In this document: piece by piece, positions 1 through 32,000 of the stretch
How the letters are laid out: each line of letters starts with the position of its first letter
How positions within the stretch are numbered: position 1 is the first letter of the stretch
Assembly (NCBI GenBank): GCA_022843095.1
Contig: JALHOH010000001.1
Coordinates: 300,001-332,000 of the forward strand
Reading direction: 5' to 3'
DNA length: 32,000 bases
Source of the DNA: Candidatus Saccharimonadota bacterium
GTDB taxonomy: Bacteria > Patescibacteriota > Patescibacteriia > 2-12-FULL-60-25
The notes under the pieces: model-generated
Databases searched by the model: none
What the model was told of the DNA's origin: nothing
Seen by the model: only the letters and a program-made list of their open reading frames with translations
Made by a program: the position numbers and the translations under genes

Positions 1-855
1 CGCGGCAGCGGCATCGACCACAAGCAAGGTATGCACCCACACATCTCCCTCCGGATGCCATTCCGGTTCCTGGGGCGTTCCGATGCAGGCGGCAAGTTCA
101 GGATAATCGCGCGCGATGATGCCGAGATCACGAAGCAGGGTAAGTCCAAGGGATGGACGATGCGCGCGTAAAAAGAGCTTGCGCAGTTCTTCGGTCACGC
201 GTTCCTTGGAAAGGTGCGCCAGCATCCCATCCTCCACCATGCGTGTGAGTAACGCGCGCGTGTCCGGATCCAGCGTCGCTTCAAACCGTGCGGCAAACTG
301 GACGGCGCGGTAGATGCGAAGCGGATCCTCCACAAACGTCGTCGCATCCACAACGCGCAGTCGCCGTGCACGAATGTCTGCCTCCCCATGGAACGGATCG
401 ATAAGCGCGCCGGTACGCACGTCCAAGAGCAGCGCGTTCATCGTAAAATCACGGCGTCGGCAGGCATCCTCAAAGGAAAGATGCGGATCACCGGTCACGG
501 CAAAATCCGCATGTCCTTCGCCCGTTTTGGATTCACGGCGGGGGAGCGCAAGATCGATCGTGACGCCGGGTTCGACCACGAGTTTAAGAACGGCGAATGC
601 GTCGCCCACGGTAAGCACGCGCGCCGCTCCAAACTGCCGTTCAAGCAAGGCGCGTAAGGTGGATGCCGGTACGCCGTAGATTTCTAGGTCGGCATCGTCC
701 GAGGGGCGCGAAAGGAGTGCATCACGAACACACCCTCCCACAAAAAAGGCGCGTGGCGGTTGCGCGCCCAGGGAATCCTGTGGCAGTGCCGCAATGGCGG
801 CAGCGATCGCGCGACAGGTTTCCGTGAGGGCGGGATGGGTGAAGGCGGGGAACAT
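1..855 (-). CDS. cca: CCA-adding enzyme / poly(A) polymerase family tRNA nucleotidyltransferase (N-terminal 285 codons; C-terminus lies beyond the window start)
   Basis: Absent from the ORF track because it runs off the window edge. Reverse-strand translation from the ATG at 855 reads MFPAFTHPALTE..FFVGGCVRDALL..DDADLEIYG..RRDFTMNALLLD..EDPLRIYRAVQFAARF..EWHPEGDVWVHT. It has the GGxVRD, DxD and RRDFTxNA motifs of the class II nucleotidyltransferase head. The frame stays open down to position 1. Confidence 0.8.
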   Translation of the reverse strand, partial: MFPAFTHPALTETCRAIAAAIAALPQDSLGAQPPRAFFVGGCVRDALLSRPSDDADLEIYGVPASTLRALLERQFGAARVLTVGDAFAVLKLVVEPGVTIDLALPRRESKTGEGHADFAVTGDPHLSFEDACRRRDFTMNALLLDVRTGALIDPFHGEADIRARRLRVVDATTFVEDPLRIYRAVQFAARFEATLDPDTRALLTRMVEDGMLAHLSKERVTEELRKLFLRAHRPSLGLTLLRDLGIIARDYPELAACIGTPQEPEWHPEGDVWVHTLLVVDAAAA

Positions 856-862
856 GTCCGTA

Positions 863-1987
863 TCATGCCCGTGCCGGAACCTTCGACGCAATACGTGCCT
901 TGAGATCCGGGATTCCGGCGCCAGAGGCGGCGCTCACAAACACCGGTTCATAGGCGGCATACCGCTTTTTTAAGACGGAACGCGGTGTTGCGACACCCAG
1001 ATCGGATTTATTGAAGACGTACAGGGTCGGGAGGTCGTGCGCCCCGATTTGTTGCAGCACCAGTTCCACATCGCGGATTTTTTCTTCGACATGCGGATCG
1101 CTTGCGTCGATCACGTGAAGGAGTAAATCCGCCTCTACGGTTTCCTCAAGCGTAGAACGAAAGGCATCGATCAGTTGCGGGGGAAGGTCTTGGATGAACC
1201 CGATCGTATCCGAAAGGAGAATCTTTTGCGGCGCGCCGGTTTCTGACGGAAACACCAGTTCGCCGACACGGGTATCAAGTGTCGCAAACAACGCATTGGC
1301 CACATACGCCCCCTTTTTGGTGAGCGCATTCAGCAGGGAAGACTTTCCGGCGTTGGTATAGCCGACCAGCGAAACCGTCTTTAGCCCCATGCGTGTGCGG
1401 CGAGCACGATGGAGCGCCCGGGTGGCAGCCACGCGTTCCAATTCTTTGCGAATGTGTTTTTCCTGCTGCGCCAAGTGGCGTTTCATGAGCTCGGTGTTGG
1501 TTTCTCCTTGACCACCACGGACGCCAACGCCACCCACCTGTTGCATCATTTCAAATCCCATCCCAAAGATGCGCGGCCCCATGTGTTTGATCGCCGCGAG
1601 TTTAATTTGGAGTTTCGCCTCATTTGTTTTGGCGTGCTTATCGAAGATTTTGAGGATCAAATCCACGCGATCCCAGGCCTTCATCGGCGTTTTTGCACGT
1701 CGGAGGCGCTCTTCAATTTCAAAGAGTTGTTTGGGTTTTAACAAGTTATTCACGATCAAGAGATCCGCATTGTGCGCGCGACCTTCTTCGATGAGCGCGT
1801 CCAGTTTTCCCTTGCCTATGTACGTTTGGTAGTCCGGCGCCGTGCGTTTTTGATCCCGTTTCACGATCACCATGCCGCCATAGGTGCGCGTCAGTAACTC
1901 CAATTCCGCCATGCGGCGTTCAGCCGTGGCGGGGGTGCAGGAGGGCGGGATGACGTCGACCAGGATGGCGCGGGGGAGAGAAGTCAT
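863..1987 (-). CDS. hflX: GTPase HflX
   Basis: 374-aa ORF with an HflX-type N-terminal domain. It has G1 GYTNAGKSSLLNALT, G3 DTIGF and G4 NKSD motifs. Confidence 0.9.
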   Translation of the reverse strand: MTSLPRAILVDVIPPSCTPATAERRMAELELLTRTYGGMVIVKRDQKRTAPDYQTYIGKGKLDALIEEGRAHNADLLIVNNLLKPKQLFEIEERLRRAKTPMKAWDRVDLILKIFDKHAKTNEAKLQIKLAAIKHMGPRIFGMGFEMMQQVGGVGVRGGQGETNTELMKRHLAQQEKHIRKELERVAATRALHRARRTRMGLKTVSLVGYTNAGKSSLLNALTKKGAYVANALFATLDTRVGELVFPSETGAPQKILLSDTIGFIQDLPPQLIDAFRSTLEETVEADLLLHVIDASDPHVEEKIRDVELVLQQIGAHDLPTLYVFNKSDLGVATPRSVLKKRYAAYEPVFVSAASGAGIPDLKARIASKVPARA

Positions 1988-1993
1988 GCGTCT

Positions 1994-1999
1994 ACCTTA
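1994..1999 (-). promoter_or_regulatory. -10-like box TAAGGT, 6 nt (AGACGC) upstream of the hflX ATG; implies a leaderless transcript
   Basis: The reverse strand reads TAAGGT-AGACGC-ATG. The same AGACGC-ATG junction occurs at 3065-3073. There is no Shine-Dalgarno sequence. Confidence 0.3.
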
Positions 2000-2024
2000 G
2001 CGAATAGCAATTGTGCTGTATACT
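1997..2024 (+). promoter_or_regulatory. Sigma70-like promoter (TTAGCG-16 nt-TATACT), 6 nt upstream of the ATG at 2031
   Basis: TTAGCG lies at 1997-2002 and TATACT at 2019-2024, followed by AGGGGC and ATG. It overlaps the divergent hflX promoter within a 43-bp intergenic gap. Confidence 0.35.
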
Positions 2025-2030
2025 AGGGGC

Positions 2031-3044
2031 ATGCGTCGGTGGGGGTGGTTTGTTGTCGCAATGCTCGCGATCTTGGGCGCGGTTGGTTTGGCGTGGTGGT
2101 CGGTTCTGGTGCCACGCGCTACACGTCCGTCTGTTTCACCAGACGAGATGTTCTTGCCGCTTGGAGTGTCTGCCGAACGCATCCCAGTACTCAGAAACCC
2201 TCGATGGGATACGGTACAAGAAGCAGACGTGTATTTGGATCCGGCGGGGCTTGGGATCGCCGTCACGCAGGAGGGTGTGCCCAGGTTTTATCCCTTCCAG
2301 ATTTTGTCTTGGCATGCCGGGATTGAGGATGAGGTAAACGGGGTGCCGGTACTTGGGGTGTATTGTCCGTTGTGCGCGACGGGCGTGCTGTTTGATCGAC
2401 GCCATCCAAAAACGGGAGAAGCGCTGACCTTCGCGCTTGCTGATGTGCGTCGCGCCGAGGATTTGCTGTTGGTTGCGTCTGGCACGCGTGGATTGTGGTC
2501 GCGGACGGTGGGGAAGGCGGTGACAGGGCCCGATGCAGGCGCGTCGCTTGCGCTGTATCCCGCCTTTGAAAACAAAACGTGGGCCGAGTGGAAGCGGTTG
2601 CATCCGACGGGTCAGGTGCTTTCGCGTAAAACCGGGTTTGCTCGGGATTACACCCGTTCTCCACTTGCCGGGCGCGCGCTCGCACCGAATGAATCCGTCG
2701 CCGGTGTGGTGTGGCGGGGTGCGGCGCGTGCGTATCCCGTGGGGTTGTTGGAACGGGGAAAAGCGATGAATGGAGAACTTGGTGGATCGATGGTGTTGAT
2801 GCTGCCGGATCCATTGGGAGGGGTTCGCGCGTTTCTTCGCCCGATGTTCGGGGATCGTCCGCTGGCATTCACGGCGATGGGGAATGATTGGCTAAATGAT
2901 GGACGTGAGGGGACGTGGGATTGGAGCGGTCTTGCGCTCTCCGGTCCCTTGAAAGGCACCCGACTTGAACGGATTCCGGCGATGAAAACGGTTTGGTTTG
3001 TGTGGGCGGCCGCGTATCCAGAAACAGAGGTGTGGGTGCCGTGA
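2031..3044 (+). CDS. DUF3179-family membrane-anchored protein
   Basis: It has an N-terminal TM helix (WGWFVVAMLAILGAVGLAWW) and the VPVLGVYCPLCATGVLFDRR motif typical of DUF3179. The track start at 2013 (GTG) falls inside the putative promoter, so the ATG at 2031 is preferred. Confidence 0.7.
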   Translation: MRRWGWFVVAMLAILGAVGLAWWSVLVPRATRPSVSPDEMFLPLGVSAERIPVLRNPRWDTVQEADVYLDPAGLGIAVTQEGVPRFYPFQILSWHAGIEDEVNGVPVLGVYCPLCATGVLFDRRHPKTGEALTFALADVRRAEDLLLVASGTRGLWSRTVGKAVTGPDAGASLALYPAFENKTWAEWKRLHPTGQVLSRKTGFARDYTRSPLAGRALAPNESVAGVVWRGAARAYPVGLLERGKAMNGELGGSMVLMLPDPLGGVRAFLRPMFGDRPLAFTAMGNDWLNDGREGTWDWSGLALSGPLKGTRLERIPAMKTVWFVWAAAYPETEVWVP

Positions 3045-3055
3045 TGTGAAAAATT

Positions 3056-3064
3056 TGTTAGGAT
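3056..3064 (+). promoter_or_regulatory. Extended -10 element TGtTAGGAT, 6 nt upstream of the ATG at 3071 (leaderless arrangement)
   Basis: The sequence reads TGT-TAGGAT-AGACGC-ATG. There is no Shine-Dalgarno sequence. Confidence 0.3.
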
Positions 3065-3070
3065 AGACGC

Positions 3071-3361
3071 ATGGAATCGCGCTTTCGTCCCAAACCTGCG
3101 TCGCCGGTCGAGGTGGTTTTTTATGTGCCGGTCGATGGCGATCTCGAGGGGCATGATGATGCGCGAAAGCCGGTTTGGTTGAATCCCGATGGTGGAGCAA
3201 ATCTTTCCGCGCTCCCGTCTGCGCTACGCGCGCGTCTTGAAAAATACGGGGTTCCGGACGAGTTGCATCTTGGCACCGTCTTTCCGAAAGAAGGGGAGCG
3301 ATTTTTACGATGCTTGGTGGCCTCGGCTGACGTATATCGACGGTTTCGAACGGAAACCTAG
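3071..3361 (+). CDS. Hypothetical protein, 96 aa
   Basis: The ORF fills the gap between two + strand genes and has promoter-like context directly upstream. I recognise no motif. Confidence 0.45.
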   Translation: MESRFRPKPASPVEVVFYVPVDGDLEGHDDARKPVWLNPDGGANLSALPSALRARLEKYGVPDELHLGTVFPKEGERFLRCLVASADVYRRFRTET

Positions 3362-3372
3362 CGTGATGTTGT

Positions 3373-5022
3373 ATGCGTGAATCTTTTTCACCCCCCGCGA
3401 CAGGCGCGTCCAAGAAGCAGGAAATCCCGCCGGCACAGGATTCGGGTAGGTTGCGCGCGTCTGAGCTGTTTGCTGACGTGCCACCGCTGACAAGCGAAGC
3501 TGGGGGAAGTCCGTTGGTGGTGGAAGAGGGTGTCGTGAAAGAGCGGTTGCTTGGAGATGTGGAACTGGATGCAGCGCTTGATCGTCTGGAGGGATCGGTC
3601 ACAGAGCAGGAGGGGGCGCGTGTTGAGGCGCTACGCCGTGGTGAAACGGTTCGTTTTTTGCAAGATCGTACGCGTGAAGCGCTGTCGGTTGCGCGGAGTC
3701 GGATGCGGGAGGCGGATTTTGCGGCACTTGAGCGTCGGACCCAGACGTTGTTGGAGGGGACGCCAACGCAAGCGAAAACCGTGGAGGCAACGGGGAGAAA
3801 TGGGATTTTTACGGCCACGTTTGAGCCCTATGTGTCGGAAGAAGAAGCGGTTACAGATCCATCGTATGCGTTGCGTGGTCCGGAAAAAGCGTTTGTGAAA
3901 ACGGCGAATGCGATGGCGACCTTTGAGCCCCATCCGCAAGGGGAGGGAAACGTGTGGGTAGAGGTTGATCAGTCGTTTGTTCCAGGGGCACGCGGGCTTG
4001 AACGTAAGACCAAAAAAACGATCATTCAGCCGATGGATACGCTGACGATGGTTTTGGTACATCGAGAGGCAAATCGCCCTGCCTTAAAAGAGGCGGCGGG
4101 AGCGGTGTATGGAATTTCGCCGGATCATGTTCCGATGCCAGCGGCGCAGGAGACGACCTACCGGAATACCCACGGCCCAGAAGAAATGGTACGTACGGCG
4201 GTGGCGGCAAGGAACATTCTGCTCGCCATGGGGATTCACGATACGATGCCGGATACGGTCGTGCGTCCGATCCACGGGGAGGTGGTGGACGAGGGGATTC
4301 GGGGGGAATCAATGGCGAGCCAAGGGGCGCGTGGATGCGACGACATCGCGCTTGTGAAACGCGCCGTTCCTTCACGTGATAAGAAGAACCCGGCGCGCGA
4401 TTTAACGGATGAAGAACAGGAGCAGCTTGCGACGGCGGGTCCGGAATCGCCGTACGCGGTTTCCGCAATGCGTCTTGCGAGCACGAAATTTATTTTGATG
4501 AATGCGGATAATAAAATGGCAGATATCAAGGTCGATCCGGTATCGAAGCAGTTGTTTGAGGTGGATCAAGATCTTTCGCTCCCACTTTCGTATCAGGAAA
4601 TGGCGCTGACGGATGATTATGGAGAGACGACCGTTATCGGACGTCCGATGTGCGAGGTGGTGAATCAGTTGCAGGTGATTGTGGAAGGGCACCCGGATTG
4701 GCGATTGGATAAAGAAACGCTTGCGCAGCTTTCCTCGTTTTCTCTGGCCTGCCGCACCACAGAACCGGATGTGTTATTCGGCGACACGCATACGCCGGAG
4801 CTTCAAGTTGTTACGAATAATTTAGTCGCTCGCTTTGATCGTGATCAATTGATCGCTGCCGATCCCTCGACGTTAGACGCCGAAGCGCAGAAACGCCGCG
4901 ACAGTCTTGCCAAGGTCGTGGTGAAAGAGCGTCAATATCTGCTTGCACGTGTTGATTTTTTGGTGAAAAACAAACGACCGGCCGATCTGTTTCGGTCCGG
5001 TCTGCTTCAATTCCATCAATAG
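3373..5022 (+). CDS. Hypothetical protein, 549 aa, with no TM helix or signal peptide
   Basis: Long ORF starting 11 nt after the 96-aa ORF, which suggests an operon. The N-terminus is rich in Glu and Arg. A short internal motif repeat is present (FTATFEPYV / AMATFEPHP). No recognisable domain. Confidence 0.6.
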   Translation: MRESFSPPATGASKKQEIPPAQDSGRLRASELFADVPPLTSEAGGSPLVVEEGVVKERLLGDVELDAALDRLEGSVTEQEGARVEALRRGETVRFLQDRTREALSVARSRMREADFAALERRTQTLLEGTPTQAKTVEATGRNGIFTATFEPYVSEEEAVTDPSYALRGPEKAFVKTANAMATFEPHPQGEGNVWVEVDQSFVPGARGLERKTKKTIIQPMDTLTMVLVHREANRPALKEAAGAVYGISPDHVPMPAAQETTYRNTHGPEEMVRTAVAARNILLAMGIHDTMPDTVVRPIHGEVVDEGIRGESMASQGARGCDDIALVKRAVPSRDKKNPARDLTDEEQEQLATAGPESPYAVSAMRLASTKFILMNADNKMADIKVDPVSKQLFEVDQDLSLPLSYQEMALTDDYGETTVIGRPMCEVVNQLQVIVEGHPDWRLDKETLAQLSSFSLACRTTEPDVLFGDTHTPELQVVTNNLVARFDRDQLIAADPSTLDAEAQKRRDSLAKVVVKERQYLLARVDFLVKNKRPADLFRSGLLQFHQ

Positions 5023-5023
5023 A

Positions 5024-5293
5024 TTAGGCCTTTGGCGCGTCCGGATCTTCGTCGATCGCCGCCGGCGTTTCTTCGGCGGAGAGCTGAACGTATTCATCCC
5101 AGCGTGCAGTGAGTTCTGCGCGTGCGCCTTCTAGATCTTGATCGAGGTTCAGCTCGCCCAGGTCAAGGTGGGCGCTGATCACTTCTTCGACCAGCGTTTC
5201 CCAGGATTCTTTGTCGGCGATCCCTTGCTCGCGCGCAAGTTCAACGCATTCTGCAAACAGATCTCCCCGGTTCAGGGTATCGAGGTTGGACAT
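5024..5293 (-). CDS. Small, very acidic hypothetical protein, 89 aa
   Basis: The ORF starts 5 nt downstream of the ccdA stop on the same strand. It is rich in Asp and Glu, and I recognise no motif. Confidence 0.5.
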   Translation of the reverse strand: MSNLDTLNRGDLFAECVELAREQGIADKESWETLVEEVISAHLDLGELNLDQDLEGARAELTARWDEYVQLSAEETPAAIDEDPDAPKA

Positions 5294-5298
5294 AGTGA

Positions 5299-6015
5299 TT
5301 ACAGCGTAAAACGGAGGGCGGGGAACAGCCAGGGAAAACGGTCAAGCAGGAAGGCGAGGAGGCGTGTATCCAGATGGGTGAGGAGACCGATCGCTGTGAG
5401 CAGGATCAGTACGCCAAATAGACGTTGGATCGTCGCGGTATGCGGAGCGAGTGCACGGACGCGTTGCACCGCCACATGACCGCCATAACCGATGAGGAGC
5501 ATCGGGATCCCGGCGCCAAGCGAGAAGGCGAACAAAAGCGGGATCACACGAAGAAAATCGCGTTGGCTGGCAGCGAGCGTCAGGATGGAGCCAAGGACCG
5601 GTCCGGCACACGGTGCCCATACGGCGCCAAGTGAAACGCCAAGAAGTACCCCGCTCGCGAGGTCATTTTTTTGCAGCGCATCGCGTGGAGTCAGTGTGCC
5701 TGCGACCCCTTCGAGCCGCGCAAACACCACTGTTTGGAGACGCGGAGCAAGAAGGAGAAGACCAAATACCCCAATCAACACGGCAGACAATACGCGCCAG
5801 GTACTTGGAGCCAGGCCAAGCGCTTGCCCAAACGCCGCAAACAGCAGGTTCAGCCCGCTGAATGCCACAATGAACCCACCGGTGATGGCAACCGGACGCA
5901 GAGGATGTCGTCCGACGGCGGAGGTCCCAAGCACGATGGGGAGCAGGGGAAGGATGCACGGGCCACCAATTGTGACGATCCCGGCGAGTAGCGCGAGCAA
6001 GAGCTGAAAAGGCAT
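5299..6015 (-). CDS. ccdA: Cytochrome c biogenesis / thiol-disulfide electron transporter, CcdA (DsbD beta-domain) family
   Basis: Polytopic membrane protein with the two conserved Cys-Pro motifs, GGPCILPLLP and WAPCAGPVLG. Confidence 0.8.
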   Translation of the reverse strand: MPFQLLLALLAGIVTIGGPCILPLLPIVLGTSAVGRHPLRPVAITGGFIVAFSGLNLLFAAFGQALGLAPSTWRVLSAVLIGVFGLLLLAPRLQTVVFARLEGVAGTLTPRDALQKNDLASGVLLGVSLGAVWAPCAGPVLGSILTLAASQRDFLRVIPLLFAFSLGAGIPMLLIGYGGHVAVQRVRALAPHTATIQRLFGVLILLTAIGLLTHLDTRLLAFLLDRFPWLFPALRFTL

Positions 6016-6020
6016 ACGCT

Positions 6021-6536
6021 CTATTGGATGAGCGCGCGCAGATCTTGGGTTAGTGCTTCGTTCGATTGTGTGCCAATCACTTTTTTGAGGAGCTTCCCGT
6101 TGCGATCAAGGAAAAAGGCCGTGTGTTGATAGGTGACGCCGAATTCTTTCGCAAGGGCACGTTCATCCGCATCCGTCTCGCTGTCATTAAAGTTCACGCG
6201 AAACCCGCGAAGATCCCCGCCGATGGTGGGAAGGATGTGTTGGTTGCGCGGGTCCTGTTCTTTGCAGGTCGGGCAGAAGTTCGCGTAGAAAAAGAGAAAG
6301 ATCGGAGCGTTTTGTGCGCGCGCTTCGTTGTATGCAGTTTGTGTGAATGGGGTGTACGTGGAGTCAGTCGTGGAGCTCGTTTCCGCGGAGGGATTCGGCG
6401 CTTCCACGGTCGTTGATGCGACGGGGGGTGGTGGCGCAGGGGTTGGGGGAGGGGTCAGGTCCTCCGTACGGCAAGATTGACCCAGGAGTGCAAGGCCAAC
6501 CGCGGCAATGCCGATTCGACGCATAAACGTGTTCAT
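6021..6536 (-). CDS. Secreted or lipid-anchored thioredoxin-like protein (TlpA/ResA-like)
   Basis: It has a CxxC active site (FFYANFCPTCKEQ) and a signal-like N-terminus (MNTFMRRIGIAAVGLALLGQSC). The start is trimmed to the ATG at 6536 because the longer track ORF would overlap the sigma-factor promoter. Confidence 0.75.
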   Translation of the reverse strand: MNTFMRRIGIAAVGLALLGQSCRTEDLTPPPTPAPPPPVASTTVEAPNPSAETSSTTDSTYTPFTQTAYNEARAQNAPIFLFFYANFCPTCKEQDPRNQHILPTIGGDLRGFRVNFNDSETDADERALAKEFGVTYQHTAFFLDRNGKLLKKVIGTQSNEALTQDLRALIQ

Positions 6537-6558
6537 ACGAAAGAAATGACAGGGGATT

Positions 6559-6586
6559 TTGCTTTGTATTATGCCATTTTTATGAT
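6559..6586 (+). promoter_or_regulatory. Sigma70-like promoter (TTGCTT-16 nt-TATGAT) upstream of the ECF sigma gene
   Basis: The hexamers lie at 6559-6564 and 6581-6586, about 29 nt before the ATG at 6616. Confidence 0.35.
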
Positions 6587-6615
6587 AGGCTGTCACCAAA
6601 TTCACTTATTTCGTT

Positions 6616-7209
6616 ATGGATACTGGAGACGTCGCCGTCCAGAGTACGGATCGTGTTCAGGAAGACCAACGTCTCCTGGAACGGGCCAAGGGAGACCCAA
6701 AGGTGGTTGGCGAGATCTACGATCTCTACGCCGATCGCATCTACGGGTTTCTCCTCAAACGCTGCAAGCATCGCGAGCTTGCCGAAGATTTAACGCAGCG
6801 CGTGTTCCTCAAATTCATCGAAGCGCTTCCGACGCTTGAATGGCGCGGATTTACGCTAGGCGCCTGGCTGTATCGTGTCGCCTCCAATGCGCTCACCGAC
6901 CATTGGCGGAGCGCATCCACGCGGATGGACATGACGATTGATACCGAAGAATGGGATTTGCCGTCGCAAACGGATAATCCCGCTTGGTATGCCGAGTGCA
7001 AGTTTGAGGAGGGAAAGTTGGTCGAATGTATGAAAAAGCTCAGTGCACGCGATCAATTGGTGGTCGACCTCCGATACTTCGGGGGGTTGGATGTGCCGGA
7101 AATTGCGACGCAATTAGACATTTCTCCGAACCACGCGTCGGTCTTGCTGTATCGTGCAGTTGGACGTTTGCGAACCCATTACGTGACTCTCTATGGACGC
7201 CCAGAATAA
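6616..7209 (+). CDS. ECF-type RNA polymerase sigma-70 family factor
   Basis: Region 2 is present (YDLYADRIYGFLLKRC..DLTQRVFLKF). Region 4 carries an HTH motif (LDVPEIATQLDISPNHASVLLYRAVGRLR). Confidence 0.85.
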   Translation: MDTGDVAVQSTDRVQEDQRLLERAKGDPKVVGEIYDLYADRIYGFLLKRCKHRELAEDLTQRVFLKFIEALPTLEWRGFTLGAWLYRVASNALTDHWRSASTRMDMTIDTEEWDLPSQTDNPAWYAECKFEEGKLVECMKKLSARDQLVVDLRYFGGLDVPEIATQLDISPNHASVLLYRAVGRLRTHYVTLYGRPE

Positions 7210-10200
7210 TTCCACGCCTATGACGCCGCGTCATCCCGAAGCTGCCGGGCCGTTGCAAGAAACGGCTGAGGCACTGCGTGCGCTTTCTACTTCGCCACAT
7301 GAGGCGATGCGCCCAGAAACCAAAACGCTTCAGCGTGAACTTCTTATGAAACACGCGTTGGGAGCGACGAATGCGGCACCGGAACAGGCGCCGACACCAG
7401 TACAAAAACCATCCACGGATGCTTCAAAGCGTCGGTGGTGGGTTCCGTTTAGCGGATTTGCCGCCGTGGCCGCGGTTATTTTGCTTGCGGTCATGGTTGC
7501 GCCAAAATTAGGGATCTTGCCGATGGGCGGACCCTCACAGGGGGCCATTGCGCGTATTTTGATCCCGGAAGCACATGCAGGCGATGTGTTTTCTGTGTTT
7601 GCGGAACATGCGGATGCGGCCGGGGCAAACACCGATTCCGCGTGGGTGGTCAAAGCGGGAATCGCGGTGAGCGAGGCGGAATTGAAAGAAACGCTCCGCA
7701 TTGTCCCGGAGATCCAGGTCGATGTGCAAAAAGTCGACAGCGAGACGTTTAAGATTATTCCAAAAGAACCGCTTGAACCGGGGAAGGTCTACAAGGTCGA
7801 GCTTGCCGCTGCCATCGATAAGGGAAATGGGCAAACGCAGACGCGTGATTTTAGCTGGGCGATTCAAACGAAATACGTCTTCCGGACCATTGCCACGATT
7901 CCGGGGGATCAGACGGGGAATGTGCCGGTGAACACGGGCATTGAATTCAAGTTTTCCTATCCGAACGTCGAAGATCCGAAGGATTTCTTCTCGATCACAC
8001 CGGGTGTGGCTGGGCGGTTTGAACAGCGCGGACGAACGGTGACGTTTGTGCCTGAAAAACCGCTTGCGTATGGCACGGCGTATGAAGTGCGCATGAAGCA
8101 AGGGTTTGGGGTGAAAGAGAGTGATTTGGGTCTTGCGGCAGACACGGTGGTGCGCTTTGAAACGCAGTCCAAGGAATCCGCGACCCAACAAGGGGCGTCT
8201 GCCGTGGTACGTCGATTTGTGCCGCGCGAGTTTAACGTCGTGACGCCGGGACAAGATCTCTTGCTGTTTGAGCAGGGGTGGTATGGCTACGGGGGCCCTG
8301 GGGTGGTTGCATGGGATCAGATTCCGGTTTCGATTGCTGCCTACCGTTTGGATGCGAACGCGGCAAAGGCGCTGTTTGCCGATCGGTTAACCATTCCGGA
8401 ATGGCAACCCGTGCGCGCGTCGGCGTATGAGGCTTATGCGACGCGTGTGGGAGGGGCGTCTCCTGCGTGGACAACGGAAGTGAAGCCGAGTCGAATGGAT
8501 GCGTATGGCCAATGGTATTTGCAGGTGCCTGCGCAAAAAGATCCGGGACTCTTCGTATTGAAGGTCACGCCGACGGCGGGGACGTCGACCTACGCGTTTG
8601 TGCAGGTCACGAAGAACGCGACGTATACGATTGCGGATACGGACACGTTGCAAGCGTGGGTCGTGGATGCAACCGCGAACAAAGCGCAGGAAGGGGTCGC
8701 CGTGCGCGCTGGGTCGCTTGCGGCAACGACGGATGCGCGTGGAATTGCACGGTTGCCGGTTGCAGAATTGCGTTCGACCTCAACCGCGTCCGCAACAGGA
8801 GAAGCGCCGTTCTTCTTGCTTGAAGTTGCCTCTGGAAACGACGTGTATCTTGGGGCGTTTCAGAAGGCGACGTTCCGGACCTCGGAATACTCCGCATTCA
8901 ATAGTTATGGTCCGCAGTTTGATACGTTCCAAACCTGGTCGTATCTCATGAGCGATCGCTCGTTGTATCGCGGAACTGATGCACTGGAATTGTACGGATT
9001 CGCACAGGATCGCACGTCCGGAAAGGGTGTTGGCGCTCTTGAGCTTGAACTGGTACGTGGGGGTGCCTGGAAGTGGCTTGGATATTTTGGAGAACGCACC
9101 ACAATTCAGACGCAAACCGTGAACACGGACGCAGGTGGTCACTACACGGGAACGTTCCGCTGGAACGATCTTGCGCCGGGGTACTATCAGGTGTTGGTGC
9201 GCAAGGCGGGATCGTCGTCGTATCTGACGCAAGTTGGATTTGAAGTGCGGGATTTTGTGAAGCCTGCATACACCGTCGATATCCAGGCCGAAAAACAACG
9301 CGTGTATGGAGGTGATGAGATCACCGGTCGTGTCCAAGCACGGTTCTTTGATGGCACGCCGCTTGCGAATACGCGTCTGACCGTTTCCGGAGATCAGTAT
9401 GGTCGCATGCTTCCGTCGCAGGAAATCGTGACTGACAAGGATGGCCAGGCGACGTATCGGATCAAGACGGAATTGCCCGTGTGTGGGAAGGATGTGGAAT
9501 TCTGTTATGGCGAGGAATACGTCGTTTTGACCGTCCGTCCGTCGGAAGGGGAAGAAGGGGATATCGTCGCTTCCGTGGGCGTGAGTGTGCTTCGGAGTGA
9601 GCTCGAAATTGAGGCAATGTCTCGTTCGACCGGGACGCGTGGAGAAATCCGTCTGCAGACGCGTCGTGCGACACTTGCTGTGGATCAGCCGTCAGCGACA
9701 TGGCCGGATCGGACGCTGCAGGTGAAGATCAAGAGCTTCCGTCATGAACAGATCGAAGACGGTACCTACTACGACTTTTACACCAAGACCACGTCGCCAA
9801 AATATCGCTATGAACGGAAAGAGGGTCCGGTGATCGAACGGAGCGTCAAAACGGATGCGTCCGGTTCGGTTGTGATCCCGTTCACGGTGGATCGTGATTA
9901 TTGGTATGAAGCCGAGGTAACCGGGGTAGATGATGCGAATCGTGCCATTCGGTTGCGACCGTATGTGTGGCTTGGATGGTGGGAATGGAATCCATTGAAC
10001 GTCGCCGAGCGGTATTGGGGGGATGATTATGTGGATGACCGCTGGGTGAACCTCGCGTTTACGCCGGATGAGAAGAAATATCAGTACGCAGAAGGCGAAC
10101 GTGTCGGCTTCGAGCTTCGTCGTGGGAAGAAACCGTTCCCTCTTGAAAAGACCCCTGGATTCTTGATGATGGTGGCAAGCCGTGGGTTAAAAGAAACGGC

Positions 10201-12496
10201 GTTGCAGACAAATCCTGGGTTTACGGTGTCATTCACCTCGGCGTACATCCCGAGTATGGAGGTGCGGACAGTCACCTTCTTTGAAGGACGGTTTGTGACG
10301 GCGCAGCGTTCGGTGCAGTTGGATACGACCTCGCGTGAGCTTCAGATTACGGCAACGCCGGATCGAACGTCGTATGCGCCGGGAGCGGAGGCGAAAATCA
10401 AGGTGCAGGTGCGTGATCCAAAAGGGAATCGTGTGCCAAACACGAACGTCGCGGTGACGGCGGTTGATGCAGCGGTAGAAGCGCTCGCGCCGTCTCAGTT
10501 CGTGTCGCCGCTCGCCATGTATGGGTATGTCTGGGATGGAATCGTGCACGAAGGATGGTCGCACGACTACGGCGATCCGTACGGGTTTGGCGGTGCCGAA
10601 AAGGGTGGCGGCGGATTTGGGGACATGGCACTCGCCAAGGCCTCTGTGCGCCGGAACTTCAAAGATACAGCCATCTTTACGCTGGCAAAGACGAACCAGG
10701 ATGGGGAGGCGACCGTCGCGTTCACGTTGCCGGATAACCTGACGACGTGGAACACCAAAGTCGCGGCCATCTCGGATACGTTGCTTGCAGGGGCAACCAC
10801 GACGGAAGTTGTTGTCTCGAAGGCGACGTTTGTAGATGCGGTGATCGCCCCTCGCTTGCTGACAAAAGATACGCCCGTCTTAAAACTCCGTGCCTATGGG
10901 ATTGGGCTTTCTGCGGGAGAGCAGGTGTCGTTTGTGGTGAAAGCGCCAACCCTTGGAATCAAGGAACAGCGCGTTGAGGGAAAGGCGTTTGAGCCCATGT
11001 ATCTCGCGATCGATCGACTGACCCCGGGGGCACACACGCTTGAGCTCTATGTGGGTTCGCGCGGGGACGTCGACGCGCTTGAACGCAAGATTGTCGTCGT
11101 GGATTCGCAATACGAAAAGGAAACCGAGATGCAGGTGGATGCTTTCCCGGGCGTCGGCTTGCCCGAGATCGGACGCGATACGGTCGCTGTGACGTTTACG
11201 AGCAAAGCCCAGGGGTCTTTGCTTCCGGAAGTGCGGGCACTGTGGGGGATGCAGTGGGATGCGCGCGTGGATGCACGGATCGCCGGTCGCGTGGGGGCAA
11301 AATTGCTTCGGGATCTCTACCGTTATCCGGACGTGGAAGAAGCGACGGAGAACCTACGCGTATTCCAGGATCTTCAAACCGGCGGGATCAAGTTGTTGCC
11401 GTATGGAGGGCCGGACGTAGAACTCACGGCCGACGTTGCGGCAACCGCGCCCGATCTGTTTGATCGCCAGTTGCTTGCTGCGTACTTCTACGGTCGTTTG
11501 GAAGACGGGTCAGTGAGTCGTGAAGAGCAGATTCAGGCTCTCGCAGGGCTTGCGGCGGTGGGAGAGCCGGTACTTCCTTCCATGGAAGACATGGCCGCTT
11601 TGGAAGATCTGAATCCGCGAGAAGCGCTTGCGCTTGGACGTGGGTTTGCCGCAGCCGGAGCCAAGGAGCGTGCGCGTCAGGTATTGGATGCGTTGCTTGC
11701 GCAGGTTGGAGAGACGCGTGGATCGGTGAAGGTGCTTAAGGTGTCGGACAAGGCAGCGGATCTCTTTGAGGCGACGGCGGATGCGGCGGCGCTTGCGGCG
11801 CAGACGGCGCATCCGGATGCAGAGATATTGATGGCGTATGTGCAGGAAACGTGGACGGAAGATGCCTTCCCGTTGCTTGCACGCGCACGGTATCTGCGTC
11901 AGGTGGCACCGCTTCGCCCGGCGGGAGACGTCTCGATCAGTTACACGGTGGATGGTGCGCGTGAAGAGACGATTTCGCTCCGCGAATGGCCTGTGGAACG
12001 TCGGTTCTACAGCAAAGCGCAGGCGCAATCCTTCCGCGTAACCAAGGTGACGGGTCCGGTCGTCCTTTCGGTGACGAAGACCGAGCCCGGACGCCCGAAT
12101 ACGACCGAAGGTCTCGCCATCACGCGTACGTATGACGCAGGGAAGCCGCTTTCCGAATTGAAAGAAGGGGATGCGGTGACGGTGAAGCTGCGTGTCGTGT
12201 ACAAGGACGCGGCTCAGGATGGGTGTTACGCCATTACGGATTATCTCCCGGGGAACTTCCAGCCCCTGATTACGGTCAATTATGGCTGGTGGGAGCGTTC
12301 CTGGTTCCCGTATGATGTTCGTGGAGCAAAGGTGTCGTTTGTGGGGTGTAAAGACACCAAGAACCCAACGGAGATCGAATATCAGGTGCGGGTGGTAGGA
12401 CGCGGAACCTACACGGCAGAGGCGCCAAATGTGCAACATCAGTCGCATCCAAGTCAGAGTGCGGTGGGTCAAGATACGGTGGTGACGGTGAAGTAA
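7193..12496 (+). CDS. Membrane-anchored giant alpha-2-macroglobulin-family protein (1767 aa) with an N-terminal cytoplasmic segment and Ig-like (SbsA/Big-type) and MG domains
   Basis: It has about 85 aa of cytoplasmic N-terminus followed by a TM helix (WWVPFSGFAAVAAVILLAVMV). The A2M hallmark FKDTAIFTLAKTNQDGEATVAFTLPDNLTTWNTKV is present. At the expected thioester site the sequence is LLPYGGPDVE rather than PYGCxEQ. The ATG at 7193 overlaps the sigma stop by 17 nt; an alternative ATG is at 7220. Confidence 0.8.
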   Translation: MDAQNNSTPMTPRHPEAAGPLQETAEALRALSTSPHEAMRPETKTLQRELLMKHALGATNAAPEQAPTPVQKPSTDASKRRWWVPFSGFAAVAAVILLAVMVAPKLGILPMGGPSQGAIARILIPEAHAGDVFSVFAEHADAAGANTDSAWVVKAGIAVSEAELKETLRIVPEIQVDVQKVDSETFKIIPKEPLEPGKVYKVELAAAIDKGNGQTQTRDFSWAIQTKYVFRTIATIPGDQTGNVPVNTGIEFKFSYPNVEDPKDFFSITPGVAGRFEQRGRTVTFVPEKPLAYGTAYEVRMKQGFGVKESDLGLAADTVVRFETQSKESATQQGASAVVRRFVPREFNVVTPGQDLLLFEQGWYGYGGPGVVAWDQIPVSIAAYRLDANAAKALFADRLTIPEWQPVRASAYEAYATRVGGASPAWTTEVKPSRMDAYGQWYLQVPAQKDPGLFVLKVTPTAGTSTYAFVQVTKNATYTIADTDTLQAWVVDATANKAQEGVAVRAGSLAATTDARGIARLPVAELRSTSTASATGEAPFFLLEVASGNDVYLGAFQKATFRTSEYSAFNSYGPQFDTFQTWSYLMSDRSLYRGTDALELYGFAQDRTSGKGVGALELELVRGGAWKWLGYFGERTTIQTQTVNTDAGGHYTGTFRWNDLAPGYYQVLVRKAGSSSYLTQVGFEVRDFVKPAYTVDIQAEKQRVYGGDEITGRVQARFFDGTPLANTRLTVSGDQYGRMLPSQEIVTDKDGQATYRIKTELPVCGKDVEFCYGEEYVVLTVRPSEGEEGDIVASVGVSVLRSELEIEAMSRSTGTRGEIRLQTRRATLAVDQPSATWPDRTLQVKIKSFRHEQIEDGTYYDFYTKTTSPKYRYERKEGPVIERSVKTDASGSVVIPFTVDRDYWYEAEVTGVDDANRAIRLRPYVWLGWWEWNPLNVAERYWGDDYVDDRWVNLAFTPDEKKYQYAEGERVGFELRRGKKPFPLEKTPGFLMMVASRGLKETALQTNPGFTVSFTSAYIPSMEVRTVTFFEGRFVTAQRSVQLDTTSRELQITATPDRTSYAPGAEAKIKVQVRDPKGNRVPNTNVAVTAVDAAVEALAPSQFVSPLAMYGYVWDGIVHEGWSHDYGDPYGFGGAEKGGGGFGDMALAKASVRRNFKDTAIFTLAKTNQDGEATVAFTLPDNLTTWNTKVAAISDTLLAGATTTEVVVSKATFVDAVIAPRLLTKDTPVLKLRAYGIGLSAGEQVSFVVKAPTLGIKEQRVEGKAFEPMYLAIDRLTPGAHTLELYVGSRGDVDALERKIVVVDSQYEKETEMQVDAFPGVGLPEIGRDTVAVTFTSKAQGSLLPEVRALWGMQWDARVDARIAGRVGAKLLRDLYRYPDVEEATENLRVFQDLQTGGIKLLPYGGPDVELTADVAATAPDLFDRQLLAAYFYGRLEDGSVSREEQIQALAGLAAVGEPVLPSMEDMAALEDLNPREALALGRGFAAAGAKERARQVLDALLAQVGETRGSVKVLKVSDKAADLFEATADAAALAAQTAHPDAEILMAYVQETWTEDAFPLLARARYLRQVAPLRPAGDVSISYTVDGAREETISLREWPVERRFYSKAQAQSFRVTKVTGPVVLSVTKTEPGRPNTTEGLAITRTYDAGKPLSELKEGDAVTVKLRVVYKDAAQDGCYAITDYLPGNFQPLITVNYGWWERSWFPYDVRGAKVSFVGCKDTKNPTEIEYQVRVVGRGTYTAEAPNVQHQSHPSQSAVGQDTVVTVK

Positions 12497-12501
12497 GCGC
12501 A

Positions 12502-12532
12502 CAGAACGGGCGGCCAAAAGCCGCCCGTTCTG
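12502..12532 (+). terminator. Perfect 13-bp GC-rich hairpin without a U-tract, after the A2M-like gene
   Basis: CAGAACGGGCGGC-caaaa-GCCGCCCGTTCTG. No T-run follows it on either strand. Confidence 0.4.
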
Positions 12533-12544
12533 CAAAACATCTTT

Positions 12545-13450
12545 ATGCGAAGTCCACGGCTGTTTGTCGTCCTGATCCCGCTTGTGTTGGTTGGGGGATG
12601 GTTGATGCGGCCTAAAAACCTGCTTGAAACGCACAAACGCGAAGAGGCGTCTCTCATCATCGAGACGGCGCCTTTTGTGGATCCTGCCACGTTTGGGACG
12701 TCATTGCTGGCAGCCCGCGCAGAAGCGGCGCAAGCCTCCATTCCTTGCGGGGAGATTCGAGGAGGGGTGGTGAACCATCACGTGCTCGCGAGTGATCTCT
12801 TGGCGCGGTTTTTTGCCGAGCTTGCGCGATGCGCGCCTGATACCAAACGCATCATTATACTGTCGCCAGACCATTATCAGATCGGCACAACCCCGGTTAG
12901 CACCCTTTCGGCCTCCTATCGTGTGCAGGATGGGATGATCCAGACGGATGAAGGCGCGCTCCATCGTTTGCACGAACGTGTTTCATCGGCAGTGATTTTG
13001 AATGCGGCGGCGACACATGAACACGGCATCGCGGCACTTGTCCCGTTTCTTGCGGCATTCTCGCCGGAGGTGCGCATCGTACCCGTGCTCATCAGTCAGC
13101 GTATTCCGCTCCAGGATGCGGAGGCGGTAGCTGCCTGGATTCAGGACGAGCAGCAATCGGGGGAGACGATCGTCGTCGTTTCTTCGGATATGTCGCATTA
13201 TCTCCATGAGCACGAGGCGCGAAAATACGATCAAAAAACGCTTCTCGCGCTGGAGGAGGGGGATCGAGCGTTTTTTTGGCGCGCCACGGACGCGTTTACC
13301 GACAACGGGCGTTCATTATGGATCGTCCATGCGGCGTGGGAAGATCGCGTTTCATTCCGACGGCTGGGGGAGGGGATCAGCAATCGGTACAAAGGGTCAG
13401 ACGCGAACACGACCACCTACCTGACTGGCGTTTGGGAGCGCGCAAAGTGA
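12545..13450 (+). CDS. Memo-like / AmmeMemoRadiSam system protein B family protein with an N-terminal TM anchor
   Basis: GGVVNHHVLASDLL, IIILSPDHY and VVVSSDMSHYL resemble the conserved His and Asp clusters of Memo/AmmeMemoRadiSam-B proteins. Confidence 0.6.
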   Translation: MRSPRLFVVLIPLVLVGGWLMRPKNLLETHKREEASLIIETAPFVDPATFGTSLLAARAEAAQASIPCGEIRGGVVNHHVLASDLLARFFAELARCAPDTKRIIILSPDHYQIGTTPVSTLSASYRVQDGMIQTDEGALHRLHERVSSAVILNAAATHEHGIAALVPFLAAFSPEVRIVPVLISQRIPLQDAEAVAAWIQDEQQSGETIVVVSSDMSHYLHEHEARKYDQKTLLALEEGDRAFFWRATDAFTDNGRSLWIVHAAWEDRVSFRRLGEGISNRYKGSDANTTTYLTGVWERAK

Positions 13451-13456
13451 TGGTGG

Positions 13457-13906
13457 CTAGAAGAACCGGTGCAGCGCGTCGACCGGAGATTCTTTGAGTA
13501 CGTCTGCGTGGACTTCACGGAGAATTTTATCGTTCAGCTCCGTTGAAAGTGCTGCGCGAAGCGCATGGGCAATGTCCGCAGGCAGTGCCAAGAACACGCG
13601 TTCTGCGGAGCCACTCATGATCGCATCGTCGATGGTTTCGGCGATTTGCTCCACAAACCGTTTTTGACGTTCCTGTTCGGCATGATGTGGTTCGTTTGGA
13701 TGCGCCATGCCCGTACCGTTCCCTCCGGCGGTTTCACGGTCGGTTAAATACGTGCGAGGAACCGAAATGCCATCTAAATCTTCCATCGCATCATTCCCGA
13801 CCAAGTAGCATTGGGCGCGAAGATGATCGCCATAAATGACGAGGGTCGGGACGGGAAAATGGACGGCAAGGTCATGCGGGATCTGCATAGGAGAAAAGAA
13901 TACCAT
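13457..13906 (-). CDS. Host-attachment-protein family / bacterial eRF1-like (baeRF1) small protein
   Basis: The central segment RETAGGNGTGMAHPNEPHHAEQERQKRFVEQIAETID and the C-terminal RVFLALPADIAHALRAALSTELNDKILREVHADVLKESPVDAL match my recollection of the family layout. Confidence 0.5.
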   Translation of the reverse strand: MVFFSPMQIPHDLAVHFPVPTLVIYGDHLRAQCYLVGNDAMEDLDGISVPRTYLTDRETAGGNGTGMAHPNEPHHAEQERQKRFVEQIAETIDDAIMSGSAERVFLALPADIAHALRAALSTELNDKILREVHADVLKESPVDALHRFF

Positions 13907-13923
13907 GCCCGTGTGGCGATGGC

Positions 13924-14919
13924 CTAAGAAAGTTTTAAGGTTTTGAGATACGACACGAAAGGACGTTCAAACGTCTTGGAGGAGGCAAGACAGCGAGCGA
14001 TGGAGGTAAGCAGCGGTGCGTCCATGCGTAGTTTTTTGACCAGTTGCGCGGCAAGCACCGTGGCGGAAATCCCTTCCACCGTCCCAAGGCCAAGGTCTGC
14101 CGGCTTTTTGCTTTTTGCCCCCACTAGGCGTTCGCCAAAGGTTCGGTTGCGTCCATGCGGCGACATCCCGGTGACGATTAGATCGCCAAGTCCTGCGAGT
14201 CCGGCGGCCGTTTCGAGATGCGATCCGGCGCGTTCAAGAATCGACTCCATTTCGGCGATCGCAAGGGTCATCACCAGCGCTTTGGCGTTGGTCGGGTGCT
14301 TCAATCCATCGCACATCCCAAGTCCGATGGCGTAGACGTTTTTGAGCGCCGCTGCGAGTCCAACCCCCTTCACATCACGGGAGGTTCCGACTTTAACCGT
14401 TTTGGTCGCCAGGAGTGCGCGGACTTTTTCGGTGGCCTTTTTGTCCTTTCCCGCGATCACGAGCGCGGTGGGTGACCCTTTGGCCATCTCGGTCGCGATC
14501 GCGGGGCCACCGATCGTGCAGATGCGTTTGCGCAGTTTTGGCGGAAGAAGTTTTGCCTCGGTCAAAATGAGCGGATCTAGCGTTTCGGGATCGAGTCCTT
14601 TGGTGATGCTTGCCACGATCGCATCTTCCGAGAGATGCGGACGCGCCTTTGCGATGACCTCCGCGACCGCGAACGAAGGGACGGCGACAAAAACGACGTC
14701 CGCCTGATTGACCACGGTGACGAGATCCGGTGTGGCGACGACGTGTTCCGGAAAACGGTGGCCGGCAAGGTATTTGGTATTGCAGCGATCTCTGCGCATT
14801 TCTTCGGTCACATCCTCTTCGATGCAGTACAGATGCACCGGACGATTGTGGCGTGCGAGGACGAGGGCAAGCGCAGAAGCCATGTTTCCGGCGCCAAGGA
14901 TGGCGATGGGGCGTTTCAT
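13924..14919 (-). CDS. gpsA: NAD(P)H-dependent glycerol-3-phosphate dehydrogenase
   Basis: It has a Rossmann motif (IAILGAGNMASALA) plus NTKYLAG, ITKGLD and GLGDLIVTGMSPHGRNRTFG. The start is set at the ATG at 14919 (MKRPIAILGAG), not the longer track ORF. Confidence 0.85.
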   Translation of the reverse strand: MKRPIAILGAGNMASALALVLARHNRPVHLYCIEEDVTEEMRRDRCNTKYLAGHRFPEHVVATPDLVTVVNQADVVFVAVPSFAVAEVIAKARPHLSEDAIVASITKGLDPETLDPLILTEAKLLPPKLRKRICTIGGPAIATEMAKGSPTALVIAGKDKKATEKVRALLATKTVKVGTSRDVKGVGLAAALKNVYAIGLGMCDGLKHPTNAKALVMTLAIAEMESILERAGSHLETAAGLAGLGDLIVTGMSPHGRNRTFGERLVGAKSKKPADLGLGTVEGISATVLAAQLVKKLRMDAPLLTSIARCLASSKTFERPFVSYLKTLKLS

Positions 14920-15016
14920 ATGTCGAGTAGGGTAGCGCGATTGTCTAAAAACGAAAAACACGAGGAGGGCTTTGACGGTTGTTCGCCTAAGTTGCTACGC
15001 TCCGAATGCAAAATTT

Positions 15017-15091
15017 GCGCCCTTAGCTTAACGGATAAAGCTCCGGTCTTCGGAACCGGCAATGGGGGTTCGATTCCCTCAGGGCGCACCA
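15017..15091 (+). tRNA. tRNA-Arg (anticodon TCG), CCA encoded
   Basis: Manual cloverleaf: acceptor GCGCCCT/AGGGCGC, D stem GCTT/AAGC, anticodon stem CCGGT/ACCGG with loop ctTCGga, T loop TTCGATT. Length 75 nt. Confidence 0.9.
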
Positions 15092-15097
15092 TATAGA

Positions 15098-15124
15098 AAC
15101 GTCCCCTTTATGGGGATGTTTTTT
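15098..15124 (+). terminator. Intrinsic terminator after tRNA-Arg
   Basis: AACGTCCCC-tttat-GGGGATGTT followed by a T-run. Confidence 0.6.
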
Positions 15125-15133
15125 GTAGTAAAT

Positions 15134-15162
15134 GAAAATCCCCCATCCGTTGATGGGGGATT
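15134..15162 (-). terminator. Intrinsic terminator of the PARG-like gene
   Basis: 10-bp stem AATCCCCCAT/ATGGGGGATT. On the minus strand it is followed by a modest T-rich tract (ATTTTC). Confidence 0.5.
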
Positions 15163-15166
15163 GTGT

Positions 15167-15973
15167 TCAGTGGTCCCGCGCGAAATGCACCGCGAAGGGG
15201 TGCGCTATTGCACTGGACAGGGTGTACCCCGGAAGGGCGAACGTGACGCGGGTGAACACCTGCCGATACGCGCCGTGCAGAAGTTCCTTGAACATCTTGG
15301 TGACCAGGATCGGATTCGCCCCTTCCTCGCACCCAAACGGGGGGAGGATGAGGGATTGATACCCCTGGTACGCGGCGACGCGGAGCATTCGTTCGATCCG
15401 CGTCCGAAGGGCGTCGTTGCCTTCGTCGGAACGACCGGGGCGTTCGGTCGCCTGTGAAAACCAGTCGGAGAGTCGCGGGGGAGCGACCAATATCGCCGAG
15501 AGGGCGACCGGATGGTTCACACGCTCGAACTCCGCGTTCCGAATGACGGGGATGCGAGGGATGTGGGTAATTACATCCGTCATGAGGGCGTCCGCGGGTT
15601 CTGGAACATGCGTCTTGGCCAGCGATTCCCGAGAAAGGATGGCAGAAAGACAGGTGTGCGCCGCGAACTGCTCGAAGGCGAGCGAACGCTTCGTCGACGA
15701 GTTGCGCGGATCGTCTGGAAGGACGATGCAGGGACGCAGATCATCCATCAGATCCTGGAGTGCGAGTTCGAGCGGCGGCTTTGTTTCTGTGGCAAATCGC
15801 GTGCGTTCGGCGACTGCCGCCGTTGGGACCGGGATCGACTGATCCGGAAGAATCGTCACGGGGGCGGGAAGGCGAATCTGCTTTCCGCCGGGGGTCGTGT
15901 AATACCCATCGGCACAGTACCGTGCATTATCCAGGGCAAGCGACGTGAGAAGAGAGGGATCGGTTGTGGTCAC
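15167..15973 (-). CDS. Divergent TIGR02452/DUF2263-type (bacterial PARG-like) macrodomain protein, 268 aa
   Basis: GTG start preceded by AGGAGGA at 8-nt spacing. The C-terminal half aligns by eye to the family (RIERMLRVAAYQGYQSLILPPFGCEEGANPILVTKMFKELL..FTRVTFAL versus LVLGAWGCGVFGNdP..VA..F). The segments ITHIPRIPVIRN and SAILVAPP correspond to family segments iYSpxVpVFR and aAPN. The catalytic GGG..QEE region is degenerate (LPDDPRNSSTKRSLAFEQF). Confidence 0.5.
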   Translation of the reverse strand: MTTTDPSLLTSLALDNARYCADGYYTTPGGKQIRLPAPVTILPDQSIPVPTAAVAERTRFATETKPPLELALQDLMDDLRPCIVLPDDPRNSSTKRSLAFEQFAAHTCLSAILSRESLAKTHVPEPADALMTDVITHIPRIPVIRNAEFERVNHPVALSAILVAPPRLSDWFSQATERPGRSDEGNDALRTRIERMLRVAAYQGYQSLILPPFGCEEGANPILVTKMFKELLHGAYRQVFTRVTFALPGYTLSSAIAHPFAVHFARDH

Positions 15974-16048
15974 GCGTGAATCCTCCTATGGGTGCGAGAA
16001 AAGGTGCGTCCGTATCAGAACAGAAAAAAGCCATTTTGTCCAGGGATC

Positions 16049-16073
16049 AAAAAACTCCCGGATCACCCGGGAG
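16049..16073 (-). terminator. Intrinsic terminator of the small-peptide unit
   Basis: The minus strand reads CTCCCGG-gtgat-CCGGGAG followed by TTTTTT. Confidence 0.55.
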
Positions 16074-16096
16074 CGCCCATCGAAATACGTGTATGG

Positions 16097-16213
16097 TTAG
16101 AGGTACAGTGCCAAGAACGCCGTTGCGGCCGCGGTGAGGGTGACGCAGATGATAAAGAGCACCATCGTTGCGGGGAAATGGTCTTGTTTTGGGCGAGAAC
16201 GACGAGAGCGCAT
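16097..16213 (-). CDS. Unannotated small membrane peptide, 38 aa (MRSRRSRPKQDHFPATMVLFIICVTLTAAATAFLALYL)
   Basis: Hand-translated; it falls below the ORF-track size cutoff. It has a basic N-terminus and one hydrophobic helix. A -10-like box lies upstream (16228-16233) and a terminator downstream (16049-16073). No Shine-Dalgarno sequence. Confidence 0.4.
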   Translation of the reverse strand: MRSRRSRPKQDHFPATMVLFIICVTLTAAATAFLALYL

Positions 16214-16227
16214 AGGTCTTTTCGACC

Positions 16228-16233
16228 AGTATA
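16228..16233 (-). promoter_or_regulatory. -10 box TATACT, 14 nt upstream of the small-peptide ATG
   Basis: The minus strand reads GCTATACTGGTCGAAAAGACCT-ATG. The box lies just downstream of the rnc terminator. Confidence 0.3.
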
Positions 16234-16244
16234 GCATACGCCGT

Positions 16245-16280
16245 AAAAAAACACACAAGAGGGGATTACCCTTTTGTGTG
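16245..16280 (-). terminator. Intrinsic (bidirectional) terminator of rnc; the rnc stop codon sits in its loop
   Basis: 12-bp stem CACACAAGAGGG/CCCTTTTGTGTG flanked by A7 and T5 runs. Confidence 0.6.
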
Positions 16281-17006
16281 ATTTTTGGTGGCCGTACTGC
16301 GTCCGCGCCAGTTTTTGGCGTCTAATCCGGCATCTGCCGCGGCAACCTGCGCCTCTTGTTTGGAGCTTCCGCGTCCAACTGCGACGAGATCACGATCCAG
16401 ATACACGCCAACGGTAAACTCTTTCGCATGATCCGGTCCTTTCTCTTCCAGAACTTTGTACGTGGGGGTGATTCCAAGGAGTTCCTGCGCCGTCTCTTGA
16501 AACTTGCTTTTTGCGTCCACGTAGAGCTCTTTCTCGATGATATCCGTGAGATGGGAGAGGATCGTTTTTTGAATAAACGGTTCGGCCGCTTCCATCCCAT
16601 GATCCAGATATAACGCCCCAATGATGGCCTCGATGGCATTTGCCAAGATATACATGCGCGCCTTTGAATCTTTATCCCGCGCTTCACCTTTAGAGAGCAG
16701 GAGATAGGGTTCAAATTCCAATGTCTTTGCGATTCCGGCGAGCGTTTTTGCATTCACGAGCGCGGCGCGCCAGTTGGTGAGATCACCTTCCGGATTGGCG
16801 TAGGTGGTGTAGAGGTGCTCGGTGACGACGAGTTCAAGTACGGCGTCTCCAAGAAACTCCAACCGTTCGTTGTGTGGCTGATCGTAGTCCGGATGTTCGT
16901 TCAGATACGATCGATGGGTCAGGGCCTGCTGGAGGAGCGACCGGTCACGAAACACGTGCCCCAGACGTTCCTCGAGCGGGCCGAAATCAGGTTGTTCGGG
17001 CAACAT
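16266..17006 (-). CDS. rnc: Ribonuclease III
   Basis: The RNase III signature NERLEFLGDAVLELVVTEHLY is present, with a C-terminal dsRBD (GPDHAKEFTVGVYL..GRGSSKQEAQVAAA). Confidence 0.9.
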   Translation of the reverse strand: MLPEQPDFGPLEERLGHVFRDRSLLQQALTHRSYLNEHPDYDQPHNERLEFLGDAVLELVVTEHLYTTYANPEGDLTNWRAALVNAKTLAGIAKTLEFEPYLLLSKGEARDKDSKARMYILANAIEAIIGALYLDHGMEAAEPFIQKTILSHLTDIIEKELYVDAKSKFQETAQELLGITPTYKVLEEKGPDHAKEFTVGVYLDRDLVAVGRGSSKQEAQVAAADAGLDAKNWRGRSTATKNHTKG

Positions 17007-17015
17007 ACGTAAAAA

Positions 17016-17513
17016 TTACGAAGGAGAAGCCGTTTCTGCGGGCGCCGCATCCGTCTCAACCTTCGAAGGTTTTGGCTTATCAGATTCTTTAACAATCCCT
17101 TGTGACGCTTGATCGCGGTAGACCGCGCCTAGAACGCCGTTCACGAATTTTCCACTGGATTCACCGCCAAAGGTTTTGGCTAATTCGATCGCTTCATTGA
17201 TGGCAACTTTGCTGGGAATATCAAAGTTAAACAACAATTCATACGTCCCAATGCGAAGGACGTTGCGATCAACGGTGGTGATTTTCTCGAGCGGCCAATC
17301 CGGGGCGAATTTCGTGATGGCGGCGTCAATAACGTCGCGTTGGGTGATGACACCCTGCACGATCGAACGCGCAAATTCCTTCTCGTCCAACTGCGGAGCC
17401 CATTCCTCAAGATTGCGGTCGCAAATCGCGAGTGCGTCTTGCGATCCGCCGTAAAAATCCCACTCGTAGAGGGATTGCATCGCGATGGCGCGTGCGAGGT
17501 GGCGGTTGGACAT
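17016..17513 (-). CDS. nusB: Transcription antitermination factor NusB, with a C-terminal low-complexity extension
   Basis: [30 protein letters not shown] and INEAIELAK follow the NusB pattern. Confidence 0.85.
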
Positions 17514-17530
17514 AGAAGGAAAAGGAGCGT

Positions 17531-17557
17531 TCGTCGGGTGGGGTCACCACCCGACGA
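17531..17557 (-). terminator. GC-rich hairpin between rpmF and nusB (weak U-tract)
   Basis: TCGTCGGGTGG-ggtca-CCACCCGACGA. Confidence 0.35.
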
Positions 17558-17565
17558 CTCGGCTA

Positions 17566-17847
17566 TTAGGAATGGTCGTGACCGGCGTGATCGTGGTCGT
17601 GATCATGCGCGGCGGCTGCCGGCGCAGATTTGGCCTTGGTCTTCGCGAGCATCTTTTGGAGCTTGCGATCGCGGCCTTTCACGTGAATCTGGATCCCGCG
17701 GTATTCCGTGGCGTTTGGCGCAACACGGTGAGGGAGGTGCACAGCACCCGTCTTCTTATCGGTCGACAACTGAACGGTCTTCAACGCAAAATGCGACGCG
17801 CGGCGGCGCTTGTGCGAGGAGGTTCGGCGATGGCCAGGCAAGCCCAT
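17566..17847 (-). CDS. rpmF: 50S ribosomal protein L32 (Cys-less form) with a His/Asp-rich C-terminal tail
   Basis: MGLPGHRRTSSHKRRRASHFALK matches the L32 N-terminal pattern (M.VPKr+tSk...RR.h). There are no Cys residues. The tail ends AAAAHDHDHDHAGHDHS. The start is set at the ATG at 17847, inside the longer track ORF. Confidence 0.8.
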   Translation of the reverse strand: MGLPGHRRTSSHKRRRASHFALKTVQLSTDKKTGAVHLPHRVAPNATEYRGIQIHVKGRDRKLQKMLAKTKAKSAPAAAAHDHDHDHAGHDHS

Positions 17848-17852
17848 AAATC

Positions 17853-17881
17853 GTGATATTCTACTGGGTTGGTTATGACAA
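17853..17881 (-). promoter_or_regulatory. Sigma70-like promoter (TTGTCA-17 nt-TATCAC), 5 nt upstream of the rpmF ATG
   Basis: The minus strand reads TTGTCA taaccaacccagtagaa TATCAC gattt ATG. Confidence 0.35.
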
Positions 17882-17913
17882 GCTTTTGTAAGGATAGCAA
17901 AAAAGGGGAGGGT

Positions 17914-17942
17914 TTGCAAGGGAGGGCGGTTTCTGCTACATT
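17914..17942 (+). promoter_or_regulatory. Sigma70-like promoter (TTGCAA-17 nt-TACATT), 9 nt upstream of the ndk ATG
   Basis: The hexamers lie at 17914-17919 and 17937-17942. No Shine-Dalgarno sequence. Confidence 0.35.
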
Positions 17943-17951
17943 CCGCACAAT

Positions 17952-18536
17952 ATGGAAAAAACTTTGGTACTGATTAAGCCGGACGGCGTTCAGCGCGGCT
18001 TGGTGGGTGAAATCATTGGGCGTTTTGAACGGGTGGGGCTCAAATTGGTCGCCATGAAGATGGTTCATGCCTCCCATGACGACGTGGATAAGCATTATGC
18101 GCTTACGGAAGAATGGATGAAGGCGGTTTACGACAAGGCAAAAGCGAAATATGAGGCAAACGGACAGCCGTTCCCATATCCGGATCACATTGCGTACGGG
18201 ACGGAGATCAAGCGTGGATTGGTGGATTTCCTGAAATCTTCCCCGATCATTGCCCTTGTTTTGGAAGGGGAGATGGCGGTGTCGTTGGTCCGGAAGCTAG
18301 TCGGGTCCACCGAACCGGCGAGCTCGGCCCCGGGAACGATCCGCGGCGATTTGTCCCACGATACCTACGCGCTTTCCAACACGCAGAACCGCCCGCTTCG
18401 CAACCTCATCCACGCCTCCGGGAATGTGGAAGAAGCGAACAACGAGATCAAGGTGTGGTTCACGGATACGGAGCTCTACAAGTACGAACACGTGAACGAT
18501 CGCGTGCAGTACGACCCCGCCTGGTTCATGAGCTAG
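17952..18536 (+). CDS. ndk: Nucleoside diphosphate kinase (expanded, 194 aa)
   Basis: KTLVLIKPDGVQRGLVGEIIGRFE, TIRGD and NLIHASGNVEEANNEIKVWF (active-site His) are present. There is an insertion of about 30 aa (LTEEWMKAVYDKAKAKYEANGQPFPYPDHIAYGTEIKRG) and a C-terminal extension. Confidence 0.9.
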   Translation: MEKTLVLIKPDGVQRGLVGEIIGRFERVGLKLVAMKMVHASHDDVDKHYALTEEWMKAVYDKAKAKYEANGQPFPYPDHIAYGTEIKRGLVDFLKSSPIIALVLEGEMAVSLVRKLVGSTEPASSAPGTIRGDLSHDTYALSNTQNRPLRNLIHASGNVEEANNEIKVWFTDTELYKYEHVNDRVQYDPAWFMS

Positions 18537-18541
18537 GCTGT

Positions 18542-18574
18542 AACCCCCGACCCCTGGTCGGGGGTTGCTTTTTT
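18542..18574 (+). terminator. Intrinsic terminator after ndk
   Basis: AACCCCCGAC-ccctg-GTCGGGGGTT followed by GCTTTTTT. Confidence 0.7.
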
Positions 18575-18614
18575 GCCAGTTTTTCGCAAGGATCGGTCTT
18601 GGAGGATGTGGTTC

Positions 18615-19949
18615 ATGGATGAACGGCAGCGATCCATTGATCGAGTCAGAACGTTATTCCCCGCGCTTGCCGCTTTTGACGCAGAGGACGCGTCGGGAGC
18701 GGGAAGTGAGGAAACAGAGGATCCGCACTCCATCCTGTATGGAGAAGGGAGGCGCTGGAAGCTCTTGCTCCGCGAGTTGGCGCGAGGCCTTGCCGTGGTA
18801 AAGCGGCAAGGGTTTTCTGCGGCGACGGCGCACGATTTCTTGCTGCGTCGTTTGCATGCGTACTACTTCGGGGATCTGCGTGACGGTGGTCGTCGCACGG
18901 TTCCAATGTATCGAGGGCGGCCAAGCGATTTTGAGGCGGATATGCGCCGATGGGAGCAATCCTGCCTGGATGTCGAGCGGACGTATCAGTACCTGTCGCG
19001 CTGGTTGCCGGAGGAGCTGAATGGGCGACGCATGACGGAGGTGCTGGAGCGCGGTCACGTAGCGGAGACGGATGATCCGCTTGAGCTCATCCGCCTTGCG
19101 GGGAGTCCGAATCGGAAGACGCGTCACTTCGCCCGATCAAAACTCGTTATGGCGCAGTTCTCGATGGAGCAGCGTCGGCATGGATATGACCCGTCTGCGC
19201 TGCAAAGCGAACGACGGGATCTGGAGTCCTTTCTGGACCGAGTGCTGTTCCAGGAGCCGGAAGGCGATGCAGTTTGGCTCATTGCAGAGCTGGATCCGAA
19301 GGACCGGTATCGCTGCATCGCTTACCACATCCTGACAGATGAGAACGCGCCACCTGAGTCGTCCGCAAGTCGGTACCAGGTGCGACTGGAACGACGGTGG
19401 ATTCGGGTCGCAGGACGATCTGACCCGGTTCCCGTGTTCTTTTTCCACCGGGTGAAAGAACACATTATCCTGAAAGCACTCACCAAAGACGAGCGGTTCC
19501 TGGAACTGCTCGATTTGGGAGATGCGATCGCCATGATGTTCGTCATGGATCGCGAAGAGATGGATGCGGTGACTCCGGCCATCCGGCGTGTGCTTGTTCC
19601 GTGTCCGGGGCAAGTATGTAATCAAGGGTCCAGCGTCGGATTTCGGATGGGGAACGGACGGCTGGATCCGGCCAACCCTCATTCGAGCCAAACCTACGAA
19701 GCGCAAAAGTACAATGCGTTGGTCTGCGACCGTGTCGTCGAAGTCCAGTTTGTCCCGGTGAGCGCCTGGGTGAACGCACGCACGATGGTGGGTGAGGTCA
19801 ACCATCTGTACTACAAGTTGCGGAAACATCTAAACGACGTGTTTCCTGTGCTGTTTCCGCGAGGACTCTTCGGAGTCGACTGGTCGGATGTACAGGTCCA
19901 GGGGATGTGCCAAGCGCATGTTCGCCGGCGCGTCGCTCCTGAATCATGA
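18615..19949 (+). CDS. Hypothetical protein with a C-terminal divergent RelA/SpoT-like (small alarmone synthetase fold) nucleotidyltransferase domain
   Basis: GGAGG at 18601-18605 lies 9 nt before the ATG at 18615; the track start at 18573 sits inside the ndk terminator. The C-terminal motifs occur in the order FHRVKEHIILKALTKDERF, LDLGDAIAMMFVMDREEMD, TYEAQKYNALV, VVEVQFVPVSAWVNARTMVGEVNHLYYK. These resemble the RxKxxxSxxxK, DxxGxR, YxSxH and ExQxRT..W..HxxYK elements. I am more confident that this is a real CDS (about 0.8) than in the domain call. Confidence 0.4.
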   Translation: MDERQRSIDRVRTLFPALAAFDAEDASGAGSEETEDPHSILYGEGRRWKLLLRELARGLAVVKRQGFSAATAHDFLLRRLHAYYFGDLRDGGRRTVPMYRGRPSDFEADMRRWEQSCLDVERTYQYLSRWLPEELNGRRMTEVLERGHVAETDDPLELIRLAGSPNRKTRHFARSKLVMAQFSMEQRRHGYDPSALQSERRDLESFLDRVLFQEPEGDAVWLIAELDPKDRYRCIAYHILTDENAPPESSASRYQVRLERRWIRVAGRSDPVPVFFFHRVKEHIILKALTKDERFLELLDLGDAIAMMFVMDREEMDAVTPAIRRVLVPCPGQVCNQGSSVGFRMGNGRLDPANPHSSQTYEAQKYNALVCDRVVEVQFVPVSAWVNARTMVGEVNHLYYKLRKHLNDVFPVLFPRGLFGVDWSDVQVQGMCQAHVRRRVAPES

Positions 19950-19953
19950 ACGG

Positions 19954-19984
19954 AACCGCCCTGGATTCTTGGGGCGGTTTTTTG
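19954..19984 (+). terminator. Intrinsic terminator after the RelA/SpoT-like gene
   Basis: AACCGCCC-tggattcttg-GGGCGGTT followed by TTTTT. Confidence 0.65.
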
Positions 19985-19986
19985 AT

Positions 19987-20014
19987 TTGACGCGATTCCA
20001 CGATGCGGTATCGT
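19987..20014 (+). promoter_or_regulatory. Sigma70-like promoter (TTGACG-16 nt-TATCGT) heading a leader of about 240 nt
   Basis: The hexamers lie at 19987-19992 and 20009-20014, immediately after the preceding terminator. Confidence 0.3.
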
Positions 20015-20172
20015 AGGGATAAGAGTCGCGTGAGGATTCGGGCTAACATTCAGCTGAGGAGACGTGATCTAGGGTATGCGCCGTGGCGCAGCTGTGATGT
20101 CTCCAGCGGTACGTTTCCACCTTGCGTTTGTCCGTGCTGGATCACTCTGGCGCGTTCGACGAATGGCGGTGT

Positions 20173-20214
20173 GAGCCCACTTACCAACAGCCGAATGCCT
20201 CACGGGCTCTTTTT
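20173..20214 (+). promoter_or_regulatory. Terminator-like element within the leader (GAGCCC..GGGCTC plus T5), with a competing GTGAG/CTCAC pairing
   Basis: GAGCCC at 20173-20178 pairs with GGGCTC at 20204-20209 and is followed by TTTTT. GTGAG at 20171-20175 can instead pair with CTCAC at 20199-20203. The element lies 40 nt upstream of the SD-ATG of the next gene. Confidence 0.3.
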
Positions 20215-20255
20215 CGTTTGCGCGTGTGTTATGGTGATAAAGAGGAGGAGTATTG

Positions 20256-20753
20256 ATGGGACAAATACCGGTGTGTTTTATCGCAAAGTCGGTTGCAGAA
20301 TTGGAGCGCGCACGTCGTTTGCGTGCCCAGAGCGAAGGGAGGGATGTGATCGGAGAATCTTCTCTTGATGTCCTGCGTGAACAAGCCTTTACGGTGGTTC
20401 GGGAGCGCGCAGAGGTCCTGAATGTCGGGGGGTTCGAAAGCGGTCAATTTCCCGTGCGTCGCTCTTCGGACGCTGCGGGTGATGAGGAGGTCATGTGGCT
20501 GACGCAGGCATGCGGATTGGTATTTGAGCTTACCTATCCGGATATGCGGGTCCACGGACTTCTTGGGATCGGCGCCCTTGCTCTGAATCATCCAACGCTG
20601 ATCTTGGTGCATAAGACGTTTGCAATTCCGTCGAATACGATCACGGAACGATCTAACGTGCAGGTCTACGGGTATGATTCTTTGAAAGGGATTGTCTCTA
20701 CCGTGGAGACGTTTCTTGCAGGAATCAAGCTCCCCGCTCGTCTTGCTCGATAA
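20256..20753 (+). CDS. Hypothetical protein, 165 aa
   Basis: A strong Shine-Dalgarno sequence (GAGGAGGAG, 20241-20249) lies 6 nt before the ATG at 20256; the track start at 20253 is TTG. No recognisable motif. A terminator follows. Confidence 0.65.
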   Translation: MGQIPVCFIAKSVAELERARRLRAQSEGRDVIGESSLDVLREQAFTVVRERAEVLNVGGFESGQFPVRRSSDAAGDEEVMWLTQACGLVFELTYPDMRVHGLLGIGALALNHPTLILVHKTFAIPSNTITERSNVQVYGYDSLKGIVSTVETFLAGIKLPARLAR

Positions 20754-20754
20754 G

Positions 20755-20789
20755 GCCCGTTCACGCCTGTTGGACGGGCTTTCTTTTTG
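20755..20789 (+). terminator. Intrinsic terminator after the 165-aa gene
   Basis: GCCCGT-13 nt loop-ACGGGC followed by TTTCTTTTT. Confidence 0.55.
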
Positions 20790-21032
20790 TCTTGCCTGGT
20801 TTTCTTCGTTCTGATACATTTTCCCCGCTCGCGCAGAATCAGCCCCCGGGCCCCCGTTTCCCGAGGTCCGCCGAAGCAATGGGGTACGCGTAGGTTCTGG
20901 AAGGGGTTAGCGAGCGAAGTGAGCGCGAAGGGGAAACCTGGATACAGGTTGCCACTCGAAGCGCAGCGATTGCGCAGACCTAAGTGAGCCTCGAAAGATG
21001 TGAACGGGTGGTCAGCGCAATAACGCGAGTAC

Positions 21033-21107
21033 GCCGAGGTAGCTCAGTGGTAGAGCGAAGGACTGAAAATCCTTGCGTCGCCAGTTCGATCCTGGCCCTC
21101 GGCACCA
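21033..21107 (+). tRNA. tRNA-Phe (anticodon GAA), CCA encoded
   Basis: Acceptor GCCGAGG/CCTCGGC, D arm GCTC-agtggta-GAGC, anticodon arm AAGGA-ctGAAaa-TCCTT, T arm GCCAG-ttcgatc-CTGGC. Confidence 0.92.
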
Positions 21108-21108
21108 T

Positions 21109-21136
21109 AAAAAAACATCCTAACGGGTGTTTTTTT
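21109..21136. terminator. Bidirectional intrinsic terminator after tRNA-Phe
   Basis: A7-CATCC-taac-GGGTG-T7. Confidence 0.6.
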
Positions 21137-21175
21137 CATACAGCAAAATACCCGCCTTTCGGCGCGTATGCTTGT

Positions 21176-21195
21176 TGGAGCGGGTGAGGGGAATC
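21176..21195 (-). repeat. 20-nt direct repeat TGGAGCGGGTGAGGGGAATC (second copy at 21351-21370, the 3' end of tRNA-Gly)
   Basis: Exact match read directly from the sequence. The two copies start 175 nt apart. Confidence 0.9.
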
Positions 21196-21248
21196 CTGCT
21201 CCTTCGCACCGAGATGTGAAATAGAGATTGTGTTCGGTGCTCACCCGC
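21176..21248 (-). ncRNA. tRNA-Gly-derived tRNA-like element or pseudo-tRNA (73 nt)
   Basis: The minus strand reads GCGGGTG AG CACCGA-acacaatctctatttcacatc-TCGGTG CGA AGGAG-caggatt-CCCCT CACCCGC T CCA. The acceptor stem, discriminator, CCA and the 3' 20 nt are identical to tRNA-Gly at 21351-21425. The D and anticodon arms are replaced by one hairpin with a G-less 21-nt loop. A hairpin with a short T-run follows at 21152-21173. Confidence 0.45.
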
Positions 21249-21319
21249 AGCCTGGGGTTCTCGGATGCAATATCGGTTGCATCCTCGGGTCCCGTTCGAC
21301 TCCCCATTTTTTACTTAAA

Positions 21320-21348
21320 CAAAAAACGTCCGATGAAGGACGTTTTTG
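21320..21348. terminator. Bidirectional intrinsic terminator immediately 3' of tRNA-Gly
   Basis: A6-CGTCC-gatgaa-GGACG-T5. Confidence 0.6.
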
Positions 21349-21350
21349 TG

Positions 21351-21425
21351 TGGAGCGGGTGAGGGGAATCGAACCCCTCTCAGCAGGTTGGAAACCTGCG
21401 GTAATAGCCACTATACGACACCCGC
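21351..21425 (-). tRNA. tRNA-Gly (anticodon TCC), CCA encoded
   Basis: Minus strand: acceptor GCGGGTG/CACCCGC, anticodon arm GCAGG-ttTCCaa-CCTGC, T arm AGGGG-ttcgatt-CCCCT. Length 75 nt. Confidence 0.9.
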
Positions 21426-21502
21426 ATGCATCATGTATCGAAAGACATTCTGCATGATTGTCGGAAGTCTTTCAAGAGGTGGCGGGGTGTGGAGAGAAAA
21501 AG

Positions 21503-21531
21503 AAAAAAACCGACCAAAAACGGTTGGTCGG
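21503..21531 (-). terminator. Intrinsic terminator of the histidine phosphatase gene
   Basis: The minus strand reads CCGACCAA-ccgttt-TTGGTCGG followed by T7. Confidence 0.6.
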
Positions 21532-21537
21532 AAGGTG

Positions 21538-22344
21538 TTACCCCGCGATCATTCGAGGGGTTTGTTGGACGTAGGCGAGAAGATCGTCGCTCGAGAACGT
21601 CTCACGGATAATGGGTTCCCACACGTTTCGGATCGGCGGCTCTGCCGTTGGATTGACGGAGCGGACGTGCGTGTAGTGGGGCGCCAGTGTTCCGGTGTCC
21701 GGGTCTCGCCTGGTGTAGTGGATCACCTGGCAGTTGTGGATGCGATCCTCGGGTTTCTTTGAGGTATGACGCTCCACGAATCGTTGCGATGACCACCGTT
21801 CGATGAGGACACGGAACGCCCACATGGTCTCCCCGTGCAGAACCAGGATGACGGACTTATCCGAGCACTCACGATGGAGGGTTTCGAGGACGCGGTCGAT
21901 CCGACCGCACGTATCTGCGATCGATTCTCCGTTTGGAGGCGTCCAGAAGAACGGTTCCGTCTGTCGACGTTCGAGTGTGTGCGTGAACTGTTGGCGACGC
22001 TCCGTATCCGTGAGCGGTTCGAGATCTCCGCCATCGCGTTCGCGGAGATAGAGGTTCTGCCGCCAGCGGACGTCCGGAAGATTCAGTCGAGCAGCCGTCT
22101 CGAGCGCTCGGATGTACGGAGACACGTACGCGCGATCGAAGCGGCCCCCGTTTAGGTTGGCGCGGATCCACGCGCCTGCCGCTTCGGCCTGGTGAATGCC
22201 GCGGTCGGTCAACCGCCAGCTCGAGCTATGACGCGCCCGAAATTCATCCGTATAGTGCCTCGAGTCTCCTTTTTGCGAGGCGTGTTGCGCAGCATTCCCT
22301 TCGGATTCTGCATGGCGAACCAGTACGCAATCGACAGGCATCAT
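21538..22344 (-). CDS. Histidine phosphatase (phosphoglycerate mutase-like) family protein with a C-terminal extension
   Basis: VLVRHAESEGN (RHG motif), SPYIRALETA, LRERDGGDLE and VLHGETMWAF are present. A Shine-Dalgarno sequence (AGGAGAAGGA) precedes the ATG at 22344. Confidence 0.8.
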   Translation of the reverse strand: MMPVDCVLVRHAESEGNAAQHASQKGDSRHYTDEFRARHSSSWRLTDRGIHQAEAAGAWIRANLNGGRFDRAYVSPYIRALETAARLNLPDVRWRQNLYLRERDGGDLEPLTDTERRQQFTHTLERRQTEPFFWTPPNGESIADTCGRIDRVLETLHRECSDKSVILVLHGETMWAFRVLIERWSSQRFVERHTSKKPEDRIHNCQVIHYTRRDPDTGTLAPHYTHVRSVNPTAEPPIRNVWEPIIRETFSSDDLLAYVQQTPRMIAG

Positions 22345-22417
22345 GATGGATCCTTCTCCTTGTTTGAGGTGCTTCTGGCAGCTTTGCAATTTTTTTCGTG
22401 CTGGGCAAGGGGGCTTG

Positions 22418-23611
22418 TTACAGCACCTCCAAGATCGCCGTCTTCAGATAACGTCCTTCGGGAAACGACAGGAGCTCTGGGTGATCCGCCGGTTGTGTGA
22501 GCCACTCGATGACGCGTACGCGTTTTTTGGCGCGTCCTGCGGCAAGGCGTAGCAGATCGCGAAACATATCTTCAGTCACGCGCCCCGAACAGGAGCTCGA
22601 AACGAGTATGCCACCGGGCGAAAGCCGCTCAAAACAGGCTTGATTCAGCGTGGTATAGGCGCGTATGGCTTGCGGGAGATGACGTTCTGATTTCGCGAAG
22701 GCTGGGGGGTCGCAAATGATGAGGTCGTAGGGGCCGCCGGGCGTTTCCGGATCCGCGAGGAGCTCCAGAACATCTGCCTCCAAGAACAGCGTCTTTGTTT
22801 CATCCGAAGGGGAGAGATCGTTCATCGCAAAATGGCGTTCTGCCTGCACCAGGGCACGGCGAGAAATGTCCACGGTTGCCACAAATGCTGCGCCCCCTTT
22901 TGCGGCGTGGATGGAAAATGCGCCCGTATATCCAAACAAGTTCAACACGCGGCGATTCCGCGCCAGCCGTCCAACCGTGCGTCGCGCCTCACGCTGATCC
23001 AAAAAGAATCCCGTCTTTTGTCCCTCTTTGATATCCGCCAAGAACCGGATTCCATCTTCCAAAAACGGCGCTTCGACGGCGTCTCCTGCGTGAGAGAGTA
23101 CAGGAGTATCCTTTAAGCCCTCGCGTGTTCGGACCTCGACATCCGATCGTTCAAGGATGGTTGCAGGAGAAAATACAAGACCAATGGCCTGCACAATGTC
23201 GGCACGCAACCGATCCATGCCCGCGGTGTGTAGTTGAAAAACGCACGCATCGCCGTAGCGATCAAGGATAAGTCCGGGGAGGCCATCTGCCTCGGCGTGG
23301 ATGACGCGGTATCCCGTGGTCTGCGCGGGAAGTCGAGCGCGTTTCCAGGCATCGCGTTCACGAAAACGCTCGGCAAACCAGCGGGCGTCAATGGTGGCCG
23401 AAGGATCGGTGGTAAGCAGACGCACGGCAATATCCATCGTTGGATGGTACGTTCCAAGTCCAAGTGGTGAATGATCCGCGGCTTCAATCCGCACGATTTC
23501 GCCCGGTTCGACGCGGGGGGCACGGGCAATGGCCTGCGAAAAAATCCACGGATGACCACCGCGGATGGGAGCGTCCTTTCCGGGACGTAGGGTAAGAGTC
23601 GGGAATGTCAT
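22418..23611 (-). CDS. RlmI-like class I SAM-dependent rRNA methyltransferase (PUA plus MTase domains)
   Basis: N-terminal LRPGKDAPIRGGHPWIFSQAI, a SAM-binding motif VLNLFGYTGAFSIHAA, and IICDPPAF. Confidence 0.8.
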   Translation of the reverse strand: MTFPTLTLRPGKDAPIRGGHPWIFSQAIARAPRVEPGEIVRIEAADHSPLGLGTYHPTMDIAVRLLTTDPSATIDARWFAERFRERDAWKRARLPAQTTGYRVIHAEADGLPGLILDRYGDACVFQLHTAGMDRLRADIVQAIGLVFSPATILERSDVEVRTREGLKDTPVLSHAGDAVEAPFLEDGIRFLADIKEGQKTGFFLDQREARRTVGRLARNRRVLNLFGYTGAFSIHAAKGGAAFVATVDISRRALVQAERHFAMNDLSPSDETKTLFLEADVLELLADPETPGGPYDLIICDPPAFAKSERHLPQAIRAYTTLNQACFERLSPGGILVSSSCSGRVTEDMFRDLLRLAAGRAKKRVRVIEWLTQPADHPELLSFPEGRYLKTAILEVL

Positions 23612-24030
23612 GCGACCTCGACGGGAGGAAACGCCTCTTCTTCGTCGGTCGGAGCTTGGCGCGGAGTGATGACGCGGTCAAGAAGATATCCAAGAAGTGC
23701 CGTGGCAAGCAGACCGGCGTGAATGTATTTTTCAAAGGGGTAGAGCGCCAACGTTTTTGTGGCGGTAGGGACAAGCCAGGTGTAGGCGGTGAATCCCGCA
23801 AGCAGGAGCGTGTTGGTGTGATACCAGCGCGGAACCCAGACATCCGGTTCTTTCCAGCCAATCTGGAGCGCACCGATCGAAAACACAAGGAAGGCAAAAA
23901 AATAAAAGGCGCGTGGCCGTAATCCCTGGGTGAATAGGTCGTACAACATGGGGGCGAACGCCGGGTAATACAGAATCGCAAGCGTTCGGACGGCGTAGCG
24001 CATGCCGGAATAGGTCGTCGAGGAAGGCAT
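23608..24030 (-). CDS. Hypothetical integral membrane protein, 140 aa (about 4 TM helices)
   Basis: This is the hydrophobic C-terminal part of the 304-aa track ORF. The upstream part of that ORF overlaps the Nudix gene out of frame, so the start is set at the ATG at 24030. The stop overlaps the rlmI-like start (ATGA). Confidence 0.55.
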   Translation of the reverse strand: MPSSTTYSGMRYAVRTLAILYYPAFAPMLYDLFTQGLRPRAFYFFAFLVFSIGALQIGWKEPDVWVPRWYHTNTLLLAGFTAYTWLVPTATKTLALYPFEKYIHAGLLATALLGYLLDRVITPRQAPTDEEEAFPPVEVA

Positions 24031-24091
24031 AGTCGTAGTGTACCTTATGACGGAGTTGAAAAAAACCCGTCCAGTGGGTCGGAGCGGGTTG

Positions 24092-24541
24092 TCAGGGATG
24101 TTTTGGGTAAAACCGGCACAGGACCTCCCACATATCGGGGACGAATTGTGAGGGGGCGAGCGTACGCCAGTTGTGCCATTCAGCGGCGGTGTGCTCGGTC
24201 GGCGAGAGGATGATGGGAGGAGGGATTTCCATCCGGAGTTCCCAGGAATAGTACAGGAAGTCCATTTCGGCAGTCCGGACACCGAGATCTTCTTTGCGCA
24301 CGAGTCGCGCTTCATCGGTGGTGAGATCAAGCCCGGTTTCTTCGCGTACTTCACGAAAGAGCGTCGTCTGGATCGGTTCCCCGGCATCCGCTTTTCCTGC
24401 CGGTACGCCGTAGCGGCCAGGGTACGGTTTCTTTCCCGCTCGTTTGAGGAGCAGAAGTCCTGCGGGGGACCATAAAAGAAGCGATGCGACACGCATCTGG
24501 GGCGTGAATGTTTCTGGCGCACGCCGCGTCGAAAAGATCAT
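24092..24541 (-). CDS. Nudix hydrolase
   Basis: A complete Nudix box is present, GKADAGEPIQTTLFREVREETGL (Gx5Ex7REUxEExGU). A Shine-Dalgarno sequence (AGGAGG) lies upstream. Confidence 0.85.
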   Translation of the reverse strand: MIFSTRRAPETFTPQMRVASLLLWSPAGLLLLKRAGKKPYPGRYGVPAGKADAGEPIQTTLFREVREETGLDLTTDEARLVRKEDLGVRTAEMDFLYYSWELRMEIPPPIILSPTEHTAAEWHNWRTLAPSQFVPDMWEVLCRFYPKHP

Positions 24542-24628
24542 GGAACCTCCTGATCAAGACGGTACGTCGGGGAGAGGGGAAGACGCAAGAACGCATCCGG
24601 ATGGATGCGTTCTTTTTCCAGGGCTTTG

Positions 24629-24702
24629 TCGGGGTGACAGGACTTGAACCTGCGGCCTCCTGCTCCCAAAGCAGGCGCTCTAGCCAACTGAGCTACACCC
24701 CG
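24629..24702 (-). tRNA. tRNA-Pro (anticodon TGG), CCA not encoded
   Basis: Minus strand: acceptor CGGGGTG/CACCCCG, anticodon arm CCTGC-ttTGGga-GCAGG, T arm GCAGG-ttcaagt-CCTGT. The discriminator A is followed by CAA. Confidence 0.9.
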
Positions 24703-24752
24703 GCAAAGCACTTGAGAGATCGATGCGTCGAGGATCCTACCCTACAGAAACG

Positions 24753-24778
24753 AAAAACACCAGCCAGAGGGCGGGTGT
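24753..24778 (-). terminator. Intrinsic terminator of the 146-aa gene
   Basis: 9-bp stem with one mismatch (ACACCAGCC/GGCGGGTGT) and loop AGAG. A T-run follows on the minus strand. Confidence 0.45.
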
Positions 24779-24783
24779 CTAGG

Positions 24784-25224
24784 TTAGTGGATGGCATCGG
24801 CGGAAAATCGCCAGCTGTAGTTGGTGCCGGGGATGCAGATCCGAAGGAGGCGTGGGACCCCGGGAACCCACAGCACCTCATGGGCGTAGAGCGCGTCTTC
24901 GATGCGTTCCGTGCGTGGCCTGAGCCACAGGATGCCCGGACGCGGTTCCCAGCAGGTCGGGCGCATGAGAAGTCCAAGATTGGACGTAAAATCCAGACGC
25001 ATCCACAGATAGCTAAACTCAGTCGGGTTCGTGCGCGGTCGCTTGCGGCCGGCGTGTGCGAACGCGATGAAATGCGTCGGCTCGTTCAGGGTTGTGAACC
25101 CGGTGATGCCGATGTGCACGGCGCGCACGCGTCCCATCCATCGCGCCAGTCGTTCTTGTCCGTTGCGCGTGATCGGGTCGCCGGTCGAAATGATTGGTTG
25201 TGGAGCGCGGTCCTGTTTTCCCAC
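24784..25224 (-). CDS. Hypothetical protein, 146 aa
   Basis: GTG start preceded by GGAGGG at 10-nt spacing, with a terminator downstream. No recognisable motif. Confidence 0.5.
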   Translation of the reverse strand: MGKQDRAPQPIISTGDPITRNGQERLARWMGRVRAVHIGITGFTTLNEPTHFIAFAHAGRKRPRTNPTEFSYLWMRLDFTSNLGLLMRPTCWEPRPGILWLRPRTERIEDALYAHEVLWVPGVPRLLRICIPGTNYSWRFSADAIH

Positions 25225-25307
25225 GACGTCGTATCCCTCCAGGGCACCACGGTTTCAGGTTTTATCGCGCTTGTCAATCCTCTTCGGAACCGCCTAGGAT
25301 GGATGTC

Positions 25308-26450
25308 ATGCATATCCTTCTGGATGCCCGCATGATGGGACCGCTCGCAACGCGCGGGATCGGGCGCTATATCGAGGAACTGGTCCGCGCCTTGCTTCAG
25401 TTGAATACGGACGACACGTACACCCTCCTCGTCCGATCACTGGAAGGATCGCCGTTTTTATCGCATCCGCGCGTGACGCATGTGCACACGGATGTGCCGT
25501 GGTACGGCCTGCGCGAGCAGTGGGCGATGCCGTCTCGTTTGCGGATGGAGGCGGATGTGGTGCATGTGCCGCACTGGAATGTCCCGCTTGGATATCGCGG
25601 AGAACCATTGGTCGTGACGATCCATGATTTGCTGCTCTACCACCAAACGACGAGCGCAAAAGCGTCGCGACGTCATCCGTTTGTGCGCAAGGCAAAGGCA
25701 TGGGGACATCGTCTGACGGTGTCGCATGCGGTGACGACGGCGGGACGCATTCTTGTGCCAACCCAGGCGGTTGCAGCGGATGTCGCGCGGTTTTTCCCGC
25801 AGGACGCAGAAAAAATCGTGGTGACAGGCGAGGGGGTGACGGCGCTTCCCACGGGAGACGCACGGTTACTTGAGACGCACCATCTCCGTCCACACCAGTA
25901 CCTGTTGTATGTGGGGAGTGCGTATCCACATAAACGTTTGGATGTATTGCTCGCCGCCTGGAAAGGGATGGAGGCAAAGTATCCGACCCACGAGCTCGTG
26001 ATCGCCGGAGAAGAGGATGTGTTTATGGCGGAGTACATTGCGCAGGTCAAGAAAGAACGGATTCCGCGCGTGCGTTTTACGGGACGCATTCCGGATGCGA
26101 TGTATGCCACCCTCTTAGAGCAGGCGAGTGCGTTTGTGTATCCAACGTCGTTTGAGGGGTTTGGGCTTCCGCCGCTTGAGGCGTTGTCGAAAGGAACGCC
26201 TGTGATTGCCAGTGATATCGCGGTGTTGCGCGAAGTGTTGCCGTCCGATGGAGTGCGGTTCTTCCGAATGGGCGAGCGAGATGATATGATGCGAACGATC
26301 GACCACGTGCTGCGCGATCGGGCAAAGATTCAAGAACGTGTTCATGCCCTCCGTTCAGAGGTGTTCAGCCGCCATCGGTGGTTGGATGCCGCAGAACGCA
26401 CCCGCGCCGCGTATGCACGAGTCGCATCGCCATCACAACGGGGTTCATGA
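25308..26450 (+). CDS. Glycosyltransferase family 4 (GT1/GT-B fold)
   Basis: N-terminal MHILLDARMM..RGIGRYIEEL and the C-terminal EX7E region PTSFEGFGLPPLEALSKGTPVIAS. An alternative ATG lies at 25299; the track start at 25194 is unlikely. Confidence 0.85.
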   Translation: MHILLDARMMGPLATRGIGRYIEELVRALLQLNTDDTYTLLVRSLEGSPFLSHPRVTHVHTDVPWYGLREQWAMPSRLRMEADVVHVPHWNVPLGYRGEPLVVTIHDLLLYHQTTSAKASRRHPFVRKAKAWGHRLTVSHAVTTAGRILVPTQAVAADVARFFPQDAEKIVVTGEGVTALPTGDARLLETHHLRPHQYLLYVGSAYPHKRLDVLLAAWKGMEAKYPTHELVIAGEEDVFMAEYIAQVKKERIPRVRFTGRIPDAMYATLLEQASAFVYPTSFEGFGLPPLEALSKGTPVIASDIAVLREVLPSDGVRFFRMGERDDMMRTIDHVLRDRAKIQERVHALRSEVFSRHRWLDAAERTRAAYARVASPSQRGS

Positions 26451-29242
26451 GGATGTCTGCCCATGTCCCGCCGGAGGATCAGGCGGCGTTGGAAGCTCAG
26501 CTTGCCAAGGTCGTTGAACGTGAGGGAGTCACGTCGTTTGTCCCCCGCGGAATTAAGCGCCGGAAGCGGTCGCGCGCAACGCATCGTGAGCGCGTGGTTT
26601 TGGCGATCCGTGCAGAGGGTCCATCCGGAGAGGATATCGTGCGCGCTTCCGACCATGCATTGGTGCGACAGGTCACGGGAATCGCGACGCCCGGAGCAAG
26701 GGGGAATCGGTGGGTGGCGGTGCGGTATGGGGAGCATGTCGAGAGTCCGCATGTGTTGCGGGTTGGAGCGTTGGCGAGCAAACGCGTCGTGGAAACGCGG
26801 ACTCCAACGGATGTGGCGGTGAAGCATTGGCTTGCACCATATCAAGAACCGCCGTCACTTTCTGCATTGGCGGCTGAGGTGAATGATCTGTACGTCGGGG
26901 AAATTGACCCGCGTTTTTTCGTGGAACAGTTTACCCCCGCGCATCCGGAGATCGCGTTTCGCGAATCGTACAGTCTGTGGGCTCGAATCCGCCGGCCGTT
27001 TGTTCGGTGGGAGGTCTCCCGCGTTGCCCCGGCTTCTGTGTCGGTTGCGTCGGCATCTGCTGCCTCCGCGATGGTCCTGGAATCTCCGATTATCGCGATG
27101 GCGCCCGTCACCGTAGAGGAGCAATTTACGGCGTCTGATCCGGATGCTGCCTATCGGGCCCGGTTTGGGATCGCGGCACGCATCGGGCAGGCGATGAAGC
27201 GGTGGTTTTCCCGTGCGGACGCCCTGGTCGAAGAGGTGCGTGATTACGAGCATGATTTAGTCGCGGAAGCGCAATCCGCATGGCAGGTGCCGGTCATGGT
27301 GCCAAAGCTCGACTTGGTGCGCGTCATGGGCGGATTTATCGGGCTCATGGCGATCGTGTCCCTGCCGGCGGGCGCGGTCTCGTTGTCGCGTTCGTTCGGA
27401 TCGAGTGTCTTGGTTGCGGAGCGGCAGGGGAACGAGGCCCTTGCGCTTTCCATCGCCGCGGTTGGTGCGGACGGCGCGCGTGCAGATGGGTTTGCGGCAG
27501 CATCCCGTCGGTTTGCGGACGCCGAAAAGACCCTTCTTCAGGCAAATGCCATCGGTTCGGCCATCGCTCGCGCGCTTCCGGAGACACGCGCAAAAATCAA
27601 GACAGCAGAGGCGTTGGTTGAAGCCGGAAAAGACGCATCACAGGCCGCATCTTTATTGGCGCGCGCCATGGATCGTCTCTTTGCCGATGAAGGTCGGCCT
27701 GATGAACGCGCACTCCTTTTTGCCACCAACTTGGATGCCGCGGCGCCTGCCTTGGAACGCGCGGAAAAGCGCCTGCAGGAAGTGGATCCATCGGCGTTGC
27801 CTCCAGAACTTCGTGACCAGGTTGTTCTCATGCGTTCCATGCTTGGAGAGGCGCGGATGACCCTGCGTGAAACGCGTCGCATGGCGGCGATCCTTCCGGA
27901 TCTGTTGGGGCATGATCTTTTCCGAACGTATTTGCTGGTGTTTCAAAATCAGACCGAATTACGCCCCACCGGAGGATTCATGGGGTCATTGGCAGAGGTG
28001 CAGGTCGATCGCGGCGCAATTACCAAGGTCCAGGTTCCAGGAGGAGGACCGTATGATCTCCGGAGTCAGTTAAAGGTCCGTGTCCAACCGCCCAAGCCGT
28101 TGCAATTGGTGGGGGGGCGATGGGAGTTTCAGGATGCTAACTGGTTTCCGGATTTTCCGACGTCTGCTGCAAAGATTCGTTGGTTTTGGGAAAAAAGCGG
28201 TCAGCCCACGCTGGACGGCGTGATCGCGGTGAACGCAACGATCATGGAGGATGTCTTGCGTGTATTGGGCCCTGTCGAACTTCCTGCGTACGGAAAAACA
28301 ATTACCGCGGAAAATTTTCATTTCGAAACGCAAAAAGCCGTGGAATTGGAATACGACAAGGCAGAAAATAAGCCAAAGAAAATCATCGGAGATCTCATGG
28401 CGATCCTCATGGAGCGCGTGAAGACGGCGGATCGGGACACGCGGATGAAACTGGTACAAATCGCCGCGTCGGCGTTGGAGACAAAGGAAATCCAGCTCGC
28501 ATTCTTCCGACCCGAAGAACAGTCGGTGGTTCAGGATTTTGGATGGAGCGGGGTCATGCCACCGGTGCAGGGGGATGCGCTTTCTCTCATTACGGCAAAC
28601 ATCGCGGGTCAAAAGTCCGATGCAGAAGTCAAGGAATCCATTCGTCTGGTAGTGAATGCAGCGAAAGATGGAACGCTCACAAATACCGTGACCATTACGC
28701 GCCGTCATGAAGGGCAAAAGGGTGCGCTGTTTACGGGTGCGAACAACGTTGCGTATCTCCGTCTCTACGTTCCAAAAGGGGCAACGCTTCTTACTGCAGA
28801 GGGGTTTCATCCACCTGTGGCACACTACTTTGAAGAGCCGCTTCCAGAAGACACGGTGGATCCGGATATCGCGCGTCTCGTGACACCAAAGTCAAGCTCG
28901 GTCGCTGGAGTCGATATCACCGAGGAATTTGGGCGTACGGTGTTTGGTGGATGGGTCCAAGTGGCTCCGGGGAACGAGGAGGTGACGACGTTTACCTATC
29001 AGTTACCGTTTACGTTGGATGATGTCGGACGCAAGCTTGGAACGGGATCACCCGACGAGAAAACGCGCGCTGCGTATACGCTGCTTCTTGGAAGTCAGTC
29101 TGGTACGCCGCATCGCACCGTGGAGGTGAAGCTGAATCTTCCTACAACCCTTGTTCCTGATTTTCGACACGGATTTACCGAGACGCTTTCTGCGACTTCC
29201 ACGTGGGATCGTGATCGTGTATTGGGGGTGTTGTTTCGCTAA
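26447..29242 (+). CDS. DUF4012 domain membrane protein with an N-terminal cytoplasmic extension of about 290 aa
   Basis: The start overlaps the GT4 stop (ATGA). A TM helix is present (VMGGFIGLMAIVSLPAGAV). The DUF4012 hallmark LLGHDLFRTYLLVFQNQTELRPTGGFMGSLAEVQVDRGAI is present. Confidence 0.8.
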   Translation: MRMSAHVPPEDQAALEAQLAKVVEREGVTSFVPRGIKRRKRSRATHRERVVLAIRAEGPSGEDIVRASDHALVRQVTGIATPGARGNRWVAVRYGEHVESPHVLRVGALASKRVVETRTPTDVAVKHWLAPYQEPPSLSALAAEVNDLYVGEIDPRFFVEQFTPAHPEIAFRESYSLWARIRRPFVRWEVSRVAPASVSVASASAASAMVLESPIIAMAPVTVEEQFTASDPDAAYRARFGIAARIGQAMKRWFSRADALVEEVRDYEHDLVAEAQSAWQVPVMVPKLDLVRVMGGFIGLMAIVSLPAGAVSLSRSFGSSVLVAERQGNEALALSIAAVGADGARADGFAAASRRFADAEKTLLQANAIGSAIARALPETRAKIKTAEALVEAGKDASQAASLLARAMDRLFADEGRPDERALLFATNLDAAAPALERAEKRLQEVDPSALPPELRDQVVLMRSMLGEARMTLRETRRMAAILPDLLGHDLFRTYLLVFQNQTELRPTGGFMGSLAEVQVDRGAITKVQVPGGGPYDLRSQLKVRVQPPKPLQLVGGRWEFQDANWFPDFPTSAAKIRWFWEKSGQPTLDGVIAVNATIMEDVLRVLGPVELPAYGKTITAENFHFETQKAVELEYDKAENKPKKIIGDLMAILMERVKTADRDTRMKLVQIAASALETKEIQLAFFRPEEQSVVQDFGWSGVMPPVQGDALSLITANIAGQKSDAEVKESIRLVVNAAKDGTLTNTVTITRRHEGQKGALFTGANNVAYLRLYVPKGATLLTAEGFHPPVAHYFEEPLPEDTVDPDIARLVTPKSSSVAGVDITEEFGRTVFGGWVQVAPGNEEVTTFTYQLPFTLDDVGRKLGTGSPDEKTRAAYTLLLGSQSGTPHRTVEVKLNLPTTLVPDFRHGFTETLSATSTWDRDRVLGVLFR

Positions 29243-29248
29243 CGGAAT

Positions 29249-31429
29249 ATGATCAAGTCATCGCACGGACGTGGAAGTGCAAACGCATCCGCTGATGCGG
29301 AGCGCATGCGTGCCATTAAATCTCGCGTTCGAGAAGAGGCTGAGGCGCGTCGTCGTGCGCTAGAAGAAGAGGAGGCGACGGTCAGAGCGCATGTCCTTGC
29401 GAAAGCGGAAGAAGAGGTGCGTGCAAAGCAGGCGACGCAAGAAGAAGAACTAGCGCGAAAACGTCAGCTGCCATGGCGGAAAGCCAAGCTTTCGCGTCCA
29501 GATGCGATGCCAGCCCCACTTGATCCCGTTCCTGTCGAAGTGATCGAGGATACGGTGCTTATGGATACCGACGCAGAGGCGAAGGATCCGGATTTAGAAA
29601 AGAGTTTGGAGGCAATTTATCTGGAGAAAGAAGGAAGAATCCCCGAACTTGGAAAACTGGAACGTCGTCGTTCTTGGCGGCTTGTGTGGATGTTTGGGGC
29701 GGCATCCCTGTTTGTGGCGCTGCTTGTCGGTGTCGCCTGGGCCGGCTATTTCCTGTTTCAGCCGTTCCGGGATTTTCGTGGGCAGGGGATGGAGATCGCG
29801 TTGAACGCACCCACATTGGCGGCGCTCGGTCGAGAAGAGACGCTTGAGCTTGTTTTCACGAATCGCCACGTCCAATCCATTGAACGCGCCGAAATTCGTT
29901 TGGCGATGCCGCGTGGATTTACGCCCGTCGCCTTTGATCCGATGCCGACCAAACCGGATACGCTTACCTGGCAGTTGAACCAGTTTGCGCCAGGACAGGG
30001 CGGGGTGATTCGTGTACGCGGATTCTTTTTTGGGGCGTTGGGCGAAGAGCAGCCGATTCAGGTCATGAGCACCTATCGTCCGCTTGGGTATGGAAAAGAC
30101 GTGGAAGGGTTGCAGACGTCGGTTGTGCGTCTGGGGCAAACGGTGTTCATGGGACAGCTGCTTGCCCCGCCAAAAGCAGTTGCGGGCGATCCGGTGACGT
30201 TGCGATACGAGGTGGCGAATCGCGGAGATCAGCCGATGCGGAGCGTGGTGGCGCGGATTACCGTCCCACGGGCGTTTGTGCCGGCGCAAGCAACCAGTTC
30301 CGGTGGGGTGGTGGAGCTTGCGATGGGATCACTTCCCCCGAACGCGACCGGGACCGTCCAATTGCTGGGATCGTTTGCAGCAGGGACGAGTGGGGACATG
30401 GATTTTCATGCGGAAGCCGGTTGGAAGCGTGAAGATGGACGGTTTTTGGTTGCGCAGCAAGCCGATGCGCGTGTTGGGGTGTTTGCCGGAGACCTGTTGT
30501 TGCGACTTGTGGCAAACGGGGCAGATACGGATAAAACCATTCAACCAGGAGAGCCGTTGCGGATGGCGCTTGCGTATCAAAACGTAAGTCCAGAGCCGCT
30601 AAAAGACGTGAGTCTTACCGTTGGATTTGAAACGATCATGAACGGGTTGTCTGCAACCGGGACTTCTCTTTTGGATTGGGGGCGGTTGGATGATGCGCGT
30701 GGCGGGGCCTCCAGTACAAAAACGCGGATTCAGACCATCACCTATACCAAGCGGGAACTGCCACAGCTTGAATCATTGCCCCCACAAAGCGAAGGTCTGA
30801 TTGAAATTGGTTTGCCGACGCGCGGGGTGGCAAGCGGGACACGTGATGCCATGATTCGCATTCTGGTGACCGGGCAGGTGCCGGTGGTCGGAGAAACCCG
30901 TGTCCAGCGCACCGTGCGGTTGCCGGCGCTTTCGTTGCGCTACAAGAGCGATGCGGTGCTTGCGTCTGAAGCGTGGTATTACACAGAAGAAGGCGCGCCG
31001 GTTGGATATGGACCGCTTCCGCCGGTCGTAGGGAAGACGACGTCGTATCGTATTGTATGGCGCATCGAAAAGCGATTGCATCCACTGCAGAATGTGAAGG
31101 TCAGCGCCGTGCTCCCAAAGATCGTACGGTGGAGTGGAAAGACGATGGGAACCGGCGGAACGTTGTTGTTTGATGAAACAACGCGTGTGATGAGCTGGAC
31201 CATGCCAGAGATAGCGGATGGGATGCAGGAGGCAGAAGTCGCTTTTGATGTGCAGGTGACACCAGAAGAGCCGGACGCGGGACGATTCGCATCGCTGCTT
31301 GGCGAAACAAAATTGGAGGCCACGGATGCTGCGGTAAACGAGCCGGTTGTCCGTTTGCGCCCGCCTCTTTCCACGGATTTGCAGAATGATGATGGGGCAA
31401 AAGGCAAGGGTGTCGTACGCGCAAAATAG
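29249..31429 (+). CDS. Hypothetical single-pass membrane protein, 726 aa, with repeated beta-sandwich-like (CARDB/DUF11-like) extracytoplasmic modules
   Basis: The N-terminus is rich in Glu, Arg and Ala and looks like a coiled coil. A TM helix follows (LVWMFGAASLFVALLVGVAWAGYFLF). Segments of the type GDPVTLRYEVANRGDQPMRSVVARITVPRAF recur. Confidence 0.65.
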   Translation: MIKSSHGRGSANASADAERMRAIKSRVREEAEARRRALEEEEATVRAHVLAKAEEEVRAKQATQEEELARKRQLPWRKAKLSRPDAMPAPLDPVPVEVIEDTVLMDTDAEAKDPDLEKSLEAIYLEKEGRIPELGKLERRRSWRLVWMFGAASLFVALLVGVAWAGYFLFQPFRDFRGQGMEIALNAPTLAALGREETLELVFTNRHVQSIERAEIRLAMPRGFTPVAFDPMPTKPDTLTWQLNQFAPGQGGVIRVRGFFFGALGEEQPIQVMSTYRPLGYGKDVEGLQTSVVRLGQTVFMGQLLAPPKAVAGDPVTLRYEVANRGDQPMRSVVARITVPRAFVPAQATSSGGVVELAMGSLPPNATGTVQLLGSFAAGTSGDMDFHAEAGWKREDGRFLVAQQADARVGVFAGDLLLRLVANGADTDKTIQPGEPLRMALAYQNVSPEPLKDVSLTVGFETIMNGLSATGTSLLDWGRLDDARGGASSTKTRIQTITYTKRELPQLESLPPQSEGLIEIGLPTRGVASGTRDAMIRILVTGQVPVVGETRVQRTVRLPALSLRYKSDAVLASEAWYYTEEGAPVGYGPLPPVVGKTTSYRIVWRIEKRLHPLQNVKVSAVLPKIVRWSGKTMGTGGTLLFDETTRVMSWTMPEIADGMQEAEVAFDVQVTPEEPDAGRFASLLGETKLEATDAAVNEPVVRLRPPLSTDLQNDDGAKGKGVVRAK

Positions 31430-31457
31430 CCAATGAACACAACCCTCTTGGCAATGT

Positions 31458-31486
31458 ATACAACCTGTATGCTATAGTGGTTGTAT
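31458..31486 (+). promoter_or_regulatory. AT-rich 8-bp hairpin in the intergenic region before the last gene
   Basis: ATACAACC-13 nt-GGTTGTAT, 8 nt before the ATG at 31495. Its function is unknown. Confidence 0.2.
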
Positions 31487-31494
31487 CTCTCTCT

Positions 31495-32000
31495 ATGCCC
31501 ATCCGCGGAGGTCGTCGTCCAAGTGTTGTGCCTATTACGGCGCCGTCATTTCCGACGCCACCACGTCCCCACGTCTACCGAAAAATCGCGTACACATTTC
31601 TTGCCTTCACGATTTTCATCGTCGTCGGCGTGTTGTGGCTGACCTCCGTGCGTGCGGATGTGACGGTCAAGGTGGCGCGTGGCACGGTCGTGTTGGACGG
31701 CGGGGTAGAAATCGCGAAAACGCCCACGACGGGACAGTTACCCGGACGGGTGTTGCAGGACGTTTTCATGAAAAGCTCGACGTTTGAAGTAAAGGCGCAG
31801 CCCCCGGCAGAACCCCCGCCAACGTCTCCGAATCCAGAAACCCCTCCCGCACCCGCGGTCAACGAATCTTGGGTGGCGAAAGGGACCGTTCGTGTCATCA
31901 ACAAATATTCGCGTGATCAGAAGTTGGTCAAAACAACGCGATTACTGACGGCTGATGGCAAATTGTATCGCATCGAAAAAGACATTGTTGTTCCAAAGGG
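31495..32000 (+). CDS. TM-anchored baseplate-J-like protein (N-terminal part; continues beyond the window end)
   Basis: Absent from the ORF track because it is open to the window end. Hand translation gives MPIRGGRRPSVVPITAPSFPTPPRPHVYRKIAYTFLAFTIFIVVGVLWLTSVRADVTVKVARGTVVLDGGVEIAKTP..GTVRVINKYSRDQKLVKTTRLLTADGKLYRIEKDIVVPK. The layout resembles proteins annotated as baseplate J-like in CPR genomes, from memory. Confidence 0.5.
   Translation, partial: MPIRGGRRPSVVPITAPSFPTPPRPHVYRKIAYTFLAFTIFIVVGVLWLTSVRADVTVKVARGTVVLDGGVEIAKTPTTGQLPGRVLQDVFMKSSTFEVKAQPPAEPPPTSPNPETPPAPAVNESWVAKGTVRVINKYSRDQKLVKTTRLLTADGKLYRIEKDIVVPK

Follow-up and report, generated by a model that had tools for sequence, protein, structure and literature searches.

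A divergent RelA/SpoT-like protein encoded beside ndk and a conserved structured RNA in CPR bacteria

The window analyzed here is a 32,000-nucleotide stretch of contig JALHOH010000001.1 (GenBank assembly GCA_022843095.1) from a Candidatus Saccharimonadota bacterium. It contains gene X (444 aa; positions 18615 to 19949, + strand, in an open frame running from 18573/18615 to 19949), which encodes a helical N-terminal domain followed by what appears to be a catalytic domain of divergent RelA/SpoT-like type. The gene preceding X, with the same orientation, is ndk (17952 to 18536), encoding a nucleoside diphosphate kinase of 194 aa (Pfam NDK, E = 1.4e-39). Downstream, also on the + strand, are a promoter-like site (19987 to 20014), a structured RNA of ∼195 nt (20021 to 20215), and ORF165 (20256 to 20753), and these are followed on the − strand by genes for a histidine phosphatase (21538 to 22389) and a Nudix protein (24092 to 24541). 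An earlier note, made from the sequence alone, had placed X behind a consensus Shine-Dalgarno sequence and between two strong terminators, and both features are present. As read from the sequence, GGAGG stands at 18601 to 18605 (+ strand), 9 nt 5′ of the ATG at 18615; terminator-like hairpins of 13 bp, each followed by a T-run, occupy the ndk/X gap (18540 to 18574, + strand, stem 18540 to 18568, 9 GC pairs) and the position immediately after the X stop codon (19952 to 19985, + strand, stem 19952 to 19981). A third terminator-like hairpin lies 3′ of ORF165 (20752 to 20782), and 18 such sites were counted in the 8-kb region, compared with 9.7 ± 2.6 in shuffled sequences. A terminator dividing ndk from X is not unique to the window; similar hairpins lie 3′ of ndk in lineages L059, L112, and L043, and many relatives have an ndk-X gap of 1 to 28 bp, in which the hairpin is impossible.

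As a single sequence, X gave no match in Pfam, NCBIfam, PADLOC, or the PDB, and the RelA_SpoT family PF04607 failed to match it at E ≤ 10. The 33 nearest relatives gave no match to PF04607 or to any other entry in Pfam, NCBIfam, PADLOC, or the PDB sequences; profiles of six or of these 33 sequences found no RSH protein in the PDB, and alignment of the near family directly to RelQ with hhalign was not significant (E = 0.25). Since neither X nor its near family has a significant direct match to PF04607 or to Rel/RelQ, the link to RSH enzymes is a transitive one. A profile of the 33 nearest relatives (A3) matched all the distant members at E ≤ 5e-13 in a library of 1.8 billion sequences, the superfamily numbering 204 members. 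Thirteen of 110 scanned distant members matched PF04607 at E ≤ 0.01 (best E = 6.5e-8), those inspected scoring 16 to 22 bits against a cut-off of 27. Searched against the PDB, a deeper profile (A2) identified solved Rel/RelA structures (E = 7.8e-7; nine chains had E values under 1e-3), with alignments to Rel that run through the RxK...K and DxxG motifs, and hhalign of a distant-member profile (A4) with RelQ gave E = 3.6e-5 and a probability of 71% over 162 columns that pass through the RxK, D, and ExQ motifs. The RelA/SpoT similarity suspected in the earlier note is thus supported only by indirect routes, the direct PF04607 search being empty. Among 110 relatives, PADLOC produced a single marginal match (E = 6.8e-4) and none for X; two uncharacterized NCBIfam families, TIGR04552 and TIGR04562, weakly matched 5 to 6 of 110 distant members (E ∼1e-5), with none for X or the near family.

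An initial structural model of X built from six sequences (pLDDT 72.8) gave weak Foldseek matches and was replaced by an AF2 model from 33 sequences, with a pLDDT of 90.2 and a pTM of 0.89. A Foldseek search of the PDB with the latter returned RSH enzymes as all of the top 21 matches, the best being RelSeq (1vj7_A, E = 4.7e-4, probability 0.99), with RelQ (5ded_B) at a probability of 1.00 and an exported SAS and FaRel2 lower in the ranking. In the viral library, the top matches were annotated RelA/SpoT proteins (probability 1.00) plus Tas1, so that RelA/SpoT-family proteins head both lists. TM-scores were low, the best being 0.41 (normalized to RelQ), with an rmsd of 7 to 8 Å; GLD-2, poly(A) polymerase, Pol X, and GrpB appeared further down, at E values of 0.6 to 2. 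Together with the transitive profiles and hhalign, the two Foldseek libraries support a predicted C-terminal half of divergent RelA/SpoT-type fold.

The best structural match at the level of the domain is to RelQ/SAS1 (B. subtilis YjbM, PDB 5DEC/5DED) and RelP (probability 1.00, TM-score 0.41), and X, like these, stands alone as a gene on the chromosome and encodes no hydrolase domain. Unlike them, however, it is twice as long, has a unique N-terminal helical domain of ∼140 aa and a four-stranded β insertion, is without the DxxGxR arginine, YxSxH, and the RT of ExQxRT, has no PF04607 match, and is genetically linked to ndk and a structured RNA. The best Foldseek E value, over 431 aligned columns, was to the N-terminal half of the long RSH enzymes (RelSeq 1VJ7, Rel 8ACU/6YXA, SpoT 7QPR), which also gave the best profile-sequence matches (the E = 7.8e-7 above) and resemble X in overall size and domain order, with the synthetase domain preceded by a helical part at the N terminus. 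The N-terminal part of X nevertheless has neither the HD hydrolase signature nor any profile similarity to theirs, and global superposition on these enzymes is poor (rmsd ∼21 Å). The long enzymes also carry a TGS/ACT C-terminal region, which is absent from X; the protein stops ∼20 residues past the conserved core and has no Pfam domain. The toxSAS enzymes (CapRel 7ZTB, FaRel2 8PU4, PhRel) and the secreted effector Tas1 belong to the same fold family, with the toxSAS structures at a lower Foldseek rank (E = 0.16 to 0.85); in contrast to toxSAS, X has no conserved bicistronic partner or defense-library match and sits in a housekeeping context.

Three regions can be distinguished in X. Residues 1 to 140 (18615 to 19034, + strand) form a helical domain specific to the near family, with invariant P16, G43, R47, and Y99; residues 141 to 270 (19035 to 19424, + strand) comprise two long helices (167 to 210), kept superfamily-wide, and then a four-stranded β insertion (218 to 263); and residues 271 to 425 (19425 to 19889, + strand) make up the RSH-like catalytic core. 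Distant superfamily members align to the X profile from position ∼140 onward. The N-terminal ∼280 aa had been read as helical and as resembling nothing recognizable. In the AF2 model the helical part is confined to residues 1 to 210, with the four β-strands falling within residues 213 to 280; profile searches detected no homolog of residues 1 to 140, which bears out the lack of resemblance for that part. An N-terminal-only profile from 13 lineages matched neither an HD domain nor Rel in the PDB or Pfam, and the candidate HD histidine and aspartate residues are not conserved, so a pseudo-HD identity is without sequence-profile support. The long Foldseek alignment to RelSeq is the single hint of an HD-like N terminus. 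We infer that the near-family-specific helical domain is regulatory.

Within the core, the four motif segments described from the sequence were found at approximately nt 19443 to 19817, where they fall on residues that are identical in six homologs: R279, K281, K287, K291, R294, G302, and D303, and then K365, Y366, E376, Q378, H397, Y400, and K401. Key positions lie at nt 19449 (R279), 19455 (K281), 19521 (D303), 19740 (E376), and 19803 (H397), and the core further includes a conserved loop at residues 329 to 363 and P415. Across 143 superfamily sequences, K281 and E376 are conserved in 100%, D303 in 99%, Y400 in 95%, R279 in 93%, K287 in 91%, and Q378 in 72%; this conservation is far beyond chance. 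The assignment of the segments to RelA/SpoT motifs stands for RxK, the aspartate, and ExQ, which align to RelQ, but not for YxSxH. The RxKxxxSxxxK ATP-phosphate motif is kept (R279, K281, K287), with Leu in place of Ser, and it aligns to GRPKHIYSIYRKM of Rel and GRVKPVASILEK of RelQ, R279/K281 being equivalent to the RelQ GRVK. D303 aligns to D72 in the DiaGlR of RelQ; the Gly of DxxGxR is Ala in X and Gly in 76% of members, and its Arg is Met in X at a position not conserved in the superfamily. E376 and Q378 align to the RelQ vEiQirT (EiQ), with VP replacing RT in X and the Thr present in many distant members. The acceptor-side YxSxH motif is absent from X, which has no His at the equivalent position; in its place is a segment with conserved N354...S357-S358...K365-Y366, in which N354, S357, S358, and K365 are 74 to 87% conserved superfamily-wide, and the acceptor loop is 47 to 66% identical within the near family. 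Of the changes listed in the earlier note, Arg to Met and RT to VP were seen, along with the lack of the His and the retained Asp and Glu.

Related X loci were collected with a degenerate DNA pattern, and ndk adjacency was counted by a direct search of all ORFs at each locus. The recurrent partner of X proved to be ndk, which the earlier note had missed: it adjoins X in 19 of 27 evaluable lineages and in 19 of 21 within the core family (the exceptions being L012 and L068), and lies upstream on the same strand in 17 of the 27. The adjacency spans at least two different synteny frames, with gaps down to 1 to 28 bp, and the next commonest neighbor of X occurs in 8 lineages only. The conserved gene array is ndk-(Nramp)-X-sRNA. 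Nramp was rejected as an obligatory partner, since the window lacks it and it occurs in lineages 1, 2, and 8 alone. Other genes flanking X are housekeeping ones (RNase III, NusB, L32, tRNAs). Identity across relatives is 38 to 43% for X, compared with 69 to 90% for its neighbors; X evolves much faster than they do, an unusual feature in a core regulator. To date, the family has been observed in Uhrbacteria-like CPR bacteria alone, inside a wider unannotated superfamily. Synteny inherited in a single deep clade, with no functional link, could account for the ndk-X adjacency.

The protein partners that had been proposed for X are window-specific. ORF165, which is called in the NCBI record, is probably a real coding gene on the basis of its coding score (0.27 bits/codon, versus −0.25 for the antisense ORF216). 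It is, however, a lineage-specific orphan in a window-specific insertion of ∼800 bp, with no match in Pfam, NCBIfam, or PADLOC and no homolog among 5.8 billion clustered proteins or at any related locus. The pairing of 18615 to 19949 with 20256 to 20753 is accordingly missing from all other X loci, and ORF165 lies outside the conserved module. The Nudix and histidine phosphatase genes, raised earlier as speculative links, fared no better; all three candidates were rejected because none co-occurs with X elsewhere, and clustering of neighbors across X loci yielded no recurrent small partner gene.

The RNA 3′ of X was found with CM R1 on the same strand in seven lineages, at 137.7 bits in the window (20021 to 20215, + strand). 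It is built of a long closing stem, three inner hairpins, and an internal loop of 11 invariant nt, AUUCGGGCUAA, and its 3′ end is terminator-like. Pairing holds in 88.8% of cells, versus 41 to 47% when the structure is slid, and 38 of 60 pairs covary. The promoter-like site just upstream (TTGACG, a 16-nt spacer, TATCGT) is matched in relatives by an extended −10-like TGnTAThCT at the equivalent site (alignment columns 25 to 40). Rfam gave no match at E ≤ 10, and ARAGORN found no tmRNA; the co-conserved RNA is a candidate for a new RNA family. Of the suggestion that surrounding RNAs are partners of X, the co-occurrence holds, but a mechanistic link was not observed. No copy is detectable in the shorter ndk-linked subfamily.

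We consider it most probable, at roughly 0.55, that X is a chromosomal, vertically inherited, highly divergent RSH-fold enzyme, likely an active pyrophosphokinase, with a remodeled acceptor site and a housekeeping alarmone-type role. R279, K281, and K287 would be the basic residues that hold the ATP phosphates, D303 the Mg2+-binding aspartate, and E376/Q378 the catalytic Glu/Gln. Since X keeps this minimal RSH pyrophosphokinase catalytic set, its reaction is most likely still β-γ pyrophosphate transfer from ATP to the hydroxyl group of an acceptor. The acceptor side appears remodeled, with the family-specific loop 329 to 365 (N354, S357, S358, K365) replacing YxSxH and the Arg/Thr of ExQxRT, and because this region is unlike that of the canonical enzymes, the product may be (p)ppGpp, a nucleotide related to it, or another compound altogether. 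Given its genetic coupling to ndk, X would serve in sensing or controlling the nucleotide pool, as an alarmone-type housekeeping enzyme rather than a toxin.

Three canonical motif residues are missing from X (the DxxGxR Arg, the YxSxH His, and the RT of ExQxRT), so that it might act on a different substrate or have no activity. The RSH fold could serve another chemistry or target, with X modifying an acceptor other than a nucleotide or the neighboring RNA at its 3′ end, or X could be a pseudoenzyme or nucleotide-binding regulator, for example of NDK. The replacement of YxSxH and RT by a different, strongly conserved loop is consistent with this, as is conservation of the RNA alongside X in seven lineages; but on the ATP and metal sides the residues vary little or not at all across 143 sequences, which favors catalysis, and the ndk-linked subfamily in which the RNA goes undetected speaks against an RNA target. 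We regard these alternatives as fairly unlikely. The earlier note had raised a toxSAS-like or alarmone-related effector. On the toxSAS reading, X would be a growth-arrest or antiphage effector that pyrophosphorylates tRNA or makes (pp)pApp and is curbed by its N-terminal domain, ORF165, or an RNA antitoxin. CapRel provides a precedent for a fused regulatory domain, and known type III antitoxin RNAs are repetitive. Rapid divergence relative to the neighbors, the presence of CapRel, FaRel2, and Tas1 in the Foldseek lists, the structured RNA immediately 3′ of X with tRNA genes close by, and distant NUDIX-fused relatives in a defense-island-like context with DruA, a DUF87 ATPase, and a large helicase would all fit such an effector. 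However, RelSeq and RelQ rank well above the toxSAS structures, PADLOC offers only its one marginal match for the superfamily, the synteny is a conserved housekeeping one with ndk, and the RNA carries promoter-like and terminator-like signals of its own and is non-repetitive, unlike the type III antitoxins. Moreover, toxSAS modules are two- or three-gene operons with an adjacent antitoxin gene, a conserved bicistronic partner being the indicator of toxSAS (PMC7229694), and X has no conserved adjacent protein gene, ORF165 being an orphan. The toxin-antitoxin framing is therefore not upheld, and we judge a toxSAS-like role improbable. That the RelA/SpoT resemblance is superficial, X being an unrelated α/β protein or a generic Pol-β-type nucleotidyltransferase, would suit the absence of direct significant sequence matches, the low TM-scores, and the other nucleotidyltransferases lower in the Foldseek list, but it is very improbable and largely refuted, since four independent lines of evidence (HMM links of the transitive kind, profile searching of the PDB, hhalign, and the two Foldseek libraries) converge specifically on RSH and since the motif order and single-Asp/Glu pattern fit RSH enzymes rather than the DxD of classical nucleotidyltransferases.

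If X is indeed an RSH-like enzyme with a housekeeping alarmone-type role, a wider and more speculative proposal, which we think unlikely as it stands, is that ndk, X, and the ∼195-nt RNA constitute a CPR-specific nucleotide-signaling module in which X would give stringent-type control and the RNA would be a regulator or substrate. CPR/Patescibacteria account for a large share of bacterial diversity and have tiny genomes that depend on nucleotide salvage; to our knowledge, how they sense starvation is largely unknown, and we found nothing relevant in the literature on RSH or ppGpp in these bacteria. No canonical RSH was seen in the 0.93 Mb of sequence examined, a sample not informative on whole genomes. 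RelA/SpoT-type enzymes can evade Pfam, NCBIfam, and defense-system models entirely, and as the X family is missed by standard models, surveys reporting RSH absence may be wrong for such lineages. The ndk linkage gives a concrete, testable hypothesis on the substrate pool of X, and with its acceptor loop remodeled, X may make a new product. Under the module proposal, a cryptic RSH-like pyrophosphokinase would supply the alarmone or stringent-type control that minimal, salvage-dependent CPR bacteria otherwise seem to lack.

Gene X, which encodes the divergent RelA/SpoT-like protein under study, is a real ORF of 444 aa (18615-19949, + strand), in a window of 53 to 61% GC whose close relatives are labelled Candidatus Uhrbacteria. 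It has a GGAGG Shine-Dalgarno sequence 9 nt 5' of its ATG and stands, as the earlier note held, between two hairpins: one with a T-run at 18540-18574 (13 bp, 9 of them GC), between the upstream gene and X, and a second 3' of the stop codon, at 19952-19985. The gene 5' of X is ndk (Pfam E value, 1.4e-39), past which L32, NusB, and RNase III are encoded on the opposite strand. Downstream of X there follow, in order, a conserved noncoding element of ∼195 nt (20021-20215), a 165-aa ORF (ORF165; 20256-20753), the genes for tRNA-Phe and tRNA-Gly, a histidine phosphatase gene, and a gene for an RlmI-like methyltransferase. A 149-aa ORF on the minus strand (24092-24541) carries a clear Nudix box (GKADAGEPIQTTLFREVREETG); it, and not an overlapping 304-aa ORF (23608-24522, - strand; coding score -0.10, no Pfam match), is probably the real gene. 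The window also encodes a Host_attach/baeRF-family protein (13457-13906, - strand; E value, 9e-12), a DUF4012 protein of 954 aa (26378-29242, + strand), and a 1767-aa ORF without annotation (7193-12496, + strand).

X itself gave no match in Pfam, NCBIfam, PADLOC, or the PDB (the last searched by phmmer), and among 5.8 billion clustered proteins, queried through a word index, only five relatives came up, at 39 to 43% identity. Searched exhaustively by HMM with the alignment of these six sequences, 1.8 billion representatives yielded a superfamily of 204 proteins at an E value of ≤1e-3. Conservation was computed from an alignment of 143 of these; K281 and E376 are invariant, D303 (99%), Y400 (95%), R279 (93%), and K287 (91%) are nearly so, and the consensus reads RxKxxxxxxLK...DxxGxxxV...ExQ...NHxxY. 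The 33 nearest sequences, which with X form the near family, had no Pfam matches, and their profile did not reach Rel in the PDB; the same profile matched all distant members at E values of ≤5e-13 (library size set to 1.8 billion). The RelA_SpoT model PF04607 was not reached directly by X or its 33 nearest relatives, but it was reached through distant members, 13 of 110 of which matched it (best E value, 6.5e-8; the inspected matches covered model positions 1 to 93 at 16 to 22 bits). The 143-sequence profile found solved Rel/RelA structures at an E value of 7.8e-7 (nine distinct chains scored below 1e-3) and aligned RvK...ilKml...vrDrcGlrfvv of the family with GRPKHIYSIYRKM...IYDLLAVRILV of Rel. 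With hhalign, the distant-member profile aligned to Bacillus subtilis RelQ (a sequence identical to PDB 5DED) at an E value of 3.6e-5 over 162 columns, through RxK, Asp, and ExQ; with X as master, HRVKE..HIILKALTK lies opposite RelQ GRVKPVASILEKARRK, LGDAIAMMFV opposite MQDIAGLRIM, and VVEVQFVP opposite LVEIQIRT. Of the four RelA/SpoT-type motif segments recognized by eye in the earlier note, those with RxK, the Asp, and ExQ are upheld by these alignments, and the flagged residues are conserved across all six initial sequences. Judged from sequence comparison, the homology of X to RelA/SpoT homologs (RSH enzymes) is transitive, yet solid.

Structure prediction and a Foldseek search, also proposed earlier, led to the same enzymes. 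An AlphaFold2 model based on six sequences (pLDDT, 72.8) gave weak PDB matches, of which the best eight were all RSH enzymes. With 33 sequences (pLDDT, 90.2; pTM, 0.89), the best 21 PDB matches were all RSH, including SpoT and CapRel; RelSeq (1vj7_A) was matched at an E value of 4.7e-4 (probability, 0.99) and RelQ (5ded_B) at a probability of 1.00, with a TM score of 0.41 normalized to RelQ. An exported Streptomyces SAS and FaRel2 ranked lower, and non-RSH nucleotidyltransferases appeared only at E values of 0.6 to 2. In an independent viral Foldseek library, phage proteins annotated as RelA/SpoT led at a probability of 1.00; phage Tas1 was also listed. X very probably has the RSH fold and, given the profile and hhalign homology together with the structure matches, we conclude that residues ∼271 to 425 are an RSH-type catalytic core. 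Two helices conserved in the superfamily, followed by a four-strand β insertion, precede the core. The description of the N-terminal region as helical and unmatched holds for the first ∼140 residues; helices extend to residue 210, and residues 213 to 280 form four β strands. These ∼140 residues are confined to the near family, with P16, G43, R47, and Y99 invariant, and had no PDB or Pfam match, even as a 13-lineage profile. A degenerate HD domain was considered here and rejected: its sole basis was a 431-column Foldseek alignment to RelSeq, with no support from sequence.

The core retains the ATP-side basic residues R279, K281, and K287 (in the near family also K291 and R294), D303, which by RSH correspondence would be the metal-binding Asp, E376 and Q378, the putative catalytic Glu and Gln, and an H397-x-x-Y400-K401 element. 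The replacements read earlier are all present: the Arg of DxxGxR is Met, the Arg-Thr of ExQxRT is Val-Pro, and the His of YxSxH is lost. Where the canonical acceptor-binding segment would be, there is a loop (residues 329 to 363) that has the lowest confidence in the model (pLDDT, 58 to 65) and is among the best-conserved parts of X (47 to 66% identical between near-family members); superfamily-wide, conservation of N354, S357, S358, and K365 is 74 to 87%. Retention of the ATP, metal, and catalytic residues, with replacement of the acceptor motifs by a conserved loop, suggests an active phosphotransfer center with a remodeled acceptor site.

To find true partners, a metagenome collection was scanned with the degenerate pattern E-x-Q-(17)-x-H-x-x-Y-[KR]-(9)-P-x-L-F-P; 102 stretches were recovered, 89 with a family member confirmed by HMM, and together with earlier loci these gave 31 lineages at <60% identity. 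NDK was the top cluster in unbiased neighbor clustering, the runner-up occurring in 8 lineages only. Of 27 evaluable lineages, 19 have an NDK gene next to X, 17 of them 5' of X on the same strand; within the core family (HMM score, >250 bits), the figure is 19 of 21. These NDKs are strongly diverged (E values of 1e-131 to 1e-22 against that of the window), and the gene frame varies: RNase III-NusB-L32 | ndk-Nramp-X in one group, ComEC-MBL-ndk-X in another. An Nramp (MntH-like) transporter gene lies between ndk and X in all close relatives (loci L001 [6669-7964] and L005 to L010), and none was found anywhere in the 32 kb of the window, so at the ndk-X junction (18537-18614) Nramp was either lost or never gained, a lineage-specific difference. 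The distance from ndk to X varies between 1 and 2026 bp and is 36/78 bp in the window. At gaps of ≥78 bp, a hairpin with a T-run often follows ndk (L059, L112, and L043), so the insulation of X proposed for the window recurs in part; in other lineages, five of them with gaps of 1, 3, 22, 27, and 28 bp, the space is too small for any terminator.

The neighboring protein genes raised earlier fared worse. ORF165 is a called gene in the NCBI record, with a strong Shine-Dalgarno sequence, its own terminator, and a coding score of 0.27 bits/codon (versus 0.20 to 0.42 for confident genes and -0.25 for the antisense ORF216). It had no homolog among the 5.8 billion protein clusters, and its sole match, ≥90% identical, came from a 1.5-kb contig (P0155); it lies within ∼800 bp (20220-21030), between the RNA element and tRNA-Phe, that are absent from all relatives. 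Without a counterpart in any related locus, it was ruled out as a partner, as were the histidine phosphatase and Nudix genes, neither of which is present at any other X locus. Two public records also call for comment. A 105-aa gene at L001 9445-9762 overlaps tRNA-Phe (9656-9730), its apparent conservation is that of the tRNA, and it is a spurious call; L009 (CAYZVS010000001.1), labelled "uncultured Gammaproteobacteria," has Uhrbacteria-type synteny, with NDK, NusB, and RNase III 78 to 81% identical, and its label is probably wrong.

The ∼195-nt element lies 3' of X on the same strand, usually 40 to 220 nt past the stop codon, in seven lineages (1, 2, 3, 5, 8, 13, and 20). It was located at 20021-20215 (+ strand) in the window, at L001 9398-9606, L010 11489-11683, and L098 3888-4085, and on the minus strand at L064 290-487, L059 198-385, and L024 5031-5227; loci outside the set used to build the covariance model were also found (E values of 8e-35 to 5e-8). 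In the structure, three inner hairpins accompany a long closing stem and an asymmetric internal loop of 11 nt (AUUCGGGCUAA), which is invariant. Covariation supports it strongly: in an alignment fitted to the model, 88.8% of cells were paired (41 to 47% with slid partners) and 38 of 60 pairs showed compensatory changes (13 to 22 in slid controls), values reached by none of 500 shuffles. The element has promoter-like and terminator-like signals of its own, had no Rfam match at an E value of ≤10, and was undetected beside the shorter ndk-linked subfamily. We regard it as a candidate new RNA family. A neighboring RNA had been suggested as a partner of X; the conserved position may reflect a functional tie to X or synteny alone.

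More distant subfamilies of the superfamily lack ndk. One is a high-GC group of 52 loci (lineage 0, L018 to L109), in 11 of which a ∼1150-aa repeat-rich, secreted-looking protein is encoded ∼39 bp 3'. Others are ∼730-aa NUDIX fusions (L015 6001-8181 [P0104], P0112, P0115, P0124, and P0130); at the one locus examined, the neighbors (DruA, a DUF87 ATPase, an AAA_11/12 helicase, and HTH_17) resemble those of a defence island or mobile island. With NUDIX at the C terminus, these may be synthetase-hydrolase fusions, by analogy with the SYN-HD pairing in long RSH enzymes.

That X is itself a toxic small alarmone synthetase (toxSAS), as first proposed, would suit its fast divergence (38 to 43% identity, versus 69 to 90% for its neighbors), the adjoining RNA, and the defence-island relatives; the proposal is not borne out, however, and we consider it unlikely, because X has no conserved protein partner, the presence of which is the indicator of toxSAS (PMC7229694), lies in housekeeping synteny, and is without defence-library matches (PADLOC).

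We put the probability that X is an active pyrophosphokinase at about 0.6. RSH synthetases such as RelSeq and RelQ transfer pyrophosphoryl from ATP-Mg2+ to an acceptor hydroxyl activated by Glu. X would most likely bind ATP-Mg2+ via R279, K281, K287, and D303, with E376 most likely activating the acceptor hydroxyl for pyrophosphoryl transfer. The linkage to ndk points to the nucleoside di- or triphosphate pool, which in turn suggests a product of alarmone type; a role in gating the activity is predicted for the N-terminal domain. A housekeeping alarmone-type role is possible, and we propose it tentatively. No description of the linkage of X with ndk and the RNA was found in literature searches. 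The fold and chemistry of X are of an already known kind, in a family that escapes detection by Pfam, NCBIfam, and PADLOC; what is new in this family is the N-terminal domain, the remodeled acceptor loop, and the linkage to ndk and a new candidate RNA.

What the first reader, a model, noticed from the sequence alone, without database searches (positions are those of the whole stretch)
21176..21248. 73-nt tRNA-like element: tRNA-Gly acceptor stem, T-arm remnant and CCA, with the D/anticodon region replaced by a hairpin carrying a G-less 21-nt loop
Seen in sequence: on the minus strand, 103 nt downstream of tRNA-Gly(TCC), lies the sequence GCGGGTG-AG-CACCGA[acacaatctctatttcacatc]TCGGTG-CGA-AGGAG-caggatt-CCCCT-CACCCGC-T-CCA. 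Its last 20 nt are identical to the 3' end of tRNA-Gly, and its first 7 nt are identical to the tRNA-Gly 5' acceptor strand. It can therefore form the full 7-bp acceptor stem with discriminator and CCA, plus a T-arm with one A-C mismatch. The middle shares no similarity with the tRNA. It forms a 6-bp stem whose 21-nt loop contains no G, so the loop cannot self-pair. A hairpin with a short T-run follows at 21152-21173. A simple attachment-site duplication of a tRNA 3' end would not conserve the 5' acceptor strand at tRNA-like distance. Inference: possible explanations are a decayed tRNA-Gly paralog, a scar of an integration and excision event, or a functional tRNA mimic. A mimic could be processed by RNase P/Z and CCA-charged, and could act as a decoy or guide whose exposed loop pairs with a G-rich target. 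Its position about 1.2 kb from a toxSAS-like gene, a family with members that modify the tRNA CCA end, makes a decoy role worth testing, but that idea is speculative.
Basis: partly seen in the sequence, partly recalled or inferred. Interest (0 to 1): 0.65.

Follow-up and report, generated by a model that had tools for sequence, protein, structure and literature searches.

The report
RtT-like trailer element after tRNA-Gly
The 73-nt "tRNA-like" sequence is real, but it is the 3' part of a larger structured element that follows tRNA-Gly genes in several uncultivated bacteria.

Summary
On the minus strand, 21248..21176 carries the tRNA-Gly 5' acceptor strand, a 6-bp hairpin with a 21-nt G-less loop, a degenerate T-arm, and an exact copy of the last 20 nt of tRNA-Gly(UCC) including CCA. 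ARAGORN and Rfam do not call it a tRNA.

It is not a stand-alone 73-mer. A metagenome scan found five independent units downstream of tRNA-Gly genes (window, L017, L029, L030, L022). They share:
- a 5' motif, GGGGAAUCGAAC (window 21305..21294), complementary to the T-loop/T-stem 3' strand;
- two or three internal hairpins of unrelated sequence;
- the tRNA-Gly 3' end.

In L022, L029 and L030 the predicted fold closes by pairing the 5' motif with GAUUCCCC, leaving the acceptor strand and CCA free. This is the Rfam consensus architecture of E. coli RtT (RF00391). The window and its closest relative, L017, additionally carry an acceptor-5' strand and form a minihelix.

The G-less hairpin is absent from all relatives. 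One syntenic relative (L035) lacks the whole unit.

The neighbouring 458-aa gene shows only weak fold similarity to Rel/SpoT enzymes and does not co-occur with the element.

Best reading: an RtT-like tRNA-operon trailer RNA of unknown function. Expression is untested.

The parts
21351..21425 (-). tRNA-Gly(UCC) with encoded CCA. It is the source of the repeated 3' end. Its promoter-like site, TTGAAA-17-CAGAAT, lies at 21475..21447.
   Evidence: ARAGORN; Rfam tRNA model, 57.4 bits; promoter scan.
21321..21347 (-). Terminator T1 (AAAAACGUCC-UUCAUC-GGACGUUUUUU), directly after tRNA-Gly. The unit lies beyond it, so transcription of the unit needs read-through.
   Evidence: Sequence. Equivalent hairpin plus U-run sits in L017 and L022 and L035. 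The simple terminator scan did not list it.
21282..21306 (-). Conserved 5' block 'M1', UGGGGAGUCGAACGGGACCCGAGGA. Its core GGGGAGUC (21305..21298) is complementary to GAUUCCCC (21195..21188). The 12-nt GGGGAGUCGAAC is antisense to the tRNA-Gly T-loop and T-stem 3' strand (one G.U pair).
   Evidence: 21 of 25 identical to L017. GGAAUCGAA is also present at the same relative place in L029, L030 and L022. Pattern search.
21263..21284 (-). Hairpin A: 8 perfect pairs (GGAUGCAA / UUGCAUCC) with loop CCGAUA. Relatives have a hairpin at the same place with unrelated sequence.
   Evidence: Folds. A perfect hairpin of 8 bp or more occurs in 2.8% of random 110-nt segments of the window but in 4 of the 5 units.
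21253..21257 (-). CCCCA run. In the predicted MFE it pairs with UGGGG of M1 and closes the 5' domain.
   Evidence: L017 has ACCC at the equivalent place.
21176..21248 (-). The 73-nt tRNA-like element of the finding: a 7-bp acceptor stem, one hairpin replacing the D and anticodon arms, a degenerate T-arm (one A.C mismatch, loop CAGGAUU), discriminator U and CCA.
21207..21239 (-). Lineage-specific hairpin: 6-bp stem CACCGA/UCGGUG with a 21-nt G-less loop (21233..21213). Absent from all related units.
   Evidence: no counterpart. (no target in the window; G-less runs are common).
21176..21195 (-). Exact 20-nt copy of the tRNA-Gly 3' end: end of the T-loop, T-stem 3' strand, acceptor 3' strand, U73 and CCA.
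   Evidence: 2 copies, 0 expected.
21144..21166 (-). Weak hairpin plus UAUUUUG (T2) following the CCA.
   Evidence: Sequence. Not reported by the terminator scan.
21109..21136 (.). Bidirectional terminator T3, shared with the convergent tRNA-Phe (21033..21107, + strand). It is conserved in L017 with compensatory changes.

Best explanation
**What it is.** The 73-nt element is the 3' domain of a roughly 131-nt structured unit (21306..21176, minus strand) that forms the distal part of the tRNA-Gly transcription unit. It is analogous to the RtT repeats behind E. coli tyrT/tyrV.

**Parts of the unit.**
- A 5' segment antisense to the T-loop/T-stem 3' strand.
- Internal hairpins that vary freely in sequence.
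- A copy of the tRNA's last 20 nt.

**How it most likely works (inferred).**
1. Transcripts that read through the terminator after tRNA-Gly carry the unit.
2. The copied tRNA end gives the RNA a tRNA-type 3' terminus.
3. In most family members this terminus is a helix followed by a free ACCCGCUCCA tail.
4. In the window and in L017 it is closed into an acceptor/T minihelix by an extra 5' acceptor-like strand.
5. tRNA-maturation enzymes (RNase P, 3' trimming that stops at CCA, CCA repair) can therefore define and stabilise its ends.

**What is shown and what is not.**
- Shown: the anatomy, its recurrence in four other lineages, conservation of the end blocks, and excess predicted structure.
- Inferred: transcription, processing, and any role in trans.
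- Unknown: the downstream function, as is also the case for RtT.
- The G-less hairpin is a lineage-specific insertion and is not part of the core.
For: **Recurrence.**
- A scan of 241 million metagenome records for the 20-mer not preceded by a canonical T-loop gave 17 loci.
- In 7 distinct ones the fragment lies 46-134 nt downstream of a tRNA-Gly.
- L022 adds another unit behind a displaced tRNA-Gly 3' fragment.

**Closest relative, L017/L018/L025.**
- Its tRNA-Gly differs from the window's by 1 nt.
- It has the same order: tRNA-Phe(+), unit(-), tRNA-Gly(-).
- Its spacer is otherwise unalignable with the window's.
- It nevertheless keeps M1 (21/25), GGGUGAG, the T-stem 5' strand and the 3' end.

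**The M1 motif.** GGAAUCGAA sits at the same relative position in L029, L030 and L022.

**Predicted structure.**
- All five units are more structured than shuffles: z = -2.8, -4.4, -2.8, -2.5 and -7.1.
- Four of the five have a perfect hairpin of 8 bp or more, against a 2.8% background.

**RtT-like fold.**
- The closing helix between M1 and GAUUCCCC is the MFE in L029, L030 and L022 (12 bp).
- The Rfam RtT consensus has the same design: GgGaaGGAU pairs with AUCCuuCcC, ccaCCACCA stays free, and each unit ends in the last 19 nt of tRNA-Tyr.

**Independence from integrases.**
- In L022 an integrase-bearing element sits in the real tRNA-Gly and the unit lies beyond it. The unit is therefore chromosomal trailer, not the integrating element.
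- The window has no integrase or transposase.

**Precedent.** sRNA genes lying between dual terminators of stable-RNA operons and transcribed by read-through are described in PMC8144298 (abstract).
Against: - There is no expression data.
- A strong terminator (T1) separates tRNA-Gly from the unit in the window, L017 and L022, and no promoter-like site precedes the unit.
- The syntenic relative L035 has tRNA-Gly followed directly by a terminator and a convergent gene, with no unit. The unit is therefore dispensable or recently gained or lost.
- In the window the RtT-like closing helix is not the preferred fold (-47.0 vs -50.0 kcal/mol; pair probability about 0.01).
- There are only five units. 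Ascertainment required the exact 20-mer, so conservation of the 3' end cannot be counted as evidence except for the window-L017 pair.
- The 3' strand is invariant, so no covariation test of the closing helix is possible.
- The RtT covariance model does not match. The likeness is architectural and not demonstrated homology.
Confidence: 0.5

Rival explanations
1. The unit is a non-functional recombination scar. A tyrosine-integrase element once integrated at the T-loop-to-CCA block of tRNA-Gly, duplicating the 3' end. Almost all of it was later deleted, leaving about 155 nt between two direct repeats. The hairpins and the 5' motif are leftovers of att arms.
For: - The identity starts inside the T-loop and runs to CCA, the classic extent of tRNA att cores (from established knowledge of tRNA-targeting integrases).
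- The same block is a real att core elsewhere. In L022 a Phage_integrase gene (E = 1e-10) abuts a tRNA-Gly 3' fragment. In L020, IS110 and IS3 transposase genes lie upstream of a fragment.
- Seven loci have the fragment with no tRNA within 0.4-3.6 kb, which is island-like.
- The unit is absent from the syntenic L035.
Against: - The window has no integrase or other mobile gene, and only 155 nt lie between the repeats.
- A scar would not keep M1 at 21/25, the acceptor-like strand and the hairpin positions between the window and L017, whose spacers are otherwise randomised.
- A scar would not show consistent excess structure in five lineages.
- In L022 the unit lies outside the integrated element.
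- The origin could still have been such an event. That concerns history, not present function.
Confidence: 0.22
2. The unit is a decayed tRNA-Gly paralogue: a tandem second tRNA-Gly gene (for example a lost isoacceptor) whose middle was scrambled by deletions and insertions.
For: - 5' and 3' acceptor strands lie at tRNA-like distance, and the T-stem 5' strand is 4/5 identical.
- L023 and L026 also have an acceptor-like 5' strand directly after the upstream tRNA.
- L017 carries a decayed 5' fragment of tRNA-Pro 58 nt upstream of its tRNA-Pro, so tRNA relics do occur in this lineage.
Against: - Decay is not uniform: 20/20 and 7/7 identity at the ends, but no similarity over the middle 46 nt.
- The conserved M1 block lies outside any tRNA-sized frame.
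- L029, L030 and L022 have no 5' acceptor strand at all yet keep M1 and the closing helix.
- The element does not score with the tRNA model even at E <= 10.
Confidence: 0.1
3. A 73-nt tRNA mimic is made by RNase P/Z and carries CCA. Its exposed G-less loop guides it to a G-rich target, or its CCA end acts as a decoy for a neighbouring toxSAS-like enzyme.
For: - The window's MFE is the tRNA-like fold, with an intact G1-C72, C2-G71, G3-C70, U73 and CCA.
- The five best Foldseek hits of the neighbouring 458-aa protein are all Rel/SpoT catalytic fragments, and SAS1 and FaRel2 appear lower in the list.
- By eye the protein has an EVQ...H..YK pattern like RelA/SpoT-homologue (RSH) synthetases. This is inspection of the sequence, not a test.
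- According to a preprint, rtT RNA is likely involved in modulating the stringent response, with the mode of action unknown (10.1101/2024.07.17.603846).
Against: - The loop hairpin is absent in all four related units and has no complement in the window. G-less runs are common (22 on that strand).
- L017 breaks the first two acceptor pairs.
- The fold matches are not significant (E >= 0.012, TM 0.2-0.28, model pLDDT 61). All sequence-profile searches are negative.
- The gene's ortholog is present in L035 without the element, and the units in L017, L029, L030 and L022 have no such neighbour.
- No antitoxin-like partner is evident.
Confidence: 0.05
4. The feature acts at the DNA or transcription level only. 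It would be a stack of hairpins serving as a terminator or insulator between the convergent tRNA-Gly and tRNA-Phe genes, or as a spare or decoy copy of the integrase target, with no stable RNA product.
For: - The unit lies between terminators T1 and T2/T3 of convergent tRNA genes.
- It has several perfect hairpins.
- tRNA-Gly is demonstrably an integration target.
Against: - Hairpin A and the family's internal hairpins lack U-runs.
- An insulator has no need for an exact copy of the tRNA end including CCA, nor for a conserved antisense motif.
- In L022 and L029 the unit is not between convergent genes.
- In L022 the integrase used the real tRNA and not the spare copy.
Confidence: 0.1

Closest known systems
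RtT RNA / rttR (Rfam RF00391): the 178-bp repeats distal to E. coli tyrT and tyrV
   Same: - Both lie directly behind a tRNA gene in the same orientation.
- Each unit ends in an exact copy of that tRNA's last 19-20 nt, starting inside the T-loop and including CCA.
- An upstream segment is complementary to the T-loop end and T-stem 3' strand. In the consensus structure it closes a multi-hairpin RNA and leaves the acceptor 3' strand plus CCA unpaired.
- The function is unknown in both.
   Different: - Different tRNA (Gly, not Tyr) and a very different host (Patescibacteria-like, not Enterobacteria).
- No detectable sequence or covariance-model similarity.
- The window has a single unit, not 3.14 tandem copies.
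- A terminator separates it from the tRNA.
- The window and L017 add a 5' acceptor-like strand that makes a closed minihelix.
- There is no small ORF equivalent to tpr.
att-site duplications of tRNA 3' ends made by tyrosine integrases (genomic islands, prophages)
   Same: A direct repeat of the tRNA segment from the T-loop to CCA. The same tRNA-Gly block is used next to an integrase gene in L022.
   Different: Only 155 nt lie between the repeats, the window has no mobile genes, a conserved structured interior is shared by diverged lineages, and a 5' acceptor strand is present.
tRNA-like domains lacking an anticodon arm (tmRNA tRNA-like domain, mascRNA, viral TLS, minihelices)
   Same: In the window: acceptor stem, T-arm-like helix with a continuous 3' strand, discriminator and CCA, with a single helix replacing the D and anticodon arms.
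   Different: - The T-loop lacks U54-U55-C56 (CAGGAUU).
- There is no tag ORF and ARAGORN makes no tmRNA call.
- tmRNA_permuted scores 17.1 bits against a gathering threshold of 47. The only mascRNA match (19.4 bits against 42.5) lies on the real tRNA-Gly, not on the element.
- The tRNA-like closure is not conserved across the family.
sRNAs made from the ends of stable-RNA operons: rrA/rrB/rrF between dual rrn terminators (PMC8144298); 3'ETS-leuZ sponge (from memory)
   Same: A short structured sequence lies between a first and a second terminator at the end of a stable-RNA operon, so it would be expressed by read-through or processing.
   Different: Those RNAs do not copy the tRNA 3' end. Expression and partners are shown for them and not for this element.

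Membership tests
RtT RNA (RF00391) | Lies in the distal part of a tRNA operon, same strand, directly downstream of the tRNA | tested here: met
   The unit at 21306..21176 (-) lies 44 nt downstream of tRNA-Gly at 21425..21351 (-). Same in L017, L029 and L030.
RtT RNA (RF00391) | Unit ends in an exact copy of the tRNA's last ~19 nt from the T-loop through CCA | tested here: met
   20/20 identity, 2 copies in the window, 0 expected. For comparison, E. coli has AAUCCUUCCCCCACCACCA.
RtT RNA (RF00391) | Closing helix between an upstream segment and the T-loop/T-stem 3' strand, with the acceptor 3' strand and CCA left free | tested here: inconclusive
   In the window 8 bp are possible (GGGGAGUC:GAUUCCCC), but the fold is 3 kcal/mol worse than the minihelix fold and its probability is about 0.01. 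It is the MFE in L029, L030 and L022 (12 bp).
RtT RNA (RF00391) | Tandem repetition of the unit | tested here: not met
   The 20-mer has only two copies, the tRNA and one unit. L017 has a possible partial second 5' motif.
RtT RNA (RF00391) | Match to the family covariance model | tested here: not met
   No RtT hit at the gathering score, at E <= 10 around the element, or at E <= 5 in the related loci. The model scores 133-138 bits on E. coli.
RtT RNA (RF00391) | A discrete RNA released from the tRNA primary transcript | not testable with these tools
   No transcriptome data are available.
tRNA (gene or pseudogene) | Cloverleaf with D arm and anticodon arm, recognised by tRNA finders | tested here: not met
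   ARAGORN finds 4 tRNAs and not this element. The Rfam tRNA model gives no match even at E <= 10. The middle 46 nt are unrelated to tRNA-Gly.
tRNA (gene or pseudogene) | 7-bp acceptor stem, discriminator, CCA | tested here: met
   GCGGGUG/CACCCGC, U, CCA.
tRNA (gene or pseudogene) | Canonical T-loop (U54 U55 C56) | tested here: not met
   The loop is CAGGAUU and the stem has an A.C mismatch.
Integrase att-site duplication / genomic island | Direct repeat of the tRNA 3' segment | tested here: met
Integrase att-site duplication / genomic island | Integrase or other mobile-element genes between or beside the repeats | tested here: not met
   Pfam scans of the window's large ORFs show housekeeping genes only. 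Only 155 nt lie between the repeats.
Integrase att-site duplication / genomic island | Presence/absence polymorphism among relatives | tested here: inconclusive
   Absent in the syntenic L035. Present, with diverged sequence, in L017.
tmRNA | tRNA-like domain plus tag reading frame, recognised by ARAGORN or Rfam | tested here: not met
   No tmRNA call. tmRNA_permuted scores 17.1 bits against a threshold of 47.
toxSAS toxin with tRNA-CCA decoy | Neighbouring gene has a RelA/SpoT synthetase domain | tested here: inconclusive
   No Pfam, NCBIfam, PADLOC or PDB-sequence match. The AlphaFold model (pLDDT 61) gives Rel/SpoT fragments as its top Foldseek hits, but at E 0.012-0.2 and TM 0.2-0.28.
toxSAS toxin with tRNA-CCA decoy | Gene and RNA element co-occur in relatives | tested here: not met
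   L035 has the gene but no element. L017, L029, L030 and L022 have the unit without such a gene in the flanks held.

The most novel reading that the evidence does not exclude
RtT-like units are a widespread class of RNAs that arose repeatedly or are very old. In each, the trailer of a tRNA operon carries a copy of the tRNA's own 3' end, held by an antisense T-arm segment. They present an uncharged-tRNA-like CCA terminus to factors that read or modify tRNA ends, such as RelA/SpoT-family enzymes, CCA-modifying toxins, RNase P or the CCA-adding enzyme, and so tune the stringent response or protect tRNA-Gly. In this window an RSH-like gene lying 1.2 kb away would be the partner.
Probability: 0.07. 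Interest if true: 0.85.

Novelty: new variant of a known kind. Interest (0 to 1): 0.5.

Why it matters
RtT, the repeat family behind the E. coli tRNA-Tyr genes, has been known for decades. Its mode of action is still described as unknown, and Rfam's model found it only in the E. coli locus examined here.

An architecturally equivalent unit now turns up behind tRNA-Gly in a Patescibacteria-like genome and in four other uncultivated lineages. This suggests the design is a general solution and not an enterobacterial oddity. The design has three parts: an antisense T-arm segment, variable hairpins, and a copy of the tRNA 3' end with CCA.

That would make the old question of what such trailers do approachable by comparative genomics. 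One could ask which tRNAs have them, which lineages carry them, and which genes co-occur. It would also add an unannotated structured RNA to genomes with very few known non-coding RNAs.

For annotation, the finding warns that short tRNA 3'-end repeats next to tRNA genes are not always integration scars.

Tried and rejected
- **Synteny through the adjacent histidine-phosphatase gene.** I used the GTDB genome scan, a homolog search and three contig look-ups. The nearest homolog is 63% identical and none of the loci has tRNA-Gly next to the gene.
- **NDK look-up.** It returned only a 1.9-kb contig from the same organism.
- **First metagenome pattern.** It required the 5' acceptor strand, a non-canonical T-loop and the 3' end. 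It gave 0 hits and 0 in viral contigs, so the exact tRNA-like 73-mer design is not found elsewhere.
- **Viral contig scans.** The hairpin-with-loop sequence and the non-canonical 20-mer are both absent.
- **Complement of the G-less loop in the window.** The best match has 7 mismatches of 21.
- **Rfam at permissive thresholds** on the window region and all related loci. Nothing was consistent. The weak tmRNA_permuted hit (17 bits) is explained by the tRNA pieces.
- **A small ORF starting at the M1 motif.** MG(S/N)RTG is shared by the window and L017, but the conserved 3' end is read in different frames and L029 has no start codon. Rejected from the sequences.
- **M1 as the T-arm of a tRNA on the opposite strand.** The T-stem would not pair. 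Rejected from the sequences.
- **Homology between the window's 166-aa ORF and the ORF upstream of tRNA-Phe in L025.** Not supported (E = 14).
- **Last homolog search, on the L025 ORF.** It found only itself.
- **The 1991 RtT paper (PMC329039).** Not held in the library.
- **Flank comparison (ACAA... after each CCA)** to decide which copy is ancestral. Ambiguous.
Full report
**1. The observation**

- Its last 20 nt are identical to the 3' end of tRNA-Gly(UCC) at 21425..21351. The 20-mer occurs only twice in the window even with 2 mismatches allowed, and none is expected by chance.
- The first 7 nt equal the 5' acceptor strand. From the window's own frequency of GCGGGTG, the chance of that heptamer in a given 60-nt interval is about 0.9%.
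- The predicted fold is the proposed one: MFE -26.3 kcal/mol, z = -3.7.
- ARAGORN does not call it a tRNA, nor does the Rfam tRNA model, even at E <= 10.
- The 21-nt loop has no G, but 22 G-less runs of that length or more occur on the same strand of the window. The loop composition alone is therefore not remarkable.

**2. Where the window comes from**

- The surroundings are housekeeping genes: gpsA, tRNA-Arg, RNase III, NusB, NDK, a histidine phosphatase, an RlmI-like methyltransferase, tRNA-Pro, glycosyltransferase and DUF4012.
- The histidine phosphatase sits on a 683,555-bp contig. Its best relatives, at most 63% identical, are labelled Patescibacteria.
- One NCBI metagenome-assembled genome (GCA_963851785.1, locus L035) is strongly syntenic with the window.
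- The window has no integrase, transposase or phage gene.

**3. Relatives**

- Synteny through the neighbouring protein failed.
- A metagenome scan for the tRNA-like design itself found nothing.
- A second scan, for the 20-mer not preceded by a canonical T-loop, gave 17 loci. They fall into two groups:
  - seven loci with no tRNA within 0.4-3.6 kb, which look island-like. One of them, L022, has a Phage_integrase gene and an XRE repressor beside a tRNA-Gly 3' fragment, and another, L020, has IS110 and IS3 transposases;
  - seven distinct loci with the fragment only 46-134 nt downstream of a tRNA-Gly gene.
- Among 15 or so tRNAs in loci that were not selected by this pattern, none has such a downstream fragment. 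E. coli tyrV does.

**4. The real unit**

- L017/L018/L025 are three identical contigs.
  - Their tRNA-Gly differs from the window's by one base.
  - Their gene order is the same: tRNA-Phe(+), fragment(-), tRNA-Gly(-).
- Aligning the whole spacer between the two tRNAs shows that nearly everything has diverged beyond recognition except three things:
  - a block UGGGGA(G/A)UCGAACGGG...CGAG(G/A)A (window 21306..21282; 21 of 25 identical);
  - the last ~35 nt;
  - the terminator shared with tRNA-Phe.
- The same GGAAUCGAA motif ('M1') sits at the equivalent place in L029, L030 and, found later, L022.
- M1 is the reverse complement of the T-loop and T-stem 3' strand of tRNA-Gly. Its first eight bases can therefore pair with the GAUUCCCC that begins the copied 3' end.
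- Between M1 and the 3' end, every unit has two or three strong hairpins of unrelated sequence.
- Four of the five units contain a perfect hairpin of 8 bp or more, which only 2.8% of random 110-nt pieces of the window do.
- Whole-unit z-scores are -2.8, -4.4, -2.8, -2.5 and -7.1.
- The 33-nt hairpin with the G-less loop has no counterpart in any relative.

**5. Two ways of closing the structure**

- In L029, L030 and L022 the minimum-energy fold pairs M1 with (C)GAUUCCCC(UC), using 6-12 bp. This encloses the hairpins and leaves the acceptor 3' strand plus UCCA as a 9-14-nt tail.
- L017 has, next to the T-stem, a strand CGGGGUGAGGGGA that pairs continuously with UCCCCUCACCC. This makes a minihelix, but its first two 'acceptor' pairs are broken.
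- The window splits the same strand into GCGGGUG and AGGAG, with the extra hairpin between them.
- In the window the two folds differ by only 3 kcal/mol.
- The tRNA-like closure is thus a feature of the window/L017 branch. It is not the conserved core, and aminoacylation identity is not conserved. G1-C72 and C2-G71, together with the missing anticodon bases C35 and C36, matter for glycylation (PMC9976931).

**6. The closest known thing**

- I fetched the E. coli K-12 tyrT-tyrV region.
- Each RtT unit (four matches to RF00391 at 133-138 bits) ends in AAUCCUUCCCCCACCACCA, the last 19 nt of tRNA-Tyr from the T-loop on.
- The Rfam consensus structure closes the RNA by pairing an upstream GgGaaGGAU with AUCCuuCcC, leaving ccaCCACCA free.
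- That is the same plan as the units found here.
- The RtT model itself does not match them. I claim likeness of architecture and position, not family membership.
- rttR is annotated as an sRNA processed from the tyrT transcript (PMC3318445). Its mode of action is still described as unknown, with a suggested link to the stringent response (preprint).
- sRNAs located between two terminators at the end of rrn operons and made by read-through give a precedent for the T1-unit-T2 layout (PMC8144298 abstract).

**7. Scar or function?**

- The tRNA-Gly T-loop-to-CCA block is a genuine integrase target (L022).
- The unit is missing from the syntenic L035, where tRNA-Gly is followed at once by a terminator and a convergent gene.
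- An integrative or duplicative origin is therefore plausible, and the unit is not essential.
- Several observations argue that the unit is now maintained:
  - the retention of M1, of the strands that pair with the copied end, and of hairpins at matching positions;
  - this retention holds between lineages whose spacers are otherwise randomised and whose tRNA-Phe genes (aligned with part of the adjoining terminator) are only 89% identical.
- In L022 the unit lies beyond the displaced tRNA fragment next to the integrase. It is therefore part of the chromosome's tRNA trailer, not of the integrating element.
- Against an RNA role:
  - there is no promoter-like site before the unit;
  - a good terminator precedes it in three of the five loci;
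  - no expression data exist.
- I put about 0.5 on a transcribed RtT-like trailer RNA. The remaining probability is split mainly between a non-functional scar (about 0.2), a DNA-level role and a decayed paralogue.

**8. The toxSAS idea**

- The 458-aa ORF (18573..19949) has no match in Pfam, NCBIfam, PADLOC or PDB sequences, even with a three-sequence profile.
- It has only two homologs among 5.8 billion proteins.
- An AlphaFold model of moderate quality (pLDDT 61, pTM 0.54) gives Rel/RelSeq/SpoT catalytic fragments as its five best Foldseek hits. SAS1 and FaRel2 appear further down. The scores are E = 0.012-0.2 and TM 0.2-0.28, which is not significant.
- By eye the sequence contains VEVQF...NHLYYK, reminiscent of the EXQIRT...HWXYK motifs of RelA/SpoT-homologue (RSH) synthetases. 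This is my reading of the sequence and is not tested.
- However, the gene belongs to a conserved ndk-linked block in L035 and L036, and L035 lacks the element. The other units have no such neighbour. There is no evidence of coupling.

**9. Limits**

- There are only five units.
- The scan demanded an exact 20-mer and a non-canonical T-loop. Distribution is therefore underestimated, and conservation of the 3' end is partly built in by the search.
- The taxonomy of L022, L029 and L030 was not determined.

**10. Verdict**

The G-less loop and the 73-nt limits are not the conserved features, and the toxSAS link is unsupported.
- The element is best filed as a new, tRNA-Gly-linked variant of the RtT kind of tRNA-operon trailer, with function unknown.

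Noticed in passing
window 20030-20215 (+); L035 8916-9118; L036 3428-3622: A conserved ~185-nt non-coding region lies downstream of the 458-aa gene. It starts GUGAGGAUUCGGGCUAA, ends AGCCGAAUACCUCA, and is followed by a U-run. RNAalifold on the three sequences predicts 55 pairs, 20 of them with compensatory changes. There is no Rfam match at E <= 1. It is a candidate unannotated structured RNA (6S-like in size and shape; not tested).
   Followed up: partly
window 18573-19949 (+): A 458-aa ORF has only two homologs in 5.8 billion proteins and no profile match. The AlphaFold model's top Foldseek hits are all Rel/SpoT catalytic fragments, at non-significant scores. It may be a very divergent RelA/SpoT homologue, conserved next to ndk in L035 and L036.
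   Followed up: partly
window ~20202-21032: About 830 nt lie between the conserved non-coding block and tRNA-Phe, where L036 has only about 80 nt. The stretch holds overlapping ORFs of 166 aa (+) and 216 aa (-) with no family match. It may be an insertion or a decayed gene.
   Followed up: no
L017 837-880 (-), also L018 and L025: A decayed 5' portion of tRNA-Pro (acceptor strand, D arm, start of the anticodon arm) lies 58 nt upstream of the intact tRNA-Pro, inside its leader. This is a second kind of tRNA fragment beside a tRNA gene in the closest relative.
   Followed up: partly
L017 ~375-395 (-): A second M1-like motif (GGAAGGAAUCGAGUGGGGGAC) lies after the unit's own terminator. It may be the start of a partial second unit, recalling the 0.14 extra repeat of E. 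coli rtT.
   Followed up: no
L017 ~560-575 (-) and window 21207-21240 (-): The terminator hairpin after tRNA-Gly in L017 (GCACCGAG-ACC-UCGGUG) has the same stem sequence as the window's lineage-specific hairpin (GCACCGA...UCGGUG). This could be chance, or a hint that the insert derives from a terminator hairpin.
   Followed up: no
L028 824-868 (-): The fragment-bearing unit behind a tRNA-Gly(CCC) looks like a tRNA-Gly(UCC) T-arm (GAGGG-UUCG...CGAUU-CCCCUC) with two palindromic hairpins inserted in the T-loop. The two stems are the same and the loops are each other's complement (REPIN-like). z = -5.4.
   Followed up: partly
L022 168-1569 (-): A tyrosine integrase gene and an XRE repressor end in a 24-nt tRNA-Gly 3' fragment (acceptor CAUCCGC). 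This shows an integrative element inserted in the tRNA-Gly gene upstream of an M1-type unit.
   Followed up: yes
window 24628-24702 (-): tRNA-Pro(UGG) does not encode CCA (the gene is followed by CAAAG). tRNA-Gly, tRNA-Phe, tRNA-Arg and the element all do. The organism therefore needs a CCA-adding enzyme.
   Followed up: partly
window 17952-18536 (+): The nucleoside diphosphate kinase is 194 aa and matches Pfam NDK in two separate stretches, so it carries an insertion relative to the 135-residue domain model. Relatives have 194-203 aa.
   Followed up: no
window 21033-21425 versus L035 9166-9967: tRNA-Phe and tRNA-Gly are convergent and 243 nt apart in the window and in L017. In the otherwise syntenic L035 they are divergent, with a 165-aa gene between them. 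A local rearrangement coincides with presence or absence of the unit.
   Followed up: partly
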